Assembly: GCA_944381165.1 (NCBI GenBank)
Contig: CALWKC010000011.1
Location: forward strand, 4,225 to 68,224
Direction: 5' to 3'
Length of the DNA stretch: 64,000 nt
Source of the DNA: an uncultured Lachnospira sp.
Lineage (GTDB): Bacteria > Bacillota > Clostridia > Lachnospirales > Lachnospiraceae
The notes under the pieces were generated by a model. The model saw only the letters and a list, made by a program, of their open reading frames with translations, did no database searches and was not told where the DNA came from. Made by a program: the position numbers and the translations under genes. Positions 1-64,000 of this stretch are shown in pieces; position 1 is the stretch's first letter, and each line of letters opens with the position of its first letter.

Positions 1-492
1 TGGAAGCCGAAAACAAAAAAAACGTTCAGCGTGGCGGCTATCGATGATGCGCTTACGGTGAGACCGGCAAGGTATCAGGAGGCTGAAAAGATAAGTCTTG
101 AGCCTGCGAGGGAAATTGTGTTTGATGACGAGCTGGAGGAACAGCGAATAAACCATAATTATTCTTTTATTATGGAAAATCTTCTGGCAGCTCTGTCGGA
201 GAGAGCTAAGTTTACACTTGAGGAGTTTAACGGCGCTATGAGCCGTATGTATTCCGAAAATATTTTAAAGAACGCCGACTATTTTTCTTTTTTTGTAAAT
301 CTCTGCCAGAAAAAATTTTATGTAATCGGCGGGAAGGAAATGAGCAGCGAAAGTTTTCTTGACGACATATTAAAAAAACATTTTGCAGACAGGCAGCCGA
401 CATCGTTTTCCATTACAGAGTGCAGCACAAAAGTGCTTGAGCTCGCGCCCGGCTGCGAGGTTACAGATGTCATATTTCAGAGAGAAGGGTAA
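1..492 (+). CDS. 3' part of a gene entering from upstream of the window; candidate kleisin-type (MukF/MksF/JetA-like) partner of the downstream SMC-like ATPase
   Basis: Frame 1 is open from base 1 to the stop at 490-492, so the GTG at 31 is probably internal. It is the first of three tightly packed co-directional genes ending in a MukB-like ATPase. The functional call rests on gene order only. Confidence 0.35.
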   Translation, partial: WKPKTKKTFSVAAIDDALTVRPARYQEAEKISLEPAREIVFDDELEEQRINHNYSFIMENLLAALSERAKFTLEEFNGAMSRMYSENILKNADYFSFFVNLCQKKFYVIGGKEMSSESFLDDILKKHFADRQPTSFSITECSTKVLELAPGCEVTDVIFQREG

Positions 493-528
493 GATAATAA
501 ACGCAGTGTGCGCAGAAATGAGGATTTT

Positions 529-1359
529 ATGGACAGCAGAAATTTGGACAGGGCGCTTGATATTGTGTCAAGGCTTATAATGGGTGAAAATGTAAGCGAA
601 AAGGGAGCTGACGCGGCTCTTTATCAGGAATACAGCACAAATGCAGAGGTTTATGATATTGTGCAGATGTCTCTTAAGAAAATGAACCTGAATTTGTATG
701 AGTATAAAAACGCGCTGTATGTCAGCGCGGGGCAGAATAACGCAGTGTTTGGGTACACAAACGAGGAGCTGAAAAAGGAATTAGGAATTAAGCTAAACAA
801 GGAGCTGTATCTTGCATATTTTGTGGTATACAATACGATAACCAGTTTTTATACGGACACTGCTGCGACGACGTATGCTGAGTATGTGCGTATAGAGGAT
901 GTTGTTGAAAATGTAGACAAAGCAATAAACGGCATAATTGATAAAAGCGCCGGAATTGTTCTTGACGAGGTTGAGGAGAACAGTTTTAAGCAGATTGCCA
1001 TGAGCTGGGAGGAGCTTCCGGCGGCAACCGTTGAGGAGCAGTCGGGCGTCAGAGCGGCCAGAAATTCAAAAGCCGGGTTTGTCAAAATGGTGTTTAATTT
1101 TCTCATATCGCAGGAGCTTCTTGTGGAAAATCAGACGCTGTACCCTGGAGAACGGACACAGTTCGATAAAAACGCGGCGGCTTTAAGTGAAAGCTCTGCG
1201 CAGGGGGCGCGCTATTATCCTACCGACCGTTTCCGCGCTCTGATAGAGAATTATTTTGATGATTACAGGGGAAGGTTTTCTCAGCTTTTAATGAGCGATA
1301 AGCAAAAAAACAGCGCGGCTGTCGTCGGTGCGGATTTTCAGGGAGAGAGGGAGGAATAG
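529..1359 (+). CDS. Candidate MukE/MksE/JetB-like (KITE) subunit; otherwise hypothetical
   Basis: ORF 508-1359, with ATG 529 preceded by GAGGA. The stop lies 4 nt before the ATG of the SMC-like gene. Size and middle position fit the F-E-B order of Muk/Mks/Wadjet operons. No catalytic motif seen. Confidence 0.4.
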   Translation: MDSRNLDRALDIVSRLIMGENVSEKGADAALYQEYSTNAEVYDIVQMSLKKMNLNLYEYKNALYVSAGQNNAVFGYTNEELKKELGIKLNKELYLAYFVVYNTITSFYTDTAATTYAEYVRIEDVVENVDKAINGIIDKSAGIVLDEVEENSFKQIAMSWEELPAATVEEQSGVRAARNSKAGFVKMVFNFLISQELLVENQTLYPGERTQFDKNAAALSESSAQGARYYPTDRFRALIENYFDDYRGRFSQLLMSDKQKNSAAVVGADFQGEREE

Positions 1360-1362
1360 CTG

Positions 1363-4300
1363 ATGCCTCAGATAAACAGGATAAGAGTAAATAATGTAAA
1401 ATATAATTTCGGAACACAGGTGTATGATGACTTTATGATGCGCCCGAACTGCAGCAGCATGATTTATGATTTGGCAAACGGAGGGGGAAAGAGCCTTCTG
1501 ATGCTTATGCTTTTGCAGAATGTAATTCCAAACTGTACGCTTGACGAGAAACAGCCTGTTGAGAAGCTGTTTCGTCAGGGCGGAGGCAATACGGTTATTC
1601 ACTCTCTTATTGAGTGGAGGCTTGAGCCGTGCTACAGGAAAGACAATTATAAATACATGACGACCGGTTTCTGCGCGAGAAAGGCGAGGGCGTCAGGCGG
1701 AGCGTCAAAAGAGGAGGAAGGTTTTTCCGCTTCTTCGGGTATTGAATATTTTAATTATGTTATCTTTTACAGAGAATTCGGGGACAACGACATAAAAAAT
1801 TTACCGCTCACAAGCAACGGAGAGAGGATTACATACAATGGTCTCAAGGAGTATCTCAGAAATCTTGAAAAAAATGATTTCAGTGTGTCAGTAAGGATTT
1901 TTGACAGAAAGGGAGATTATCAGAACTTTCTTACACAGTACGGAATTTTTGAGAGCCAGTGGGAGATTATACGAGGTATCAATAAGACTGAGGGACATGT
2001 CAGGACATATTTTGAGACAAATTACAGGACAAGCCGTAAGGTTGTAGAGGATTTGCTGATTGAAGAGATTATCCAAAAATCATTTAACAACCGTCTTGGA
2101 GTTGACGATGATGAGGGAAAAATGGCGCAGACGCTTCTGGACATCAAGGATAAGCTGCTTGAGCTTTCAAAGAAGCATGCTCAGATTGGAAACTATGACA
2201 GACAGGTTGAAGCTGTTAAAGGGTTTGCGGAGTATGCAGCCTCTTTTGAGGATAATTTCCGTCAGAAGCAGGAGCTTGAAAATCAGCTGTATAGCCTGTT
2301 GGTTGAGTGTAAGAGGGCCGTGGTCTTAAATGAAGATGAGGCGGAAAGGTGCGCCGGTCTGCTGGAGAAGATGCAGCAGGAGCTTGACAGCGAGCAGTGC
2401 GCAATTCAGGCGGCGCAGATTGCGGCGGAGGAGAAATCTCTTGCGGGAGTTCGTGAGCTTGTTGCATCGGGCAACGCGCGGCTTGAGAGTTCAGACAGGC
2501 TCTATGCGCAGAAGAGAGAGCAGCTTAAACTTATGGAGTCGGCAAATGACTGTGCGGATTATGTGAGGTATGAAAATTCTCTGGCTCAGCTTAAGGAGAC
2601 GGTAGACAACCGCATGCTCAGTCATCGGAATATCACGTCAAGGCTTCATGATATTGCGGTAAAATTATATGAGAGTACGGAGGCTCAAAAGAAGAATTTT
2701 GAGGATCAGTGCAGTATTTTTGAAAGTCGTGTCACACAGTGCACAGCAGCTCTCGAAGCGGCACAGACAAGGCACAGGGAGTTTTTGAAAAAGCAGACCG
2801 CTGCGGAAAGTCTTGTGAAATTTTCAGGCAAGGAAATAGAGGGGGATGAGAGACAGCTTGCAGATTTAATGGAGAAATGCGGACTTCTGGTGGCTGAAAA
2901 TGCCGGGGCTGAGGCAGACAAGCTGACTGAGGAGCTTGAGCTGCGAAAGCAGGATATACTTCGCTGCGAGAGGGAATATGATGAGCTGAGTGCACAGTCG
3001 GCGAAAGTTCAGGCAGAACTTACAGGTATTGCAGTACGCCGTGATTTTGCTGAGAGCGAGCTTGAACGTGCGGCAAAAAAGCAGAAAATCGCTGAGGAAT
3101 ACCGTGAACAGCTTGAAAATCTTGCCAAAATATATAATGACGGAAATCTTGAACATCTCGACACGCGCATCGGCTCTTTCTATGAAAATGTGAGCCGTGA
3201 ACTTGACGAGACAGAGAAGGAGGCGTCAAGACTCACGGAGTTTATAGACAACGCTTCAGCCGGAACTTATAAATGCAGCGGGGCATACAGAGATAAGCTC
3301 AGAGACTATCTCAAGGCGCGTTATAAGGAGGATGTGGTCGAAGGACATGAGTGGTTTGCGGCGTTAAATGCAGGACAGAAGAGAGATGTGCTTAAGAGAG
3401 CTCCGTTCATTGAGTACAGTTTCATTATAAAAAATGATTTTGAGAGGATAAAAGAGGATATCGCCCTTATGAACTTTGAGCGCGGTGCGTACGCCGTGCC
3501 GATTGTCAGCGAACAGGTGCTTTACGACACAAAGCTTGAGGTTAATAAAGAGCTCGTGGCGTTTGCAATGAAGGATATGGGCTTCTTAAGAGACGAGACG
3601 CGTCTTAAGTCGGAGCTTGACGCTGCGAGGGAAGAGCTTGAAGGCTTAAATCACAGGCTGAATAAGCTAAGAGACAGAAAGCAGGTAGTGTGGGGCGATT
3701 ACCTCTGCGTGCTGCGTCAGTACGCGGCTTCGGACCTTGAAGAGCTGTCGGATTTGAAGAATTTAAAGAAAAGTCTTTCTGAGTGCGAGGAGGATGAAAA
3801 ACGGCTTAAAATGCAGTCGGAGCAGTTAAGGCTGAGCGCTGAAAAATCAGGGGAAATGCTTGAGCAGTCTAAGGCGCAGTATACGCAGGACTGCGGAAGA
3901 CTTGAGCTTCTGCATCTTGTAGCGGGGCAGAGCAGAAGGCTGTCTGAAAAATACGAAAAGCGCGGAGAGGCAGCAAGAGAGGCATCGGAAGCCGAGCAAA
4001 GCGCTTCGGCAGCAAAGGAGGAGGCAGAAAGGTATGCCGGCGAGCTCAGGCAGGCAAAGGATATGCTGGCTTTAGCAAGGGAGAAATTTGAAAAGATAAC
4101 AAGAGACTGGGAAGAAAACTACAGACGGTTTTATGAGATGGAGCCTGAAAATAATACAGAAGCGGAAGTTAATGGCAGTGATTTGTCGGAACTGACGACA
4201 GGACAGCTTGAGAGCCGCTTTTTCGGACTCAGGGAAATTCTGGATAAAGAAACAGTGGATGTTGCTGATAAGGAGGCTCTTATGCAGCACTGCCGCGTGT

Positions 4301-5823
4301 CGATGGAAAAATGCCGCAGGTCGGTTGAGTACAGGGGCTCTGATTTCAGTCAGGTTATGAGAAAGCTGTCTGAAGGCGAGGTTAAAGAGAGCGCTGCCGC
4401 CGAATTAATGGAAATTAAAAACCTTCTCGTTAAAATTGAAAATGAGACCAGAGCACAGCGCGAGGAGCTTGATGCTCAGAATGCACTTATGAACAGACTT
4501 GAGGGAAGCATCGCGCACGGCATACATCAGATTGAGGAGCGCTTCGGCGCATATACTCCCGTACAGTGCGAAAATCCCGAGTTATTTGAAAAACAGCACA
4601 GAGAGCTTGTGGGGAAGCTACGGTCAAACATGAAGGATGTAAAGAAAAGGCAGGCGGAGCAGAGTAAAAAGCTTAAAAATTTATATCTGTGCGAGAGAGA
4701 TTTAGAGCGTATTGTGACGGAGGCGGGCATGGCTGTACCGGATAAAAATGTTTTGCGGCAGGAGTCAGCCGGGGAGCTGAAAACAGATGCAGAACTTTCT
4801 TCATATGAGGCTGTCTCTAAGGAATACGCCAAGTGCATGAAGCTTATGGAACGCCGAAGAGAGGATTTCCTTAAACAGAAACAGAAGCTTGCCGAACACC
4901 TTGTCAGGCTCAATGCTTCAGAACTTGCTGCTCAGATAAGCCAGTCAGCCGCGGCGCCGGGAAATATTGACGAGGCGAGGACGCTGTCAGAGGCACTTCT
5001 TCGGACCAATGAATATATTATTCTTGAAAAGGATAGAATTTCAAAGGGAATAGAGGATATGGAGCAGATTAAGCGCAATTTTGAAAGCCGATGCGTACAG
5101 ACCTGCTGTAATATTAAGACAGAGCTTGACAGACTTCCAAAGCTCTCGACTATTACTATGGACGACGAGATCATTTCAATGATTGGTCTGCAGATTCCAT
5201 ATGTAAAAGAAGAATTTTACGGCGACAGAATGTCCTCGTATATAGATGAGACGGTAACTATGGCGGAGAGCTTTGAGTCAGCCGAGGAGCGGCTTAAATA
5301 TATCAGAAACAGACTTACATGGAAGCGTATGTTTTCTGTGATTGTAACGGATATGAACGCTGTCAGAGTACAGCTTTATAAGCGGGAGAGGATAAAAGAC
5401 CAGAGCCGTTATCTGAGGTATGAGGAGGCGGTGGGCTCAACTGGACAGTCTCAGGGTATTTATATACAGTTCCTGATTGCGGTTATCAACTATATAGCAA
5501 GTATAAATGCGTCGGCCGATGAGACCGAGGTAATCGGAAAGACTATTTTCATAGACAACCCTTTTGGAGCTGCAAAGGATATTTATATCTGGGAGCCTAT
5601 TTTCAAGCTTTTAAAGACTAATCATGTTCAGCTCATTGTTCCTGCCAGAGGCGCAACACCTGCTATTACGGGACGTTTTGACGTAAATTATATTCTGGGT
5701 CAGAAGCTTGTTGATAACAGACAGCAGACGGTTGTCGTTGATTATTACAGCAAAACTGACACGTCTCAGCTTGAATATACGAGAATGGATTATGAACAGG
5801 CAAGCTTTGATTTTTTTGAGTGA
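1363..5823 (+). CDS. MukB/MksB/JetC-like SMC-family ATPase, 1486 aa
   Basis: SD GGGAGGAA precedes ATG 1363. The N-terminal head reads INRIRVNNVKYNF...LANGGGKSLLMLMLLQNVIPNCTL (Walker A, same layout as MukB [25 protein letters not shown]). More than 1000 aa of E/K/L/Q-rich coiled coil is interrupted by a hinge-like segment (RAPFIEYSFIIKND...AYAVPIV). The C-terminal head has STGQSQGIYIQFLIAV (signature-like), TIFIDNPFG (Walker B) and VQLIVPARG. Confidence 0.75.
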   Translation: MPQINRIRVNNVKYNFGTQVYDDFMMRPNCSSMIYDLANGGGKSLLMLMLLQNVIPNCTLDEKQPVEKLFRQGGGNTVIHSLIEWRLEPCYRKDNYKYMTTGFCARKARASGGASKEEEGFSASSGIEYFNYVIFYREFGDNDIKNLPLTSNGERITYNGLKEYLRNLEKNDFSVSVRIFDRKGDYQNFLTQYGIFESQWEIIRGINKTEGHVRTYFETNYRTSRKVVEDLLIEEIIQKSFNNRLGVDDDEGKMAQTLLDIKDKLLELSKKHAQIGNYDRQVEAVKGFAEYAASFEDNFRQKQELENQLYSLLVECKRAVVLNEDEAERCAGLLEKMQQELDSEQCAIQAAQIAAEEKSLAGVRELVASGNARLESSDRLYAQKREQLKLMESANDCADYVRYENSLAQLKETVDNRMLSHRNITSRLHDIAVKLYESTEAQKKNFEDQCSIFESRVTQCTAALEAAQTRHREFLKKQTAAESLVKFSGKEIEGDERQLADLMEKCGLLVAENAGAEADKLTEELELRKQDILRCEREYDELSAQSAKVQAELTGIAVRRDFAESELERAAKKQKIAEEYREQLENLAKIYNDGNLEHLDTRIGSFYENVSRELDETEKEASRLTEFIDNASAGTYKCSGAYRDKLRDYLKARYKEDVVEGHEWFAALNAGQKRDVLKRAPFIEYSFIIKNDFERIKEDIALMNFERGAYAVPIVSEQVLYDTKLEVNKELVAFAMKDMGFLRDETRLKSELDAAREELEGLNHRLNKLRDRKQVVWGDYLCVLRQYAASDLEELSDLKNLKKSLSECEEDEKRLKMQSEQLRLSAEKSGEMLEQSKAQYTQDCGRLELLHLVAGQSRRLSEKYEKRGEAAREASEAEQSASAAKEEAERYAGELRQAKDMLALAREKFEKITRDWEENYRRFYEMEPENNTEAEVNGSDLSELTTGQLESRFFGLREILDKETVDVADKEALMQHCRVSMEKCRRSVEYRGSDFSQVMRKLSEGEVKESAAAELMEIKNLLVKIENETRAQREELDAQNALMNRLEGSIAHGIHQIEERFGAYTPVQCENPELFEKQHRELVGKLRSNMKDVKKRQAEQSKKLKNLYLCERDLERIVTEAGMAVPDKNVLRQESAGELKTDAELSSYEAVSKEYAKCMKLMERRREDFLKQKQKLAEHLVRLNASELAAQISQSAAAPGNIDEARTLSEALLRTNEYIILEKDRISKGIEDMEQIKRNFESRCVQTCCNIKTELDRLPKLSTITMDDEIISMIGLQIPYVKEEFYGDRMSSYIDETVTMAESFESAEERLKYIRNRLTWKRMFSVIVTDMNAVRVQLYKRERIKDQSRYLRYEEAVGSTGQSQGIYIQFLIAVINYIASINASADETEVIGKTIFIDNPFGAAKDIYIWEPIFKLLKTNHVQLIVPARGATPAITGRFDVNYILGQKLVDNRQQTVVVDYYSKTDTSQLEYTRMDYEQASFDFFE

Positions 5824-6073
5824 CAATGGAGGGGCATTTTTCTGATAACAAGTTTACAAGCGACTTAGGCTGTGATAAACTTATGACATGTATGCAGGAA
5901 AGAAAAATAGTGCATATATGCTTAAAATACGACCAGAGAATGTCCGGAAAATTCAATCGAGCTGTTTAATCGGATTTACAGACAATAATATATTAATTTG
6001 ATTTCGGCTGTAAAAATTTGATTTTTGTCGGATTGATTACATAAAATATGATTAGTAAAGGTGGCGTCTGATT

Positions 6074-8767
6074 TTGGATAAATATGAAATGAATCTTAAA
6101 ATTGAACAGATTAAGCAGCTTGCGGCGAAAAAAAATTATAAAGAGGCTGCTGCTATTGCAAAAGATATGAGCTGGCATAAGGTAAAGGATTGGTCCGCGC
6201 TTGCAACGGCAATCAATGTTCAGGAGGCGGTAGGCGATTATGAGGAGGCAAGAGATATGGCTATTCTTGCCTACAACCGCAATCTCGGCGGAAGAAAGCT
6301 GGTGTACAAGCTGACTGAGCTTATGATTAAGCTCAAACAGTTTGATGACGCGGACGGATTGTATGAAGAATATGAGAGAATGTCTCAGCATGATGTGAGC
6401 AGATACGTTCTCTATTATATTCTGAGAAAAGCCGAGGGGGCATCGGATAATGAGCTTGTCGAGATACTGGAGGATTACAAAAATCAGGAAATTGACGAGA
6501 AGTATATGTATGAGCTGGCTGAGCTGTATGCCAAAACCGGAAGAAGGGATGAGTGCGTAAAGGCATGTGATGAGCTTGCTCTTTTATTCCAGGACGGTAT
6601 CTATGTAGAGAAGGCAATGAAGCTTAAACAGGGACTTGGAGCGCCTCTCACTACCATGCAGATTAAGATTATTGACGGCGCACTTAATAAGGAAGAAAAA
6701 GACGAAAAGACTAAGGAAATTCTGTTTGAGCAGCAGCAGGAGCTTGCCCGCATAAGACAGGATGATATAGAGGAGGCTCTGAGCGAGGATGCCGAAAAGC
6801 TTGAGGCAGCAGCTCTTGAGCCGGAGGTTGATTTTGAGGAGTCTGAAAGCGAGCCTTTGGAGCCGGAAAATAACGCGGCGGAGGCTGTGACGCTTGAGGC
6901 GGTTGAGAAGGAGAAAGAGGCGCAGCCGGAAGCCAAGAAACAGAATGAAGAGCAGAATGAGTCTGTATTTAAGATGGCGCACAGGGCTGCTGAGAGTTCC
7001 GCGGCTAACAAGCCGGGGCAGATGCCGGAATCTCTCAAAGAGCTTATTGAGAACGCAAAGAAGAAGATTGAGAACAGTTATGACAGAATGAGCCGTGAAA
7101 ACGAGGAAGAGCGGCTTAGAGAAGAGCGGGCAGAAGCGGAGCGTCATATAAGGGAAAGAGAGGACGCTATGGAAATCGACGCTGTCAGCGTGCCGACCTA
7201 TAATAATATATATGATACACAGAATATACAGGCACAGCTCGCCAAAAATCTCAGTGAAATGCTTGACGACGAGCAGGATTCACAGATATTCAGACCGAAT
7301 CCGGTTCATCCGCAGAATGAGGAGAACGCCGGAGAGGAGACGCAGGATGATGAGCAGATAGAGGGACAGTTAAGTCTTGCAGATTGGATAGAGTCTGTGC
7401 GCGAGCAGAAGTACGGAAACAGGGATACGAAGGAGTACTCAAAAGAAGAGCTTGAGCGCATGCTCGATGAGAAGGATGAAAAGAGCGCTGCTTACGAGAG
7501 AATTATGGAGGAGCAGAAGGCTATCGCACGGGCTTCAGGCACAGAGTTTAACGAAGAAGAGGCCAAGCTTAAAGCCAGAAGCCAGATGATGCTTCATGCG
7601 GCAAAGACAGACTTAGCGATACGCACGGGCAAAGCAGTCCTTAAGCTTGAGGAGGCTGTCAAAGGATTTAAGGAACAAAGTTCGGGCGTACAGCAGGAGC
7701 TTACTGCTACTGTAGAAGCAGATGCCGCTGTTACACAGCCTGACGGGACAGGAACTGACAAAAAGCAGCAGGAGCCAACAGAGGTGTCGCTTGACACTGC
7801 GGAGCTTGTCAATATATCAGAGGAGATGCTTGAAAAGATTGTCAGCCAGGAGCTTGATGCGGCTGCTTCCGAGCAGGAGGCAGAGCAGGACAGCGGTGTT
7901 GTGGGCGAGCTTGTCGAGGAGGAGAAGCCGCGCAGAATAAAACCGGAGCAGGTTAAGAAAGAGGAGCCGGTTGTAGATGATATTGAGCAGACGGTTGATG
8001 ATAACAGAAAGTTAAGCGGAGACCTTGCAAAGATTTTCAGAAAGTACAGAGAGATGCCGGGGCTTGAGAGCCAGCTTGTCGAATATTTTGATACACTCGA
8101 CGAGGAGATGCGTCTTGCGAACTCTTCACGCGGAAATATTCTTATTTCAGGAAATTCAAGCTCGGACAAGACTGATTTGGCAAGAACTATTGTCAGAGCT
8201 ATCAATCATTTGTACCCTGACAATCCTAAAAAGATTGCGAAAACCACAGGTGACAGTATAAATCACAGAGGAATAAGCAAGGCTATGAGTAAGCTCAGAG
8301 GAACTGCTCTTATTGTTGAGGGAGCAGGGTCTATACATCCTAAGCGTATTTCGGAGATTATGGAATGTCTTGAGCAGGATACAGACAGAATGATTGTTAT
8401 TTTTGAGGATTCAGATGCGGAGATGAATGTTCTGCTTAATTTTAATCCTGATTTGACGAAGAAGTTTAATCACAGAATTGTGCTTAAACAATATACGGTA
8501 AACGAGCTTGTTGAAATGGCCAGAAAGTTTGCCCGCAAGCGTCAGTATGAGGTTGATGACGACGCACTGCTTGAATTATATTTAAAAATTGATAAGCTTC
8601 ACAGTGTAACAGATAATATTCGTCTGGATGACATTAAGGAAATTATAAATAAAGCCATAGCCCATTCCGAGAAGCGCGCTTCAAGGAGATTTTTCGGCGG
8701 TATAAAGAAGAAACGCGGTGAAAACGGCGATATATTCTTCCTGTCTGAGGCTGATTTTAAAGATTGA
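6074..8767 (+). CDS. TPR-like N-terminus, long acidic low-complexity linker, C-terminal SpoVK/CbbX-type AAA+ domain with degenerate Walker A and B
   Basis: TTG 6074 lies 9 nt after AAAGGTGG. The C-terminal ~230 aa align by eye to SpoVK: NILISGNSSSDKTDLARTIV vs HMIFKGNPGTGKTTVARILG; GTALIVEGAGSI vs GGILFIDEAYSL; LLNFNPDLTKKFNHRIVLKQYTVNEL vs FLSLNPGLQSRFPISIDFPDYSVTQL. Confidence 0.65.
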   Translation: MDKYEMNLKIEQIKQLAAKKNYKEAAAIAKDMSWHKVKDWSALATAINVQEAVGDYEEARDMAILAYNRNLGGRKLVYKLTELMIKLKQFDDADGLYEEYERMSQHDVSRYVLYYILRKAEGASDNELVEILEDYKNQEIDEKYMYELAELYAKTGRRDECVKACDELALLFQDGIYVEKAMKLKQGLGAPLTTMQIKIIDGALNKEEKDEKTKEILFEQQQELARIRQDDIEEALSEDAEKLEAAALEPEVDFEESESEPLEPENNAAEAVTLEAVEKEKEAQPEAKKQNEEQNESVFKMAHRAAESSAANKPGQMPESLKELIENAKKKIENSYDRMSRENEEERLREERAEAERHIREREDAMEIDAVSVPTYNNIYDTQNIQAQLAKNLSEMLDDEQDSQIFRPNPVHPQNEENAGEETQDDEQIEGQLSLADWIESVREQKYGNRDTKEYSKEELERMLDEKDEKSAAYERIMEEQKAIARASGTEFNEEEAKLKARSQMMLHAAKTDLAIRTGKAVLKLEEAVKGFKEQSSGVQQELTATVEADAAVTQPDGTGTDKKQQEPTEVSLDTAELVNISEEMLEKIVSQELDAAASEQEAEQDSGVVGELVEEEKPRRIKPEQVKKEEPVVDDIEQTVDDNRKLSGDLAKIFRKYREMPGLESQLVEYFDTLDEEMRLANSSRGNILISGNSSSDKTDLARTIVRAINHLYPDNPKKIAKTTGDSINHRGISKAMSKLRGTALIVEGAGSIHPKRISEIMECLEQDTDRMIVIFEDSDAEMNVLLNFNPDLTKKFNHRIVLKQYTVNELVEMARKFARKRQYEVDDDALLELYLKIDKLHSVTDNIRLDDIKEIINKAIAHSEKRASRRFFGGIKKKRGENGDIFFLSEADFKD

Positions 8768-8794
8768 TAAAACTAATTGAGTGGAGGAGAATAA

Positions 8795-10783
8795 ATGAGT
8801 AAAATTGAAGAAATGGCGGTAAATGCTATAAGGGTTTTGTCTGCCGATGCTATTCAGAAAGCGAAATCAGGACATCCGGGACTTCCTTTAGGTGCGGCGC
8901 CTGCGGCCTACGAACTTTGGAGCAGACATATGAAGCACAATCCTGCAAATCCTGAGTGGAAAAACAGGGACAGATTTGTTCTGTCAGGCGGGCATGGCTC
9001 TATGCTCCTGTATTCACTGCTGCATTTATTCGGCTACGGAAATCTTTCCGTTGATGATATTAAGAATTTCAGACAGCTCGATTCGCTTACACCGGGGCAT
9101 CCTGAGTACGGACATACTGTCGGTATAGAGGCTACAACTGGACCTTTGGGACAGGGAATGGCTATGGCAGTAGGAATGGCTATGGCAGAGGCGCATCTTG
9201 CGGCAGTTTTTAATAAGGACGGCTTCCCTGTTGTTGACCATTATACTTATGTTCTGGGCGGAGACGGCTGCATGATGGAGGGCATTTCGTCGGAATGCTT
9301 CTCTCTTGCCGGTACGCTGGGACTTTCAAAGCTTATTGTACTCTACGATTCAAACAATATTTCAATAGAGGGAAGCACAGATATAGCGTTTACAGAGGAT
9401 GTCATGAAGCGTTTCGAGGCGTTTGGTTTCCAGACAATAGAGGTTAAGGACGGAAATGATTTGAACGCGATAGGCGCTGCGATTGAGGAGGCAAAGGCTG
9501 ATAAGGAGAGACCTTCACTCATCAAAATTAATACTCTCATTGGCTTCGGCTGTCCTGCAAAGCAGGGTAAGGCAAGTGCGCACGGCGAGCCTCTGGGCGA
9601 GGAAAATGTTGCCGCGTTAAAAGAAAATATAGGCTGGCCTTGCAGCGGTGATTTTGAAGTGCCAAAAGAGGTTTACGACCACTATAATGAGTTATCAGAG
9701 AAACTTGCTCAGGAAGAGGAAAACTGGAATAAGCTGTTTGACGAGTACTGCGAAAAGTATCCTGAGATGAAACAAAAGTGGGATGATTATTATAACGGAT
9801 ATGATTTGTCTGAATTGTTCAATTCGGATGAGTACTGGGCTAAGGCAGAAAAGCCGGAGGCGACGAGAAATACTTCAGGTATACTGTTAAATCTTATAAA
9901 ACAGCATATGCCTAATCTTGTGGGCGGCTCTGCCGACCTGGCGCCTTCAAACAAAACCAACATGAAGGATGCGGGCGACTTTTCAAGGGATAATTATGCC
10001 GGCAGCAATTTTCATTTTGGCGTAAGAGAGCAGGCAATGACCGCAATTGTCAACGGTATAGCGCTTCACGGAGGTTTAAGACCTTTTGCTGCTACATTCT
10101 TTGTTTTCAGTGATTACACCAAACCGATGGCAAGACTTACCTCTATTATGAAGCTTCCTGTTATATTTGTGTTTACGCACGACAGCATCGGTGTTGGAGA
10201 GGACGGGCCTACGCACGAGCCTGTTGAGCAGCTGGCAGCATTCAGGTCTATGCCGAACTTTACAGTATTTCGTCCGTGTGACAGGGTTGAGACTGCCGCT
10301 GCGTGGGAGTATGCGATAGAGTCTGAGTCTGTACCTACGGGACTTGTGCTCACCAGACAGAATCTTCCTCAGCTTAAAGGCTCATCAAAGGAGGCGCTCA
10401 AAGGAGGATATATCATTGACGACAGCAATAAGGCGGAGCCTGACGCTATTATCATTGCCAGCGGCTCTGAGGTCTCTCTTGCCATTGAGGCTAAAAAGCA
10501 GCTTGCCGGCGAGGGAGCAGACGTGCGTGTCGTAAGCATGCCGAGCATGGATGTGTTTGAGGAGCAGACCGAGGATTACAGAAATTCAGTTCTTCCTCCA
10601 AGCTGCCGCAAGAGAGTGGCGGTTGAGGCTCTTTCAGATTTCGGCTGGTACAGATATGTCGGACTTGACGGAAAGGTTGTTTCAATGAAGGGCTTCGGAG
10701 CTTCAGGCCCGGCTGAGCAGCTTTTTGAGAAGTTTGGTTTTACTCCTGAAAATGTAGCCGAGGCAGTAAGAAGTATACTCTGA
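8795..10783 (+). CDS. tkt: Transketolase
   Basis: [27 protein letters not shown]...[35 protein letters not shown] and GEDGPTHEP motifs. 662 aa. Confidence 0.95.
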
Positions 10784-10890
10784 AAATAAAAACTGTCTTA
10801 AAGTAACAGTTCAGTCCGCGCCATTCGCAAAGCCGCGCTGCAGCTTATGGCTGAACTGTTACATCATAAAAAATCGTCATATTTTTTGGC

Positions 10891-10919
10891 TTGCAATATT
10901 ATACCAATAGAGATATAAT
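10891..10919 (+). promoter_or_regulatory. Sigma-A-type promoter for the alcohol dehydrogenase gene
   Basis: TTGCAA (10891-10896), 17-nt spacer, TATAAT (10914-10919), about 65 nt upstream of ATG 10986. Confidence 0.55.
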
Positions 10920-10985
10920 AGAAATACAGATTGTCAGTAATTTAACAATCCATGAATTTTATTAAGATTTTGGAGGTATTTTATT

Positions 10986-12197
10986 ATGACACGTTTTACT
11001 TTACCGAGAGATTTGTATCATGGAAAGGGCTCATTGGAGGCGCTTAAGACATTAAAAGGTAAAAAAGCTATTATCTGTGTCGGCGGCGGTTCAATGAAGC
11101 GTTACGGATTTCTTCAGAAGGCAGAGGATTATCTGAAGGAAGCCGGAATGGAGGTTAAGCTGTTTGAGGGAATCGAGTCAGACCCTTCTGTTGAGACGGT
11201 TATGAAGGGTGCCCAGGCTATGAGCGAGTTTGAGCCTGACTGGATTGTTGCAATCGGCGGCGGCTCACCTATCGATGCAGCTAAGGCAATGTGGATAAAA
11301 TATGAATATCCTGACACGACATTTGAGGATATGTGTAAGGTATTCGGACTGCCTGAGCTGAGGACGAAGGCTCATTTCTGTGCAGTGTCATCTACATCCG
11401 GAACGGCAACAGAGGTTACGGCGTTTTCTATTATAACAGATTATCAGAAGGGTATTAAGTATCCTATAGCTGATTTTGAGATTACGCCTGATGTGGCTAT
11501 CGTTGACCCTGAACTTGCAGAGACAATGCCTCCTAAGCTCGTTGCACATACGGGTATGGATGCAATGACGCACGGCATTGAGGCTTATGTATCTACTGCA
11601 AACAGCGATTATACAGATCCTCTTGCGCTTCACGCTATCATGATGATTAGAGATAATCTTGTAAAGTCTTATAACGGAGATATGGAGGCAAGAGATGCTA
11701 TGCATAACGCTCAGTGTCTCGCCGGTATGGCATTCTCAAATGCGCTGCTTGGTATTGTACACTCAATGGCACATAAGACCGGTGCTGCGTTTGAGGGCGG
11801 ACATATAATTCACGGAGCTGCGAATGCAATGTATCTTCCTAAGGTTATCCGCTTTAACTCAAAGGATGAGACAGCCGCAAAGAGATATGCATACATAGCT
11901 GACTTCCTTAAGCTCGGAGGCAATACAACAGATGAGAAGATTGATAATCTTATTGCCATGCTGCGCAAGATGAATGATGACCTGAACATTCCTCAGTGCA
12001 TAAAGAATTACGGAGAGGGCGGTCTTCCTGCTGAAACGGGAATTGTTCCTGAGGATGAGTTCTTAAAGAAGCTTCCTGATATTGCAGCTAACGCTCTTCT
12101 TGATGCATGTACAGGTTCAAATCCTCGTCAGCCAAGCCAGGAGGAGATGGAGAAGCTTCTTAAGTGCTGCTATTACGATACAGAGGTTGACTTCTAA
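10986..12197 (+). CDS. Iron-containing (group III) alcohol dehydrogenase
   Basis: SD GGAGG. GGGSPIDAAKAM and the His cluster VHSMAHKTGAAFEGGHIIHGAANAM. 403 aa. Confidence 0.9.
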   Translation: MTRFTLPRDLYHGKGSLEALKTLKGKKAIICVGGGSMKRYGFLQKAEDYLKEAGMEVKLFEGIESDPSVETVMKGAQAMSEFEPDWIVAIGGGSPIDAAKAMWIKYEYPDTTFEDMCKVFGLPELRTKAHFCAVSSTSGTATEVTAFSIITDYQKGIKYPIADFEITPDVAIVDPELAETMPPKLVAHTGMDAMTHGIEAYVSTANSDYTDPLALHAIMMIRDNLVKSYNGDMEARDAMHNAQCLAGMAFSNALLGIVHSMAHKTGAAFEGGHIIHGAANAMYLPKVIRFNSKDETAAKRYAYIADFLKLGGNTTDEKIDNLIAMLRKMNDDLNIPQCIKNYGEGGLPAETGIVPEDEFLKKLPDIAANALLDACTGSNPRQPSQEEMEKLLKCCYYDTEVDF

Positions 12198-12327
12198 ATT
12201 TATACGCTGCTTCTGATGATTTTATAGCACGCTGTACTGATAAATGATTATAATATAGTGATACGGCGGTTTTATACCGCATGACAGGGCACGCAGACAG
12301 ACTGACAGACATAATAATTTTATGTCG

Positions 12328-12356
12328 GGCAGGATGATGTGTGTCCTGTCTTTTTG
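12328..12356 (+). terminator. Rho-independent terminator after the alcohol dehydrogenase gene
   Basis: GGCAGGA - 9-nt loop - TCCTGTC followed by TTTTTG. Confidence 0.6.
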
Positions 12357-12469
12357 TATTTCGTTGAAAGCAGGTCGGGGGCTGTGATAGAATATCAATA
12401 TAAAAAGTGAAAAAAATAAAACAAAATGCGGTTTTATTACGTATAAGGTATAAATAGAGGGAGGAATAG

Positions 12470-13081
12470 ATGGACACCACCAGAGAACTGCATTCTAAAA
12501 AATTTTCCGCCAGACAGTTGGTAGCGCGAGTGTTTGAGACGGACCAATACCTTATCCGTCAGATTCTGGAGCAGGATGACAAGGAAGCGGCGAGCGTCCT
12601 TATTGAGAGGTATTATAAAACGGTTTATCGAGAGATATATATAAAGACATCCGACGAAGAGCTTTCTCTTGACCTTACTCAGGAGACATTTATCGCTGTG
12701 CTTCGTGCGCTTCGTCAGTTTGATGATAAAAAAGCGTCGTTTAAGACGTGGATTATAAGGATAGCCCAGAATAAGGTTATCGATTACAGGAGAAGCAGAC
12801 AGAATCATGAAGCTCTTATGACAGATGTGCTTGAGGGGTATGACAGGGCTGCAAATGATAATATTGAGGAGAATGTCCTTAACCGCATTGCAAATGAAAA
12901 GGTGAAATCAATTCTTGAAACACAGGATAAAGAGCTGCAGACAATATTTATTATGAAGGCACAGGAGGGATATACATTTTCGGAAATTTCCCAAAAAACA
13001 GGAATAAGTGTCGGCGTAGCTAAGAACAGGTACTATAAGTTTGTCAAAGAAGTCAGAAAGGAGATGCACGAATATGAATAA
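12470..13081 (+). CDS. ECF-type sigma-70 family RNA polymerase sigma factor
   Basis: SD GGGAGGAA. Region 2-like DLTQETFIAVLRALRQFD...WIIRIAQNKVIDYRR. Region 4 HTH YTFSEISQKTGISVGVAKNRYYKF. Confidence 0.85.
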   Translation: MDTTRELHSKKFSARQLVARVFETDQYLIRQILEQDDKEAASVLIERYYKTVYREIYIKTSDEELSLDLTQETFIAVLRALRQFDDKKASFKTWIIRIAQNKVIDYRRSRQNHEALMTDVLEGYDRAANDNIEENVLNRIANEKVKSILETQDKELQTIFIMKAQEGYTFSEISQKTGISVGVAKNRYYKFVKEVRKEMHEYE

Positions 13082-14180
13082 AGTGAAATATCCTGACAAA
13101 AAAGAGATTCAAAGACAGATTTGTACAATTATAGACCGTTCCCAGATTTTTGACGAAAAAGATGACAGTCAGACCTTCACGGAGGTAAAACCTGTAAACA
13201 GAACGAGTTCATATTCAAAGGCGTTTTTTGCTGTGGTAAAGACCACAGCTTCGGCGGCGGCAGTAGTACTGGCAGTCTTTTTTGCAAGGGGCTTTATAAA
13301 GTCAGGCTCAATTATAGGGCAGCAGGCGATGAATACCGGTGCGAACAGTCTTGTCTATGAACAGCTGCAGGAAAGTGCCAGTGACAATACAGTTTCAGAC
13401 AGTGTGGATATGGATTTGGCAGTCGGGGAAAGCTCGGGCAGCCGCGAGCAGGTTGTAAATGAAGCCGTGACTGTAAAATATGACAAATACAGCAGGACGG
13501 TAATGGCTGAAGGGAACAATACGGAGCTTGCACATATTAACGGAAGTTATCCGCTGGTATATGCTGACGGGGAAATACTTGAGTATATAAGGAGCAGCTA
13601 TGAGCTTGAGACCGAGCAGATTTATCTGGATGTGTGCGAAAGGTACAGAAACTATTATAATGAGACCGGGAATAAAAGCGGTGATGCGGCTGTCAGTTTC
13701 AACTCAGTTTATTCTCGCTGCGAGTATCTGAGCGACAATGTCATATCGTTTTACAGCAATTATAATGAGAACTATTATAATGAGGACATCAATATTTCAA
13801 CGGTGAGAATTTACGGTGCAAATTTTGATACAGTTGAGGACAGAAAGCTGTCGTACAGTGATTTATTTGTGAATTATGACACAGCTATGCAGTGTATAGC
13901 ACAGTCTGTATATAATGAGATGAAGCTGAAATCGTTCACGGGCAGTGTGAGAGAGGACTATCTGACACAGGAAAATATTGCTGCACGAATTGAGCAGGAC
14001 AATAATTTTTATTTTACTTCTAACGGTATTGTGGTGTGCTGCAATGATTATTTGAAATCAGAGGAATTGGAAAACGGACCTATGCAAAGCGCGGAGGCAG
14101 TAAGCAGCGTTTTAGTTCCGTTCTTTGAACTCAGGGATAACGGGGTTATATTTAACACGGATTATATTAATTTTAATTAA
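13074..14180 (+). CDS. Putative membrane-anchored anti-sigma factor (RsiV-like architecture: short cytoplasmic N-terminus, one TM segment, large ectodomain)
   Basis: ATG 13074 overlaps the sigma gene stop (ATGAATAA). TM segment AFFAVVKTTASAAAVVLAVFFA. The Y/N-rich ectodomain resembles DUF4163/DUF3298-type domains by eye only. Confidence 0.5.
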   Translation: MNKVKYPDKKEIQRQICTIIDRSQIFDEKDDSQTFTEVKPVNRTSSYSKAFFAVVKTTASAAAVVLAVFFARGFIKSGSIIGQQAMNTGANSLVYEQLQESASDNTVSDSVDMDLAVGESSGSREQVVNEAVTVKYDKYSRTVMAEGNNTELAHINGSYPLVYADGEILEYIRSSYELETEQIYLDVCERYRNYYNETGNKSGDAAVSFNSVYSRCEYLSDNVISFYSNYNENYYNEDINISTVRIYGANFDTVEDRKLSYSDLFVNYDTAMQCIAQSVYNEMKLKSFTGSVREDYLTQENIAARIEQDNNFYFTSNGIVVCCNDYLKSEELENGPMQSAEAVSSVLVPFFELRDNGVIFNTDYINFN

Positions 14181-14230
14181 ATAATTTATAGTGTGAAATC
14201 TTGAGGATAAATGCAAAAAGGGGAAGGTAT

Positions 14231-15199
14231 ATGAAAGAAAACACATATTATCTTAATATGGCAAAGAGAGTACTGGTTGAGGTGAAAAAGAGCGTCGTCG
14301 GGAAAGACGAGATAATATGCAAAATTATGATGGCGCTTTTGGCAAGAGGACATGTTCTCATAGAGGATATTCCAGGTGTGGGCAAGACAACAATGGCGCT
14401 TGCGTTTGCAAAAGCTCTTGGTCTGGAATGCAACAGGGTGCAGTTTACTCCTGATGTAATGCCGTCGGACATAGTCGGCTTTAATATGTATAACCGTGAA
14501 AAAAACGTATTTGAGTATAAAGCAGGAGCGGCGCACTGCAATATTTTTCTTGCTGACGAGATAAACAGGACATCGCCGAAAACTCAGTCGGCGCTTCTTC
14601 AGGTTATGGAGGAGGGGCGTGTCAGTGTTGACGGCGTCACTATGAAGCTTCCTGACCCGTTTATGGTAATTGCCACACAGAATCCGTTCGGCTCCGTGGG
14701 GACTCAGAAGCTTCCGGAATCACAGCTTGACAGATTTATGATAAGAATAACAATGGGTTATCCCTCAATAGAGGATGAGGTCAGTATTATGAAGGGAAAG
14801 GCGCAGGTTGCTCCTAACACGATTGCCTCGGAAAAAGTAATTGACGAGGAGGATTTTATTGCAATAAGGGAGCTTGTTGATAATATTTATGTAGATGACA
14901 GCGTTTATGAGTATGTAGCAAAGCTTGCGGACAGGACAAGAAGGTCGCCTGATATTCTTCAGGGAATAAGTCCGAGAGGAAGTATTGCTGTAATAAATAT
15001 GTCCAGAGCAGAGGCGTTTTTAAGAGGCAGGGAGTATGTGCTTCCGTCTGATGTACAGTTTGTTTTAAATGACACAATGGCGCACAGAATTATTTTAAAT
15101 AAAAGCCTTAAACGAGGTCATATAACAGAGGAAAGTGTTATAGAAGAGATCTGTAAAAGTGTTGAGGTCCCGAAAATCGGTGTGAAAGGAATATTGTGA
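14231..15199 (+). CDS. MoxR-family AAA+ ATPase
   Basis: SD GGGGAAGG before ATG 14231. Walker A PGVGKTTMA. Walker B and sensor FLADEINRTSPKTQSALLQVMEE. Confidence 0.9.
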   Translation: MKENTYYLNMAKRVLVEVKKSVVGKDEIICKIMMALLARGHVLIEDIPGVGKTTMALAFAKALGLECNRVQFTPDVMPSDIVGFNMYNREKNVFEYKAGAAHCNIFLADEINRTSPKTQSALLQVMEEGRVSVDGVTMKLPDPFMVIATQNPFGSVGTQKLPESQLDRFMIRITMGYPSIEDEVSIMKGKAQVAPNTIASEKVIDEEDFIAIRELVDNIYVDDSVYEYVAKLADRTRRSPDILQGISPRGSIAVINMSRAEAFLRGREYVLPSDVQFVLNDTMAHRIILNKSLKRGHITEESVIEEICKSVEVPKIGVKGIL

Positions 15200-16278
15200 G
15201 AATACGAATATTATTATATTTAATTTGTCTGGCGGGGGTTGTTGTCTTAAACTGTGTCTATGTTGACTACCAGTTTATGCTTATGCTTCTTATGCTTATA
15301 ATAGTTACGGCATTTTCATATATAATGTTTGCCGTGTCGAGAATCGGCATGAAGCTTTTTGTAAAGCTGGATAGAAACGTAGTTTCTTTAGACGATAAAA
15401 TAGACATTAAGGTTAAGGTCGTCAGTAAAAATCCTGTGAAACTTGCGTGGGGAAAGCTCGAAATTCAGGTGATGTATTCAAACGACAGCAGTGTTGAGAC
15501 GTACAGTGCATGGGTGAACGCAGGCTCTCGCCGGGAGGTGACTGTTTCCTTTACTCCGAAGCACTGCGGAACTGTAAGTGTGTGTCTGAGAAAGCTCGGC
15601 TTAAGAGACTGCCTTAAGTTTTTCAGAGCGCAATATGACTATAATAGTGTCAGAAAAGCAGTTGTGTTTCCGAAAAGGGTTGGCAGCGGATATGCCGGAA
15701 GAGATTATCAGAATCAGGAAGAGGATTATATAATGTCATTTCTTGAGACAGATAATACAGAAGTTTTGGATTTAAGGAGTTTTCAGGAGGGAGACCCGAT
15801 GAACAGAATTCACTGGAAACTCAGTATGAATTCGGAAGAATTAATAGTTAAGCAGTACGGGGAGGAAGTTGAAAACAGAAATTTTATTCTTGTCGATCTG
15901 ACAAAAACAGATGACGGAAAATTCAGGGAAGTGCTTGATTTGATTTATCAGGCTGCGTATTCTGTGGGAAGTTTTTATGTGGAGAATAGGGCGGCGGCAA
16001 GATTTATAGTCTGGGACGGTCAGGAGGATGAGGTGCGTCCTTTGGATTTTCAGGACGAGAAAAGTCTTGAAAATGCTATGTATGAGTTAATGTGTATCAG
16101 GTGTGAGAGAGACTCACTGCTTCATCTTGATTACGCCGGCGTGCAGCAGAGCATTATATCCGGTCAGAAGCCTGTTCTCATAACGGCTCAGGAATATAAG
16201 AGTGATATTTATGATACTGTCAATGTTGTAAACGACAATTTAGAGGATATTATCAGTGCGTTGGGCGGCGAGCGTTAA
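15196..16278 (+). CDS. DUF58 family protein (MoxR partner)
   Basis: The GTG start overlaps the MoxR stop (GTGA). Two N-terminal TM segments. DLRSFQEGDPMNRIHWKLS motif typical of DUF58. Confidence 0.8.
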   Translation: MRIRILLYLICLAGVVVLNCVYVDYQFMLMLLMLIIVTAFSYIMFAVSRIGMKLFVKLDRNVVSLDDKIDIKVKVVSKNPVKLAWGKLEIQVMYSNDSSVETYSAWVNAGSRREVTVSFTPKHCGTVSVCLRKLGLRDCLKFFRAQYDYNSVRKAVVFPKRVGSGYAGRDYQNQEEDYIMSFLETDNTEVLDLRSFQEGDPMNRIHWKLSMNSEELIVKQYGEEVENRNFILVDLTKTDDGKFREVLDLIYQAAYSVGSFYVENRAAARFIVWDGQEDEVRPLDFQDEKSLENAMYELMCIRCERDSLLHLDYAGVQQSIISGQKPVLITAQEYKSDIYDTVNVVNDNLEDIISALGGER

Positions 16279-16326
16279 AAATGCAAACAGACTGCCTCAT
16301 GATGATGCTAAAAGGATTTGGGTAAA

Positions 16327-18687
16327 ATGAAAGAGAGCAAAATAAAAAATATTCTGATACAGACAGCAACAGCGGCAACAGGCTCTCTCGGAATTGTGAG
16401 CGTGCTGTTTGCAAGACCTGCGGTAAACGTTTATCCTGTTTTGATATATATAGCGGTCATAATATCCGCATGCGTTATAGTTCCGTGTATAAGCGTAAAA
16501 AAAATCAGCAGATGGTTTAACGCGGGTTTTTGGGCATTATCTGTCATTTTTGTTGCTGCTGCAAATAAGACAGTTATAAGCGGTGTAAAATATATAGTTG
16601 AGGATTTGACAGAGCTGCTTTTATACGGAAGAGAGTTTGTGCGTTCGGGAAGCGATGCGTCTTCATATTCTCTTGCAAGAATTAGCCGGGGAAATGCCGA
16701 GACGGCAGCCATGATAGTGTTTTCCATACTCGTTGTATATATGGTCAGTCTGATTGTTGTATATACAAAAAGTATGGTGCTCTCTATTATTTCTATTCTT
16801 CCGCTGATGTCGCTGTTTGTTTTTTATTCGGTGATACCGTCGTCTCTTACGTGTGTGCTGTGTCTTGTGTATGTGTTTGCGGTTGCGTCGCTCGACAGGA
16901 GAAGAGAGGATACGGCTCCCGCGGCGGCAATTATGACAGCCGGGTTTATTGCGGGCGGAATTTTAATATTTGCAGGCGCATTGAGAGAGGATTATAAGAG
17001 ACCTCAGATTTTTGTCGAGTGGGGAGAACAGGTGGGCGCGTTTTTCGATAATGCTATGAATACAGGCAATTCCGGAGGTGGCAGCACAGGCGATTCAGAC
17101 GGAAGCAGCAGTCACGGAACAGTGACGCTTGGAATAACAAACGAGGGTGAGATTGGCGAGGCTGATATTGTTGAATGGGATGATAAGCCGGTTGGAGTAA
17201 TATCAACCCAGGATATAGGCGAAAATCAGTATATAGGTATTTTTTACGGCTGTTACTACTATTATGGTGAAAATGTCTGGGAGGAATCACAGGGGGTATC
17301 AGAAACAGACAATACAAAAATTGATGTTCTGGCGGAAATTTTTTCGGATGAGGAGATGCGTGATTATATATCAGGTGGCAGCGGTGATTTTGAGGACCTT
17401 GTGAGGATTTACTATGTCAGCAGAAACAGCGGAGATATAGATATTGAGACAGGACGATACATTGAGGATATAGATGAAAGCTGCATCGGCAGGATAGCGG
17501 AAATTGTAAACGGTCGCGCTCCTGTTGAGACACAGTTGAATTCCCGGCTTGTGAGGAACATGGAAAATGCCAGAAGAAATGCGGAGAGCTTCTGTCTGGA
17601 TATTGACAGAGGCCTCAAAGCGACAATAAATGAGCTCATAGGCGATATTCCGGCGAATACGCTGCAGCAGAAGCTTTATTATATAGATTATGTGAGAAGT
17701 TATCTTGCAAATAATTTCGTGTATACGACAGCTCCAGGACATGTTCCGGAGGGAAGAGATGCAGTCGAATATTTTTTGACGGAGAGCCGACAGGGGTACT
17801 GTACATATTTTGCGAGCGCGGCTGTTATGATGTTCAGGGCAGCCGGAATTCCGGCAAGATATGTGGAGGGGTATGTAATTCCTTCGCACAGGGTTTCCGG
17901 AGGAGCTCAGACGTCTGTTTTAAACAGGTGGGCGGAAAAATGCGGACTGGAGGATGTGCCGGCTATGATTGAAGGGCGCAACGCTCAGGTGAGAAATTCT
18001 GACGCTCATGCATGGGTTGAGGTTTATCTGACGGGTTACGGCTGGAGGACTGTGGAGGTTACGCCTTCAGTCAATGCGGGACGCCCTGAGGGAGACGGCA
18101 CATCGGAAAATGAGACCATAAGCCCGGAAGAGGAGGAGACAATTTCTTCAGATACCGATACAGTTGACGAGTCTGACACTTCAGAGGATACGGCGGACAG
18201 CGAAAGTGAGGTGAGCGATGAAAATGCAATCCGGGAAACATCCGGTGGAGCGGGCTCTTCAGGAATAGCAGGCGTTGTGTGGAAAATAATAGTGATTGCG
18301 CTGGCGGCGGTATTTGTTGTAATATTTATTATAAGCCGTATTATAAAAAGGAAAAAATTGGAGTTTACACTTGGGTCATCGGATATTATCGGAATATACA
18401 GTGCTCTTGAGAGGCTTCTTAATTATGCCGGATATGTGAGACCGGGGTATATGGATTATGAGGAGTATGCGGAGTATCTCGAGGGCCGCGATTGGATATT
18501 TAAAATGTATAATATACGTATGATAACGGATACTGTTCTTGCTGTTAATTTTGGAGGGGACAGCGTTTTTGTCAATGACGAGCAGAGAAAGAGCTTTGAA
18601 GAGTCGGCGGCAGGGCTGAGACAGTGTATATATATGCGTATGAATCCGATAAAGAGACTTTTCGTTAAGTATATTCTTGTAATATAG
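16327..18687 (+). CDS. Transglutaminase-domain membrane protein
   Basis: Multiple N-terminal TM segments. Cys-His-Asp core GYCTYFASAAVMMFRAAGIPARYVEGY ... DAHAWVEVY. Acidic S/D/E/T linker, then a C-terminal TM segment. Confidence 0.85.
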   Translation: MKESKIKNILIQTATAATGSLGIVSVLFARPAVNVYPVLIYIAVIISACVIVPCISVKKISRWFNAGFWALSVIFVAAANKTVISGVKYIVEDLTELLLYGREFVRSGSDASSYSLARISRGNAETAAMIVFSILVVYMVSLIVVYTKSMVLSIISILPLMSLFVFYSVIPSSLTCVLCLVYVFAVASLDRRREDTAPAAAIMTAGFIAGGILIFAGALREDYKRPQIFVEWGEQVGAFFDNAMNTGNSGGGSTGDSDGSSSHGTVTLGITNEGEIGEADIVEWDDKPVGVISTQDIGENQYIGIFYGCYYYYGENVWEESQGVSETDNTKIDVLAEIFSDEEMRDYISGGSGDFEDLVRIYYVSRNSGDIDIETGRYIEDIDESCIGRIAEIVNGRAPVETQLNSRLVRNMENARRNAESFCLDIDRGLKATINELIGDIPANTLQQKLYYIDYVRSYLANNFVYTTAPGHVPEGRDAVEYFLTESRQGYCTYFASAAVMMFRAAGIPARYVEGYVIPSHRVSGGAQTSVLNRWAEKCGLEDVPAMIEGRNAQVRNSDAHAWVEVYLTGYGWRTVEVTPSVNAGRPEGDGTSENETISPEEEETISSDTDTVDESDTSEDTADSESEVSDENAIRETSGGAGSSGIAGVVWKIIVIALAAVFVVIFIISRIIKRKKLEFTLGSSDIIGIYSALERLLNYAGYVRPGYMDYEEYAEYLEGRDWIFKMYNIRMITDTVLAVNFGGDSVFVNDEQRKSFEESAAGLRQCIYMRMNPIKRLFVKYILVI

Positions 18688-18740
18688 CGAACTTCATTTT
18701 CAGCCTTTTATGCTATGATTATTAATGAGGTTTGGACAGT

Positions 18741-20561
18741 ATGTTTAATCTTGAGGAAGAGTTAAAAAAACTCCCGGATAAGCCGGGAGTTTATATTATG
18801 CACGATAAGATAGATACTATAATTTATGTGGGAAAAGCGATTAGTCTGAGAAACCGCGTGCGCCAGTATTTCAGGGCAAGCACAAAGCACACGCCGAAGA
18901 TTAAGAGTATGGTATCCAATATCGCATATTTTGAATATATTATTACCGATTCAGAGCTGGAAGCGCTGGTGCTTGAGTGCAATCTGATTAAGGAGCACAG
19001 ACCTAAATATAACACTATGTTAAAGGATGACAAGACATATCCTTTTATAAAGGTTACAGTGCATGAAGCCTATCCGAGAGTGCTCTTTTCAAGGAAAATG
19101 AAGCACGGAACGGGAAGATATTTCGGACCGTATACTTCCGCGTCCGCTGTCAAAGATACTATTGAGCTGCTTTGCAAGCTTTATAAAATAAGGACGTGCA
19201 GCCGGGTGCTGCCCAGAGACACAGGAAAGGACAGACCGTGCCTCAATTACCATATAGGACAGTGCAGCGCTCCTTGTCAGGGGTATATTTCCGAGGAGGA
19301 ATACAAAAAGTCTGTTGATTCGGTTATTGATTTTCTCAGCGGAAATTACGCTAAAATCATTAATCAGCTGACGGAGCAGATGCAGCAGGCCTCTGATAAA
19401 ATGGAATTTGAGGAGGCTGCAAAGTACAGGGATTTGATTGCAAGTGTGCGTCAGGTTGCGCAAAAGCAGAAGATTACTGCTGATGACAGCGCTGACAGGG
19501 ATGTTATCGCATGCGCGTCTGACGGAACGGATGCAGTTGTACAGGTGTTTTTTATAAGAGAGGGAAAGCTTCTGGGAAGAGACCATTTTCATATGTCGGT
19601 TGCTCAGGGTGACAGCAGGAGCGAGATAATCTCACAGTTTATGAAGCAGTATTACGGCGGAACGCCGTATATTCCGAAGGTTGTCATGCTTCAGGAGGAG
19701 ATTGAGGATGCTCAGATAATTTCCGACTGGCTGTCTCAGATTAAAAAGCGCAGAGTTTTAATTGTTACTCCTAAAAAGGGCGACAAGGAAAAGCTGGTGG
19801 AGCTGGCTTATAAGAACGCTCAGATGGTGCTTATCCAGGACGGCGAGAAGATAAAGCGGGAGCAGCAAAGAACTATCGGTGCTATGGAGGAGATTGCCGG
19901 GTGGCTTAATCTTCCCGGCATAAGGAGAGCCGAGGCATATGATATTTCGAATACTAACGGAATTGAGTCTGTGGGTTCAATGGTGGTATTTGAGGACGGG
20001 AAGCCGAAGAAAAATGATTACAGAAAATTTAAGATAAAGACTGTCAAGGGACCGGATGATTACAAGAGTATGCGTGAGGTGCTGACGCGCCGTTTCAAGA
20101 GAGCGCTTGAAGGCTCATCGGGTTTTGACGTATACCCTGATCTTATTATGATGGACGGCGGAAGAGGACAGGTAAATATAGCTCTTGAGGTGCTCTCGGA
20201 GCTTGGCCTTTCAATTCCTGTCTGCGGAATGGTTAAGGATGACCGCCACAACACAAGAGGGCTGTATTATAATAATGTCGAGATACCGATTGATACGCAT
20301 AGCGAGGGCTTCAAGCTGATTACGAGAGTTCAGGACGAGGCGCATAGATTTGCGATAGAGTACCACAGAAGTTTAAGGAGCAAGGTACAGGTAAATTCTG
20401 TCCTCGACGGAATACAGGGAGTTGGCCCTGCAAGGCGAAAGGCTCTTATGAGGCATTTTCAGGATATTGACAAAATCAGAAATGCGAGCGTTGAGGAGCT
20501 TCAGGAGGCGGAAGGAATAACTCAAAAAGTAGCACAAAACATATACACATATTTCCATTAA
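18741..20561 (+). CDS. uvrC: Excinuclease ABC subunit C
   Basis: GIY-YIG module [18 protein letters not shown], UvrBC-interaction region, and C-terminal HhH ([17 protein letters not shown]). Confidence 0.95.
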
Positions 20562-20571
20562 AAGGGAGATG

Positions 20572-20719
20572 TGGTATAATGTTTGAAAGCATTGAGCAGT
20601 GCATAAGGCGGAATGCATATAATCGTCTGTGCTTGCACAGGAAAGATTATATGCATTTTGACTTATATAGGGCGAAAGCCCGAAAGCCATAGGAGCGGTA
20701 GCGCCTATGGCGTGCACTG
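20572..20719 (+). repeat. Copy A of a ~148-nt structured repeat (candidate cis-regulatory or small RNA) in the hprK leader
   Basis: Starts with TGGTATAATGT. Closing helix CAGTGCA (20597-20603) / TGCACTG (20713-20719), a long hairpin, GGGC-GAAA-GCCC, and a GCCATAGG...CCTATGGC hairpin. A near-identical reverse-complement copy lies at 26389-26535. Confidence 0.6.
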
Positions 20720-20767
20720 AGCAGAATTTAAAAATTTTATGTGGCAGCAGAAACGGAGGGCAATCGG

Positions 20768-21715
20768 ATGAATGGAACTGAGAGAGTAAAACTGTCAAAG
20801 GTTATAGAGAAAATGCAGCTTAAAAATCTGACACCTGATATTGACACATCTGGCATATGGCTTCACATGCCGGAGGTGAACAGACCGGCTTTGCAGCTTA
20901 CGGGATTTTATGACCAGTTTGACAACGACAGAATACAGATAATAGGAAATGTTGAGTATTCATATCTGGCAAGCCTGTCTGAGACGGACAGATATGAAAG
21001 ATATATGCAGCTTCTTTCAAGCAATATTCCATGTCTTGTTTTTTGCAGAGACCTGGAGCCGGAGCCGAAGATTATTGAACTTGCTACAAAGTATCAGATA
21101 CCTATTTTAAAATCAAAGGTTTCAACATCGGCATTTATGGCGGAGGTAATAAGGTGGCTGAATGTACAGCTTGCACCGTGCATAGTAATTCACGGCGTGC
21201 TGGTGGACGTTTACGGCGAGGGTGTGCTTATTACGGGCGAGAGCGGTATTGGTAAGAGTGAGGCTGCGCTTGAACTTATAAAGAGAGGGCACCGTCTTGT
21301 GACCGACGACGCCGTTGAAATCAGAAAAGTGAGCGATGAGACACTTATCGGAACAGCGCCTGGTGTAACAAAATATTTTATAGAGCTGAGAGGCATAGGA
21401 ATAATAGACGTAAAGACCCTTTTCGGCGTTGAGAGCATCAAGGAGACACAGTCGATAGATATGGTAATAAAGCTTGAGGACTGGAACCGTGACAGGGAGT
21501 ATGACCGTCTTGGACTTGAGGAGGAATACACTGAATATTTGGGCAATAAGGTTGTATGTCATTCTCTTCCTATTCGTCCGGGACGTAATCTTGCCGTTAT
21601 CGTTGAAGCTGCGGCGGTAAATCACAGACAGAAGAAAATGGGATATAACGCGGCGAAGGAGCTGTACAGAAGAGTTCAGGAAAATCTGATGCAGGGAGAC
21701 GATGAGGATGAGTAA
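20768..21715 (+). CDS. hprK: HPr kinase/phosphorylase
   Basis: SD GGAGGG 7 nt before ATG 20768. Walker A GESGIGKSE. GTAPGVTKYFIELRGIGIIDV signature. Confidence 0.95.
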   Translation: MNGTERVKLSKVIEKMQLKNLTPDIDTSGIWLHMPEVNRPALQLTGFYDQFDNDRIQIIGNVEYSYLASLSETDRYERYMQLLSSNIPCLVFCRDLEPEPKIIELATKYQIPILKSKVSTSAFMAEVIRWLNVQLAPCIVIHGVLVDVYGEGVLITGESGIGKSEAALELIKRGHRLVTDDAVEIRKVSDETLIGTAPGVTKYFIELRGIGIIDVKTLFGVESIKETQSIDMVIKLEDWNRDREYDRLGLEEEYTEYLGNKVVCHSLPIRPGRNLAVIVEAAAVNHRQKKMGYNAAKELYRRVQENLMQGDDEDE

Positions 21716-22607
21716 AATTGTATTCGGGATTGACGTAGGGGGTACAGCGATAAAATGCGGCTGTTTTTCCGAAGGCGGAGAGCTGCTTGAGAAAAATGAG
21801 CTTCCTACGAGAAAAGAAAATTCAGGCGAATACATTCTTTCTGATATATCCGAATATATTAAAAATATGCTTGTTAAAATGGAGCTGAGGCTCAGTGACG
21901 TTTTGGGGGTTGGGATAGGTGTTCCGGGCTCCGTGACGGACGACAAAACAGTGAATAAATGTGTAAATCTCGGCTGGGGAAGATTTAATGTAGCAGACAG
22001 GTTTGCAGCTCTTCTCGGAGTCTCTTCTGAAAAGATTTTCGTGGGTAACGACGCGAATATGGCGGCTCTCGGAGAGTACTGGAAGGGGAGCGCAAAGGAT
22101 TGTCACAGTGTTATGATGATAACTGTGGGCACAGGCGTAGGAGGAGGATTGATTATCGGCGGCAGACCGTTTAATGGATTTAACGGAGCGGCTGCTGAAA
22201 TCGGGCATATGCCTATAGTCGAGGGACTGGATTTTGCCTGCAACTGCGGTAAGACAGGATGTCTTGAGCAGGTGGCGTCGGCAGCGGGAATTGCCAGGCT
22301 TGCCGGAAGACAAAACGCTAAAGAGGTGTTTGACGCTGCAAAGGCAGGAGATGAGAAAATGGAGCAGATCGTGGAAAAAGCCTCCATGTATATCGGCAGG
22401 GCTCTTGCGTGCTGTGCCGCCGTTGCAGACCCGGAGTGCTTTGTCATAGGAGGAGGGGTGTCGGCTGCAGGTGAGTATTTCATAGACAAGATAAGAAAAT
22501 ACTATAAAATGCAGGTGTTTCACCCAAGCCGTGATACACGCATTGTCAGGGCTGTGCTTGGAAATGATGCCGGAATGTACGGTGCGGCAAAGCTGGTTTT
22601 GGAATAA
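21702..22607 (+). CDS. glcK: ROK-family glucokinase
   Basis: GIDVGGTAIKCG ATP-binding motif and Zn motif CNCGKTGCLEQ. The start could be ATG 21702 or ATG 21708. It overlaps the hprK stop. Confidence 0.85.
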   Translation: MRMSKIVFGIDVGGTAIKCGCFSEGGELLEKNELPTRKENSGEYILSDISEYIKNMLVKMELRLSDVLGVGIGVPGSVTDDKTVNKCVNLGWGRFNVADRFAALLGVSSEKIFVGNDANMAALGEYWKGSAKDCHSVMMITVGTGVGGGLIIGGRPFNGFNGAAAEIGHMPIVEGLDFACNCGKTGCLEQVASAAGIARLAGRQNAKEVFDAAKAGDEKMEQIVEKASMYIGRALACCAAVADPECFVIGGGVSAAGEYFIDKIRKYYKMQVFHPSRDTRIVRAVLGNDAGMYGAAKLVLE

Positions 22608-22652
22608 TTATACAGTCAGGTGTGCCTTATCGGGCATGGAAATGGAGAATAT

Positions 22653-23609
22653 ATGTCAAACAGCAGGGTTGTTGCGGATTTGAAGAAAATAGCAGGCATG
22701 GATAATGTCAAGGTATCCGAGCCGATGAGAAGTCATACGACTTTCAGGATAGGAGGTCCGGCCGATTATTTTGTGACTCCGCAGAGCACAGAACACATAC
22801 AGCAGATTGTAAAATATCTGAAAAACCGGCATATACCGTATTATATTATAGGTAACGGAAGCAATTTGCTTGTCAGCGATAACGGATACAGAGGCGTTAT
22901 AATGCAGCTTTACAGCAGATATTCAGGCTATGAATTTCTGCACGATGATGTAAAAAGCGCGGCCGACAAGGCGGGAATAGTATACATTAAGGTACAGTCA
23001 GGAATGGGGATGATGAGGCTTGCGGCTCTGGCGGCTGAGTACAGCCTGGAGGGAATGGAGTTTGCCAGCGGAATTCCCGGAAGTGTCGGCGGCGGAATAA
23101 TGATGAATGCCGGAGCATACGGCGGAGAGATGAAGGATATTGTTGTTCGGGCAACAGTTATGGATGAGGACGGAAATGTACGGGAGCTTGATAACAGGGA
23201 GCTTGAGTTTGGTTACAGAACAAGCAGGGTTGCAGCGGAGCGGCTCATTGTCCTGGAGGCTGTAATAGCGCTGTGTCCGGGAAATCAGAAAGCTATACGG
23301 GAAAAAATGCAGGAGATAGCGCAGAGCCGCAGGGATAAGCAGCCTCTTGAGTATCCGAGCGCCGGCAGTACTTTCAAGCGGCCGCAGGGATATTTTGCCG
23401 GAAAGCTCATAGCCGATGCAGGGCTTAAGGGCTTTACTGTCGGAGGAGCCAAAGTGTCGGAAAAGCATGCGGGATTTGTTGTGAATACCGGAAGAGCGAC
23501 AGCGGGGGATGTAGTAGAACTTACCAATCAGATTGCAGATAAAATATATCAGCTTTACGGTGTAAAGCTGGAACTTGAGGTTAAGAAACTTGGATTTGAC
23601 GAGCGTTGA
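22653..23609 (+). CDS. murB: UDP-N-acetylenolpyruvoylglucosamine reductase
   Basis: TFRIGGPADYF FAD-binding motif, IIGNGSNLL, and C-terminal GGAKVSEKHAGFVVN. Confidence 0.95.
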   Translation: MSNSRVVADLKKIAGMDNVKVSEPMRSHTTFRIGGPADYFVTPQSTEHIQQIVKYLKNRHIPYYIIGNGSNLLVSDNGYRGVIMQLYSRYSGYEFLHDDVKSAADKAGIVYIKVQSGMGMMRLAALAAEYSLEGMEFASGIPGSVGGGIMMNAGAYGGEMKDIVVRATVMDEDGNVRELDNRELEFGYRTSRVAAERLIVLEAVIALCPGNQKAIREKMQEIAQSRRDKQPLEYPSAGSTFKRPQGYFAGKLIADAGLKGFTVGGAKVSEKHAGFVVNTGRATAGDVVELTNQIADKIYQLYGVKLELEVKKLGFDER

Positions 23610-23658
23610 TTTCACATGACGGTACTGTCTGAAAAACAGCGCGGAAATGGGGATAAAG

Positions 23659-24531
23659 ATGAAAATCGTAATTGTCACCGGAATGTCGGGTGCGGGAAAA
23701 TCAACCGCCCTCAATGTACTTGAGGATGAGGGCTATTATTGTGTAGATAATATGCCGATAGAACTTATTCCGAAATTTGCGGAGCTTGCCGGAGGACAGA
23801 AAAAGGAACGCTCAGATATTGCGCTGGGCATTGACATCAGAAACGGCGATGCGCTGGGAGAGCTGGACAGCGTGCTTAATGAGCTGTCTGTGAGGCACTA
23901 TAATTATAAAATACTGTTTCTTGATTCAAGCGATGAAGTGCTTGTAAAGCGCTACAAGGAGACGAGAAGGACGCATCCGCTGGCAAAGGATGACAGAGTT
24001 GACAAGGCTATTGAACAGGAGCGCAGTCAGATGAGCTTTTTAAAGGAGCGCGCGGACTATATTCTTGATACCAGTCATATGCTTACAAGAGAGTTAAAGC
24101 AGGAGCTTGAAAAAATATTTGTAAAGGACGGCAATTATAACAATTTGTTTGTGACCGTGCTTTCATTCGGATTTAAGTATGGAATTCCGGCGGATGCGGA
24201 TTTGGTTTTTGATGTTCGATTTCTGCCAAACCCATATTATATAGAAGAGTTAAAAAAACTTACGGGAAACGATAAACCAATACAGGACTATGTTCTTGGC
24301 TGTGAGGCTGCGAGGACATTTCTGGAAAAGGCAGTTGATTTGATTATGTTTCTTTTGCCGAATTATGTCCAGGAGGGAAAAAACAGTCTCGTGATAGCCA
24401 TAGGCTGTACGGGAGGAAAGCACAGGTCCGTTACGCTTGCAAACGCTATTGCGGACAGGCTTAAGAAAACGGAGTACGGCTGCAAGGTAGACCACAGGGA
24501 TATAGATAAAGATTCAAAGAGAAAAATGTGA
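23659..24531 (+). CDS. rapZ: RNase adapter / nucleotide-binding protein RapZ (YvcJ)
   Basis: MKIVIVTGMSGAGKSTA P-loop and C-terminal IAIGCTGGKHRSV. Confidence 0.9.
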   Translation: MKIVIVTGMSGAGKSTALNVLEDEGYYCVDNMPIELIPKFAELAGGQKKERSDIALGIDIRNGDALGELDSVLNELSVRHYNYKILFLDSSDEVLVKRYKETRRTHPLAKDDRVDKAIEQERSQMSFLKERADYILDTSHMLTRELKQELEKIFVKDGNYNNLFVTVLSFGFKYGIPADADLVFDVRFLPNPYYIEELKKLTGNDKPIQDYVLGCEAARTFLEKAVDLIMFLLPNYVQEGKNSLVIAIGCTGGKHRSVTLANAIADRLKKTEYGCKVDHRDIDKDSKRKM

Positions 24532-24559
24532 TGCCGTTACGGCCTGAAAGGAAATTGCT

Positions 24560-25516
24560 ATGTCATTTTCATCGGATGTGAAGGAGGAGCTCAGGACTAA
24601 AATAGACAGCGCCAGGCACTGTCAGATTGCAGAATTTGCAGCGATGATGGCATTTGGAGGACAAGTCTGTTTTAAAAATGAAAAAAACAAGGACCTCAAA
24701 TCTGCATACATTTTGTTTGCGACTGAAAATGAGACAGTGGCTGAGACCTTCAAAGAGCTTGCAATGCGTGCCTTCGGCGTACCTGAAAGCGGTGTGCGCA
24801 GGCTTGGCGAGGAAAAAAAGGGCGGGGCAGTTTGGCTTGTCATTGAAGATGAGCAAAGTGTCCGTCATATCTTAATGGCTTTGAAATGGGAGTCCGGAAA
24901 TGAACAGGATATTATAAAGCGCGTTTTTGCGCATCCTCTTATAATACAGAAGGAGTGCTGCAAACGGGCGTTTATAAGGGGAGCGTTTTTGGCGGCGGGC
25001 TCAATAAGCGATCCCAATAAATTTTATCACTATGAGATTGTCTGTGATGAGAGCGATGACGCCGCCCAGCTTCAGTCGATGCTGCTTTTTTTTAATCTGG
25101 ACGCCAAAGTGATAGCCAGAAAGAAAAATTTTGTTGTGTATATAAAAGAGGGAAGCCATATAACTGACTGCCTGAATGTTATGGGTGCGTTTGTTTCTCA
25201 GATGAATCTGTACAATGTAATGATTTTAAAGGGAATGAGAAATGACGTAAACCGCAAGGTAAACTGTGAGACGGCAAATCTGAATAAGACTATTGAGGCG
25301 GCTGTCAAGCAGATACGTGATATTGAGTATATAAGAGATACGGTGGGGCTTGATTACCTGAAGCCTTCGCTGCGGGAGGTAGCGGCGCTTCGTCTTGAGA
25401 ATACCGATATGAATCTTAAAGATATAGGCGCGCTGCTTTCTCCTCCGGTCGGAAAATCGGGCGTAAATCACAGGCTCAGAAAGATAAGCGAGATTGCACA
25501 GGCGCTTAGAGGTTAG
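24560..25516 (+). CDS. whiA: DNA-binding protein WhiA
   Basis: Degenerate LAGLIDADG-like FLAAGSISDPNKFYHYEI. C-terminal HTH LKDIGALLSPPVGKSGVNHRLRKI. Confidence 0.95.
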   Translation: MSFSSDVKEELRTKIDSARHCQIAEFAAMMAFGGQVCFKNEKNKDLKSAYILFATENETVAETFKELAMRAFGVPESGVRRLGEEKKGGAVWLVIEDEQSVRHILMALKWESGNEQDIIKRVFAHPLIIQKECCKRAFIRGAFLAAGSISDPNKFYHYEIVCDESDDAAQLQSMLLFFNLDAKVIARKKNFVVYIKEGSHITDCLNVMGAFVSQMNLYNVMILKGMRNDVNRKVNCETANLNKTIEAAVKQIRDIEYIRDTVGLDYLKPSLREVAALRLENTDMNLKDIGALLSPPVGKSGVNHRLRKISEIAQALRG

Positions 25517-25573
25517 AAAGCTGCGCCTGCACAATATTCAAAAAATCTGAAACTGTGTGTATTTCGGATGCTT

Positions 25574-26338
25574 TCAGCGGGCTCTGTATTTTTTTCGTTG
25601 CTGGTGTGAGGCGGCGCGCAGCATTATTTTTCGTGGAGCGAATTTCGCACACATAACCGCCGTCTTCATTGTAAAAGTAGGAACAATGATAAGCTTGTTT
25701 TTAAACATTTTTTCCAGCGCATATTTTGCGCAGAAATCGGCGCTGATGCCTTTTAACGCAAAACGAACGTTTGCGGTATTGTTAAAATTTGTATTTACGG
25801 GACCGGGACATAACGCGCTTATGCGCACATTGCTGCCGGCTTCCTTTAATTCCTCAAATATTGAATTAGTGAGACTGGTGATATAGGCCTTTGTCGCGTA
25901 GTAGGCTGCCATATGAGGACCGCCAGGAAACAGCCCGGCGCTTGAGGAGACATTTAAAATATAGCCCTCATCGCGCGCTATAAAATCTCCAAGAAGCTCT
26001 TTTGTGAGAATGTGTACTGCCTTTATGTTTACGTCAATCATATCTAAGTCCTTAGACAGACTCGTCTCGTGAAAATGTCCGATGTCACCGAAACCGGCGC
26101 TGTTGACTAAAATTTTCAGTCGGTATTTTTTCAGTGTATCTGCCAGAGTGCGGCAGGAATCTTCGTCAGTCAAGTCGCAGGGTATAATTCTGCACTTTGT
26201 TTCAAGCCTTGATGCAAGGTTGTTCAGGGCTTTTGTATTTCTTGCTACAAGGATTAAGTTGTATCCCATGCGGGAGAGTCTTATTGCAAGCGCTTTTCCT
26301 ATGCCTGAGCTTGCGCCTGTAATACATGCTGTTGCCAT
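25574..26338 (-). CDS. Short-chain dehydrogenase/reductase (SDR) family oxidoreductase
   Basis: SD GGAGGA. TGASSGIGKALA cofactor motif and catalytic YYATKAY (YxxxK). Confidence 0.9.
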   Translation of the reverse strand: MATACITGASSGIGKALAIRLSRMGYNLILVARNTKALNNLASRLETKCRIIPCDLTDEDSCRTLADTLKKYRLKILVNSAGFGDIGHFHETSLSKDLDMIDVNIKAVHILTKELLGDFIARDEGYILNVSSSAGLFPGGPHMAAYYATKAYITSLTNSIFEELKEAGSNVRISALCPGPVNTNFNNTANVRFALKGISADFCAKYALEKMFKNKLIIVPTFTMKTAVMCAKFAPRKIMLRAASHQQRKKYRAR

Positions 26339-26388
26339 AGTAATCCTCCAATTCGAAGTGATTTATTGCGGGGGAACGCCGCAGGCCG

Positions 26389-26535
26389 CAGTGCGAGCCA
26401 TAGGCGCTTTGCTCCTATGGCTCTCGGGCTTTCGCCCTATATAATCCGCAAGGCATATAATTGTTTCTGTGCAAGCACAGACGATTATATGCCTTACGGA
26501 TTATGCACTGCTCAATGCTTACGGACATTATACCA
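26389..26535 (-). repeat. Copy B of the ~148-nt structured repeat, in the leader of the SDR gene
   Basis: Its reverse complement aligns end to end with 20572-20719. Same TGGTATAATGT start (26525-26535 on the + strand as ACATTATACCA), same hairpins, and a closing helix GCAGTGC/GCACTGC. Confidence 0.6.
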
Positions 26536-26663
26536 TGTCCGCCTTGCGGACATGGAGCCTCCGGCGGATTTTAAGCGCTCTAATTTTTGCGGTAAACGCA
26601 AAAATTAATGCGCAGTATAATGTGCACTCTGTGCACATTATACCATAAATGAGGTGTTTAGAT

Positions 26664-27266
26664 ATGGTTATTAAGAATAAAACTACATTTAAAAAAGAAA
26701 CAATAAGAAATATTATGCGAGCCGACGGCTTTGATAATAAAAGCTATAAGACCAAAAAAGCAGTTTTGAATATGTCGGGGCTTGTAAGCGGTATGGTGTG
26801 CGTGAGTATTTTGTCGAGGTCGCTTTACAGCGGAGAGGGAGCATATAAATTCTGCGCGGCAATATTCGGGATTATATGCGCCGTTTGTCTGTTTGCCGGG
26901 ATGTATGGTATTGATAAAAAAAATTATATAAAATTTGCACAGAATTATTCATGTATGATAGGGAATACTTATCTGTATGAGATAGATTCTGATGAGATTC
27001 TTGTATGGTGTGAGAGCGGCTCTTCGGATAATGAAAAAGATGCGGAGCAGCCGAGACGAATTTTATGGCAGCAGGTTGAGAAATGGTGTGAGGATTTGGA
27101 CAGCATATATCTTTTTTTGAGAGATGACGACGAGGCTTTTGATTGTGCGAAGTGCGAGGCGCTTGACAAAAAGGGGTTTACCGAATGTGAGGCAAAGGAT
27201 TTAAAAGAGCTATGCGGTGCCGTTATGGCGGCAAGGGAGTATGAAAATAAGAGACAGGAGAAATAA
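26664..27266 (+). CDS. Hypothetical membrane protein
   Basis: SD GAGGTG 7 nt before ATG 26664. Two predicted TM segments (LVSGMVCVSIL, IFGIICAVCLFAGM). No recognisable motif. Confidence 0.5.
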   Translation: MVIKNKTTFKKETIRNIMRADGFDNKSYKTKKAVLNMSGLVSGMVCVSILSRSLYSGEGAYKFCAAIFGIICAVCLFAGMYGIDKKNYIKFAQNYSCMIGNTYLYEIDSDEILVWCESGSSDNEKDAEQPRRILWQQVEKWCEDLDSIYLFLRDDDEAFDCAKCEALDKKGFTECEAKDLKELCGAVMAAREYENKRQEK

Positions 27267-27268
27267 AA

Positions 27269-27832
27269 ATGATTAGACCGTTGGATTTAGAGGAGATAAA
27301 GAAATTATATAATGAAAGAATAGTTAATGATTTTCCGAAAAGCGAGGTAAAGCCGCTTAAAAAAATTATCGCGGGCTGGGAAAATGAGGTTTACTCCGCA
27401 TACGGCTTTTATGATGAGGACGGGGAGGAACTTAAAGGTTATTCGTTCTTTATAAGATGCAGCAGTGACAATACCGTTCTTCTGGACTATTTTGCGATAA
27501 TGCCGCAGCTCAGAAGCAAGGGTGTGGGAACTGCATTTTTGACTGAGATTAAAGAGCTGGCGAGCAAAAAGGAAAAAGTGTTAATTCTGGAGGTGGAAAA
27601 TCCCAAGTATGAGGAGGACGGTCCGAACAGGGATTACATGGTTAAGAGAATAACATTTTATAAAAAGAACGGAATAAACGTAAGCGGTGTGGAATGCAGG
27701 TTTTATGAAAACGAGTATATTATTTTATATGCAGGCGAGCCTATGGAGGACGATGAGGTAAGGGAAAGAACAGAAAAAGTTTATGTCGATTTCTTCGGAG
27801 AAAAAATAAAAGAAAAATGTGAATTTCACTGA
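27269..27832 (+). CDS. GNAT-family N-acetyltransferase
   Basis: Acetyl-CoA motif QLRSKGVGTAFL. 187 aa. SD AGGAGAA. Confidence 0.8.
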   Translation: MIRPLDLEEIKKLYNERIVNDFPKSEVKPLKKIIAGWENEVYSAYGFYDEDGEELKGYSFFIRCSSDNTVLLDYFAIMPQLRSKGVGTAFLTEIKELASKKEKVLILEVENPKYEEDGPNRDYMVKRITFYKKNGINVSGVECRFYENEYIILYAGEPMEDDEVRERTEKVYVDFFGEKIKEKCEFH

Positions 27833-27868
27833 TGTGCGGTGAAAAAGACAAAAATATCCTGAACAGAA

Positions 27869-27911
27869 AATACAGACCGGGAATTGTAAAATAAGATTTC
27901 CGGTCTGTATT
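27869..27911 (+). terminator. Hairpin after the GNAT gene (weak U tail)
   Basis: AATACAGACCGG - 19-nt loop - CCGGTCTGTATT, followed by CATTAT. Confidence 0.45.
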
Positions 27912-27931
27912 CATTATAAAACAGCAAAAGT

Positions 27932-27960
27932 TTGACAAAGTATTTTAAATATAGCATAAT
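27932..27960 (+). promoter_or_regulatory. Sigma-A-type promoter
   Basis: TTGACA (27932-27937), 17-nt spacer, CATAAT (27955-27960), 33 nt upstream of ATG 27994. Confidence 0.55.
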
Positions 27961-27993
27961 ATCGTCAGCAAGTCGGCGATTTGGAGGTCTGTC

Positions 27994-28536
27994 ATGAAAA
28001 ATGAAGGTATAGAGCGCAGTAAGGAAGAATTGAAAAATTCTTCGGAGAGAGCGGTCGAGAATTTTAAGCAGGGGTATAACTGTTCGCAGTCTGTATTTCT
28101 GGCGTTTGCAGACAGATACGGCATAGATGATGAGACGGCTCTTAAAATTTCTGCTTCTTTCGGAGGAGGAATGGGCAGAATGCGCGAGGTGTGCGGATGC
28201 ATGTCGGCAATGGCGCTTATAGCGGGATTTGAGACAGGCAGTACAAAACCGAGGGACCCGGATGGAAAGAAAGCAAACTACGAAAAAGTTCAGCATTTGG
28301 CTCAGGAATTCAGAAAATATACAGGCGGCAGTATTATATGCCGTGAGCTTTTGGGATTATCCGAGGACACGAAAGGCGAGATGAGCAGTCCGACGCCAAG
28401 TGAGAGAACAGAGCAGTATTATAAAAAAAGACCGTGTATTCGTTTAATTCAGGATGCATGTTCTATTATAGAAAAAGAGTTTTTTGGAGGTAAGGAAAAT
28501 GAACAATCAGCAGATGATGGAACTGACAACCGTTGA
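27994..28536 (+). CDS. C_GCAxxG_C_C family protein
   Basis: Family-type Cys pattern: YNCSQSVFLAF ... EVCGCMSAMAL ... ICRELL ... RPCIRLIQDAC. Confidence 0.7.
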   Translation: MKNEGIERSKEELKNSSERAVENFKQGYNCSQSVFLAFADRYGIDDETALKISASFGGGMGRMREVCGCMSAMALIAGFETGSTKPRDPDGKKANYEKVQHLAQEFRKYTGGSIICRELLGLSEDTKGEMSSPTPSERTEQYYKKRPCIRLIQDACSIIEKEFFGGKENEQSADDGTDNR

Positions 28537-29887
28537 GAAGAGCGCGTTTGAGGAGCTTGTAAAGCAGTGTACAATGTCAGGCTCAATAGACCCGGCGCTC
28601 TATGTGGATTATGATGTAAAACGTGGACTCAGAGACAGCAACGGAAACGGTGTACTTACAGGACTTACCGAAATTTCAGATGTTGTAGGAGTACACAGCG
28701 ACAACGGCAGAAAGGTTCCTGTTGACGGCGAATTGTTTTTTCAGGGCTTCAATGTGGCTGAGCTTATCAGCGGACTCGGAGACAGAAAATACGGGTTTGA
28801 GGAGACCACATATCTTCTGCTTTTCGGCAAGCTCCCTACAGAAGAGCAGAGAAAAAATTTCATTCATATACTTACTGATTTGGAAGAACTCTCCGGTGCA
28901 TTCCTGCGCGATGTAATTATGAAGGCGACAAGCACAAATCTTATGAATTCTCTTATGAAGAGTATATTAAGCCTCTATTCATATGACGAGAATCCTGATG
29001 ATGTGAGCGTGCCTAATGTTTTGAGACAATCACTTCAGCTCATTGCAAAAATGCCTCTGATTGCAGTATATGCTTATCAGGCGTACAGGCATTACAAGCT
29101 TGACGGAACTCTGATGATTAAAAATCCGAGAAAAGATTACTCTATTGCCGAAAATATTCTTTATATGTTAAGAGATGACGGCCAGTTTACCGCGCTTGAG
29201 GCAAAGGTGCTTGATATATGTCTTGTGCTTCACGCAGAGCACGGCGGCGGAAATAACTCGACATTTACGACGCATGTGGTAACGTCGTCAGGCACGGACA
29301 CATATTCTGCGATTGCGGCTTCTATTGCGTCGCTCAAAGGACCTAAGCACGGCGGAGCGAATTTAAAGGTGCAGCGCATGTTTGCCGATATTATGGAGCA
29401 CTGCGGCGACTGGGAGAATACTCAGGAGGTATGTGATTACCTCTCAAAGATACTCGACAAGCAGGCATTTGACGGCGCAGGCTTAATTTACGGTATGGGA
29501 CACGCCGTATATACACTGTCAGACCCGAGAGCGGTTATCCTGAAGAAGTTTGCGAAAAGCCTGTCAGAGGAGAAGGGTATGCAGAGAGAGTTTGCGCTTT
29601 ATGAAATGGTTGAGCGCGAAGCAGGAAAGCTGATTATGCAGAAGAGGCAGATGTTTAAGCCTGTTTGTGCAAATGTCGATTTTTACAGCGGTTTTGTATA
29701 TTCTATGCTGGGTATTCCTGAAGAGCTTTTCACTCCTATTTTTGCTATATCGAGAGTATCGGGCTGGTGCGCGCACCGCCTTGAGGAGCTTGTGAACGCC
29801 GGCAAGATTATCCGTCCGGCATATAAATATGTGGGACACCACAGACCGTATTATGATATTAATCACAGAGACGGGGAACAGAACTAA
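28499..29887 (+). CDS. Citrate synthase
   Basis: SD GGAGG before ATG 28499. LHAEHGGGNNSTF and GMGHAVY catalytic-His motifs. Its start lies 38 nt inside the preceding ORF. Confidence 0.9.
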   Translation: MNNQQMMELTTVEKSAFEELVKQCTMSGSIDPALYVDYDVKRGLRDSNGNGVLTGLTEISDVVGVHSDNGRKVPVDGELFFQGFNVAELISGLGDRKYGFEETTYLLLFGKLPTEEQRKNFIHILTDLEELSGAFLRDVIMKATSTNLMNSLMKSILSLYSYDENPDDVSVPNVLRQSLQLIAKMPLIAVYAYQAYRHYKLDGTLMIKNPRKDYSIAENILYMLRDDGQFTALEAKVLDICLVLHAEHGGGNNSTFTTHVVTSSGTDTYSAIAASIASLKGPKHGGANLKVQRMFADIMEHCGDWENTQEVCDYLSKILDKQAFDGAGLIYGMGHAVYTLSDPRAVILKKFAKSLSEEKGMQREFALYEMVEREAGKLIMQKRQMFKPVCANVDFYSGFVYSMLGIPEELFTPIFAISRVSGWCAHRLEELVNAGKIIRPAYKYVGHHRPYYDINHRDGEQN

Positions 29888-29912
29888 AAAGAAAGGCATG
29901 GTACAGTAAAAA

Positions 29913-31217
29913 ATGTCGCAGTACAGAGTTAAAAAGCTCGAAGCTCCGGTTAATTGCGAGGTGGAGGTGCCGGGCTCCAAAAGCATTACAAACAGAGCGC
30001 TGCTTATGGCAGCTCTCTCAGATGGGGAGTGTCGTCTTAACGGCGTTTTATTCAGCGATGATTCAAGACATTTCCTGTCATGTTTGATTTCGCTCGGGTT
30101 TGTTGTCGAAGTCAACGAGATTGAAAAGTATGCCGTTATTCATGGACTTGGCGGAGATATTCCGTGCAAAGAGGCTCAAATCAATGTGGGCAGCGCGGGA
30201 ACTGCCGCAAGATTTCTGACGGCAATGCTTGCGCTGTCCGACGGAAAATATTTTATTGACGCGTCGGAGCAGATGAAAAGACGCCCTATGAAGCCTTTGT
30301 TTGACGCGCTTGAGAGTATGGGAGCCGGGTTTGAGTTCACAGAGCAGGGGGACCATCTTCCGGTTTGGGTGACCGGAGCGGCATATAAAGGCGGAGCACC
30401 TGCAAATGAAGTTTCTATTGATATAAGCGAGAGCACTCAGTTTTTGAGCGCGCTGATGATGGTAGCTCCTTCATTAGAAAACGGACTTACTATTCATATA
30501 ACAAGCAAAAAAAAGGACGGCTCGTATATAAGGATAACGCGCAAAATGATGTCACAGTTCGGATGCAGCGTCGAGTATAACGGAGACACTTACCAAATAG
30601 GGGCAGTTCAGAGCTATGAGTCAAAGACTTATCAGATAGAGCCGGATGTGTCGGCGGCATGCTATTTTTATGGAGCGGCTGCGCTTACAGGCAGTACGGT
30701 TATAGTAAAAAACGTCCACTTTACATCAATGCAGGGAGATGTCAGGTTTATAAAGCTTCTTGAGGATATGGGCTGTAAGGTTACAGATAAGCCTCAGGGA
30801 ATACAGGTTACGGGACCTGACGGCGGAAAGCTGTCGGGAGCAGACGTTGATATGAACGATTTTTCCGACCAGGCTATGACGCTGGCAGCTATTGCGCCTT
30901 TTGCGTCTTCTCCTACCTGTATAAGAAATATAGGACACATCAGGCTTCAGGAATCAGACAGGATTAACGCGATAGTAACGGAGCTTACAAGGCTTGGCGT
31001 AAAAGTTGAGGAGGAGCAGGACGCAGTAAAAATTTATCCTTCGGAGATAAAGCCTGCGGTTATAGAAACGTATGACGACCACAGAATGGCTATGGCATTT
31101 GCGCTGACAGGGCTTAAATGTGACGGTATTGTAATAGATAATTATGAGTGCTGCAAAAAAACATTTGAAAATTACTTTGAAGTGCTTGAGGAAACGCTTC
31201 GGAATGGAGGTTTATAA
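29913..31217 (+). CDS. aroA: 3-phosphoshikimate 1-carboxyvinyltransferase (EPSP synthase)
   Basis: VPGSKSITNRALL, GSAGTAARFL, and DHRMAMAFAL near the C-terminus. Confidence 0.95.
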   Translation: MSQYRVKKLEAPVNCEVEVPGSKSITNRALLMAALSDGECRLNGVLFSDDSRHFLSCLISLGFVVEVNEIEKYAVIHGLGGDIPCKEAQINVGSAGTAARFLTAMLALSDGKYFIDASEQMKRRPMKPLFDALESMGAGFEFTEQGDHLPVWVTGAAYKGGAPANEVSIDISESTQFLSALMMVAPSLENGLTIHITSKKKDGSYIRITRKMMSQFGCSVEYNGDTYQIGAVQSYESKTYQIEPDVSAACYFYGAAALTGSTVIVKNVHFTSMQGDVRFIKLLEDMGCKVTDKPQGIQVTGPDGGKLSGADVDMNDFSDQAMTLAAIAPFASSPTCIRNIGHIRLQESDRINAIVTELTRLGVKVEEEQDAVKIYPSEIKPAVIETYDDHRMAMAFALTGLKCDGIVIDNYECCKKTFENYFEVLEETLRNGGL

Positions 31218-32347
31218 TGACAAAAGTAGATATTATATCAGGTTTTTTGGGAGCAGGAAAGACAACTCTCATCGGAAAACTTTTAAAGGAAGCTTTGCAG
31301 GGAGAGCAGGTTGTGCTTATTGAGAACGAGTTCGGAGAAATCGGTATTGACGGCGGATTTTTAAAGGATTCCGGCGTTGAGATACGCGAGATGAACTCAG
31401 GCTGCATCTGCTGTTCGCTTGTAGGAGATTTCGGTACATCGCTGAAGGAGGTTGTTGACACATATCATCCGGACAGAATAATTATTGAGCCGTCCGGCGT
31501 AGGCAAGCTTTCTGATGTTATCAAAGCCGTAAAGGACTTGCATATTGAGGATGAAATTCGTCTGAACAGTGCATCAACGGTGGCTGACGCGTCAAAAGTG
31601 AAAATGTATATGAAGAATTTCGGCGAATTTTTCAACAACCAGATTGAACATGCTGGTACGATTATTTTGAGCAGAACTCAGAATATAAGCGAGGATAAGT
31701 TAAATACCGCCGTTGAGATGATTCGCTCTCTCAATGCAGACGCCCGCGTTATCACCACGCCGTGGGATGATTTGGAGGGCGCTACAATTTTAGCTGCGAT
31801 GGAAAATGTGACAAATCTTGAACTTGAGATGCTTGCGGAGCAGGCGGAAAAAACTCACCAGGAATATGAGCACGAGCACCATCACCATGATGGAGAGTGC
31901 GGCTGCGGACATCACCATGAAGATGAGGAGCATGAGCACGAGCATCATGATCATGACGGAGAGTGCTGTCACGGACATCACCATGAAGATGAGGAGCATG
32001 AGCACGAGCATCATCATGACGGAGAGTGCGGCTGCGGACATCATCATGACCATGAAGGTCATCATCACGCAGACGAAGTATTTACAAGCTGGGGAGTTGA
32101 GACGCCTAACAAGTATGACAGGGCAGAGCTTGATGAGATATTAAAGAAGCTTTCAGAGACAGAGGAATACGGAAATATTCTGAGGTCTAAGGGCATGCTT
32201 CCTGCAAATGACGGAACATGGATGTATTTTGATTTAGTTCCTCAGGAATATGAGATAAGAGACGGAAAGCCTGACTATACGGGAAGAATTTGCGTTATCG
32301 GCGCACAGCTTAAGGAGCAGGAGCTCAAGGAGCTTTTCAGAGTATAA
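31217..32347 (+). CDS. CobW/G3E-family metallochaperone GTPase with a His/Cys-rich insert
   Basis: The ATG overlaps the aroA stop (TAATG). P-loop GFLGAGKTTL. GCICCS (CxCC) metal motif. His-rich block HEHHHHDGECGCGHHHEDEE... Confidence 0.85.
   Translation: MTKVDIISGFLGAGKTTLIGKLLKEALQGEQVVLIENEFGEIGIDGGFLKDSGVEIREMNSGCICCSLVGDFGTSLKEVVDTYHPDRIIIEPSGVGKLSDVIKAVKDLHIEDEIRLNSASTVADASKVKMYMKNFGEFFNNQIEHAGTIILSRTQNISEDKLNTAVEMIRSLNADARVITTPWDDLEGATILAAMENVTNLELEMLAEQAEKTHQEYEHEHHHHDGECGCGHHHEDEEHEHEHHDHDGECCHGHHHEDEEHEHEHHHDGECGCGHHHDHEGHHHADEVFTSWGVETPNKYDRAELDEILKKLSETEEYGNILRSKGMLPANDGTWMYFDLVPQEYEIRDGKPDYTGRICVIGAQLKEQELKELFRV
31889..32068 (+). repeat. In-frame tandem repeat (about 2.7 units of 63-66 nt) encoding DGEC(G/C)(C/H)GHHHEDEEHEHEHH
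   Basis: Units start at 31889, 31955 and 32018, with near-identical nucleotide sequence GA(T/C)GGAGAGTGC...CATGAGCACGAGCATCAT. Confidence 0.85.
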
Positions 32348-32396
32348 GGTGCACAGAATGCAATGCAGTATAAATTAAAAGAGAGGTAGACGCAAA

Positions 32397-33344
32397 ATGG
32401 CAGAGGAACAGTATCAAATTCCTATATTTTTGATAAACGGTCAGCTTGAAAGCGGCAAGACGAGATTTATAACCGAAACCATTGAGATGGGACAGTTTGC
32501 TGAGGCAAAAAAGAAGCTTCTCATTGTGTGTGAGGAGGGCGAAGAGGAATATGACCCCAAAATGCTCGAGGAAAACGGCGTTGATATGGTTGTGCTTGAA
32601 AAGGAAGAGTTTACAAGCGACAGGCTGAACGAGCTGGATAAAAAGTATGACCCGTGGCTTGTCATAGTAGAGTACAACGGTATGTGGGAGCCGTCATTGA
32701 TTTATGAGACCGAAAAGCCGCGAGGCTGGATGGTCTATCAGTCTATTACTCTGTTTAACGCAAAACAGTTCGGCGTACAGTGGGCAAACATGAAAATGAT
32801 TTTAGCTGAGGCGGTTAAAAGCGCCGATATGGTTATATTTAACAGATGCAAAAGCAGTATGGAGCTTGGAAGCTACAGAAGAAGCATGAAAGCGCTCAAC
32901 TCGGCGATACAGATTGTATTTGAGGATGAAAAGGGCGATATGATGTCAATAGCCGAGCAGCTTCCGTATGATATTAACGCCGATATAATTGAGGTTGAGG
33001 ATGACGACTACGGCATCTGGTATATGGATGTATCAGAGCGTCCGGAGGTCTATAAAAATAAGACGGTACGCTTTAAGGGACAGGTTTTGAAAAATAAATA
33101 TTTTAAAGATAAAAATTTTGTTCCCGGCAGAAAGGTTATGACATGCTGTGAGGCGGACATGCAGTTTATAGGCTATATAAGCTTTTACAACGATATTGCG
33201 TCGCTTGAAAACAGGCAGTGGGTCACGGTTACAGCTCAGATTAAATATGAGTTTCAGATGGCGTACAAGAAAAAGGGGCCTGTTCTGTATGTGAGCAAGG
33301 TAGAGCCGGCACAGCCTCCGGCAAATGAACTTGTGACGTTTTAG
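32397..33344 (+). CDS. Second P-loop (CobW-like N-terminal) protein with a Cys-Cys-x-x-Asp C-terminal domain
   Basis: P-loop NGQLESGKTRFI but no CxCC motif. C-terminal VRFKGQVLKN...GRKVMTCCEADMQFIGY resembles the DUF1980/YcgQ-type C-terminal domain by eye. Confidence 0.55.
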   Translation: MAEEQYQIPIFLINGQLESGKTRFITETIEMGQFAEAKKKLLIVCEEGEEEYDPKMLEENGVDMVVLEKEEFTSDRLNELDKKYDPWLVIVEYNGMWEPSLIYETEKPRGWMVYQSITLFNAKQFGVQWANMKMILAEAVKSADMVIFNRCKSSMELGSYRRSMKALNSAIQIVFEDEKGDMMSIAEQLPYDINADIIEVEDDDYGIWYMDVSERPEVYKNKTVRFKGQVLKNKYFKDKNFVPGRKVMTCCEADMQFIGYISFYNDIASLENRQWVTVTAQIKYEFQMAYKKKGPVLYVSKVEPAQPPANELVTF

Positions 33345-33397
33345 GCTGAACTGCGGCTGAAGATTACGGGAAAAGCGTGCGCGGAAATGAGGAACAG

Positions 33398-34342
33398 ATG
33401 ATTCAGGATATTGCACCAAAGCACTTGGATAACCAATATAAAAATCTATCTCCTGAGAATGACGACACTGTTTTCTTTTTTGAGGGAAACACAGTGCTTG
33501 GAAAGCAGGAGGGCGACTGTATAAAATATCCGAGTTATTCGGATTTTGTATCGAAAGTACAGAAGGCGTCGGAAATGCCGGTCAATGAGACATATGATTT
33601 TATTTATCTTTTTGCCGTATCCGATGAAAACGGCAGGGAGCAGAGATATTTTCTGGCGCTTCCGAAAAGAAAGGTCCAGAAGGGAGCGTTTCTGGGAGAA
33701 ATGGCTGACGCCGGAATACATGCGGAATATGAGAATATAATAGAGGGCTACGATTTTATCGGAGTAAATATGTTCAGACTGGCAAAGCCTAAGGACGTGT
33801 CATTTGCGGCAATTACGGCATATCACCTGTACGGGTGGTACCGCGACAACAGATATTGCGGGCGCTGCGGAAAGCTTATGTTCCACGGTGAAAGCGAGCG
33901 CATGATGCACTGTATGGATTGCAAAAATACGGTTTATCCCAAAATCTGTCCGGCTGTCATAGTAGCTGTCACAGATAAAGACAGAATACTGCTGACAAAA
34001 TACGCAGGGCGTACATACCGCAATTACGCGCTGATAGCAGGCTTTACTGAGATAGGCGAGACAGTTGAGGAGACTGTCAGGAGAGAGGTTTTTGAGGAGG
34101 TCGGCGTGCGAGTCAAAAACCTGAAGTACTACAAAAGTCAGCCGTGGGCGCTGTCGGGCTCCCTGCTTTACGGATTTTTCTGTGAGCTGGACGGAGATGA
34201 CCATATACATTTGCAGCAGGAGGAGCTGTCAGTCGGAAAATGGTTTCACGCGGACGACTTGGATTTGGCTGAGGACGACGTAAGCCTCACGAGAGAAATG
34301 ATTTGCAAATTTGTGAGAGAACACAAAAGCAAAGAAGCTTAA
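33398..34342 (+). CDS. nudC: NAD(+) diphosphatase (NudC-type Nudix hydrolase)
   Basis: Zn ribbon CGRCGKLM...CMDCKNTVYP. Nudix box GFTEIGETVEETVRREVFEEVGV. SD GAGGA before ATG 33398. Confidence 0.85.
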   Translation: MIQDIAPKHLDNQYKNLSPENDDTVFFFEGNTVLGKQEGDCIKYPSYSDFVSKVQKASEMPVNETYDFIYLFAVSDENGREQRYFLALPKRKVQKGAFLGEMADAGIHAEYENIIEGYDFIGVNMFRLAKPKDVSFAAITAYHLYGWYRDNRYCGRCGKLMFHGESERMMHCMDCKNTVYPKICPAVIVAVTDKDRILLTKYAGRTYRNYALIAGFTEIGETVEETVRREVFEEVGVRVKNLKYYKSQPWALSGSLLYGFFCELDGDDHIHLQQEELSVGKWFHADDLDLAEDDVSLTREMICKFVREHKSKEA

Positions 34343-34462
34343 TTAATTTACGGCGCAGTTATATCAGGGTAGAATTCCAATAAATATAAAATGCGGATAA
34401 AAACGTAATAAAAACATATGTAAGGGCATAGGTTTATGGTAACGAATTGTTGCGGTGAACCT

Positions 34463-35083
34463 ATGCTTAATTATTTATGGGGATTTATGATAATCATCGG
34501 CGTTATCTATGGAGCCTTTACCGGAAATATTCAGGCGGTGGCGGACGGGGCGATTAATTCCGCAAAGGATGCGGTGACGCTGTGTATAACGATGCTGGGC
34601 GTGATGTCTCTTTGGACCGGACTTATGGAAATTGCCGAGAAGTCTGGACTTATAAAGACGTGCACCGAGAAGATAAGCCCGGTCATGCGCTGGCTTTTTC
34701 CTTATGTGCCTCCGCAGCACGATGCGATGAAGCATATGACTACAAATGTGATAGCAAATATTCTGGGACTTGGCTGGGCGGCAACACCGGCAGGTTTGAG
34801 GGCGATGAACAGTCTTGCACAGCTCAATGACTATGACAAAACAGCCTCTAACGCAATGTGTACTTTTTTGGTTATAAATGTGTCGTCTCTCCAGCTAATA
34901 CCTGTAAATATTATCGCGTACAGAAGTCAGTACGGGAGCACTAATCCAACGGCGGTCGTAGCTCCGGCGATAATTGCAACTTTAGTGAGCACGATTGTGG
35001 CGGTGATTTTCTGCCGCATTATGCTTCGCAGGGATTATTCAGCCAAAAAGACGCGCAGGTCGGAAAGCGGGGTGCGCGGATGA
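34463..35083 (+). CDS. spmA: Spore maturation protein A (nucleoside-recognition domain membrane protein)
   Basis: MLNYLWGFMIIIGVIYG start typical of SpmA. Polytopic. Followed by an overlapping spmB. Confidence 0.8.
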   Translation: MLNYLWGFMIIIGVIYGAFTGNIQAVADGAINSAKDAVTLCITMLGVMSLWTGLMEIAEKSGLIKTCTEKISPVMRWLFPYVPPQHDAMKHMTTNVIANILGLGWAATPAGLRAMNSLAQLNDYDKTASNAMCTFLVINVSSLQLIPVNIIAYRSQYGSTNPTAVVAPAIIATLVSTIVAVIFCRIMLRRDYSAKKTRRSESGVRG

Positions 35084-35616
35084 AAGCTGTTGTTGCGGTT
35101 TCAACTTATATAATACCTGTGGTAATGATGCTGATTGTAATTCACGGTATGATTAAAAACGTAAACGTATATGATGAATTTGTAAACGGTGCGAAGGACG
35201 GAATGAAGACGGTTGTCTCGATTGTTCCAACGCTCATAGGGTTAATGATGGCTGTTGGGATTTTGAGGGCTTCGGGATTTTTGGATCTTATTTCTTCAGC
35301 GCTCGGAAATGTTACGGACAAAATCGGTCTGCCGGCGCCGCTGCTGCCTCTGCTTTTGGTCAGAATGTTCAGCTCATCGGCGGCTACCGGTCTTACACTT
35401 GATTTATTTAAAGAATACGGAACAGATTCGCTTATAGGACTGATAGCTTCAATTGCCACATCGGCAACGGAAACCATTTTTTTCACGATTTCCGTTTATT
35501 CGGTTGCGGCAAAAATTACAAAGACAAGGTGGACGCTCGCAGGGGCGCTGATTTCCACAGTTGCCGGAATAGTGGCGAGCGTTGTCCTTGCCACACTTAT
35601 GTCTACCAGCTCTTAA
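35080..35616 (+). CDS. spmB: Spore maturation protein B
   Basis: ATGA overlap with spmA. Polytopic 178-aa protein with SSSAATGLTLDLFKEYG. Confidence 0.8.
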   Translation: MKAVVAVSTYIIPVVMMLIVIHGMIKNVNVYDEFVNGAKDGMKTVVSIVPTLIGLMMAVGILRASGFLDLISSALGNVTDKIGLPAPLLPLLLVRMFSSSAATGLTLDLFKEYGTDSLIGLIASIATSATETIFFTISVYSVAAKITKTRWTLAGALISTVAGIVASVVLATLMSTSS

Positions 35617-36622
35617 AGCTTATATTTAAGTCAACATCGCCTGAAATGCCGTCGATTGTGCCCTGATTGGTATACTGCCACATTGAAAATTCGTAAGGCA
35701 TATATGGAACGTCCGCATAAAATGCATACCATTTTTCGTAATCCTCAAGGCGTTCCATTTCAAGCTTTCCGGCGAAGTATCTCGAGTTTGAATAAATCAT
35801 CGGAGTGTACCCGGCGTTTTTTATCTGTTCGCAGAAAGCAACTACGACATCCGTGAGCTCTGTGTTTGTGAGAGACTCCTGGCGTGATGTCCCTGCGGTA
35901 ACTTCTTCGATGTCGATTACGACTGGATACTCCACGTTGTAAGGCTTAAGCTTTTCAATAACGTAATTTGCCTCCTCGACAGCCTCTTCTGTGGTTATAG
36001 CCTGAGAGAAGAAATATGCGCCTATTTTTATGTCATTTGTGAGAGCGTCTCTGGCATATGTATCGAACGAAGTGTCATCTGTGATATTGCCGCCGCCGTA
36101 GCCGCGGTAGCCGCAGCGTATCATCGCAAACTCAACGCCGCTCTCCTTTACCTTTGAAAAATCAATGCTTCCCTGATAGCGCGATATGTCTATTCCCATA
36201 TGTGAGGTTACGACACCGTTTTCGGTGTACTGTATTTCTCCGTCGGAATTTTTGACAAAATTGCTGTTGTCAAGCTTATTCTGCTTCAGTTCAAAATTGA
36301 TTGGAGAAAAATAATATCTTCCGTCGATTGTATAAATAAACTGGTCTGAGTAATATTCGCGCAGAAGCGGGTTAATTCCCGTGCCGCTCTCAAGACGGGC
36401 TTTCATCGAGGCAAGAAAATCATTCTGCCCGTCATTTTCCGATTCGGCTTTTATCTGTCTTATCTCAGACGGAGAGTAAAGTCTTGAGCCGCGTTCTGTA
36501 AATATAGTGTACATTCGGAATTTAAAGAAAACTGTGAGACCAATAATTAACCCTATAACGACGAGCGCAGATAGGATTATGGTTGTTTTTAGCAGGATTT
36601 TCTTTTGTTTTGTGCTGTCCAT
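35603..36622 (-). CDS. GH25 family lysozyme (muramidase) with an N-terminal membrane anchor
   Basis: GIDISRYQGSIDFSKVKESGVEFAMIRCGYRGYGGG catalytic region. TM segment TTIILSALVVIGLIIGLTVFF. Confidence 0.85.
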   Translation of the reverse strand: MDSTKQKKILLKTTIILSALVVIGLIIGLTVFFKFRMYTIFTERGSRLYSPSEIRQIKAESENDGQNDFLASMKARLESGTGINPLLREYYSDQFIYTIDGRYYFSPINFELKQNKLDNSNFVKNSDGEIQYTENGVVTSHMGIDISRYQGSIDFSKVKESGVEFAMIRCGYRGYGGGNITDDTSFDTYARDALTNDIKIGAYFFSQAITTEEAVEEANYVIEKLKPYNVEYPVVIDIEEVTAGTSRQESLTNTELTDVVVAFCEQIKNAGYTPMIYSNSRYFAGKLEMERLEDYEKWYAFYADVPYMPYEFSMWQYTNQGTIDGISGDVDLNISFKSW

Positions 36623-36763
36623 TAAGTATCCTCCATATTTAAAATTGTTGTATAATTATATTTACTATGATATTCTATGAATAATCAAGCACTTATTATC
36701 ATATCAGATTTATATGGAAAGATAAATAGTAATTATTGTGCAAAATGATGGAGGAAAAGAATA

Positions 36764-37630
36764 ATGAGAAAATATTTTGCTGAGTTTATAGGTACGTTTG
36801 TGCTGACGTTTATGTCGTGCGGGGTTGCATCCTTTACCGCAGGCTACCAGGGCTTTCTTGGCGTCGTGGGAATTGCTCTTATCTTCGGGCTTACATTCAC
36901 GGCAATGGCGTACTCGATAGGAAATATTTCGGGCTGTCATATCAATCCGGCGGTCTCTTTCGGAATTCTTATTTCGGGCAGAATGAAGTTTGTTGATTTT
37001 ATGGGATATGTTATAGCTCAGATGTTTGGCGGAATTGCAGCGGGTTTTGCAATACTCGGAATATCAAAGACGTTCAGTGAGGATATTATTTCTCAGTACA
37101 GTGTTTACGGCTATGATTTGCTGAGCTTCGGCACAAACGGCTACGGTGATGAATCGGCATTTCTTCAGGTAAATATGTGGGGAGCGCTTATAATAGAGGC
37201 GATACTGACCTTTGTATTTGTTACAGCGGTGCTCGGTGTCACTGCTAAGAAAGAGTATAAGAGTATTTCCGGTATTGTAATCGGACTTGCTCTCGCCGCA
37301 GTTCATCTTTTTGGTATACCATTTACAGGAACAGGCGTAAATCCTGCCAGAAGCTTTGGTCCTGCGCTTGCTAAGGCTGTTGACGGCAATGTTACCGCGC
37401 TTTCTCAGGTCTGGGTATTTATTGTTGCGCCTTTGTTCGGAGCAGCGCTTGCGGCGCTTGTATATATGCTGCTTACATTTGAGAAAAAATCAAAGCTTGC
37501 TGCTGTAAGTTCCGATGAGCAGCCGGTATCCGTTAATGAAGCGTCCTCAAATGCAGAGTCAGAGGTTTCCGTGAAGAATGAGACAAATAGCGCTGAGACG
37601 GAGAAGAACGCTGAGAGCAGTGAGGAATAG
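36764..37630 (+). CDS. aqpZ: MIP-family aquaporin with a ~55-aa Ser/Glu-rich C-terminal tail
   Basis: Two NPA boxes (HINPAVS and GVNPARS). SD GGAGGAAAAG. Confidence 0.9.
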   Translation: MRKYFAEFIGTFVLTFMSCGVASFTAGYQGFLGVVGIALIFGLTFTAMAYSIGNISGCHINPAVSFGILISGRMKFVDFMGYVIAQMFGGIAAGFAILGISKTFSEDIISQYSVYGYDLLSFGTNGYGDESAFLQVNMWGALIIEAILTFVFVTAVLGVTAKKEYKSISGIVIGLALAAVHLFGIPFTGTGVNPARSFGPALAKAVDGNVTALSQVWVFIVAPLFGAALAALVYMLLTFEKKSKLAAVSSDEQPVSVNEASSNAESEVSVKNETNSAETEKNAESSEE

Positions 37631-37720
37631 AAAACAGCCGAAGCAGATTGTTTAATGCTGTTACCTGGCGTGCAGCACAGCGGAATTGCAGAATTATGTA
37701 ATATGATTAAGAAAAAAATT

Positions 37721-37785
37721 AATACCCGGCAAATCATATACGCCTGTGAGGGGATTGCGTATCGGATTTGCCGGGTATTTTTTTA
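37721..37785 (+). terminator. Rho-independent terminator of the aquaporin gene
   Basis: AATACCCGGCAAATC (37721-37735) pairs with GATTTGCCGGGTATT (37764-37778). Inner helix ATACGC/GCGTAT, then TTTTTTT. Confidence 0.75.
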
Positions 37786-37937
37786 TTCTATAGGAAAGTT
37801 CTTTGAACTTTCTATAGAATAAAAATGCTCCGCAGGCTCGCAGAGGCGCGGAAAGGTAATTATTCTTACGAATCCGAGCCTAGCGAAAGAGTTCGATTGC
37901 GAACTCTTTTTTAGTCTGAGCAGCAGGTTTAATATAT

Positions 37938-38153
37938 TCAGAGCGTCTCACATTCGCGGGCGCGCTCTAAAAGATATTTATACCGTTTTTGCTCGGAATT
38001 GACCTGGTAAATGTAGCAGTCAATCAAATCAGGGTCTGTGGCATTGTCAAAGTTTGAGTAGGCTGCATTTAACGCGTCTTTCGTCATATTGATTTCGTCT
38101 TTCAGATATTTTTCATTATAAGTAACGGGAGTATTTTTTTTCTTAAAAAACAC
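37938..38153 (-). CDS. yaaL: YaaL/DUF2508 family small sporulation-associated protein
   Basis: 71 aa. DLIDCYIYQVNSEQKRYKYLLERAR pattern typical of DUF2508. SD GGAGGAAAGGAGG. Confidence 0.65.
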   Translation of the reverse strand: MFFKKKNTPVTYNEKYLKDEINMTKDALNAAYSNFDNATDPDLIDCYIYQVNSEQKRYKYLLERARECETL

Positions 38154-38471
38154 AATAAAAACCTCCTTTCCTCCTAAAATACTTTTTAATTTTTTCTGAT
38201 AAGGACAATATGCAAAGGTGGCATACCTGCATATATATCCGGCTGATGCAGTGTTGTTTGTTGTTTTAGTTCAAGTATATCCAAAAATGGAGAAATTATA
38301 CAAAACATGAGTGATTTTATACTAAATAACTTTAAAAATAAAACACACATAAATAATAACACTCATGATAAAATAAATATTATAAGTATATTATGTTAAA
38401 AAAATAACAATAGTATGTTGTATTTTTTAAATCAGAGAGTATAATTATATGTCAGAAAAGGGTATAACTCT

Positions 38472-38846
38472 ATGAAAGAAGGAATAATTATGTTATTTGA
38501 AAAAAAGACACCCGAAGAAAAAATGGAAAAGCTTGTACATAAAAGGGAGTGGGCACGGCTTGCGGAATATGTGTACGGCAGCCGGGAGACAAAACTCGCT
38601 CTGGCGCAGGCTCTGGCAGGCTCTGACGACAGCAGCTGCATAGATATTCTGCTTCGTCTTGCAGATGCGGCGATTGCCTCTGGGGAGGATGATGTTATGA
38701 CAGCAACCTGCGAGACCCTTAAGAAAGTAGGAAATGACCATGTTACGGCTGATTTGCGTGAAATTATGCTAAAACTTCCAAAGGAAAAGGAAGCATTAAA
38801 AGAAGAAATCAGCTCAACTATACAGATACTTCACAAGAAACCTTGA
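38472..38846 (+). CDS. Hypothetical protein, helical-repeat (HEAT-like) appearance
   Basis: ORF with a plausible ATG at 38490 after GAAGGA. No recognisable motif. Confidence 0.4.
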   Translation: MKEGIIMLFEKKTPEEKMEKLVHKREWARLAEYVYGSRETKLALAQALAGSDDSSCIDILLRLADAAIASGEDDVMTATCETLKKVGNDHVTADLREIMLKLPKEKEALKEEISSTIQILHKKP

Positions 38847-38958
38847 TTAAAGGCGATAAGTCGGTTTTCAGCACGGACGGAGAATTAAGGTTGAGAAATA
38901 TTTATGCCGGATAAAGCCGGCAGAAGTAGATACGATGCCGTTTCGGCGGCAGGATTAT

Positions 38959-38990
38959 ATACCGCGCTGTTTGCAGCGCGGTATTCTTTA
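38959..38990 (+). terminator. Rho-independent terminator
   Basis: ATACCGCGCTG - TTTG - CAGCGCGGTAT followed by TCTTTAT. Confidence 0.65.
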
Positions 38991-39093
38991 TATGGAGGGA
39001 AAATCTGTGTTTTAATTCCGGCAATTAGATTTGACTCTGTCATGGATAAATAATGTTTTGTATATTTTTTGTTTAAAATTAATTTATATGGTA

Positions 39094-39122
39094 TTGACAT
39101 TTGAAATATAAAGTGATACTAT
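39094..39122 (+). promoter_or_regulatory. Candidate promoter of the Tad/Flp locus
   Basis: TTGACA (39094-39099), 17-nt spacer ending in TG, TACTAT (39117-39122), about 190 nt upstream of ATG 39317. Confidence 0.5.
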
Positions 39123-39316
39123 ACATATACAGCAAATAAGTATACAATTTGCTGAAACTATTTCTGATCCTGTTATCACACGTCCGTATATTACGGCAGT
39201 CTGTACTGTATGCGTCTTAATGTTTGTAAGTCTGATTATATCCCGTTTTTAAAGTTTAATTATTAAACATAACTTGGAGATTTTGACAATTAAAAATTTT
39301 ATATATCAGGAGGCGT

Positions 39317-39790
39317 ATGTATTTTTGGGGAACAGTGCGCGTTTTGGCGCTGGCGGTAATTATGACTGCGGCCGTAATTGACGATTTGCGAAGATATAAG
39401 GTGTCTAATAAAATTATAGCTTACGGACTTGCGGTGTCATGTGTGATTACAGGAATTGAGGGAAGTATGGAAGGAGGAATTGACAGATACATATTTGGAG
39501 GTGCTGCGGGCTTTGTGATTATGCTCACAGCATATTTTACCGGTGCTGTGGGGGCGGGTGACGTCAAGCTGGCGGCTGTGTGCGGACTTCTGCTGGGAGT
39601 GTTTTGTGTCTGTGAAATGCTCATGTGGTCGTTTGTTTTGGGAGGAGCAGCCGGTATTTGTGGAATTCTGAGAGGTCACTGTCAGGAAAAACAGTGCGGG
39701 CGCTTCAGGCTTCACTGCATACATTTCAGCGCTGCCATGGCGGCAGCGTGTGCAGCATTAGTTATCAGAAAGAGTATTATGGGAGGTTAG
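39317..39790 (+). CDS. A24-family prepilin peptidase (CpaA/TadV-like), copy 1
   Basis: SD AGGAGG. Two catalytic Asp contexts, AAVIDDLRRYKV and GAVGAGDVKLAAVCG. Polytopic, 157 aa. Confidence 0.8.
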   Translation: MYFWGTVRVLALAVIMTAAVIDDLRRYKVSNKIIAYGLAVSCVITGIEGSMEGGIDRYIFGGAAGFVIMLTAYFTGAVGAGDVKLAAVCGLLLGVFCVCEMLMWSFVLGGAAGICGILRGHCQEKQCGRFRLHCIHFSAAMAAACAALVIRKSIMGG

Positions 39791-40789
39791 ATGTTGAACA
39801 GGACGTGTGCCATATATGACAATAATCAGAATTACGCAAGAAGGCTTATGAACGCAATGAGCAGGAAAGCTAATCAGCAGTTTAATATAGAGCTGTTTAC
39901 GCAGAGGGATGCATTTGAGAGATACCTTTCGGAGGATGAACCGGCGGTTGCAATGGTCAGCGAGGCAGGATACTTTGATGAGCTTAGGGATGTATATTCG
40001 GGAAATCTTATAGTACTTACTGAGGAACAGCAGCAGGATAATCTGCAATTTGGGGATAACGCGGTTGCGGTTTACAGGTATCAGCCAATGGATATCATAT
40101 ACCGTGAGGTACTTGAGCACAGTGATTTAAGACCCAAAGGAAGACTGGATACTATTGATATTATCGGTGTTTACTCTCCGGTGAATGTTTTGCCTAAGAC
40201 GGCGTTTTCACTGAACGTGGCAAAGGTTTTGAGCGAGAGGTATAAGGTTTTATATATCAATTTTGAAGAGTTTTCCGGACTGGATGAAATTCTGTGCGCT
40301 CGTGATGACGTCACTTTATCGGACGCTTTGTATTATTTCAGGCAGGGAAAGCAGGCGGCAAAGGATAAGATACTCAAGACCATTCAGACAGTTGAAGGAG
40401 TGGATTATATACCTCCCGTAATGTGTGCTGAAGACATTTCATACATTGAGCCGGAGGAAATGGCAGCGTTTGTTGAGTGTGCGGGCAAAGGGGGTCACTA
40501 TGAGACAGTTGTTCTTGACTTATCATCGGCGTTAAGACAGCCGTGGCGTCTTATGGAGTGCTGCACTTCCATATTTATGCCGATAAAAAACGATTACTTA
40601 TCGGAAAGAAAGATTTTTGAGTTTGAGACGTATTTTTGCAGTATAGGTCTGGCAAAGGTTTTGGGACTTATTGAAAAAGTAAGGCTCCCCGAGGGAGAGA
40701 GCGGTATTGATACTGATTTCTGGAACAAAATAAAAATCGGAGGCATGTATCGATTTGTAAAGAAAATATTGGAAAAGAATAATATCTGA
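39791..40789 (+). CDS. TadZ/CpaE-like protein: receiver-like N-terminus plus a ParA/MinD-like domain lacking a P-loop
   Basis: Sits between the peptidase and TadA. IIGVYSPVNVLPKTAFSLNVAKVLSERYKVLYINFEEF occupies the place of the deviant Walker A (KGGxGKT) and Walker B Asp. Confidence 0.6.
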   Translation: MLNRTCAIYDNNQNYARRLMNAMSRKANQQFNIELFTQRDAFERYLSEDEPAVAMVSEAGYFDELRDVYSGNLIVLTEEQQQDNLQFGDNAVAVYRYQPMDIIYREVLEHSDLRPKGRLDTIDIIGVYSPVNVLPKTAFSLNVAKVLSERYKVLYINFEEFSGLDEILCARDDVTLSDALYYFRQGKQAAKDKILKTIQTVEGVDYIPPVMCAEDISYIEPEEMAAFVECAGKGGHYETVVLDLSSALRQPWRLMECCTSIFMPIKNDYLSERKIFEFETYFCSIGLAKVLGLIEKVRLPEGESGIDTDFWNKIKIGGMYRFVKKILEKNNI

Positions 40790-40812
40790 CGTACATACAG
40801 AGAGGGTGAGTT

Positions 40813-42075
40813 ATGGAGAGAGAGCGTTCAGAAAACGGGCTCAGAGAGTATTCTGAAAGAATAAAGAAAAGGGTATATGACAGGCTTGATATGACAGGCG
40901 AGATAGAGGATGTGCAGTTAAAAAACATCATCGGAGAGTGCGTACAGGAAGAAAGCGGATTATATATGATTTCAATACGTGAAAAGGAGGAGCTGGAGGA
41001 AACTTTATTTAATGCAATAAGAAGACTGGATGTGCTTCAGGAGCTCCTGGAGGACGATACCATTACAGAGATAATGATTAACGGACAAAGTGACATTTTT
41101 CTTGAGAGAGACGGGAAAATTACGCGCTGGGACAAAACCTTTGAAAACGAGACCAGACTGGAGGATATTGCCCAGAAAATTGCAGCTCTTTCAAATAAAA
41201 TTGTCAATGCATCTGTACCTATCGCAGATACAAGACTTGGAGACGGCTCAAGAGTGAGTATAGTTCTTCCGCCTGTTGCGCTGAATGGTCCTGTTATAAC
41301 GATAAGAAAGTTTTACAGAGAGCCGCTGACAATGGAAAAGCTTATAGGCTTGAATTCAATCACAAGGGAGGCGGCAGAGTTTCTTGAATATGCCGTAAGG
41401 GCAAAATACAACATATTTATATCAGGAGGGACAGGGAGCGGTAAGACTACTTTCCTGAATGCGCTCTCAGGATTTATACCGAAGGATGAGAGGGTTATTA
41501 CAATAGAGGACTCAGCCGAGCTTCAGATAGAGCATGTCGAAAATCTTGTAAGACTGGAGGCGAGAGATGCAAACATAGAAGGGAAAAATGCCGTAAAAAT
41601 AAGAGACCTGATAAGAGCAAGCCTTAGAATGCGTCCGGACAGAATTATAGTAGGGGAGGTCAGAGGTGAGGAAACTTTGGATATGGTTCAGGCTATGTCT
41701 ACCGGACATGACGGAAGCTTATCTACCGGACACGGAAACAGTCCGAAGGATATGGCTGCAAGACTTGAGACAATGATTTTAATGGGAATGGATATGCCTG
41801 TATCTGCTATTCGCCAGCAGTTGTCGTCTGCGATAGATATTATAGTGCATCTGGGGAGACTCAGGGATAAGACGAGGAGAGTATTACAGATTGTGGAAAT
41901 TAAAGGAATTAATAAAGGGGAAATTGAGTTTAACACGTTATTTGAGTTCAAGGAGACGGGTGAAAAAGAAGGCAGAATCACAGGAAGTCTCACCGCTTCA
42001 GGCAGAGGTCTTGTCAACTGTGAAAAGATGTATGCTGCAGGTTTTAGAATGGGTACAGCGCAGCATACAATTTAA
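40813..42075 (+). CDS. tadA: TadA/CpaF-type secretion ATPase
   Basis: Walker A SGGTGSGKTT, Walker B PDRIIVGEVRGEE, His box GHDGSLSTGH. Confidence 0.9.
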   Translation: MERERSENGLREYSERIKKRVYDRLDMTGEIEDVQLKNIIGECVQEESGLYMISIREKEELEETLFNAIRRLDVLQELLEDDTITEIMINGQSDIFLERDGKITRWDKTFENETRLEDIAQKIAALSNKIVNASVPIADTRLGDGSRVSIVLPPVALNGPVITIRKFYREPLTMEKLIGLNSITREAAEFLEYAVRAKYNIFISGGTGSGKTTFLNALSGFIPKDERVITIEDSAELQIEHVENLVRLEARDANIEGKNAVKIRDLIRASLRMRPDRIIVGEVRGEETLDMVQAMSTGHDGSLSTGHGNSPKDMAARLETMILMGMDMPVSAIRQQLSSAIDIIVHLGRLRDKTRRVLQIVEIKGINKGEIEFNTLFEFKETGEKEGRITGSLTASGRGLVNCEKMYAAGFRMGTAQHTI

Positions 42076-42154
42076 ATCGATTAAAAGAGAAACCGTAAAA
42101 AAACAAAATTCCAAACATAAAGCTGGTATATGCAGCCGCTTATTGTGGGCAGCA

Positions 42155-42838
42155 ATGGGTGCTGTACAGATGACTGCTGCCGCATGGCTGTTTTATGATA
42201 ATATTCTTGCTGTGCTTTTAATGAGTCCATGGCTTTATTTCTATATAAAAGAAAAAAGCAGACAATATTATTCTTTAAAAAAGCATGAATTAACAACACA
42301 GTTTAAGGATGCTGTGACAGCAGTTTCATTTTCGCTGAACGCCGGATATTCTGTTGAGAATGCATTTGTTGAAGCGCTGAAGGAGTTAAAGCTGTTATAT
42401 GGTCAGAAAGCAGAGATAGTCAGAGAGTTTTCAGAAATTGCGAGAAGGCTTCAAAATAATGAGAATATTGAGGAAGTTTTATCCTCGTTTGCGTCTGAAA
42501 GCGGCGTTTCCGATATAATTTATTTTTCTGAAGTGTTTCAGTACGCAAAAAGGAGCGGAGGAGATTTAGTATCCATAATAAGGAATACGGCTAATACAAT
42601 CAGGGCCAAGATTGAGCTGCAGGAAGAAATTTATACAACGATAAGCGGCAAGAAAATGGAGCAGAGAATTATGGGGATAATGCCGTTTGCAATGATTGCC
42701 TACCTGAGGCTTACATCACCCGAATTTATAAGCTCTGTTTACGGCAATGCGGCAGGTACGGCGGTGATGAGTGTCTGCCTTTGCGTATATTTGGCGGCTG
42801 ACAAAATGGCAAAAAGGATTGTAAATATTGAAATTTAA
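42155..42838 (+). CDS. TadB-like type II secretion system F-family membrane protein
   Basis: The ORF opens at 41891 inside tadA. The first ATG after the tadA stop is 42155 (in-frame ATT 42080 and TTG 42143 are alternatives). T2SS-F type helical domain and TM segments. Confidence 0.65.
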   Translation: MGAVQMTAAAWLFYDNILAVLLMSPWLYFYIKEKSRQYYSLKKHELTTQFKDAVTAVSFSLNAGYSVENAFVEALKELKLLYGQKAEIVREFSEIARRLQNNENIEEVLSSFASESGVSDIIYFSEVFQYAKRSGGDLVSIIRNTANTIRAKIELQEEIYTTISGKKMEQRIMGIMPFAMIAYLRLTSPEFISSVYGNAAGTAVMSVCLCVYLAADKMAKRIVNIEI

Positions 42839-44075
42839 TAAGTTGAAAACAGATAAAAATACACGAAAAATTATTACTGCTTTGATAATAACCGTGTCTG
42901 CTGCTGCGGCTGCCTGTTTTCTTTATACTGAAAACAGGAAAATAACAAGTGAAGATTTAAAAAGACCAGATTACGGCGAGATTTCAAAACAGCTTCCTGT
43001 AAGCGTTTATGCGGACGGTCTGTCTGAGAAAATAGATACGGATATAGAGATAATTCCCAAAATATATTCTCCTGAGCAGGTAGAGCAGTTATTTTTGCAG
43101 ACATATGAAGAACTCCGTCAGATAATTTTAAAGGATAACAGTTCTCTTATGGATGTGAAATCGGATTTAAATTTAGTGGAAAGTTTGGACGGCAATCCTG
43201 TCAGTATCCAGTGGTTTTCAAGCAATTATGATTTAATCGGATATGACGGAAGCGTTAATATTGACAGTTTAGGCGATAACAGGGAAATGGAAGCTGTTCT
43301 TACGGCACAGCTTGAATATCGGGAGTATAAAAGTGTGTATGAAATAAGAGTTGTTGTGAACGCGCCTGAGATTTCCGAAAATGAACGTATCAGCGGCTAT
43401 ATTGAAAGTGAGGTTTCAAGAGCACAAACGTCGGGTAACGGTGATTACATACAGCTTCCGGGTGAGATTGACGGAAGAAAAATAACATATGAAAAACGCA
43501 GTGATTTAAATGTTCCGGCTGCGATTATAATAATGGGGGCAGGAGCTGTGTTTTGTATTTTTTACGCTGACAGACAAAAAAAGAAAAAGTGTGAACAGGA
43601 AAGGCAAAGACAGCTTAAAAGCGACTATTCGGAGATGATTACCAAGCTAACGCTTTTAATCGGAGCAGGTATGACGGTGAGAATGGCATGGGAGAAGATT
43701 GTGTATGATTATCAGTGCCAGAAAAAGTCAGGAAGGGTAAAAATGAGATACGTATACGAGGAGATGAATGAAAGTCTGGTGCAGTTAAAAAGAGGGATGT
43801 CGGAACAGGCTGTATATGAGCGTTTCGGAGTAAGGTGCCGGATACGGGAGTATATGAAATTCAGTTCATTGCTGATTCAGAATTTGAAAAAAGGAACAAG
43901 GGAACTTACGGGGCTATTGGAGCTTGAGGCTATTGATGCATTTGAGGAGAGAAAAAATCAGGTTAAAAAATACGGTGAGGAGGCAGGGACAAGACTTCTT
44001 GTTCCTATGGTAATTATGCTTATCGTGGTAATGGTAATTATTATGTTCCCTGCAATTATGACATTTACAGTATAA
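42828..44075 (+). CDS. TadC-like T2SS-F family membrane protein with a ~230-aa N-terminal extracytoplasmic extension
   Basis: N-terminal TM segment, mid TM segment AAIIIMGAGAVFCIFY, then a T2SS-F-like C-terminus ending LLVPMVIMLIVVMVIIMFPA. Confidence 0.65.
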   Translation: MKFNKLKTDKNTRKIITALIITVSAAAAACFLYTENRKITSEDLKRPDYGEISKQLPVSVYADGLSEKIDTDIEIIPKIYSPEQVEQLFLQTYEELRQIILKDNSSLMDVKSDLNLVESLDGNPVSIQWFSSNYDLIGYDGSVNIDSLGDNREMEAVLTAQLEYREYKSVYEIRVVVNAPEISENERISGYIESEVSRAQTSGNGDYIQLPGEIDGRKITYEKRSDLNVPAAIIIMGAGAVFCIFYADRQKKKKCEQERQRQLKSDYSEMITKLTLLIGAGMTVRMAWEKIVYDYQCQKKSGRVKMRYVYEEMNESLVQLKRGMSEQAVYERFGVRCRIREYMKFSSLLIQNLKKGTRELTGLLELEAIDAFEERKNQVKKYGEEAGTRLLVPMVIMLIVVMVIIMFPAIMTFTV

Positions 44076-44113
44076 AAATAATGCATCTTAAAGGTACAGG
44101 AGGGAGGTTGCTT

Positions 44114-44296
44114 ATGGGATTAAATATAAAAGCTAAAATAAAAAACTTTCTTTGCGATGAGAGCGGAATGGGTGTGGTAGAGATTGTTTTAATTATTATT
44201 GTTCTTGTTGGACTTGTCATTTTATTTAAAAAGCAGATTACAGGTCTTGTAAATACTCTTTTATCTAAAATGAGCAGTCAGGCAAAACAGATATAG
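44114..44296 (+). CDS. flp: Flp-family type IVb pilin precursor (60 aa)
   Basis: SD GGAGGGAGG 7 nt before ATG 44114. FLCDESGMGVVEIVLIIIVLVGLVILF has a Gly followed by Glu at +5 and a hydrophobic helix. Confidence 0.75.
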   Translation: MGLNIKAKIKNFLCDESGMGVVEIVLIIIVLVGLVILFKKQITGLVNTLLSKMSSQAKQI

Positions 44297-44306
44297 GTAT
44301 ATAAAG

Positions 44307-46484
44307 ATGAAGCCAAGAGGATATGGTTTACAGGGTCAGATTACAGTTTATGCTGCGTTATCTTTATCTCTTGTTATTTCATTAGTGTGTATATGTATAC
44401 AATCTGTTCAGGTCTCGTTGATATATTCAGAGCTTGATATGGCAGTCAGACTTTCTGTTGAGTCGGTTTTTGCAGGATATATGAACGATATGCTTAAAGA
44501 GTTTGATGTAATGGTTTTGGGAGAGGAGCAGGGCTGTGATGAAAAGCTTCAATATTATGTAAAGTTTAATACAGAAAATATATGCGGAAAAGAAAACATA
44601 AAATATATGAATGCTCAAATTTCCGGACGCAGTTACATGACAGATTATGGAGGAGATGCATTAAAACAGCAGGCTCTTGAGTATATGAAATATGCAGAAG
44701 CTTCAAATATAGCCGCGTCAATTATGGATATAGAAAAAGAGACAAAAAAATCACAGTGTATTAACGAAGTTGTGCAGGATATTCAAAATGTCGAGGAACA
44801 GCTTGTTTATATGGATGAGCTTACACTGGAGCTTATAAGCCTTGTTGAGGGAATAAAGACGGATAAGAACGGAATTATTATAAGGGACGGAAAACCTGCA
44901 ATATCAGGAGATTATTTTGCCAAGGCAGTAATAATGGGACCGTTGTCGCCGCAAACAGCAGCGGTTGACCACGAAGCTGTGTATAAATCGGTATCCGGTA
45001 TGGGAAGTTTGTATACAGATGTTTCTAAAATAATTGAAGATATGAGGGATAATATCAGTTTATTTGAAGAAACAGGAGAAGTCTCTGTTCAGAACGCATA
45101 TAAAAATAACTTTGAAAAGCTGAAAAACACAGTAACGTCAGTTTTGAAAAAAACAGAGGAAGCATTCAGCTTAATCAAATTATATGAGAGTAAAAGGGAT
45201 CAAAGGTCAAACGGAATAGATAAATGCATATCAAAGCTGTTAAGCAACAGAGAGCTTTTGGGTGATGAGCTGTGCGATACTATGGTATCTGATTTTAAAG
45301 ACATGAACAGTGAAGCAAACAGAAATGAAATGTGCAATATCTCGTTTATGCGAACGGGACTTGAAAATAACTATCGTATATTAAGCAATGCAAACAGTCT
45401 GCTTGAGTGTCTTGATGTTTCTCTGTCGGAGTCAAAGTCGGGTGAAAACGCAGAGAATATAAGAATATTTGAGGAAAGTTTACACGGCATAAGCAACACG
45501 CTTTTAAAATTTAACTATGATGATATTGATTTTGGAGCTTCTGAAAATAAGCTTGGACAGATAAAAAAACTGAAAAATTTATTGACTCAGGGAATTTCGG
45601 AAATTGTGCTGGAGGGCATAGAAGTGTCCGACAGACAGTTCGAATATCAGGGATTGGCGGAAAATTTTATTTCAGAAGGCATTTCAGATATATCAAAAAC
45701 ATCAGATAAAGATAATGAAAGCAACAGCTATAAACAAAATTACGCACAAAGCGCAAAGGATTTGTTTATGTATTGTGAATATATTATAGAACATTTTCCG
45801 TGTTTTATGGATAAAAATGAATGGAGTTCCATATTTTATCCGTTGGAATATATTATTGCCGGCAGTCACAGTGACAGAGAAAATATAAACAGTATAGTTA
45901 TAAAGCTTTCGTTTATAAGAGAAGGAATTAATATGTCTCATCTGCTTCTTGACAGTAAAAAAAGAAGCGAGGCTTTTGTTCTGGCAAGTTCTTTGGTCGG
46001 GTTTACAGGAAACGCGGCAGTGATAAAAGCAGCGCAGTATTTGATTATGGGAGTTTGGGCATATGGGGAAAGTCTTATGGATGTAAGGAGGCTGTATAAA
46101 GGGGAAGAACTTCCGATTATAAAAACCGCATCGGACTGGAAAATGTCACTGGACAATCTGTTTGCTATGAATTTTGACAATGACGGATTTGAAGATATGG
46201 ACACGGAAAATGTGAAAGACAGAGGGAGGCTGCAAAGGCTTTCAGAGGGAAAAATGAATTACCTTGATTACCTTGAGATGCTTCTTATGTCAGTGGGAGA
46301 TAAAGAAAAAAATTACAGGGCAATGACGGCTATGGAACTTAAGATGATTTCAATGGGACACTCTGATTTCAGAATGAGAAGCCAGATATATGAGGCTGTG
46401 GGAACGGTTACCGTTGAGTTAAAAAAGAAAAATAATATTGCATCGGGAGTTTATGAAAAAACAGTGAATTACGGATACATATAG
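44307..46484 (+). CDS. Large (725 aa) protein with a TadE-like N-terminal segment; function unknown
   Basis: N-terminus LQGQITVYAALSLSLVISLV matches the xTV(E/Y) + hydrophobic pattern of the two TadE-like genes downstream. No other motif recognised. Confidence 0.55.
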   Translation: MKPRGYGLQGQITVYAALSLSLVISLVCICIQSVQVSLIYSELDMAVRLSVESVFAGYMNDMLKEFDVMVLGEEQGCDEKLQYYVKFNTENICGKENIKYMNAQISGRSYMTDYGGDALKQQALEYMKYAEASNIAASIMDIEKETKKSQCINEVVQDIQNVEEQLVYMDELTLELISLVEGIKTDKNGIIIRDGKPAISGDYFAKAVIMGPLSPQTAAVDHEAVYKSVSGMGSLYTDVSKIIEDMRDNISLFEETGEVSVQNAYKNNFEKLKNTVTSVLKKTEEAFSLIKLYESKRDQRSNGIDKCISKLLSNRELLGDELCDTMVSDFKDMNSEANRNEMCNISFMRTGLENNYRILSNANSLLECLDVSLSESKSGENAENIRIFEESLHGISNTLLKFNYDDIDFGASENKLGQIKKLKNLLTQGISEIVLEGIEVSDRQFEYQGLAENFISEGISDISKTSDKDNESNSYKQNYAQSAKDLFMYCEYIIEHFPCFMDKNEWSSIFYPLEYIIAGSHSDRENINSIVIKLSFIREGINMSHLLLDSKKRSEAFVLASSLVGFTGNAAVIKAAQYLIMGVWAYGESLMDVRRLYKGEELPIIKTASDWKMSLDNLFAMNFDNDGFEDMDTENVKDRGRLQRLSEGKMNYLDYLEMLLMSVGDKEKNYRAMTAMELKMISMGHSDFRMRSQIYEAVGTVTVELKKKNNIASGVYEKTVNYGYI

Positions 46485-46587
46485 TTTTGGGAATATTATC
46501 ACAGCCGGACTTTTTTGCTGCCGGAGCGGGTCATTGTTATAGAGAATAAATAAAAATTAAAAATAATCAGGACAGGCGGAAAAATAA

Positions 46588-47493
46588 ATGTGTGAACTGA
46601 CAATGATTCATCACGCCAAATTAAATAAAATCAAAGTTAAGAACAGAGATTATAATATGCACGGCAGAAAATTGTCCGTCATCAGTATTTTCGGCAGCAA
46701 AAAGGTTTATTTGCCGGCGTCGGCGACTGTGGAAGCCTCATTGGTTATACCGATTTATATTTATGCGGTTCTTGCAGTTATGTATATTATGCAGATTTTA
46801 AGCGTAAAAAGTGATATGGACAGAGCTGTTTACAATGCGCTTCGCTCTATGTCAAAGCATGCGTATATGTATGAAAATGATAATGCAGTTTTTTCACAGC
46901 AGGAAATGTATTTGCGGATTGTATATGAACTTGGGGCGGAATATGCAAACAGACATAATATTGTGGGCGGAAATGCGGGAATTGTTATATTGCAGGAAGC
47001 TTCAGAAGGAAATGGCAGCGAAATCAAATTTTCACTGAGCTATGCAGTAAAAAATCCTTTTAACATATTCGGCCTCGGAGTTTTCAGTATTAATCAGAAG
47101 TTCTGCGCAGAGGCATGGCTTGGGCAGGAATACGCAAAAAAGTGGAAAAATGATAAGCAATCGGAAAACATGGTTTATATTACGTCACAGGGGACGGTTT
47201 ACCACAAAAGCAGAGACTGCAGAACAATAAATATAAAAATTGAGACGGTCAGTTCAGCGGATTTGGAGCATTGTAGAAACAGCTCGGGAGCAAAGTATTA
47301 TCCATGTGAGAGGTGCGGAAATTCCGGAAAGCAAGAAAATTATTTGCAGACAGACCAAATTTATATTACAGATTACGGTGACAGATATCATTTTGATATA
47401 AATTGCAGCGCCCTGAAAAGAACAGTGTTTGAAATTCCTTTTTCTGCTGTTGGAGAGAGAGGTGCGTGTAAAATATGCAGTCAGTCAATATAA
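46588..47493 (+). CDS. TadE-like pseudopilin with two C-terminal Cys-containing modules
   Basis: ASATVEASLVIPIYIYAVL (TadE-type N-terminus). Modules VYITSQGTVYHKSRDC...YYPCERCG and IYITDYGDRYHFDINC...GACKICS. The start could be ATG 46588, 46603 or 46657. Confidence 0.6.
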   Translation: MCELTMIHHAKLNKIKVKNRDYNMHGRKLSVISIFGSKKVYLPASATVEASLVIPIYIYAVLAVMYIMQILSVKSDMDRAVYNALRSMSKHAYMYENDNAVFSQQEMYLRIVYELGAEYANRHNIVGGNAGIVILQEASEGNGSEIKFSLSYAVKNPFNIFGLGVFSINQKFCAEAWLGQEYAKKWKNDKQSENMVYITSQGTVYHKSRDCRTINIKIETVSSADLEHCRNSSGAKYYPCERCGNSGKQENYLQTDQIYITDYGDRYHFDINCSALKRTVFEIPFSAVGERGACKICSQSI

Positions 47494-47556
47494 GTGTTTT
47501 AGGAGGAAAAAATAACGGAAAATATTTTATTAATTTTATCACTGATTGTTTTATCG

Positions 47557-47928
47557 GTGGAGGACATTAGACATAAGTCGCTTAGCGCTGAAAGCCTGCT
47601 GGTTTGTTGTACCGCGGCTGTTGTGACCGGAATAATTACAGATAAATTTATGGCTTCACAATATATTTCGGGCGCAATATTTATAGTATTATTAGCGGCG
47701 GTAAGCATAATTACGAATTGTATAGGAATGGGTGATGTTGTTGTGTCTGCAATGATTTTATGTTTAAAGGGTACGGTGTTTACCGTTTTAGCGTTTACAT
47801 TCGCAATGACATTGTTGGGAGTAATTAATATTATAAGAATATTAGTAAGAAAAGTATCAAGGAAATATACAGTTCCGTTTGTTCCGTATATGGGAATATG
47901 TGCTGCGGGGATGGTGCTATGCGGCTGA
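47557..47928 (+). CDS. A24-family prepilin peptidase, copy 2 (true start probably upstream at a non-canonical codon)
   Basis: VEDIRHKS and GMGDVVVSAMIL Asp contexts. The frame is open back to the TAG at 47500-47502, and AGGAGG lies at 47501-47506. Confidence 0.65.
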   Translation: MEDIRHKSLSAESLLVCCTAAVVTGIITDKFMASQYISGAIFIVLLAAVSIITNCIGMGDVVVSAMILCLKGTVFTVLAFTFAMTLLGVINIIRILVRKVSRKYTVPFVPYMGICAAGMVLCG

Positions 47929-48269
47929 GGGCTTCATTTACGGTTGAAAATTCTGTAATAATTCCTGTATTTACTTTGATTATAGTCACATTGATTTTAT
48001 TTGCTTTGGAATGGCATGACAGCCAGATTATAAAAAACGCGGAGTTTCAAATGGCCATAAAGACTGAACAGGAGCAGCTTGATGATAATTCTGATGAATT
48101 TGAGCATGTTTTGGAAGATACAGCGGATTATATTAAGGAAAAGACATTTTTTGGCGTGTCGGAAAAGGACAGGCTTGTAAAAGATATAGCTGAAAATATT
48201 TCTGTAAAAGACAACAGGCAGCCGGAGTTTATCAGAATGGTAAACGCCGCGCGGAAATTAAAGAGGTGA
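47919..48269 (+). CDS. Small TadE-like pseudopilin
   Basis: MRLRASFTVENSVIIPVFTLIIVTLILF N-terminus. Overlaps the peptidase gene end. Confidence 0.55.
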   Translation: MRLRASFTVENSVIIPVFTLIIVTLILFALEWHDSQIIKNAEFQMAIKTEQEQLDDNSDEFEHVLEDTADYIKEKTFFGVSEKDRLVKDIAENISVKDNRQPEFIRMVNAARKLKR

Positions 48270-48273
48270 TAGT

Positions 48274-49662
48274 GTGCCGGTAAAATATGAACAGGAGAAT
48301 AATATAACATATGTTGTAATTGAAAATGAGCTTTGTCTGCCGGACAGCGAATATGAACAGAGGATGATAGAAAAAAACAGCATAGCAGGTCTGCTGTCAA
48401 TGCAGGTGAGACGTATTAACAATAAGATATTTTACTTTTATGACATAACATCAAGACAAACGCTGAGTAAAGTGTTTGCGTATAGCTGTGTTAAGTGGGA
48501 TGATTTTGTAATGGTTATCAGTGAACTGGAAAATGCCGCAAAATCAGTTGACGAATATATGCTTGGATTAGATTCCCTGATAATAAGCCCGGAATATATA
48601 TACCTGGATTCTGTGAGAAAAAGATTAGAGTTCATCTATTTTCCGGGTAAATGTAAAGAATTTTCGGACATAAATATTGAGCAGGAGATAAAGAAGCTGT
48701 TTGACTATCTGCTGGAAAGATTCGACCACGATGATAAGGAACATCTTATGGCGGTCTATGAAATTTATCAGAGAGTGATACAGAACGGGTACAAAGTCTG
48801 TGCCATGACCGAATTATTAGAGAATTTTGATACGAATAACATAACAGGTCAGGGACTTAATAATACAGACCAATGTAACAATGAGAAGAATTGTGACAGT
48901 TCTGATTTTAAAAATATTATTCCGGATATTATTCCGCCCGAGATTATAGAGGATGAGACAGAAGAAAAAAATATGAAAGCAATTAGAGCGGTTAATGTCG
49001 TAAAAATACTTTCTGCGCTTCTGTTTGTTGCGTTTATAATAAAGTCGTTCATACCTTCAATATTGCCTGTTAAGATAAACAGCACGGTTTCATTTATAGC
49101 TGCGGCTGTGAGCGCCTTGGTTTATATTGCTCTGGATAAGCTTCCCGGTGAACTTTTTGCAGAATTAAAAAGACGCAGCGTCAGTCAGAAATATTCTCCT
49201 GACAAACAAGAAGACGTTATACACTCTGAAGCAGAGGCGTCTGCGGACAGTTTCGGCAAATGTTTGAATGATGATAAAACAGGTGAATTTTTCACGGAAA
49301 ATGAGATGGAGCATACAGTACTTTTATCGGATTATTTGCGCAGTATGCAGAAAAAAGAGCAGCAGATGCGCCTTATTTATGACGGAGAAGATGAAACGGC
49401 GGAGAATATATATGTCGATAAACTTCCGTATGTGATAGGAAGCATGGGAGAGCGTTGTAATCATGTTGTATCAAGCAGGCTTGTGAGCCATATACATATG
49501 TGTATTTTAAAAATAGAAGATGATTATTATATAGAAGATATGAACTCCACAAACGGAACATGGGTCAACGGAAAGAGAATAATGTCTAATGAGAGGAGCT
49601 GTGTGCGAAACGGAGATGAGGTGATTATTGCCACCTTGCCTTATAAGGTTGAAATAACCTAG
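48274..49662 (+). CDS. FHA-domain membrane protein
   Basis: GTG 48274 after AAGAGGTG. Central TM segments (ILSALLFVAFII, FIAAAVSALVYIAL). C-terminal FHA: YVIGSMGERCNHVV...ISRLVSHIHMCILK...YYIEDMNSTNGTWVNGKRI. Confidence 0.8.
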   Translation: MPVKYEQENNITYVVIENELCLPDSEYEQRMIEKNSIAGLLSMQVRRINNKIFYFYDITSRQTLSKVFAYSCVKWDDFVMVISELENAAKSVDEYMLGLDSLIISPEYIYLDSVRKRLEFIYFPGKCKEFSDINIEQEIKKLFDYLLERFDHDDKEHLMAVYEIYQRVIQNGYKVCAMTELLENFDTNNITGQGLNNTDQCNNEKNCDSSDFKNIIPDIIPPEIIEDETEEKNMKAIRAVNVVKILSALLFVAFIIKSFIPSILPVKINSTVSFIAAAVSALVYIALDKLPGELFAELKRRSVSQKYSPDKQEDVIHSEAEASADSFGKCLNDDKTGEFFTENEMEHTVLLSDYLRSMQKKEQQMRLIYDGEDETAENIYVDKLPYVIGSMGERCNHVVSSRLVSHIHMCILKIEDDYYIEDMNSTNGTWVNGKRIMSNERSCVRNGDEVIIATLPYKVEIT

Positions 49663-49710
49663 ATTTTATGCTATATTCACACTATCGTAAAAGTGAAAGG
49701 AATATCGTAT

Positions 49711-50703
49711 ATGAAGGTTAATATATATTATGGAGGAAGAGGGGTTGTCGATGACCCTACGATTTTTGTTATAAATAAAATCCAGGAAGTTCTTGAGGAA
49801 TTAAATGTTTCGGTTGAACGATATAATCTTTTTGAGATGAAAAATCAGATTACGACACTGTCACAGACTGTTACAGAGGCAGATGCCGTAGTTATGGCTA
49901 CAACAGTCGAGTGGATTGGAATGGGCGGATATATGCAGACCCTGCTTGATGCATGCTGGCTTTATGCCGACAAGAGTAAAATCGGAAATGTCTATATGTT
50001 TCCTGTCGTAATGTCAAAGACATATGGTGAAAGGGAGGTTTCTCTTACAATTATAAATTCATGGGAAATGCTTGGTGGACGGACAGGAAGCGGAATAAGC
50101 GGTTATGTAGATGACACGACAGAATTTGAGTTCAACAGTAAATATGTTGAATATATAGAAAAGCAGTCTGAAAATATATACCGCACTGTTTCTCAGAAGC
50201 GTTTAACGCTGCCTTCAAGCAGTATGACTATAAAAGACAGTGTTATGAAGGATGTGATACGCTTTACGCCTCAGGAGAGCGAACAGCTTTCCAAATATGC
50301 GTCTGATGATGCGTTTGTAAAAACGCAGAAGAAAGATATAGAATCCCTTGCGTCTATTTATAAAGAACTTTTAAATGATGAGGAAAACGGCGGAGATGAT
50401 TATTATTTGGATGTGTTCAAAGATAATTTTAAGCCGGGAATAGGATTTTCGGGAAGCTATATGATTGTAATAACCGACAAGGGCAAGAGTATAAAACTAC
50501 AGGTGAATAATGACAAGCTTGATGCTCAATTCGGTGATAATAAAGAGGCTGATGTGATTGCTCGGCTTAACAAGTCGGTATTTGATGATATTGTATCGGG
50601 TAAAGTTACCTTTCACAGAGCGTTTATGACAGGCGATATGACTGCAAAAGGCAACTTTAGAAGTTTGAGAATGCTCGATACTCTGTTTAGCTTTGCAGGT
50701 TGA
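49711..50703 (+). CDS. Flavodoxin-like fold (NAD(P)H-dependent oxidoreductase-like) N-domain fused to an SCP2 sterol-carrier-like C-domain
   Basis: MKVNIYYGGRG...ADAVVMATTVEWIGMGGYM. C-terminal DDIVSGKVTFHRAFMTGDMTAKGNFRSLRMLDTLF is SCP2-like. Confidence 0.6.
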   Translation: MKVNIYYGGRGVVDDPTIFVINKIQEVLEELNVSVERYNLFEMKNQITTLSQTVTEADAVVMATTVEWIGMGGYMQTLLDACWLYADKSKIGNVYMFPVVMSKTYGEREVSLTIINSWEMLGGRTGSGISGYVDDTTEFEFNSKYVEYIEKQSENIYRTVSQKRLTLPSSSMTIKDSVMKDVIRFTPQESEQLSKYASDDAFVKTQKKDIESLASIYKELLNDEENGGDDYYLDVFKDNFKPGIGFSGSYMIVITDKGKSIKLQVNNDKLDAQFGDNKEADVIARLNKSVFDDIVSGKVTFHRAFMTGDMTAKGNFRSLRMLDTLFSFAG

Positions 50704-51492
50704 TTACAGTATACGCAGAACCGGAAGATTAATATTAAAGTGAGTTGATTGGTAATCCTGTGAAACGGACAGATTTCCGTTGTGTGTCATGCATACCATC
50801 ATGACAATATACAGACCCAGACCGCTGTGATTCTTTTTGTTTGTATAAAAAGCACTTGTAAGTATATCAATGTCATCCGGTGAGTGTGTCACATCGTCGG
50901 AGGTCTGTCCAAGTGTCATAGGAAGATGAATTTCAGGCAGCTGTCCTTTATTTGAGACAGTTATAGTGTATGTCGTCAGGTCTTCGCTCAGATGAGAGCT
51001 TATTGTGATTGTGTCGTTGTTTTGAGTTGCATCATAGCTGTTTGAAATTAATTCATTAAAAGCAATCAAAATATGTTCGCTGTCGGCATCTATCTCTATT
51101 TTTTTATCTTCGACATTAAAAGAAAACAATCGTTCTTCATTGGGATAGCGGTTATCAGCTTCATCGGGAAGCTGGTAGAGAATATCGTTTATGAGAACAG
51201 GGGCTTTTTGGGGGAATACACAGTATCGGCACAGACTTGTCCTCTGCATAAAATCTGTGAGTTCATTAATCGATGTGCCTAGATTATCCCAGAATTTAAA
51301 GTCTTTTGTTTCCGGATACTTTGAACTGATTATCTGATAGGAAGAGCCAATGAAAGACAGATGATTCAATATTTCGTGGCTTGCTATGCTTAGGTTTTTG
51401 TAGTGGCATGCGGTCTCTTTTTCGAGGAGCTCTTTTAGCTTAGGAGATTCTTCTTTGAAACGGTTTAGTGCATCATAATCTTTTTTGTTCAT
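50704..51492 (-). CDS. Soluble orphan histidine-kinase-like protein (HisKA + HATPase_c, no TM segment and no sensor domain recognised)
   Basis: H-box IASHEILNHLSFI, N-box AFNELISNSYDAT, G2 box HSGLGLYIV. ATG 51492 lies 7 nt after AAGAGGA. Confidence 0.65.
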   Translation of the reverse strand: MNKKDYDALNRFKEESPKLKELLEKETACHYKNLSIASHEILNHLSFIGSSYQIISSKYPETKDFKFWDNLGTSINELTDFMQRTSLCRYCVFPQKAPVLINDILYQLPDEADNRYPNEERLFSFNVEDKKIEIDADSEHILIAFNELISNSYDATQNNDTITISSHLSEDLTTYTITVSNKGQLPEIHLPMTLGQTSDDVTHSPDDIDILTSAFYTNKKNHSGLGLYIVMMVCMTHNGNLSVSQDYQSTHFNINLPVLRIL

Positions 51493-51653
51493 AAGCAATT
51501 CCTCTTTTCATTTTATAAAGTTGTTAAAATTTATTGATATAAAAGGTTTTTTAAGTTATTATATTGAAAGTATATACTTGTTGAGATTGAGTGTAAACAA
51601 AAGTATTTCGACAAAATATTACAAAAAAGTATTGTAAGGTGGTGCGTTGTTTT

Positions 51654-52070
51654 ATGAAAAAGGATGATTGTATTTTCTGCAAACTTGCAAATGGTATAAT
51701 TCCTACTAATTCTTTATACGAGGATGAGACAGTTAATGTTATTTTTGATGCGGGACCGGCAACAAAAGGACATGTTTTAATTATACCTAAAGAACATTTT
51801 GACGATATTTATTCGTTGGATGATAAGACTGCTGAACATATTTTTAAGGTGGCGGTTAAGATTGCCAATGCTGTAAACAGAGCGTTAAAGCCTGATGGTC
51901 TGAATGTAGTGCAGAATAACGGAGAGGCGGCAGGTCAGACAGTTTTTCATTTTCACACGCATATTATACCGAGATACAAGAATGATACAGTTGATATTGG
52001 CTGGATTCCGGGAAAGGTTTCCGATGAAGAGCTGAAATCAATAAAAGAAAAGATTGCTGAAGAATTATAA
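51654..52070 (+). CDS. HIT-family nucleotide hydrolase/transferase
   Basis: CIFCKL Zn motif and histidine triad HFHTHIIPR. Confidence 0.9.
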   Translation: MKKDDCIFCKLANGIIPTNSLYEDETVNVIFDAGPATKGHVLIIPKEHFDDIYSLDDKTAEHIFKVAVKIANAVNRALKPDGLNVVQNNGEAAGQTVFHFHTHIIPRYKNDTVDIGWIPGKVSDEELKSIKEKIAEEL

Positions 52071-52098
52071 ATTTATACGGGGTTTATGGAGGTAAAGA

Positions 52099-54390
52099 AT
52101 GGTTGAATTAAGTAAAGGCGGAGCATATCTTGTAAACGGAGTTGACATTATTGAGGAAGCTGACGCTGAAAAAGGCGCGCTTGCAGCAAAGGTCGGCGGT
52201 AATGTTCCTTCAAAAGAAGATGCTGCGAAGAATACTATTGCATACGGTATTCTTGAAAAGCATAATACATCCGGCAGCATGGATAAGCTTAAAATTAAAT
52301 TTGACAAAATGACATCTCATGATATTACATTTGTGGGTATTATACAGACAGCCCGTGCATCAGGACTTGAGAAATTTCCTATTCCTTATGTGCTCACAAA
52401 CTGCCATAACAGTTTGTGTGCGGTTGGCGGAACAATCAATGAGGATGACCACATGTTTGGTCTTACTTGTGCAAAGAAATACGGCGGTGTATATGTACCT
52501 CCTCATCAGGCTGTTATTCACCAGTTTGCCAGAGAGATGCTCGCTGAGGGCGGTAACATGATCCTTGGCTCAGACAGTCATACCCGTTACGGTGCACTTG
52601 GAACTATGGCGGTAGGCGAAGGCGGCCCTGAGCTTGTAAAACAGCTTTTAGGAAAAACATATGATATTAACAGACCTGGAGTTGTGGCAATTTACATGAC
52701 TGGAGAGCCGGTGAAGGGCGTTGGACCGCAGGATGTGGCTCTTGCTATTATAGGCGCTGTGTTTGCAAACGGATATGTGAAGAATAAAGTAATGGAGTTC
52801 GTGGGACCGGGAGTTGCAAACTTAAGCGCAGATTTCAGAATTGGCGTTGATGTAATGACAACAGAGACAACATGTCTTTCATCTATATGGCAGACCGATG
52901 AAAAAATAAAAGAGTTTTATGACATTCACGGAAGAAGCGAGGCTTATAAGGAATTGCAGCCTGGCAGCGTTGCGTATTATGACGGAGTTGTATATGTTGA
53001 GCTTGATAAGATTAAGCCTATGATTGCAATGCCGTTTCATCCTAGCAACACGTATACTATTGAGGAATTAAATGCAAATCTTATAGATATTCTGCATGAC
53101 TGCGAACAGAAAGCGCTTGTAAGTCTTGACGGACAGGTTGAATTTAAACTTACTAATAAGGTTAAAGACGGAAAGCTCTATGTTGATCAGGGTATTATTG
53201 CAGGCTGCGCAGGAGGCGGATTTGAAAATATTTGCGCCGCAGCAGATATTCTCAGAGGCCGTTCAATCGGTTCTGATGAATTTACGCTCAGCGTATACCC
53301 TGCAAGTACACCTATTTATATGGAACTTGCCAGAAACGGAAGGCTTGCGGATTTAATGGAGACGGGGGCGATAGTAAAGACAGCTTTCTGCGGTCCTTGC
53401 TTTGGTGCCGGAGATACACCTGCAAATAATGCGTTCTCTATAAGACATTCGACAAGGAACTTCCCTAACAGAGAGGGCTCAAAGCTCCAGAAGGGGCAGA
53501 TTTCATCGGTAGCGCTTATGGATGCGCGTTCTATCGCGGCAACAGCTGCAAACAAGGGATATCTTACGGCGGCTACTGATATTGATGTTGAGTTTACAGG
53601 TCCGACATATCATTTTGATAAACATATTTATGAAAACAGAGTATTTGACAGCAAGGGAGTTGCTGACCCTAATCAGGAGATACAGTTTGGGCCTAACATA
53701 AAAGATTGGCCTGAAATGGCTGCTTTGCCTGAAAACCTTATAATAAAAGTAGTGTCAGAGATTCATGACCCGGTTACAACAACTGACGAGCTGATTCCTT
53801 CGGGAGAGACATCATCTTTCAGGTCTAATCCGTTGGGGCTTGCAGAGTTTGCTCTGTCAAGAAAAGATCCTGCATATGTGGGACGTGCAAAGGAAGTACA
53901 GAGGGCAGAGAAGGCAAGAGAGGCCGGAGAGTGCATGAGTGACGCTCTTCCTGAACTCAAGGATATTATGGACAAAATTAAGGAGACATATGACGTTTGT
54001 GATGAGAACGTCGGCATAGGAAGCACTATTTTTGCGGTTAAGCCGGGTGACGGATCTGCGCGCGAGCAGGCGGCTTCATGCCAGAAGGTGCTCGGAGGCT
54101 GGGCAAATATTGCAAATGAATATGCCACAAAGAGATACCGCTCTAACCTTATTAACTGGGGAATGCTTCCATTTATTGTGGATAAGGGTGAGCTTCCGTT
54201 TGAAAACGGTGATTATATCTTCATACCGGATATTACAAAAGCGGTTAAAGATAAGGCGTCAACAATAAATGCGTTTGTTGTAAATAAAAATATGAAACCG
54301 TTTGAGCTTAAAATGGATGAGCTGACTGATGATGAGAGACAGATTATTCTCGACGGATGTCTTATCAACTTCTATAAAAACAGCAGATAA
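52099..54390 (+). CDS. Aconitate hydratase
   Basis: SD GGAGG. Fe-S ligand contexts GSDSHT and CGPCFGAGD. Swivel-domain C-terminus. 763 aa. Confidence 0.9.
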
Positions 54391-54482
54391 TGGTTGATTG
54401 GATGCGGTGGCAGCTGGAAATATTATATTTCTTACAAAGTGCATGAAACAATCTCTTTCGGAGATAGACAGGGAGACAAACT

Positions 54483-55574
54483 ATGGCAGAGCAGAATATT
54501 TTAACCGGTGATTTGGCTGTGCTTGAGCAGATAATAAGTGATATAAAGGAACACAAAAAGAACAAGGAGCAGCTGGAAAAGCTTAATGAAATCGCTAAGA
54601 ACCTCACAAAAAATATAGATGTCAGTGAGAGAGAGCTCAAGGAAGAGATTGATGCCAGGGTAAAGGAGAGCATTGCGTCTATATGCAGCGGTTATAATAA
54701 GGCGATTGAAGATGAGAAGATAAAGCTCAAAGATATTCAGGGGCAGCGTGATAAGGCAAAAATGGCGGGTGTAAAAGAGCGTATTGCGAATGAGACCAGA
54801 GACTTGAGAAATGAAAACAGCAGCCTCAATAAAGAAATTAAAGAAGCTTTTAAGGCAGAAAGAGTGCCTATGTATTGCAGCAGCAGATTTTACATGGCTA
54901 TGTTTCAGACAAAGGGCGTTGCCGATGCGGCTGTTTACACACTCATAATGCTCCTGCTTTTCTTGATAATTCCGTCTGCGGGCTGCTTTATTCCGGGCTT
55001 TCCGCAATGGGGCTTTGTGTTGTATTACTTTATATTGTCAACTCTTGTAATATCAGCAGGAAAGCATATATATTATAAGACCATGGTTTGTCACCGGGAG
55101 GTCATCAGCGCTGCCAGGGAGACAAAAAATAAGATAAGAAACAACCGCAAAAAGATTAAAAAAATTGAAAAAAGAATACGCTCTGATAAAAATGAAGAGA
55201 TGTATGGACTTGGAGATTATGATTACAAGATTAATGAGATTCATGACCGCATAAGTAAGATTGAAGGCGAGAAGACATGCGCGCTTCAGGAATTTGAGAA
55301 CACTGCAAAGCCTGATATTATTGCTGAGATTGAGGGCAGAAACAGAGGACCGATAGATAATATGCGTGCAGAGCTGTCGAAAAAACAGGAAGAGTGCAGC
55401 AGTCTTGATGCCCTTGTAAAGGAACAGAGAATATATATTTCGTCAAATTACGAGGCGTACTTGGGCAGGGATTTTATGAGTGCCGAAAAACTGGAGGAGC
55501 TTCGAGCGATTATGAAGTCGCAAGCTGCGGCAACAGTTGGTCAGGCAATAGCTGTATATAAGGATAAACGCTGA
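54483..55574 (+). CDS. Hypothetical coiled-coil membrane protein
   Basis: K/E-rich coiled segments flank two TM segments (AAVYTLIMLLLFLIIPSAGCF, GFVLYYFILSTLVISA). SD GGGAGA. Confidence 0.5.
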   Translation: MAEQNILTGDLAVLEQIISDIKEHKKNKEQLEKLNEIAKNLTKNIDVSERELKEEIDARVKESIASICSGYNKAIEDEKIKLKDIQGQRDKAKMAGVKERIANETRDLRNENSSLNKEIKEAFKAERVPMYCSSRFYMAMFQTKGVADAAVYTLIMLLLFLIIPSAGCFIPGFPQWGFVLYYFILSTLVISAGKHIYYKTMVCHREVISAARETKNKIRNNRKKIKKIEKRIRSDKNEEMYGLGDYDYKINEIHDRISKIEGEKTCALQEFENTAKPDIIAEIEGRNRGPIDNMRAELSKKQEECSSLDALVKEQRIYISSNYEAYLGRDFMSAEKLEELRAIMKSQAAATVGQAIAVYKDKR

Positions 55575-56112
55575 TGCAGTTTTGACGGAAGGTTTCGACA
55601 AAGCCTGCGGTTATAATATCTGCAAGTGTCATAACAGTAGAAAGACGAGTTGTCTGGAGCAGGAGGTTATCTTTATTTCCGGCAGTATTTACAATGCCGG
55701 TTATATGGAGGCTGCCTACTTCGGGCAGCTCTTTTTTTACACCCAGTCCGGGGTACAGAGGACCCTCAGCCAGTGTGACATAGCCTACGTGTTCGGATTT
55801 TCCCAATGAGGCGTCGATAGCGATAATATAGGGGTTTTCATGAACCTGATTTATGAATTTAATTGAGCTCTCAAGGTTAGTAGCATTGATTGGATTATTG
55901 AGAGAGCCGTAAATAAAAACATTTCTGAAACAAAATTTGGAGAGCTTGTAGCCAATCATAGGGCCCAGGCTGTCGCCGGTTGAGCGGTCACTTCCGATGC
56001 ACATAACAGCTATGGGGCGTTTTGGCGCATCTGTTCGGCTGAGTATTAAAGAGAGCTGTTCGCTGAATTCAATATGTGCTCTTGTACATGCCGAGTTGAA
56101 ATAATAAATCAT
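55510..56112 (-). CDS. yyaC: Sporulation protein YyaC (GPR/HybD-like protease fold family)
   Basis: VMCIGSDRSTGDSLGPMIG and IIAIDASLG motifs. SD AGGAGG. Confidence 0.85.
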   Translation of the reverse strand: MIYYFNSACTRAHIEFSEQLSLILSRTDAPKRPIAVMCIGSDRSTGDSLGPMIGYKLSKFCFRNVFIYGSLNNPINATNLESSIKFINQVHENPYIIAIDASLGKSEHVGYVTLAEGPLYPGLGVKKELPEVGSLHITGIVNTAGNKDNLLLQTTRLSTVMTLADIITAGFVETFRQNCISVYPYIQLLPDQLLPQLATS

Positions 56113-56385
56113 GAAGTAACCTCCTGAATTTAGTGATACTATTCTAGTTTACGCATAAGTTATAAAAAATATGACAAGAATTTTAGCCTTTAAAAGGTCA
56201 TAGAATAAAACAATAAGATTTTTTTTAAATGCGACAAAATATGATAAGTTTTTCATTTCAGAAGTGATAGTATCATTCAGAAGTAATAGTATTTTTCTCC
56301 GATTTTAAGAGGGACAAGGCATTTGGCGGAAAAGTATACTGTTGCAGGAAACTAATATTATTATGTTGTGAAAAGAGGGATAGCC

Positions 56386-57606
56386 ATGATAGAAATTATT
56401 TGTAACGGCGAAGATGACAACAAAAGCGAAACAGTCAGAGGCACCACAAGTATCCGAAGACCAAAGAATATCAAGCAAATCGGGGATGTGAGTTCAAACC
56501 GGAAAATATATATAGAAGATTATGCGTTTACATATATTAATTCGGTGGCATATCAGGCTCCTGATGAGGAGCAGGCTGGTGTACTTCTGGGAGAAATTCA
56601 AAAGTCAGATGAGGAAAAATGTCTGTTTATCAAAGGTGTAATACGCGCAAAAAGCGCGGACAGCGATTCGGGACAGGGTATATTTTTTGATGAAAAAGTC
56701 TGGAATGGAATATACGCGGAGATTGAGAAATTTTTTCCGGATTTGCAGGTGGTTGGCTGGTTTGCAACACTTCCGTGCGTTACGCCGGAGCGTATGCTTT
56801 ATTTGAGAAAGGTGCATTTGGACAACTTTGCGGGAAATATGAAGACCTTGTACCTGGTTAATACTGCCGAGAAAGAAGAAAATTTTTATCTTTATGAGGG
56901 CGGGGAGCTGAAAAAACAAAAGGGCTATGTGTGTTTTTACGAGAGAAATTATGAGATGCAGGAATATATGCTTGAAAAGAGAGGCAGAAAAACCGTTGAG
57001 AGCCCTGAAAAAGATAAGGTTATGAAATCTATCAGAAGCATCATACAAGAGAAGGAAGAGATGAAGCAGCAGAGAAGGAATACAACATTTTTATATGGAG
57101 TAAGCAGCTTCATGGTTTTAGTTGTGCTGGTTATAGGTATAAATCTTCTCAACAGCTATGAAAAAATGAAAAAATTTGATAAGTCTCTGAGCAGTATAGC
57201 TATGGAAATATCCAATATAAGCGAAAAAGAAAAGGATATTCAGACCTCTGATGGTGTTGTATCCGTAAATAAACTCTCGGGAGACGTTTATCCCACGCAG
57301 GAGGAGACTTCTGAGGAGACAAGCGCAGACGATGGGACAAGCAGCGCGGCGTCTGAGAGCGCTTCTCCGGAAGATAGTGAGAATGAACACGGCAGCGCAG
57401 ATGAAAATAACGATGAAAGTGACAGCAGCCAGACACAAGATGCAGCGTCAACGCAGACAGTGTATGTTGTGCAGAAGGGTGATACGATAATGAGTATCTG
57501 CAAAAGATTTTACGGAAATACAGAAAAACTCAATGAAATCATTGAATTAAACAAACTGGAGGATGCCAATAAACTCTATGTAGGGCAGGAGATAAAACTT
57601 CCTTGA
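56386..57606 (+). CDS. MPN-like (JAMM motif lost) domain, TM segment, acidic S/E/D linker and C-terminal LysM domain protein
   Basis: AGVLLGEIQ...LQVVGWFATLP where JAMM enzymes have GWYHSHP. TM segment FLYGVSSFMVLVVLVIGINLL. LysM YVVQKGDTIMSICKRFYG...KLYVGQEIKLP. Confidence 0.7.
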   Translation: MIEIICNGEDDNKSETVRGTTSIRRPKNIKQIGDVSSNRKIYIEDYAFTYINSVAYQAPDEEQAGVLLGEIQKSDEEKCLFIKGVIRAKSADSDSGQGIFFDEKVWNGIYAEIEKFFPDLQVVGWFATLPCVTPERMLYLRKVHLDNFAGNMKTLYLVNTAEKEENFYLYEGGELKKQKGYVCFYERNYEMQEYMLEKRGRKTVESPEKDKVMKSIRSIIQEKEEMKQQRRNTTFLYGVSSFMVLVVLVIGINLLNSYEKMKKFDKSLSSIAMEISNISEKEKDIQTSDGVVSVNKLSGDVYPTQEETSEETSADDGTSSAASESASPEDSENEHGSADENNDESDSSQTQDAASTQTVYVVQKGDTIMSICKRFYGNTEKLNEIIELNKLEDANKLYVGQEIKLP

Positions 57607-57688
57607 ATATTTTGCGGGATATTGTATAATGATGTCAGTACGTTTTGATTTAAAGACAGCGTCATTTTTGAAAAAAGAGGTAAACCGA

Positions 57689-58945
57689 ATGGCTGATATC
57701 ATATCGGGAAAATCCAGATTTGGCGGTGGGGCATCTTCCGGCAATAAAAAAGTAATCCGGCTGGTATCAGAGCCGGAGAAAAATGACAATCTGGATGAAG
57801 CTGAGATAAAAAACAGAGTTATGAACAGGCGCAAGCGGATTGCTGTAATTATTGTGGTATCTGTTGCAGTTATAATTGCCGCTGTATTTGCGTTGCTGTA
57901 TTTTATGGATGGAATTACATACAGTGATTACTCGGTGGTGCAGTCCGTAAACCGTGATGACAGTGAGACTGCAAGTTACATTGGATATGCGGATGGCTAT
58001 GTAAGGTACAGTAATGACGGTATTGCATATTACAGCAAAAAGGGCACTTCTGTATGGAACCAGACATATACAATGCAGAAACCACAGTTCAAGATATGCG
58101 GCGATACGCTTGCGGTCGGGGACATTAACGGGAGTAAAATATATGTTTTTGACAAATCCGGAAACCTCGGTGTGATTGATACTTCGCTTGCAATTTCGCA
58201 GATTGAGGTCGCAAATCAGGGAGTTGTGGCGGCAGTCCTTGAGGACAACGATGCTAATTATATAAACCTTTACGATGCGGATGGAACAAAAATATATACG
58301 GTAAAGACATCGCTTTCCGGAGACGGCTATCCTCTTGATATAAGTATTTCTCCGGATGCCACAAAGCTTATGGCGTCTTATCTGTACGTAAGCGGAGAGA
58401 CAATGAAAACGAATGTTGTATTTTATAATTTCTCCGAGGTTGGACAAAATGAGACGGAGCGCGTCGTAGGCGGGTTTAATCATTATGACAGCACAATTGT
58501 TGGAGACGTCCATTTTATGGATGAAAATACCGCAGTTGCAGTCGGAGAAAATATAGTCAGTATTTATTCTATAAAAGAATACCCTAAGTTATCAAAAGAG
58601 ATTACTATAGATAATGAGATTGACAGAGTGTTTTTTGGCAGCGGATATATAGGGCTTGTTCTGAAAAATTCCGATTCGGGAGATATTTACAGGCTGGTTG
58701 TTTATAACACGGGCGGAAATAAAGTGTGTGAGACAACCTTCAGCACGCAGTACGACTCTATTGTATTTGACGGAAAAAGTATAGTTATGAGCAGCGATAC
58801 GGCGTTTGTGCTTATGAATCTGAAAGGCAAAAAGCTTGCGGAGCTCACCATGAGCCTGCCTATACAGACGGTTATCCCTGTCGGACGCAGAGGAGATTAC
58901 ATATGTGTCAATTCCAAATATGTACAGAACATAAGGTTGAAATGA
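57689..58945 (+). CDS. Hypothetical single-pass membrane protein with a repeat-rich (beta-propeller-like) ectodomain, DUF5711-like
   Basis: SD AGAGG before ATG 57689. TM segment IAVIIVVSVAVIIAAVFALLYF. Recurring hydrophobic-G-D/N strand patterns. The family name is from memory only. Confidence 0.45.
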   Translation: MADIISGKSRFGGGASSGNKKVIRLVSEPEKNDNLDEAEIKNRVMNRRKRIAVIIVVSVAVIIAAVFALLYFMDGITYSDYSVVQSVNRDDSETASYIGYADGYVRYSNDGIAYYSKKGTSVWNQTYTMQKPQFKICGDTLAVGDINGSKIYVFDKSGNLGVIDTSLAISQIEVANQGVVAAVLEDNDANYINLYDADGTKIYTVKTSLSGDGYPLDISISPDATKLMASYLYVSGETMKTNVVFYNFSEVGQNETERVVGGFNHYDSTIVGDVHFMDENTAVAVGENIVSIYSIKEYPKLSKEITIDNEIDRVFFGSGYIGLVLKNSDSGDIYRLVVYNTGGNKVCETTFSTQYDSIVFDGKSIVMSSDTAFVLMNLKGKKLAELTMSLPIQTVIPVGRRGDYICVNSKYVQNIRLK

Positions 58946-58989
58946 TATGACACAATCAGAAAAGATAAAGTGAAAATTGGAGGATGCCT

Positions 58990-59778
58990 ATGAGTTGGGT
59001 GATAATCGCGGTTGCCGCAATATTTATTGTTTTTGGTATTATTGGCTGGAAAAAGGGAATTATCCGGATAGCAGTGTCGCTTGCTGCAATGATAATAACA
59101 TTGATTGTATGCGTAGGTGTTACGCCGGTGCTGTGCAGCGCAGTCAGACAAAATACAACTCTTTATGATAAGCTTCGGGAGTCTGTTTATAATTTTATGA
59201 TAGAAGACGAAAGCTTTAACGAGGCGGCTGACGAGAGTATTGAGGACAGCGAAAACGCAGTTGTCGAATCGGATAAGCTGGAGGAATATTCGGCGGCAAT
59301 CGAACACTATGCTGCTGCTGTTATGCAGAAGCTCCACCTGCCTGACAGCGTTGTCACGCAGCCCGCTGAGGCTGCTGCGGGAGTTGTCGATGAGATTGCG
59401 GATACTATCGGTACCGGAAGTATTTCAATGAAAAATATTACGGCGGCGGTAGTTGCGGCGAGGCTTGCATCGATAGCGCTTAATGCGATTATATATATTA
59501 TCGTTTTTCTTGTGGTGTACATTGTGCTCAGAATAATATTTGCGGTCACCGGGTTGATTTCTCATCTGCCGGTTATCCATCAGGCTAATCAGGTGCTCGG
59601 GCTGGTTTTTGGTCTGCTTGAGGGACTTGTTGTTGTCTGGATTATGTTTGCGGTGATAACCGCGTGCAGTAATTCGGCGTGGGCTGCAAAGGCGCTGATT
59701 GATATAGGAAGAAATGACTTTTTGTCGTTTCTCTATGACAAAAATATATTGATAAAGACAATTATAAAGAGCATCTGA
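58990..59778 (+). CDS. CvpA-family membrane protein
   Basis: GGAGG 7 nt before ATG 58990. MSWVIIAVAAIFIVFGIIGWKKG start typical of CvpA. Four or more TM segments. Confidence 0.7.
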   Translation: MSWVIIAVAAIFIVFGIIGWKKGIIRIAVSLAAMIITLIVCVGVTPVLCSAVRQNTTLYDKLRESVYNFMIEDESFNEAADESIEDSENAVVESDKLEEYSAAIEHYAAAVMQKLHLPDSVVTQPAEAAAGVVDEIADTIGTGSISMKNITAAVVAARLASIALNAIIYIIVFLVVYIVLRIIFAVTGLISHLPVIHQANQVLGLVFGLLEGLVVVWIMFAVITACSNSAWAAKALIDIGRNDFLSFLYDKNILIKTIIKSI

Positions 59779-59819
59779 AAAGGACAGTAAATATTAACGG
59801 ACAAAGGAAGGGTAATGGG

Positions 59820-61286
59820 TTGGAAGAGACAAGAGTGCTTACACAATACGATACGCCGATTCATCATGCGTTGGAGGAACAGAGACTTAACCGTCTGGCA
59901 CATTTTGACGTGCCCGGACACAAGGGGGGACGCGGAAACAGGGAGCTTAAGGAATTTTTGGGCGCGGACTGCGTAAAGCTTGATATGAATTCCATGAAGC
60001 CGCTTGACAATCTGTGTCATCCCGTTTCTGTAATAAAGGATGCGCAGCAGCTTGCGGCGGAGGCGTTTGGCGCAGACGAGGCATTTTTTATAGTGAACGG
60101 CACTACCGCGGCAGTTCAGGCGATGATAATGTCGGTGACAGTTGCGGGAGATAAAATTATTATGCCCCGGAACGTGCACAGAAGTGCGATTAATGCGCTT
60201 GTTGTGAACGGTGCCATCCCTGTATATGTAAACCCCGGTGTAAACCAGAGGCTTGGTATACCTCTTGGAATGTCAGTTGCGGACGTAGAGCAGGCAATAA
60301 AAGAAAATCCTGACGCGAAGGCGATACTTGTAAATAATCCGACATATTACGGAATTTGTTCAGATATAAGAGGAATTGTTAAAATAGCTCACGAGCATGG
60401 AATGCTGGTGCTTGCAGATGAGGCGCACGGAACGCATTTTTATTTTAACGACAGGCTTCCGGTTTCGGCTATGGAAGCCGGAGCTGATATGGCAGCAGTA
60501 AGCATGCATAAGACGGGCGGATCTCTTACACAGAGCTCTATTCTGCTCACAAAAAATACTGTCAACGCCGATTATGTCAGACAGATTATCAATCTGACCC
60601 AGACTACAAGCGGCTCTTATCTGCTTCTTTCTTCTCTTGACATAGCGAGAAAAAATATGAGCCTTAACGGCAGGGCTTACTCCGATAAAATGATAGAGTT
60701 TGCGGATTACGCCAGAGAGGAAATTAACAAGCTGGGTGGGTATTACGCATTCGGCGAAGAGCTGATAGACCGTGATTCGGTGTTTGATTTTGACAGAACA
60801 AAGCTGTCGGTTCATACGAGAGATATAGGGCTTGCCGGAATTGAAGTGTACGATTTGCTCAGAGATGATTATGGAATACAGATTGAGTTTGGCGACATCG
60901 GAAATATACTTGCTATTATTTCCGGCGGCGACCGGATGCTTGAGATAGAGCGTCTCATCTCGGCTCTGTCGGAGATTAAACGCCTGCATGAACGCGAAAA
61001 ATCCGGGATGTTTGATCATGAATATATAAATCCTAAAATTGTCATGGGACCGCAGAAGGCATTTTTCAGCAAAAAACAGTCGGTGCCTATTGAGGAAAGC
61101 TCTGACATGATATGCAGTGAGTTCGTTATGTGTTATCCTCCGGGAATTCCTATACTTGCACCGGGAGAGATGATTACACAGGAAATTATTCATTATATTG
61201 AATACGCTAAAGAAAAAGGCTGTCTTGTGACAGGAACGCAGGATATGTCTGTTGAAAATATAAACGTCGTTGACATTAACGCGTAA
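59820..61286 (+). CDS. Orn/Lys/Arg decarboxylase family PLP enzyme (SpeA-type of Firmicutes)
   Basis: FDVPGHKGG N-terminal motif. PLP-lysine context AVSMHKTGGSLTQSS. Start TTG 59820 or GTG 59835. Confidence 0.85.
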   Translation: MEETRVLTQYDTPIHHALEEQRLNRLAHFDVPGHKGGRGNRELKEFLGADCVKLDMNSMKPLDNLCHPVSVIKDAQQLAAEAFGADEAFFIVNGTTAAVQAMIMSVTVAGDKIIMPRNVHRSAINALVVNGAIPVYVNPGVNQRLGIPLGMSVADVEQAIKENPDAKAILVNNPTYYGICSDIRGIVKIAHEHGMLVLADEAHGTHFYFNDRLPVSAMEAGADMAAVSMHKTGGSLTQSSILLTKNTVNADYVRQIINLTQTTSGSYLLLSSLDIARKNMSLNGRAYSDKMIEFADYAREEINKLGGYYAFGEELIDRDSVFDFDRTKLSVHTRDIGLAGIEVYDLLRDDYGIQIEFGDIGNILAIISGGDRMLEIERLISALSEIKRLHEREKSGMFDHEYINPKIVMGPQKAFFSKKQSVPIEESSDMICSEFVMCYPPGIPILAPGEMITQEIIHYIEYAKEKGCLVTGTQDMSVENINVVDINA

Positions 61287-61309
61287 GAAATAAAATATAC
61301 CTAAATATT

Positions 61310-62191
61310 ATGAGGAGGAAGATAGCAGCTATGTCGCAGAATATGGAGCTGTGGTATACGGATAAGCACACTCAGAATGTCCAGTTGACTATGAAAGTGA
61401 GAAATCAGATTGCCAGCACGGAGAGTGAATTTCAGAGAATAGATATACTTGACACGGTTGAGTTCGGGAAAGTATTAGTCCTTGACGGCGAGCTGATGAT
61501 TACACAGAAGGACGAGTTTATATATCATGAGATGATTACGCATGTGCCTATGGCGGTGCATCCGAGTGTCAAAAATGTCCTTGTCATCGGGGCCGGGGAC
61601 GGCGGAACTATAAGAGAGCTGACAAAATACAATACCATTGAAAAAATAGATATGGTTGAAATAGACAAAAAGGTTACAGACATGTGTCTTGAATATTTTC
61701 AGGAGACATCATGCAAATTAGATGACAAGAGGGTACATATGTATTTTGAGGAGAGCCTCAGATTTGTGCGGATGAAAAAGGACGAGTACGACCTTATAAT
61801 TGTTGACTGTGCGGACCCGTACGGACCGGCTGAGGGGCTGTTTACGCGTGAATTTTACGGAAACTGTTTCAAGGCGCTTCACGATGACGGCATTCTTATT
61901 AACCAGCACGAGAGCCCGTATTACAGCGAGCACTCAAGGACCGTGCAGAAGGCGCATAAACATATACAGCAGGTTTTTCCCTACAGTACGGTTTATCAGT
62001 GCCATATTCCGTCCTATCCGTCGGGACACTGGCTGTTTGGCTTTGCGTCCAAAAAATATGACCCTATCAAGGATTTGCACGAGGACGACTGGAATAAGCT
62101 TGGACTCAAAACGCGTTATTATAATACGGATTTGCACAAGGGAAGCTTTTATCTGCCTACTTATGTCAAAGAACTTCTGGGAACAGAGTAA
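61310..62191 (+). CDS. speE: Spermidine synthase (aminopropyltransferase)
   Basis: MELWYTDKHT (typical SpeE N-terminus, ATG 61343; ATG 61310 and 61331 are alternatives). VLVIGAGDGGTIREL. IIVDCADPYGPAEGLF. Confidence 0.9.
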   Translation: MRRKIAAMSQNMELWYTDKHTQNVQLTMKVRNQIASTESEFQRIDILDTVEFGKVLVLDGELMITQKDEFIYHEMITHVPMAVHPSVKNVLVIGAGDGGTIRELTKYNTIEKIDMVEIDKKVTDMCLEYFQETSCKLDDKRVHMYFEESLRFVRMKKDEYDLIIVDCADPYGPAEGLFTREFYGNCFKALHDDGILINQHESPYYSEHSRTVQKAHKHIQQVFPYSTVYQCHIPSYPSGHWLFGFASKKYDPIKDLHEDDWNKLGLKTRYYNTDLHKGSFYLPTYVKELLGTE

Positions 62192-62265
62192 AAATTATTG
62201 AAAATATCATATGTTTTTGATATAAAAAAGATACGGTTAAAAAGACGCGGACAGGAGGAAAAATA

Positions 62266-63483
62266 ATGGGAAAAGCTCTTATTATCGGTGCCGGAGGTGT
62301 GGCAGGAGTAGCTGTTCATAAGTGCTGCCAAAATCCGGAGGTTTTTGAAGAAATTTGTATTGCCAGCAGAACAAAGTCAAAATGCGACGCTTTGAAAGAG
62401 GCTTGTGAAAAGAAATACGGAACAGGCGAAGGAAAAACAAAAATCACTACGGCGCAGGTTGATGCCGACCATGTGGACGAGCTTGTTGCTCTTATCAATA
62501 AGGTAAAGCCTGATATAGTGATGAATATAGCGCTTCCGTATCAGGACCTGACAATTATGGATGCGTGTCTTGAGACAAAGACGAATTATCTTGATACCGC
62601 AAATTATGAGCCGCCTGAAACTGCTCATTTTGAGTATTCATGGCAGTGGGCATATAAGGAAAGATTTGAGAAGGCTGGAATTACGGCTATTCTGGGCTCA
62701 GGCTTTGACCCGGGCGTTACCGGAGTTTTTTCGGCATATGCGCAGAAGCATTACTTTGACGAGATTGAGACGATTGATATTCTTGACTGTAACGGCGGTG
62801 ACCACGGATATCCGTTTGCGACTAATTTTAATCCGGAAATTAATATCCGTGAGGTTTCGGCAAAGGGCAGCTATTGGGAGAACGGTCACTGGGTTGAGAC
62901 GGAGCCTATGGAGATAAAGCGAGTTTATAATTTTGACGGGGTGGGGGAGAAGGATATGTATCTTCTTCATCACGAGGAGATAGAATCTCTTGCGAAAAAT
63001 ATAAAAGGCGTAAAGCGAATTCGTTTCTTTATGACTTTTGGTCAGAGCTATCTCACTCATCTGAAGTGTCTTGAAGACGTCGGAATGACTTCTATTGAGC
63101 CGATTGATTTTGAGGGACACAAGATTATTCCGCTGCAGTTTTTAAAGGCAATGCTTCCGGACCCGGCGTCACTCGGTCCAAGAACTGTGGGAAAGACTAA
63201 TATAGGCTGTATTTTTTCCGGCAAAAAGGACGGAAAGGACGTATCTTATTACGTTTATAATATGTGCGACCATCAGGAGTGCTATAAGGAAGTCGGCTCT
63301 CAGGCGGTTTCTTATACAACCGGTGTTCCTGCAATGATAGGAGCAATGATGGTTATGACAGGAAAATGGAACAAGCCGGGTGTGTTTAACGTGGAAGAGT
63401 TTGACCCGGATCCGTTTATGGAAGCGCTTAACCGTTTCGGGCTGCCGTGGGTTGAAAATTTCCACCCGCATACAGTTGATTAA
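62266..63483 (+). CDS. Carboxynorspermidine/carboxyspermidine synthase (saccharopine dehydrogenase family)
   Basis: KALIIGAGGVAGVAVHKCCQNPEVFEEICIASRTKSKCDAL closely parallels the N-terminus of Vibrio CANSDH. 405 aa. Confidence 0.8.
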   Translation: MGKALIIGAGGVAGVAVHKCCQNPEVFEEICIASRTKSKCDALKEACEKKYGTGEGKTKITTAQVDADHVDELVALINKVKPDIVMNIALPYQDLTIMDACLETKTNYLDTANYEPPETAHFEYSWQWAYKERFEKAGITAILGSGFDPGVTGVFSAYAQKHYFDEIETIDILDCNGGDHGYPFATNFNPEINIREVSAKGSYWENGHWVETEPMEIKRVYNFDGVGEKDMYLLHHEEIESLAKNIKGVKRIRFFMTFGQSYLTHLKCLEDVGMTSIEPIDFEGHKIIPLQFLKAMLPDPASLGPRTVGKTNIGCIFSGKKDGKDVSYYVYNMCDHQECYKEVGSQAVSYTTGVPAMIGAMMVMTGKWNKPGVFNVEEFDPDPFMEALNRFGLPWVENFHPHTVD

Positions 63484-63502
63484 TCAGATTGGAAAGTAAA
63501 TA

Positions 63503-64000
63503 GTGGAAAAGATTAATTTTAATGAAATAAAAACGCCTGCATACATTGTTGACGAGCGTCTGCTGGAAAATAATCTGCGCGTGCTGCGGAGCATTTGTGA
63601 CAGGACGGGATGCCGTATACTTTTGGCGCAAAAGGGATTTTCAATGTATTCCCTTTATCACCTGATAGGAAAATATCTGTGCGGGACAACGGCTAGTTCG
63701 CTGTACGAGGCAAGACTCGGACATGAGGAAATGCACGGTAAAGAAACACATATTTTTTCGCCTGCCTACAATGAAAATGAATTTGCGGAAATATCAAGGT
63801 TGTGCGACCATGTTGTGTTTAATTCTATCACGCAGTATCAGAAGTTTAAAAAGCAGGCTCTGCAGTCCGGGTGCGGCTGCGGTATAAGAGTGAATCCGCA
63901 GTATGCCGAGGTTGAGACGGAAATCTATAATCCATGCTGCGCCGGCTCAAGACTGGGGACAACGCTTGATGTGTTTGAGAGAGATTTGAAGGATAATCCT
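63503..64000 (+). CDS. nspC: Carboxynorspermidine decarboxylase, 5' part (runs off the window)
   Basis: Not in the ORF track because it is open-ended. My translation from GTG 63503 is VEKINFNEIKTPAYIVDERLL...LLAQKGFSMYSLYHLIGKYLCGTTASSLYEARLGHEEMHGKETHIFSPAY, which is NspC-like, with no stop to 64000. Confidence 0.8.
   Translation, partial: MEKINFNEIKTPAYIVDERLLENNLRVLRSICDRTGCRILLAQKGFSMYSLYHLIGKYLCGTTASSLYEARLGHEEMHGKETHIFSPAYNENEFAEISRLCDHVVFNSITQYQKFKKQALQSGCGCGIRVNPQYAEVETEIYNPCCAGSRLGTTLDVFERDLKDNP

Follow-up and report, generated by a model that had tools for sequence, protein, structure and literature searches.

A type III Wadjet-family jetABC locus without a JetD nuclease, vertically inherited beside dnaX-ybaB-recR in Lachnospiraceae

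INTRODUCTION

What does an SMC operon of the plasmid-restricting kind do when the nuclease gene is missing from its locus? The question is raised by the beginning of a 64,000-nt stretch of DNA from an uncultured Lachnospira sp. (the window), in which an original prediction, made from the sequence alone, recognized a Muk-like operon that would encode either a nuclease-less Mks-type condensin or a variant with a different effector. It proposed a PADLOC run, an inspection of the upstream DNA and a synteny survey of the homologues of the 1486-aa protein as checks, and it would have yielded to a placement of that protein with Rad50/SbcC or to a JetD-like gene immediately upstream, the latter making the locus an ordinary Wadjet system.

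Little is known of Wadjet types II and III, the latter being biochemically uncharacterized (10.1101/2025.03.10.642339). The derivation of MukBEF and MksBEF from SMC complexes of defence is currently hypothesized on the basis of few examples, and our literature searches on DUF6063, on Wadjet in Lachnospiraceae and on JetD-less Wadjet found no description of a Lachnospiraceae JetABC-III clade. Such a clade is a natural experiment, since one motor is found together with JetD on Bacillales plasmids and, as a core-like locus passed on vertically, without it in an abundant gut-commensal family. It opens testable questions about the role of a nuclease-less SMC motor, about chromosome organization versus non-cutting plasmid silencing and about the contribution of an AAA+ protein. 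Pipelines that annotate by JetA, JetB and JetC would wrongly call such loci anti-plasmid Wadjet systems, which matters for the predicted genetic tractability of Lachnospiraceae.

RESULTS

The operon encodes JetA, JetB and JetC of Wadjet type III

The features of the locus are listed in Table 1. Intergenic gaps are 36 nt between jetA and jetB, 3 nt between jetB and jetC and 250 nt between jetC and the gene at 6074, and the three plus-strand ORFs, their tight packing and the 250-nt gap had been described correctly from the sequence. Full-length jetA encodes 502 aa, its first 1017 nt lying upstream of the window. The second gene had been given as 283 aa; the corresponding ORF, opening mechanically at GTG 508 (508-1359), is real, but gene calls on identical contigs and the N-termini of homologues indicate that JetB most likely starts at ATG 529. 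A 47-aa ORF (5826-5969), also called on identical contigs, was rejected as a gene, since no relative below 89% identity has it. The GC content is unremarkable, the remainder of the window carries core genes (tkt, uvrC, hprK, whiA, aroA and the citrate synthase gene), and the relatives of the window are Lachnospira and Eubacterium eligens-group organisms.

Table 1. Features of the jetABC locus in window coordinates
Feature	Position	Strand	Product or remark
jetA, 3′ end	1..492	+	last 163 codons; predicted type III kleisin-position subunit
jetB	529..1359	+	276 aa from the most likely start; predicted type III KITE-position subunit, DUF6063
jetC	1363..5823	+	1486 aa; type III SMC-like ATPase
Putative promoter region of the TPR-AAA+ gene	5853..5943	+	within the 250-nt spacer after jetC
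TPR-AAA+ gene	6074..8767	+	897 aa; conserved neighbour downstream of jetC

PADLOC analysis of the window returned type III JetA, JetB and JetC. The JetA fragment matched JetA3 (PDLC00560) with an E value of 2.3e-47 over profile positions 343-508 of 511, and the full-length protein, taken from positions 7622-9130 of a contig (L001) that shares 15,823 nt with the window at 100% identity and supplies the upstream DNA, matched the same profile with an E value of 4.9e-226. JetB was recognized by JetB3 (PDLC00571; E = 3.8e-104) and by Pfam DUF6063 (E = 1.5e-43), and JetC by JetC3 (PDLC00581) from end to end (1884.7 bits; positions 1-1473 of 1473). Thus, the three genes are JetA-JetB-JetC of Wadjet type III, in that order; the operon is of the Muk/Mks/Wadjet kleisin-KITE-SMC kind, as predicted, and its specific family can now be named.

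The kleisin and KITE roles of JetA and JetB are predicted on the strength of this family assignment. When HMM profiles of the three families were compared with all PDB sequences, nothing significant emerged beyond coiled-coil noise and a weak hint of the Rad21 C-terminal winged helix at the JetA C-terminus (E = 0.24). The AF2 model of JetB, based on a shallow 24-sequence alignment, was of low confidence (pLDDT 49.6) and was confident only at the winged-helix-like residues 1-65; in a Foldseek search with this low-confidence model, JetB (8dk1_F and 8as8_C), ScpB and MukE chains ranked 2, 3, 7 and 9, at E values of 0.2 to 0.5.

JetC is an SMC-like ATPase with an atypical Walker B motif

The conservation and composition profile of JetC fits an SMC layout, with an N-terminal head (approximately residues 1-290), an arm, a conserved middle domain at the hinge position (approximately 650-750), a second arm and a C-terminal head (approximately 1250-1486), both arms being rich in E, K, Q, R, L and A. 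Its Walker A (DLANGGGKS), signature (AVGSTGQSQG) and Walker-B-like (FIDNPFG) motifs are invariant in 77/77 aligned sequences, and all motif strings quoted in the original prediction were found in the translation. In every type III JetC sequence examined, Walker B reads D-N instead of the D-E present in MukB, which suggests an atypical ATPase chemistry.

The by-eye alignment with MukB was partly reproduced. At the C-terminal head, hhalign weakly recovered the same register (JetC 1350-1460 versus MukB 1357-1463; E = 5e-4, probability 31%), pairing STGEAIG of MukB with STGQSQG of JetC, FLDE with FIDN and MQLIIAA with VQLIVPA, but at the N-terminal head only Walker A was recovered. A placement of the 1486-aa protein with Rad50/SbcC or canonical Smc has virtually nothing to recommend it: the sole match in its favour, to TIGR02168 (SMC_prok_B), is weak, lies in coiled coil and scored 21 bits against a cut-off of 567, while the JetC3 match of 1885 bits spans the whole protein, the STGQ signature resembles STGE of MukB, and the partners are JetA3 and JetB3 rather than SbcD/Mre11 or ScpA/ScpB. 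No Pfam or NCBIfam match to SbcC/Rad50 was obtained for JetC or its neighbours. A motif search bearing on the co-occurrence of JetABC with Smc-ScpAB returned no canonical Smc from the fetched loci.

JetD is missing from the locus and from related loci

The original prediction had looked for jetD after jetC and had noted that no Toprim/JetD gene follows. PADLOC and ORF scans were indeed negative there. In the type III operons of the Pontibacillus and Bacillus bombysepticus megaplasmids, however, the canonical order is jetD-jetA-jetB-jetC, and the missing gene after jetC is therefore uninformative by itself. Contig L001 was used to inspect the DNA in front of jetA, where the order is SRP RNA-dnaX-ybaB-recR, followed by a 67-nt gap and jetA; the upstream gene is thus recR and not jetD, and the locus is not an ordinary Wadjet system.

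Profile searches found no JetD among 56 ORFs of the window and 8.6 kb of upstream DNA, nor among 121 ORFs representing the neighbours at 80 species loci. As a positive control, the JetD proteins of both Bacillales megaplasmid operons matched the JetD3 models at E values of 1e-71 to 1e-90. When these two proteins served as tblastn queries, neither the window and 82 loci (best E = 4.4) nor a further set of 80 loci from metagenomes gave a match, and a metagenome scan seeded from them yielded no confirmed relative. The JetD nuclease is absent from the window, from the 8.6 kb upstream and from the linked DNA of 160 related loci.

RecR contains a Toprim domain and is encoded at the canonical place of jetD, immediately upstream of jetA in 48 of the 60 assessable loci, with no significant hairpin or terminator in the recR-jetA spacer (z = -0.19); it could accordingly be asked whether RecR took over the partner role of JetD. 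We consider this very unlikely. The protein is a standard RecR of 198 aa with HhH, zinc finger, Toprim and C-terminal motif, it matches no JetD model, and the Toprim domain of RecR is not known to act as a nuclease. Since the SRP-RNA/dnaX-ybaB-recR arrangement is near-universal in Firmicutes, recR has its own reason to stand upstream of jetA, and jetABC is kept without a nearby recR in at least eight species loci.

jetABC is syntenic, vertically inherited and under strong constraint in Lachnospiraceae

At least 497 species-level genomes contain matches to the locus; nearly all of the best 80 belong to Lachnospiraceae, and JetC relatives range down to 36% identity across species. The order dnaX-ybaB-recR-jetABC-[TPR/AAA+] recurs across the family; in addition to the loci with recR immediately upstream, three more have it within three genes. 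The synteny survey of the 1486-aa homologues thus revealed a fixed position. The patchy, mobile distribution in variable contexts that characterizes defence islands was not observed: besides the conserved synteny, pairwise identities of JetC closely follow those of DnaX (r = 0.93; 0 of 999 Mantel permutations reached this value). No JetC relative was found in IMG/VR viral contigs, and the only two plasmid matches are JetD-bearing Bacillales systems.

The dN/dS values were 0.02-0.07 for jetA, 0.03-0.06 for jetB and 0.05-0.12 for jetC, compared with 0.03-0.09 for dnaX. These data indicated that jetABC is a vertically inherited, syntenic and strongly constrained Lachnospiraceae locus. Of the earlier description as an accessory Mks/Wadjet module, the Wadjet type stands, but a sporadic accessory or mobile element is at odds with synteny, co-divergence and dN/dS. 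A decaying, non-functional Wadjet remnant left after JetD loss, to which the absence of JetD, a very low RNA signal and the in-frame stops in jetC of one relative (L058) might point, is scarcely tenable and is effectively refuted by the selection analysis: constraint extends over all three genes, the ATPase motifs are invariant, and a full-length jetC is kept in 78 of the 81 loci that have a jetC ORF, with contig ends truncating two of the other three.

A TPR-AAA+ gene, probably transcribed separately, accompanies jetC

As predicted, the gene 250 nt after jetC encodes a TPR/AAA+ protein behind its own apparent start signals. The 897-aa product has an N-terminal TPR region (approximately residues 1-190; Pfam TPR_19), an acidic, variable linker of about 490 aa and a C-terminal AAA+ module (approximately 683-897). 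The AF2 model of this C-terminal domain (pLDDT 82.7) had CbbX as its best Foldseek match (E = 4.6e-10, TM 0.54), and AAA_lid_6 is present on homologous fragments. The AAA+ core and lid thus match the fold of the CbbX/SpoVK/EccA clade, but every NCBIfam score falls well short of its family cut-off (SpoVK, 49 versus 423 bits; EccA, 40 versus 467; CbbX, 24 versus 459). EccA proteins combine an N-terminal TPR with a C-terminal CbbX-like AAA+ domain, a layout that the 897-aa protein resembles. The SpoVK similarity is the sole sporulation-like match, and the claim of a spore-forming host is not borne out; the neighbourhood of the TPR-AAA+ gene holds no genes for type VII secretion, Rubisco or sporulation. 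The Walker-B-like motif is hhhhED, and Walker A is degenerate (GNSSSDKT) in the Lachnospira clade, including the window. A profile search for homologues of the AAA+ domain returned Lachnospira fragments only and no distant relatives.

The gene is next after jetC in 58/65 assessable species loci, it still adjoins jetC in five of the eight loci with broken recR linkage, and in 62/62 loci seeded from the TPR domain jetC lies upstream. Its dN/dS is about 0.1. Two sigma-70-like sites are located at L001 14491-14519 and 14521-14549 (window 5853-5881 and 5883-5911), and metatranscriptome contigs from two independent runs start at L001 14575-14581 (window 5937-5943), where the depth is above that over jetABC. 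These observations are suggestive of a putative promoter of its own and of transcription separate from jetABC. From its synteny with jetC, the TPR-AAA+ protein is a possible accessory factor of JetABC.

Metatranscriptome contigs cover jetB and jetC, at a very low depth for jetABC in gut metatranscriptomes (0-7). So little transcript is unexpected for a major condensin and is compatible with an auxiliary one.

DISCUSSION

A probable chromosomal SMC complex or a possible defence system without JetD

The explanation that we favour, with somewhat better than even confidence, is that the locus is a nuclease-free derivative of type III Wadjet, domesticated as an MksBEF-like chromosomal SMC complex. 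In an ancestor of much of the Lachnospiraceae, jetABC would have become fixed directly downstream of SRP-RNA/dnaX-ybaB-recR, to be passed on vertically from then on, with purifying selection that matches in strength that acting on dnaX. JetABC would still form an ATP-driven, DNA-entrapping and loop-extruding SMC complex and, without a cutter, would act on DNA that stays uncleaved, as an auxiliary chromosome-organizing or segregation complex resembling MksBEF and MukBEF; a defence SMC would in this case have been domesticated independently. The data show the family identity, the lack of JetD, synteny, co-divergence, selective constraint and low-level transcription, whereas the assembly of the complex, its loop extrusion, its role on the chromosome and any contact between JetABC and the AAA+ protein are inferred. 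The D-N Walker B of JetC and the very low transcript depth of jetABC tell against this explanation. The neighbour, with its CbbX/SpoVK/EccA-like TPR-linker-AAA+ architecture and its probable own promoter, may load, unload or remodel JetABC. Between the two alternatives of the original prediction, the balance moves towards the nuclease-less Mks-type because the locus is syntenic, vertically inherited and strongly constrained.

A more specific proposal, which we advance tentatively, is that a large share of the Lachnospiraceae possesses a chromosomal SMC system consisting of the nuclease-less type III motor beside dnaX-ybaB-recR and a dedicated TPR-linker-AAA+ loader, unloader or regulator. If true, the transition from defence to condensin that has been proposed for MukBEF and MksBEF would have been repeated here independently and could be dated, and an SMC complex would for the first time be seen with a CbbX-type AAA+ partner.

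It is also possible, though we consider it less likely, that JetABC still defends against plasmids or other mobile DNA with an output different from that of JetD, either by silencing or compacting small circular DNA without cleavage, in the manner of Smc5/6, or through an alternative effector, for which the TPR-AAA+ protein and a nuclease encoded elsewhere and acting in trans come into question. Wherever a sequence relative has a known role, this role is plasmid restriction; defence genes are typically expressed constitutively at a low level, and a PADLOC candidate defence gene (PDC-S01) is located 5.5 kb upstream of the window start. The persistence of the TPR-AAA+ gene beside jetC where recR is lost, and the constant presence of jetC upstream of it, would suit an effector, and conserved position alone is compatible with a long-retained defence function. 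Against this, the AAA+ module has a CbbX/SpoVK-type remodeller fold and no nuclease domain, its Walker A is degenerate in the window's clade, and its gene is apparently transcribed separately; family-wide vertical inheritance, a fixed locus and a dnaX-like dN/dS are atypical of defence systems. The activation of JetD, moreover, requires type-specific protein contacts (10.1101/2025.03.10.642339), and no JetD is linked in any of the 160 loci.

Comparison with known systems

The locus and type III Wadjet of Bacillus thuringiensis, Pontibacillus and B. bombysepticus have in common the JetA3, JetB3 (DUF6063) and JetC3 families, the tightly packed jetA-jetB-jetC order, similar protein sizes (approximately 500, 250 and 1500 aa) and the Walker-B-like DNPFG and STGQ/SGG signature region. 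They differ in that jetD precedes jetA in the known systems, whereas recR occupies this place here; the Bacillales proteins are about 26% identical to those of the window, in the JetC heads only. Known type III systems are sporadic or plasmid-borne, in contrast to a chromosomal locus that is syntenic and vertical across a family, and the conserved TPR-AAA+ neighbour is not beside jetC in the two Bacillales operons examined.

In MksBEF of Pseudomonas aeruginosa, too, a kleisin-KITE-SMC operon descended from Wadjet lacks the Toprim nuclease (MksG). This complex is thought to have arisen through JetD loss and acts in chromosome organization, and this origin is our working model for the window locus. 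MksBEF is, however, related to type I Wadjet and not to type III, it has no detectable sequence relationship to JetABC beyond the ATPase head, and it has been described as phylogenetically scattered through horizontal transfer, unlike the vertical and syntenic clade described here.

Smc-ScpAB membership is not indicated, as the neighbours of JetC are JetA3 and JetB3 and its TIGR02168 score is far below the cut-off. The gene order had been likened to both mukF-mukE-mukB and jetA-jetB-jetC; the latter likeness holds, but a resemblance to MukF and MukE is not supported, since hhalign detected nothing between JetA and MukF or between JetB and MukE, and Pfam MukB, MukE and MukF had no matches in JetABC. 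MukBEF of Escherichia coli does have the same three-gene order, and its SMC subunit is, by coincidence, also 1486 aa long.

Identity of the operon

As summarized in the table below, the three operon proteins matched PADLOC models of Wadjet type III, with JetC covered end to end. The JetA fragment in the window corresponds to the C-terminal third of the JetA3 profile, and the full-length protein (502 aa), encoded on an ENA scaffold identical to the window (L001), matched JetA3 at E 4.9e-226 (PADLOC); JetB was also recognized as Pfam DUF6063 (E 1.5e-43), and its start codon was set by homologue N-termini and by gene calls on identical contigs. The canonical SMC model gave JetC 21 bits, its cut-off being 567, and no Rad50/SbcC, MukB, MukE or MukF model in Pfam or NCBIfam matched the operon proteins; the placement with Rad50/SbcC, which the original prediction had named as its own refuting case, was thus not seen. 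The GC content of the operon (0.43 to 0.48) was like that of the remainder of the window. Judged from these profile matches, the operon belongs to the JetABC part of Wadjet type III, a family already among the PADLOC JetABC3 models, and we found no paper describing its JetD-less clade in Lachnospiraceae.

Features of the jetABC locus, its surroundings and the loci compared (window coordinates unless a contig or locus is named)
Feature	Location	Strand	Description
AAA_14/DUF4143 ATPase	L001 3116-4405		about 4.2-5.5 kb before window start
Large bacterial SRP RNA	L001 4581-4880		about 3.8-4.1 kb before window start; Rfam RF01854, 184.6 bits
jetA 3' end, partial ORF	to 492	+	JetA3 PDLC00560, E 2.3e-47, profile positions 343-508/511 (PADLOC)
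jetB ORF	508-1359 (start ATG 529)	+	276 aa; JetB3, E 3.8e-104 (PADLOC)
jetC ORF	1363-5823	+	1486 aa; JetC3 PDLC00581, 1884.7 bits, positions 1-1473/1473 (PADLOC)
JetC Walker B position	5554-5568		residues 1398-1402
47-aa ORF	5826-5969		probably not a gene
Promoter-like sites (two)	5853-5911		
Metatranscriptome contig starts	5937-5943		two independent runs
TPR-AAA+ gene	6074-8767	+	897 aa, three parts
Walker A of the AAA+ module	8141-8164		residues about 690-697
ECF-type sigma factor	12470-13081		
MoxR cluster	14201-18687		
Low-GC region	about 38000-52000		
TadA/VirB11-type secretion ATPase	40813-42075		
Broken jetC of a relative	L058 10001-14443		goat-rectum Lachnospiraceae MAG
E. coli mukB	L085 4327-8787		

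The genes had originally been read as a Muk/Mks-like operon, and every motif string quoted for that reading was found in the translations. Using hhalign, the JetC family aligned with E. coli MukB over the C-terminal head only (JetC 1350-1460 on MukB 1357-1463, E 5e-4, probability 31%), and this weak match has exactly the register proposed by eye. Likenesses of JetA to MukF and of JetB to MukE were undetectable by hhalign, and searches of PDB sequences with the JetABC family profiles returned nothing significant. The AlphaFold model of JetB had a pLDDT of 49.6, its confident part being an N-terminal winged-helix-like unit only; Foldseek with this low-confidence model gave ranks 2, 3, 7 and 9 to the JetB chains in the JetABC structures from P. 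aeruginosa and E. coli and to ScpB and MukE (E 0.2 to 0.5), a ranking among KITE-type chains that we regard as a hint, not as evidence. Thus, while the C-terminal head does align with MukB, these weak or absent matches do not establish membership in Muk or Mks proper. At 1486 aa, JetC has exactly the length of E. coli MukB, yet the two are barely alignable; the equal length looks like a coincidence, and it may have encouraged the comparison by eye.

Position of JetD and the upstream DNA

A tblastn search of a plasmid collection with JetC retrieved two distant relatives, on megaplasmids of Pontibacillus and Bacillus bombysepticus. Both Bacillales operons have the order jetD-jetA-jetB-jetC, with a jetD of 346-347 aa (annotated JetD/DUF2220), a jetA of about 505 aa, a DUF6063 jetB and a jetC of 1519-1705 aa. 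The earlier expectation of jetD after jetC is true of other Wadjet types, whereas in type III, as these two operons indicate, jetD precedes jetA, so that the lack of such a gene after jetC is not diagnostic and the informative DNA is that upstream of the window.

An exact-protein look-up with JetC led to the scaffold L001, which shares 15,823 nt with the window at 100% identity, and to a Logan contig (L002), which shares 9,283 nt at the same identity. Backward from jetA, L001 holds recR, ybaB, dnaX and the SRP RNA, the last lying directly upstream of dnaX with its own promoter, a perfect sigma-70 consensus (TTGACA-17-TATAAT); scr-dnaX-ybaB-recR is a classic Firmicute arrangement. The recR-jetA spacer is 67 nt long; it contains a Shine-Dalgarno sequence and nothing that resembles a terminator. 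The location of recR directly upstream of jetA raises the idea that RecR is a JetD-like partner of JetABC, and its 198-aa product has the complete set of RecR domains, including Toprim. A Toprim protein thus does lie where the original prediction had proposed to look for one, but it matches no PADLOC JetD model, and the idea is attractive only positionally.

As a positive control, the Bacillales JetD proteins were recognized by the JetD3 models of PADLOC (E 3e-71 and 4e-90). The same models matched none of the 56 ORFs of the window and the 8.6 kb upstream, and no JetD was found among 121 representative unclassified ORFs, drawn from up to four genes on each side of jetABC in 80 species-level loci. 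With the two JetD3 proteins as queries, tblastn yielded noise only in the window and 82 loci (best E 4.4) and nothing in 80 further metagenome loci. The absence of a JetD/Toprim gene after jetC, as first noted, was thus borne out, and the searches were equally negative in the upstream DNA and the relatives' loci. The AAA_14/DUF4143 ATPase encoded on L001 matches the PADLOC candidate defence family PDC-S01 (E 1.5e-111), and a DDE transposase fragment lies farther upstream.

Distribution, inheritance and selection

With a JetC alignment as query, a scan that represented each GTDB species by a single genome confirmed JetC loci in at least 497 species-level genomes. With few exceptions, the best 80 of these come from Lachnospiraceae (Lachnospira, the Eubacterium eligens group, Butyrivibrio, Roseburia, Bovifimicola and Diplocloster), with JetC identities from 97% down to 36%; among the matches listed, an uncultured Eubacteriales MAG is the closest (97%), and Lachnospira hominis (59%) is the nearest of the cultured organisms. 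Carriers of jetABC include Lachnospira eligens, L. multipara ATCC 19207 and L. hominis NSJ-43. No JetC relatives were found in IMG/VR viral contigs. Loci L013, L020, L023, L038 and L077 have typical Lachnospiraceae synteny, in records that name Desulfovibrio piger, Bacteroides sp. or Thermoflexaceae as the source; these are probably mis-binned or contaminated assemblies.

Synteny was remarkably well retained: recR lies directly upstream of jetA in 48 of 60 assessable loci and at most three genes away in 3 more, and the TPR-AAA+ gene comes next after jetC in 58 of 65, still adjoining it in five of the eight loci without recR nearby. An apparent exception to the recR linkage, L035, was rejected as an ORF-calling artefact. 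Loci seeded with the TPR domain had jetC just upstream in every case (62/62), which is weak independent evidence since they are close relatives. In the Lachnospira group, transketolase follows the TPR-AAA+ gene.

Across the 48 species with complete dnaX, recR, jetA, jetB and jetC, pairwise identities of JetC correlated with those of DnaX at r = 0.93 (0 of 999 Mantel permutations as high) and with those of JetA at r = 0.96. The dN/dS values (Nei-Gojobori, seven closely related pairs) were 0.02-0.07 for jetA, 0.03-0.06 for jetB (0.35 in one near-identical pair with very few substitutions), 0.05-0.12 for jetC and about 0.1 for the TPR-AAA+ gene, with 0.03-0.09 for the comparison gene dnaX; these selection data exclude decay of the locus. 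Of 81 loci, 78 have a full-length jetC, and in two others the gene is cut off at a contig edge. In the remaining one, L058, in-frame stops break jetC in the first coiled-coil arm without a run of N, the sole such case in 79 complete loci and either a pseudogene or an assembly error.

These results show a JetABC-III system that is intact and constrained, lacks a linked JetD, occupies a fixed housekeeping context, diverges together with dnaX and has a co-conserved AAA+ neighbour. On our best reading, it would be a domesticated, nuclease-free Wadjet, an SMC-type motor that would entrap and probably extrude DNA, would be unable to cut it, and would serve an auxiliary role in chromosome organization. 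P. aeruginosa MksBEF, regarded in the field as a JetABCD derivative minus JetD (PMC10586767), is a parallel to this reading. The chief alternative is that an anti-plasmid role has been kept, with an output that would be non-nucleolytic or would pass through a different or unlinked effector.

JetC architecture and ATPase motifs

The conservation profile of JetC is compatible with an SMC layout, comprising conserved heads (residues 1-290 and about 1250-1486), arms of low conservation rich in E/K/Q/R/L/A and a conserved central domain (about 650-750). Three motifs showed no variation in 77 of 77 JetC sequences: DLANGGGKS (Walker A), AVGSTGQSQG (signature region) and FIDNPFG (Walker-B-like). The Walker B position reads D-N-P-F-G/S, not the ABC/SMC D-E, in every type III JetC examined, namely, 77 from Lachnospiraceae and the two from the JetD-bearing Bacillales (L083 and L084). 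Thus, the usual catalytic glutamate is absent family-wide, from JetD-bearing and JetD-less systems alike, and the type III sequences examined showed no evident conserved substitute for it.

The TPR-AAA+ gene and transcription

The protein encoded downstream of jetC has a well-conserved N-terminal TPR domain (about residues 1-190), which is 40-75% identical across the clade, and a C-terminal module of ~215 aa; the linker between them is long, acidic and variable in length. For this module, which AlphaFold modelled with confidence (pLDDT 82.7), the best Foldseek match was CbbX, an AAA+ protein (E 4.6e-10), with RuvB, p97 and Vps4 next in rank; NCBIfam similarity of the protein to SpoVK, EccA and CbbX was sub-threshold, and AAA_lid_6 was present on homologous fragments. 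Here and throughout the Lachnospira clade, Walker A reads GNSSSDKT, with Asp replacing the conserved Gly, while distant clade members retain the canonical GxxxxGKT; the module also has a conserved hhhhED motif in place of hhhhDE. With this Walker A, the module here may have weakened ATPase activity or be a pseudo-ATPase.

Transcription was viewed in contigs from four gut metatranscriptomes, which are assembled, so that absolute levels and transcript ends are only indicative. The SRP RNA had enormous depth (about 35,000 in X1, the run with the best coverage), dnaX-ybaB-recR modest depth, and jetB and jetC very low, non-zero depth (0-7); the TPR-AAA+ gene stood above the latter two at 6-17, and transketolase at 43-58. 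Contigs of two independent runs begin just downstream of two promoter-like sites preceding the TPR-AAA+ gene, in agreement with the early suggestion that this gene has its own start signals. The 47-aa ORF that gene finders call directly after jetC was not detected beyond relatives of at least 89% identity, and it overlaps the putative TPR-AAA+ promoter.

Elsewhere in the window

Genes for a MoxR-type AAA+ ATPase (AAA_3), a DUF58 protein and a 789-aa transglutaminase-like protein stand in a row, forming a typical MoxR-DUF58-transglutaminase cluster, with the ECF-type sigma factor and a DUF3298 protein before it. The low-GC region (0.35-0.39 versus about 0.44) carries the TadA/VirB11-type ATPase and several ORFs without a family match, and could be an island, either Tad/Flp-pilus-like or acquired by horizontal transfer.

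Follow-up and report, generated by a model that had tools for sequence, protein, structure and literature searches.

Relatives of Clostridiales-1 RNA with a short second hairpin in leaders and spacers of gut Lachnospiraceae

A sequence of about 160 nt that occurs twice in the stretch of Lachnospira DNA analysed here (64 kb; the window), once ahead of hprK and once ahead of an SDR gene, is a variant of the known orphan RNA family Clostridiales-1 and not a new class. By its architecture and by bridging forms, and not by a curated score, we assign it to a large short-H2 subfamily, widespread in gut Lachnospiraceae, in which the second hairpin (H2) is reduced to a few base pairs. We favour, at slightly better than even confidence, a reading in which both repeats are transcribed four-way-junction RNAs of this short-H2 Clostridiales-1 type that are constitutive and act in cis on the fate of the transcript. 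What appears to be new is the subfamily itself, its invisibility at Rfam thresholds, its linkage to promoters, its strict sense placement and its rapid gain and loss.

Two copies of a four-helix element in the window

A repeat search of the window found a single long inverted repeat pair, 20562-20696 and 26411-26545 (135 nt, 85% complementary), and with one single-base indel the homology extends to about 20721 and 26388. Copy A (20562-20721, plus strand) and copy B (26388-26545, minus strand) are thus 85% identical over about 160 nt, which bears out the claim of an earlier, sequence-only reading that the sequence of the uvrC-hprK spacer recurs as a reverse complement. According to Pfam, copy A follows uvrC (18732-20561) and is followed by hprK, a ROK kinase gene, murB, rapZ and whiA; copy B has the minus-strand SDR gene (25574-26338) downstream and a divergent gene of 200 aa on its other side. 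The 5'-leader position proposed for both copies is supported, and the distances given for it are confirmed: the hprK ATG (20768) lies 48 nt past the end of copy A at 20719, and the SDR ATG (26338, minus strand) 50 nt past the end of copy B at 26389.

The helices that had been drawn by eye are those of the minimum free energy (MFE) fold of both copies. Each folds into four helices (-67.6 kcal/mol for copy A and -78.7 kcal/mol for copy B; z = -9.1 and -10.5), and 0 of 200 shuffles folded as stably as either. In copy A (plus strand), a conserved, single-stranded 5' tail (AAGCATTGAG, 20587-20596), which consists of invariant or near-invariant columns in 69 sequences, precedes the 5' strand of the closing helix P1 (CAGTGC, 20597-20602; partner 20714-20719). 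The junction holds a long hairpin H1 (20603-20666), whose conserved apex GTGCTTGCAC (20629-20638) forms a G(CUUG)C-type loop; a short hairpin H2, GGGC-GAAA-GCCC (20670-20681), which an invariant junction ATA precedes; and a hairpin H3, GCCATAGGAGC-GGTA-GCGCCTATGGC (20686-20711), with a conserved A.G mismatch. The 3' strand of P1 (GCACTG, 20714-20719) leads without a terminator to the hprK ribosome-binding site (RBS), GGAGG, and start codon. The RNA element of copy B (26388-26520, minus strand) has the same parts: the tail at 26520-26512, P1 at 26511-26505 and 26394-26388, H1 at 26504-26441 (apex 26478-26469), H2 at 26437-26426 and H3 at 26423-26395. Within H1, the two copies differ by four pairs in which both sides have changed and by one G.U to G-C change. 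In both full leaders, the element makes up an autonomous folding domain that leaves the RBS unsequestered.

A covariance model built from relatives and run over the 64 kb with filters off recovered the two copies only (104.8 and 94.3 bits), the next match scoring 12 bits. Chance similarity, or an ordinary terminator or attenuator hairpin, could be argued from the fact that both sites are intergenic and rich in hairpins; against it stand the 85% identity over about 160 nt, fold z scores of -9 to -10.5, hundreds of homologues and the lack of a T-run past either copy, and we regard its probability as negligible. The terminator reading in particular is excluded by the data. We found no small open reading frame in the element: the ATG of AAGCAATGAGC is TTG in the window and a stop follows after 4 codons. 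Long open reading frames that run through elements of the family are artefacts. Elsewhere, at 31860-32054, the window holds three tandem repeats of 63-66 nt that are 74-85% identical to the first of them and that, by eye, could encode a His/Glu/Cys-rich stretch.

Both copies had been said to open with an extended -10 box (TGnTATAAT), and the exact 11-mer TGGTATAATGT is indeed present before each, at 20572-20582 (plus strand) and 26525-26535 (minus strand), with a third copy at 26635-26645 (minus strand). The 11-mer is over-represented in the window, with four matches at up to one mismatch against 0.93 expected, a number that 0 of 100 shuffles reached. The extended -10 TGGTATAAT of copy A (20572-20580, plus strand) has a weak -35, TTTCCA (20552-20557), 17 nt upstream; that of copy B (26527-26535, minus strand) comes without a recognisable -35.

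Upstream of copy B, an accessory module of about 110 nt (26536-26645, minus strand) lies between direct repeats of TGGTATAATGT. It opens with a perfect palindrome, GTATAATGTGCAC-NNN-GTGCACATTATAC (26615-26643), that gives the region between the divergent SDR and 200-aa genes a TATAAT on each strand, and two further hairpins follow. A search of the window for a recurrent palindromic -10 motif found only this one. The 200-aa open reading frame (26664-27266, plus strand), which diverges from the SDR gene and starts about 20 nt from the palindromic double -10, matched nothing in Pfam. The module is found together with the element in the uvrC-hprK spacer of some conspecific strains (L100:2790-2900, and L105).

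Relation to Clostridiales-1 RNA

An Rfam search of the whole window at gathering thresholds returned 0 matches. In a permissive search, copy A aligned to Clostridiales-1 RNA (RF01699) with 43.3 bits (E = 3e-8) and copy B with 36.6 bits (E = 6e-7); neither reaches the gathering threshold of 48 bits. The earlier reading did not recognise the element as any named riboswitch class and took a match to a known Rfam family as grounds for refutation; such a match exists in weak form, with both copies below the curated threshold. Both alignments cover the full model (positions 1-166 of 166): the P1 of the model, its long first hairpin (apex GUGCUUGCAC) and its third hairpin are matched in both copies, and about 30 model positions, corresponding to the second hairpin, are deleted. 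With E up to 10, other Rfam families gave only chance microRNA-like matches to the long hairpin around both copies, and the hammerhead, twister, twister-sister, pistol and hatchet models gave no match near either copy.

Compared feature by feature, both copies share with Clostridiales-1 RNA the four-stem junction closed by P1, which is present in the MFE fold as well as in the full-model alignment. They also share the GCUUGC-capped long first hairpin, their GTGCTTGCAC (20629-20638 and 26469-26478) being the Rfam consensus apex. The long second hairpin with its internal loops (UGAGcAuGaAG ... CGGAaUgCGAA) is absent, and GGGC-GAAA-GCCC stands in its place. In the third hairpin, RF01699 has a GGGAG / CGnA internal loop and most members of the subfamily read GAUGGAGC-GAA-GCGGAAUC; the window copies are simpler, GGAGC-GNNA-GCGCC with one A.G mismatch. 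A purine-rich internal loop and a small closing loop, GNNA or GAA, may be common to the third hairpins of the subfamily and of Clostridiales-1. The taxonomic range agrees too. RF01699 is found in Clostridiales and the human gut, our genome matches are almost all from Lachnospiraceae or Clostridia, the nearest named HprK relatives of the window belong to Lachnospira sp., and both groups of RNA are present in several copies per genome.

Bridging forms connect the two groups. One is the canonical RF01699 member L071 (129.7 bits): its H1 apex is identical, and its full-length H2 ends in the tip GGGCGAAAGCCC, which at least this one canonical member shares with the subfamily. Conversely, the alignment of Clostridiales-1 published in 2010 includes one short-H2 member. 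A 'mergeTandem' flag in that alignment file, which we considered as a sign of tandem copies, is a generic formatting option.

The subfamily departs from Clostridiales-1 RNA in a consistent manner. The loops UGAG...GAAG / CGGA...CGAA, conserved in canonical H2, are missing from its 4-bp second hairpin; its P1 sequence (GCNNUGC) is distinct, a 5' tail (AAGCAWUGAG) is conserved, and most of its copies have a TGnTATAAT box 6 or 8 nt upstream. It is also mostly invisible at Rfam thresholds: among genomes, one of 16 short-H2 loci passed the RF01699 threshold (L072, 48.3 bits) and, among metagenomes, none of the 20 tested did (top score 45.9 bits), so that 35 of 36 copies score below it. Finally, the subfamily is consistently placed in sense in leaders and spacers, whereas the 2010 description is of a motif that is not cis-regulatory. 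In that description, Clostridiales-1 was judged to be probably an RNA, and neither cis-regulatory nor a riboswitch (Weinberg et al. 2010, PMC2864571). In the papers searched, we found no functional study of Clostridiales-1, and those that name the motif give it no function.

Conservation, strand and genomic setting

The family was collected with two patterns. A genome scan for the exact H1 apex and GGGCGAAAGCCC, with one genome per species, returned 99 stretches, nearly all from Lachnospiraceae or other Clostridia, with a few chance matches in unrelated phyla; Hespellia stercorisuis DSM 15480 alone has at least 12 copies. A metagenome scan for the 5' tail, P1 and the H1 apex, which left H2 and H3 free, returned at least 120 stretches, and those among the matches listed come mostly from the human gut. 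The small hairpin in the metagenome matches listed is AUAGGGCG-AAN-GCCC. Its loop, counted in 84 metagenome copies among the matches listed, is GAAU in 40, GAAA in 18 and GAAC in 12. The GNRA tetraloop that had been read on the small hairpin therefore describes copy A (GAAA) and not the family, in which GAAU and GAAC predominate, and the idea that H2 serves as partner of a tetraloop receptor is weakened for this reason.

Aligned with MAFFT, 69 copies show a P1 and a base of H1 that are rich in compensatory changes. When 105 distinct sequences were aligned to the model, pairing held in 93.6% of cells, compared with 74% in column shuffles and 31-49% with slid partners; an alignment fitted to the model favours pairing, and both the slid controls and the MAFFT-only alignment agree with the result. 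Eighteen of the 25 pairs have changed on both sides in these 105 sequences. Within P1, one pair is AU in 45 cases and CG in 38, and another is GC in 73 and AU in 16. The gene-sense strand folds more stably than its reverse complement in 67 of 72 copies, and in these 72 copies G.U pairs number 95 on the forward strand and 45 on the reverse. Therefore, selection works on the RNA of the sense strand.

Conservation extends to parts that lie outside the helices, namely the 5' tail AAGCAWUGAG (whose columns lay outside the pattern of the genome scan), the junction AUA, GGGCGAA, the purine-rich loops of H3 and a 3' GRA. Because the UGA and GRA columns are invariant, the UGA of the tail, facing the 3' GRA, may extend P1 by tandem G.A pairs. 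We dropped a candidate pseudoknot that would join the H2/H3 junction (CGUG, CGCG, CGGAAG) to the 4-6 nt immediately before the tail (CACG, CGCG, UUUUCG). Covariation is seen at one column pair (A-U 23, G-C 17), but the best helix score is 3.69 with own pairs and 3.20 with cross-pairs, neither the window copies nor the operon-internal class support the helix, and the segment would lie upstream of the predicted start site.

Between co-directional genes, 42 genome copies are in sense and 0 in antisense orientation, and in an independent metagenome sample, among the matches listed, 36 are sense and 3 antisense; many of the loci are orthologous, so these counts overstate the number of independent events. 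The element is not oriented at random with respect to genes, and its structure covaries strongly and is specific to one strand. No terminator-like site lies between the element and the next gene in 48 of 55 copies, and neither window copy is followed by a T-run or terminator. The spacer to the next gene ranges from 0 to more than 400 nt (median 97 nt). The genes downstream are unrelated housekeeping genes: tatD, nadD, adk, pgk, trpE, dapF, trxB, fhs, plsY, galK, nrdR, rimP, ackA, dnaE and genes for histidine kinases, as well as hprK and the SDR gene of the window. Common to all settings is that the element is always positioned for sense transcription.

In L071 (2872-3314), 30 nt separate the canonical Clostridiales-1 RNA from a preceding T-box leader with its terminator; a position beyond the expression platform of another leader is therefore tolerated, or used, by the family. 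In L150 (1-1348), a short-H2 element occupies an rRNA spacer, with a 5S rRNA gene on one side and the beginning of a 23S rRNA gene on the other. Upstream of trpE, five loci (L029, L031, L053, L056 and L084) share a terminator-like sequence, GTCTGCC...GGACGAGCTTTTTTGCGCGT, about 330 nt past the previous gene, which suggests that an additional leader may lie ahead of the element in the trpE-linked copies. A T-box search ahead of the trpE-linked copies that a T-run precedes found no Rfam family at the gathering threshold.

Promoter linkage depends on context. A TATAAT-like hexamer stands 6 or 8 nt before the tail in about 60% of genome copies, usually preceded by TG, and in 75% of the metagenome copies among the matches listed. 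The box is present in 10 of 10 copies whose upstream gene is divergent and in 2 of 19 in which a co-directional open reading frame ends within 5 nt; where a copy abuts such an upstream frame, its tail shares its first bases with the stop codon. The earlier notion of a built-in promoter is thus right for most of the family, in which the -10 box keeps a fixed distance, and less so for copy A, whose box is not demonstrably borne by the element. Because L112, the closest of the sister species that lack the element, keeps TGGTATAATGTT just as far from the uvrC stop, copy A probably has a -10 box that is ancestral to the locus and not demonstrably delivered by the element. In the element-free uvrC-hprK spacer of L112 (2440-2475), the hprK promoter lies within a palindrome, GGTATAATG-N13-CATTATACC, and the first 17 nt of this palindrome (TATAATGTTCGCAAAGC) are similar to the start of family members, where promoter and tail lie. 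The L112 site may be a remnant instead of a site that was never occupied.

A complex conserved junction with invariant unpaired nucleotides, positioned ahead of growth-related genes, could be a regulatory leader, that is, a riboswitch or a protein-, tRNA- or temperature-responsive RNA through which many housekeeping genes are tuned to a global signal. In a few relatives, the 3' strand of P1 can by eye pair with a downstream repeat of its 5' strand. However, the element offers neither a terminator and antiterminator nor sequestration of the RBS, the start codon lies at any distance from 0 to more than 400 nt, and copies are also found directly past stop codons, past the terminator of another leader and in an rRNA spacer, and are dispensable in conspecific strains. 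We judge such a sensor very unlikely. A conventional riboswitch was rejected on the unrelated downstream genes, the lack of an expression platform in 48 of 55 copies and the free RBS in both window leaders.

Turnover of copies and proposed role

Among metagenome contigs that encode an identical HprK, most have copy A in the form seen in the window. In sister species whose HprK is 84-91% identical, the uvrC-hprK spacer measures 66-134 nt, compared with 206 nt in the window, and the SDR spacer 99-110 nt, compared with 325 nt. The covariance model found nothing at either locus in 21 kb of syntenic DNA from sister species. Therefore, copies A and B are most readily seen as recent, lineage-specific gains, and both are dispensable. 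In the conspecific strains L100 and L105, an internally deleted element stands at the uvrC-hprK locus ahead of an identical HprK, preceded by the accessory module (about 110 nt) found upstream of copy B in the window; the arrangement points to conversion between the uvrC-hprK and SDR loci. Copy B of L110 has a compensatory G-C to U-A change in H1, its H3 mismatch is repaired and its P1 3' strand bears a short duplication, and in L111 homology to a different upstream flank begins exactly at GGTATAATGT.

Partial copies are also common. In about 40% of relatives, a full copy is followed by one to four tandem 5'-truncated units (for example, at L036:6591-6900, L045:2680-3045, L085:6884-7180 and about 25 other loci) that consist either of H2, H3 and the P1 3' strand or of the H1 3' arm through the P1 3' strand, and their number varies between orthologous loci. 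Because GCGAAAG-like strings occur both in H2 and past P1, we infer that replication slippage is a sufficient explanation for these units. In gut metagenomes, decayed copies that lack H3, or everything past the apex, are common.

The earlier suggestion of a MITE-like dispersed repeat is supported in the part that concerns dispersal, gain and loss. A selfish repeat of the REP, BOX, ERIC or MITE type would have no host function; its fold would be needed for propagation and its sense orientation would be merely what is tolerated. The lineage-specific gain of the window copies, the conversion and internal deletion among strains, the tandem 5'-truncated units in about 40% of relatives, the frequent decay in metagenomes and the unrelated downstream genes all fit this account. 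Against it, no transposase, integrase or reverse transcriptase is associated with the element, and we found no transposase-like or other mobilising gene near it. Searches of phage, plasmid and IMG/VR collections returned no similar sequence, and carriage by mobile DNA was rejected on these grounds. As for MITE traits, the sites are empty in sister species, the inverted termini amount to the 7-bp P1 only, the orientation is 42:0, and no target-site duplication is evident, the flanks in sister species having diverged too far to show one. Moreover, the asymmetry of G.U pairs points to selection at the level of the RNA strand, every setting without read-through from upstream has a -10 box, and orthologous copies, such as those of the L009 group, have been kept across species with compensatory changes. 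The selfish reading, which we consider unlikely, accounts for the turnover and not for the RNA-strand signature, the 42:0 orientation or the context-dependent promoter.

REP/BIME of Escherichia coli, BOX of Streptococcus pneumoniae, ERIC and bcr1 of the Bacillus cereus group are mosaic intergenic repeats transcribed within operons. Like them, the element is dispersed, intergenic, co-transcribed and forms a stable RNA structure; it is modular with variable tandem sub-units and is present or absent between close strains, and effects on mRNA stability have been proposed for repeats of this kind. Unlike them, it is low-copy, forms a four-way junction in place of simple palindromes, keeps strictly to one orientation, is strongly conserved across genera and frequently comes with a promoter. 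Correia elements of Neisseria are also small repeats that give promoter elements to their neighbours and form a long RNA hairpin in mRNAs. They have long terminal inverted repeats, a TA target duplication, hundreds of copies and both orientations, four traits of which none is seen in the element.

On our favoured reading of a cis effect on the fate of the transcript, RNA synthesis would begin about 7 nt past each TATAAT of the two window copies, at the usual spacing between a -10 box and the start of transcription. With this start, the element would form the extreme 5' end, about the first 135 nt, of the hprK-glk-murB-rapZ-whiA mRNA and of the SDR mRNA. It would be an autonomous, constitutive RNA domain that protects the 5' end or provides a defined processing point, and not a sensor, and it would spread and decay as a low-copy dispersed repeat. 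A role in transcript fate seems to us the most likely because the element is autonomous and indifferent to the gene downstream, and because leaders, intercistronic spacers and an rRNA spacer all suit it equally. The leader stabilisers of ermC and aprE and the viral xrRNAs offer an analogy, being very stable 5' domains of mRNA that work independently of the coding sequence and before unrelated genes, as the element might. The element differs in its unpaired tail of 9-12 nt, a length that speaks against our preferred explanation: classical Firmicute 5' stabilisers lie within a few nucleotides of the 5' end. A candidate pairing of the 5' segment with the junction, which would give an xrRNA-like topology, was tested and is not significant.

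The conserved tail, H1 apex and H2 and H3 loops suggest a specific partner and are left unexplained by passive protection. Together with the long tail, these loops keep alive a second account, in which the transcript is the precursor of a trans-acting stable RNA: a 135-nt junction would be cut from leaders and spacers, the many copies would be multiple genes for one RNA, and the excised junction would work with a protein partner or as an RNA assembly. Such an RNA would account for conservation beyond what folding needs (the tail AAGCAWUGAG, the apex GUGCUUGCAC, AUAGGGCGAA and the purine-rich H3 loops), for multiple copies per genome (at least 12 in H. stercorisuis) and for a copy in an rRNA spacer, where excision is the norm, and it agrees with the classification of Clostridiales-1 as not cis-regulatory (Weinberg et al. 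2010, PMC2864571). It is at odds with the lack of a terminator or defined 3' end past the element, with the wide variation of H1 among copies of one genome, with close strains that lose or internally delete copies without replacement at that locus, and with the presence of just two copies in 64 kb. We rate it as a minority possibility. A stand-alone small-RNA gene with its own terminator was rejected: the -10 box is present, but the terminator is absent from the window copies and from most relatives. Of the proposal that the element is a structured leader or a small-RNA family, and no simple terminator, the structured RNA and the leader therefore stand and a stand-alone small RNA is unlikely. 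A CsrA sponge was also considered, since most relatives have GGA motifs in H3 and in their 3' tail, and was dropped, as these motifs are absent from the window copies.

A bolder form of the cis-acting reading, speculative and in our view improbable as a whole, would make the short-H2 element a portable expression punctuation module of gut Lachnospiraceae, coupled to promoters, necessarily transcribed and setting the fate of the flanking RNA. Such a module must be transcribed, and so would always lie in sense and be supplied with a -10 box when nothing reads in. It might block the 5'-to-3' exonuclease RNase J1, as a bacterial counterpart of viral exonuclease-resistant RNAs, or alternatively direct specific cleavage or cleave itself. 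The tail, the H1 apex and the H2 and H3 loops would then be contact surfaces for a nuclease or for tertiary folding, and the element would set the mRNA 5' ends of many housekeeping genes.

Clostridiales-1 is an abundant orphan RNA of the human gut microbiome for which there has been no functional lead since 2010. A covariance model that recovers short-H2 copies at 80-130 bits is a gain for annotation, and cultured carriers exist in Hespellia stercorisuis DSM 15480, Lacrimispora sp. HJ-01 and Acetivibrio ethanolgignens. For the first time, the family has testable traits, namely obligatory sense transcription, an extended -10 at a fixed distance, a position in leaders or spacers before unrelated core genes, the lack of an expression platform, and rapid gain, loss and tandem partial duplication. 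Together, these traits narrow the hypotheses for the family to control of RNA fate or a processed stable RNA.
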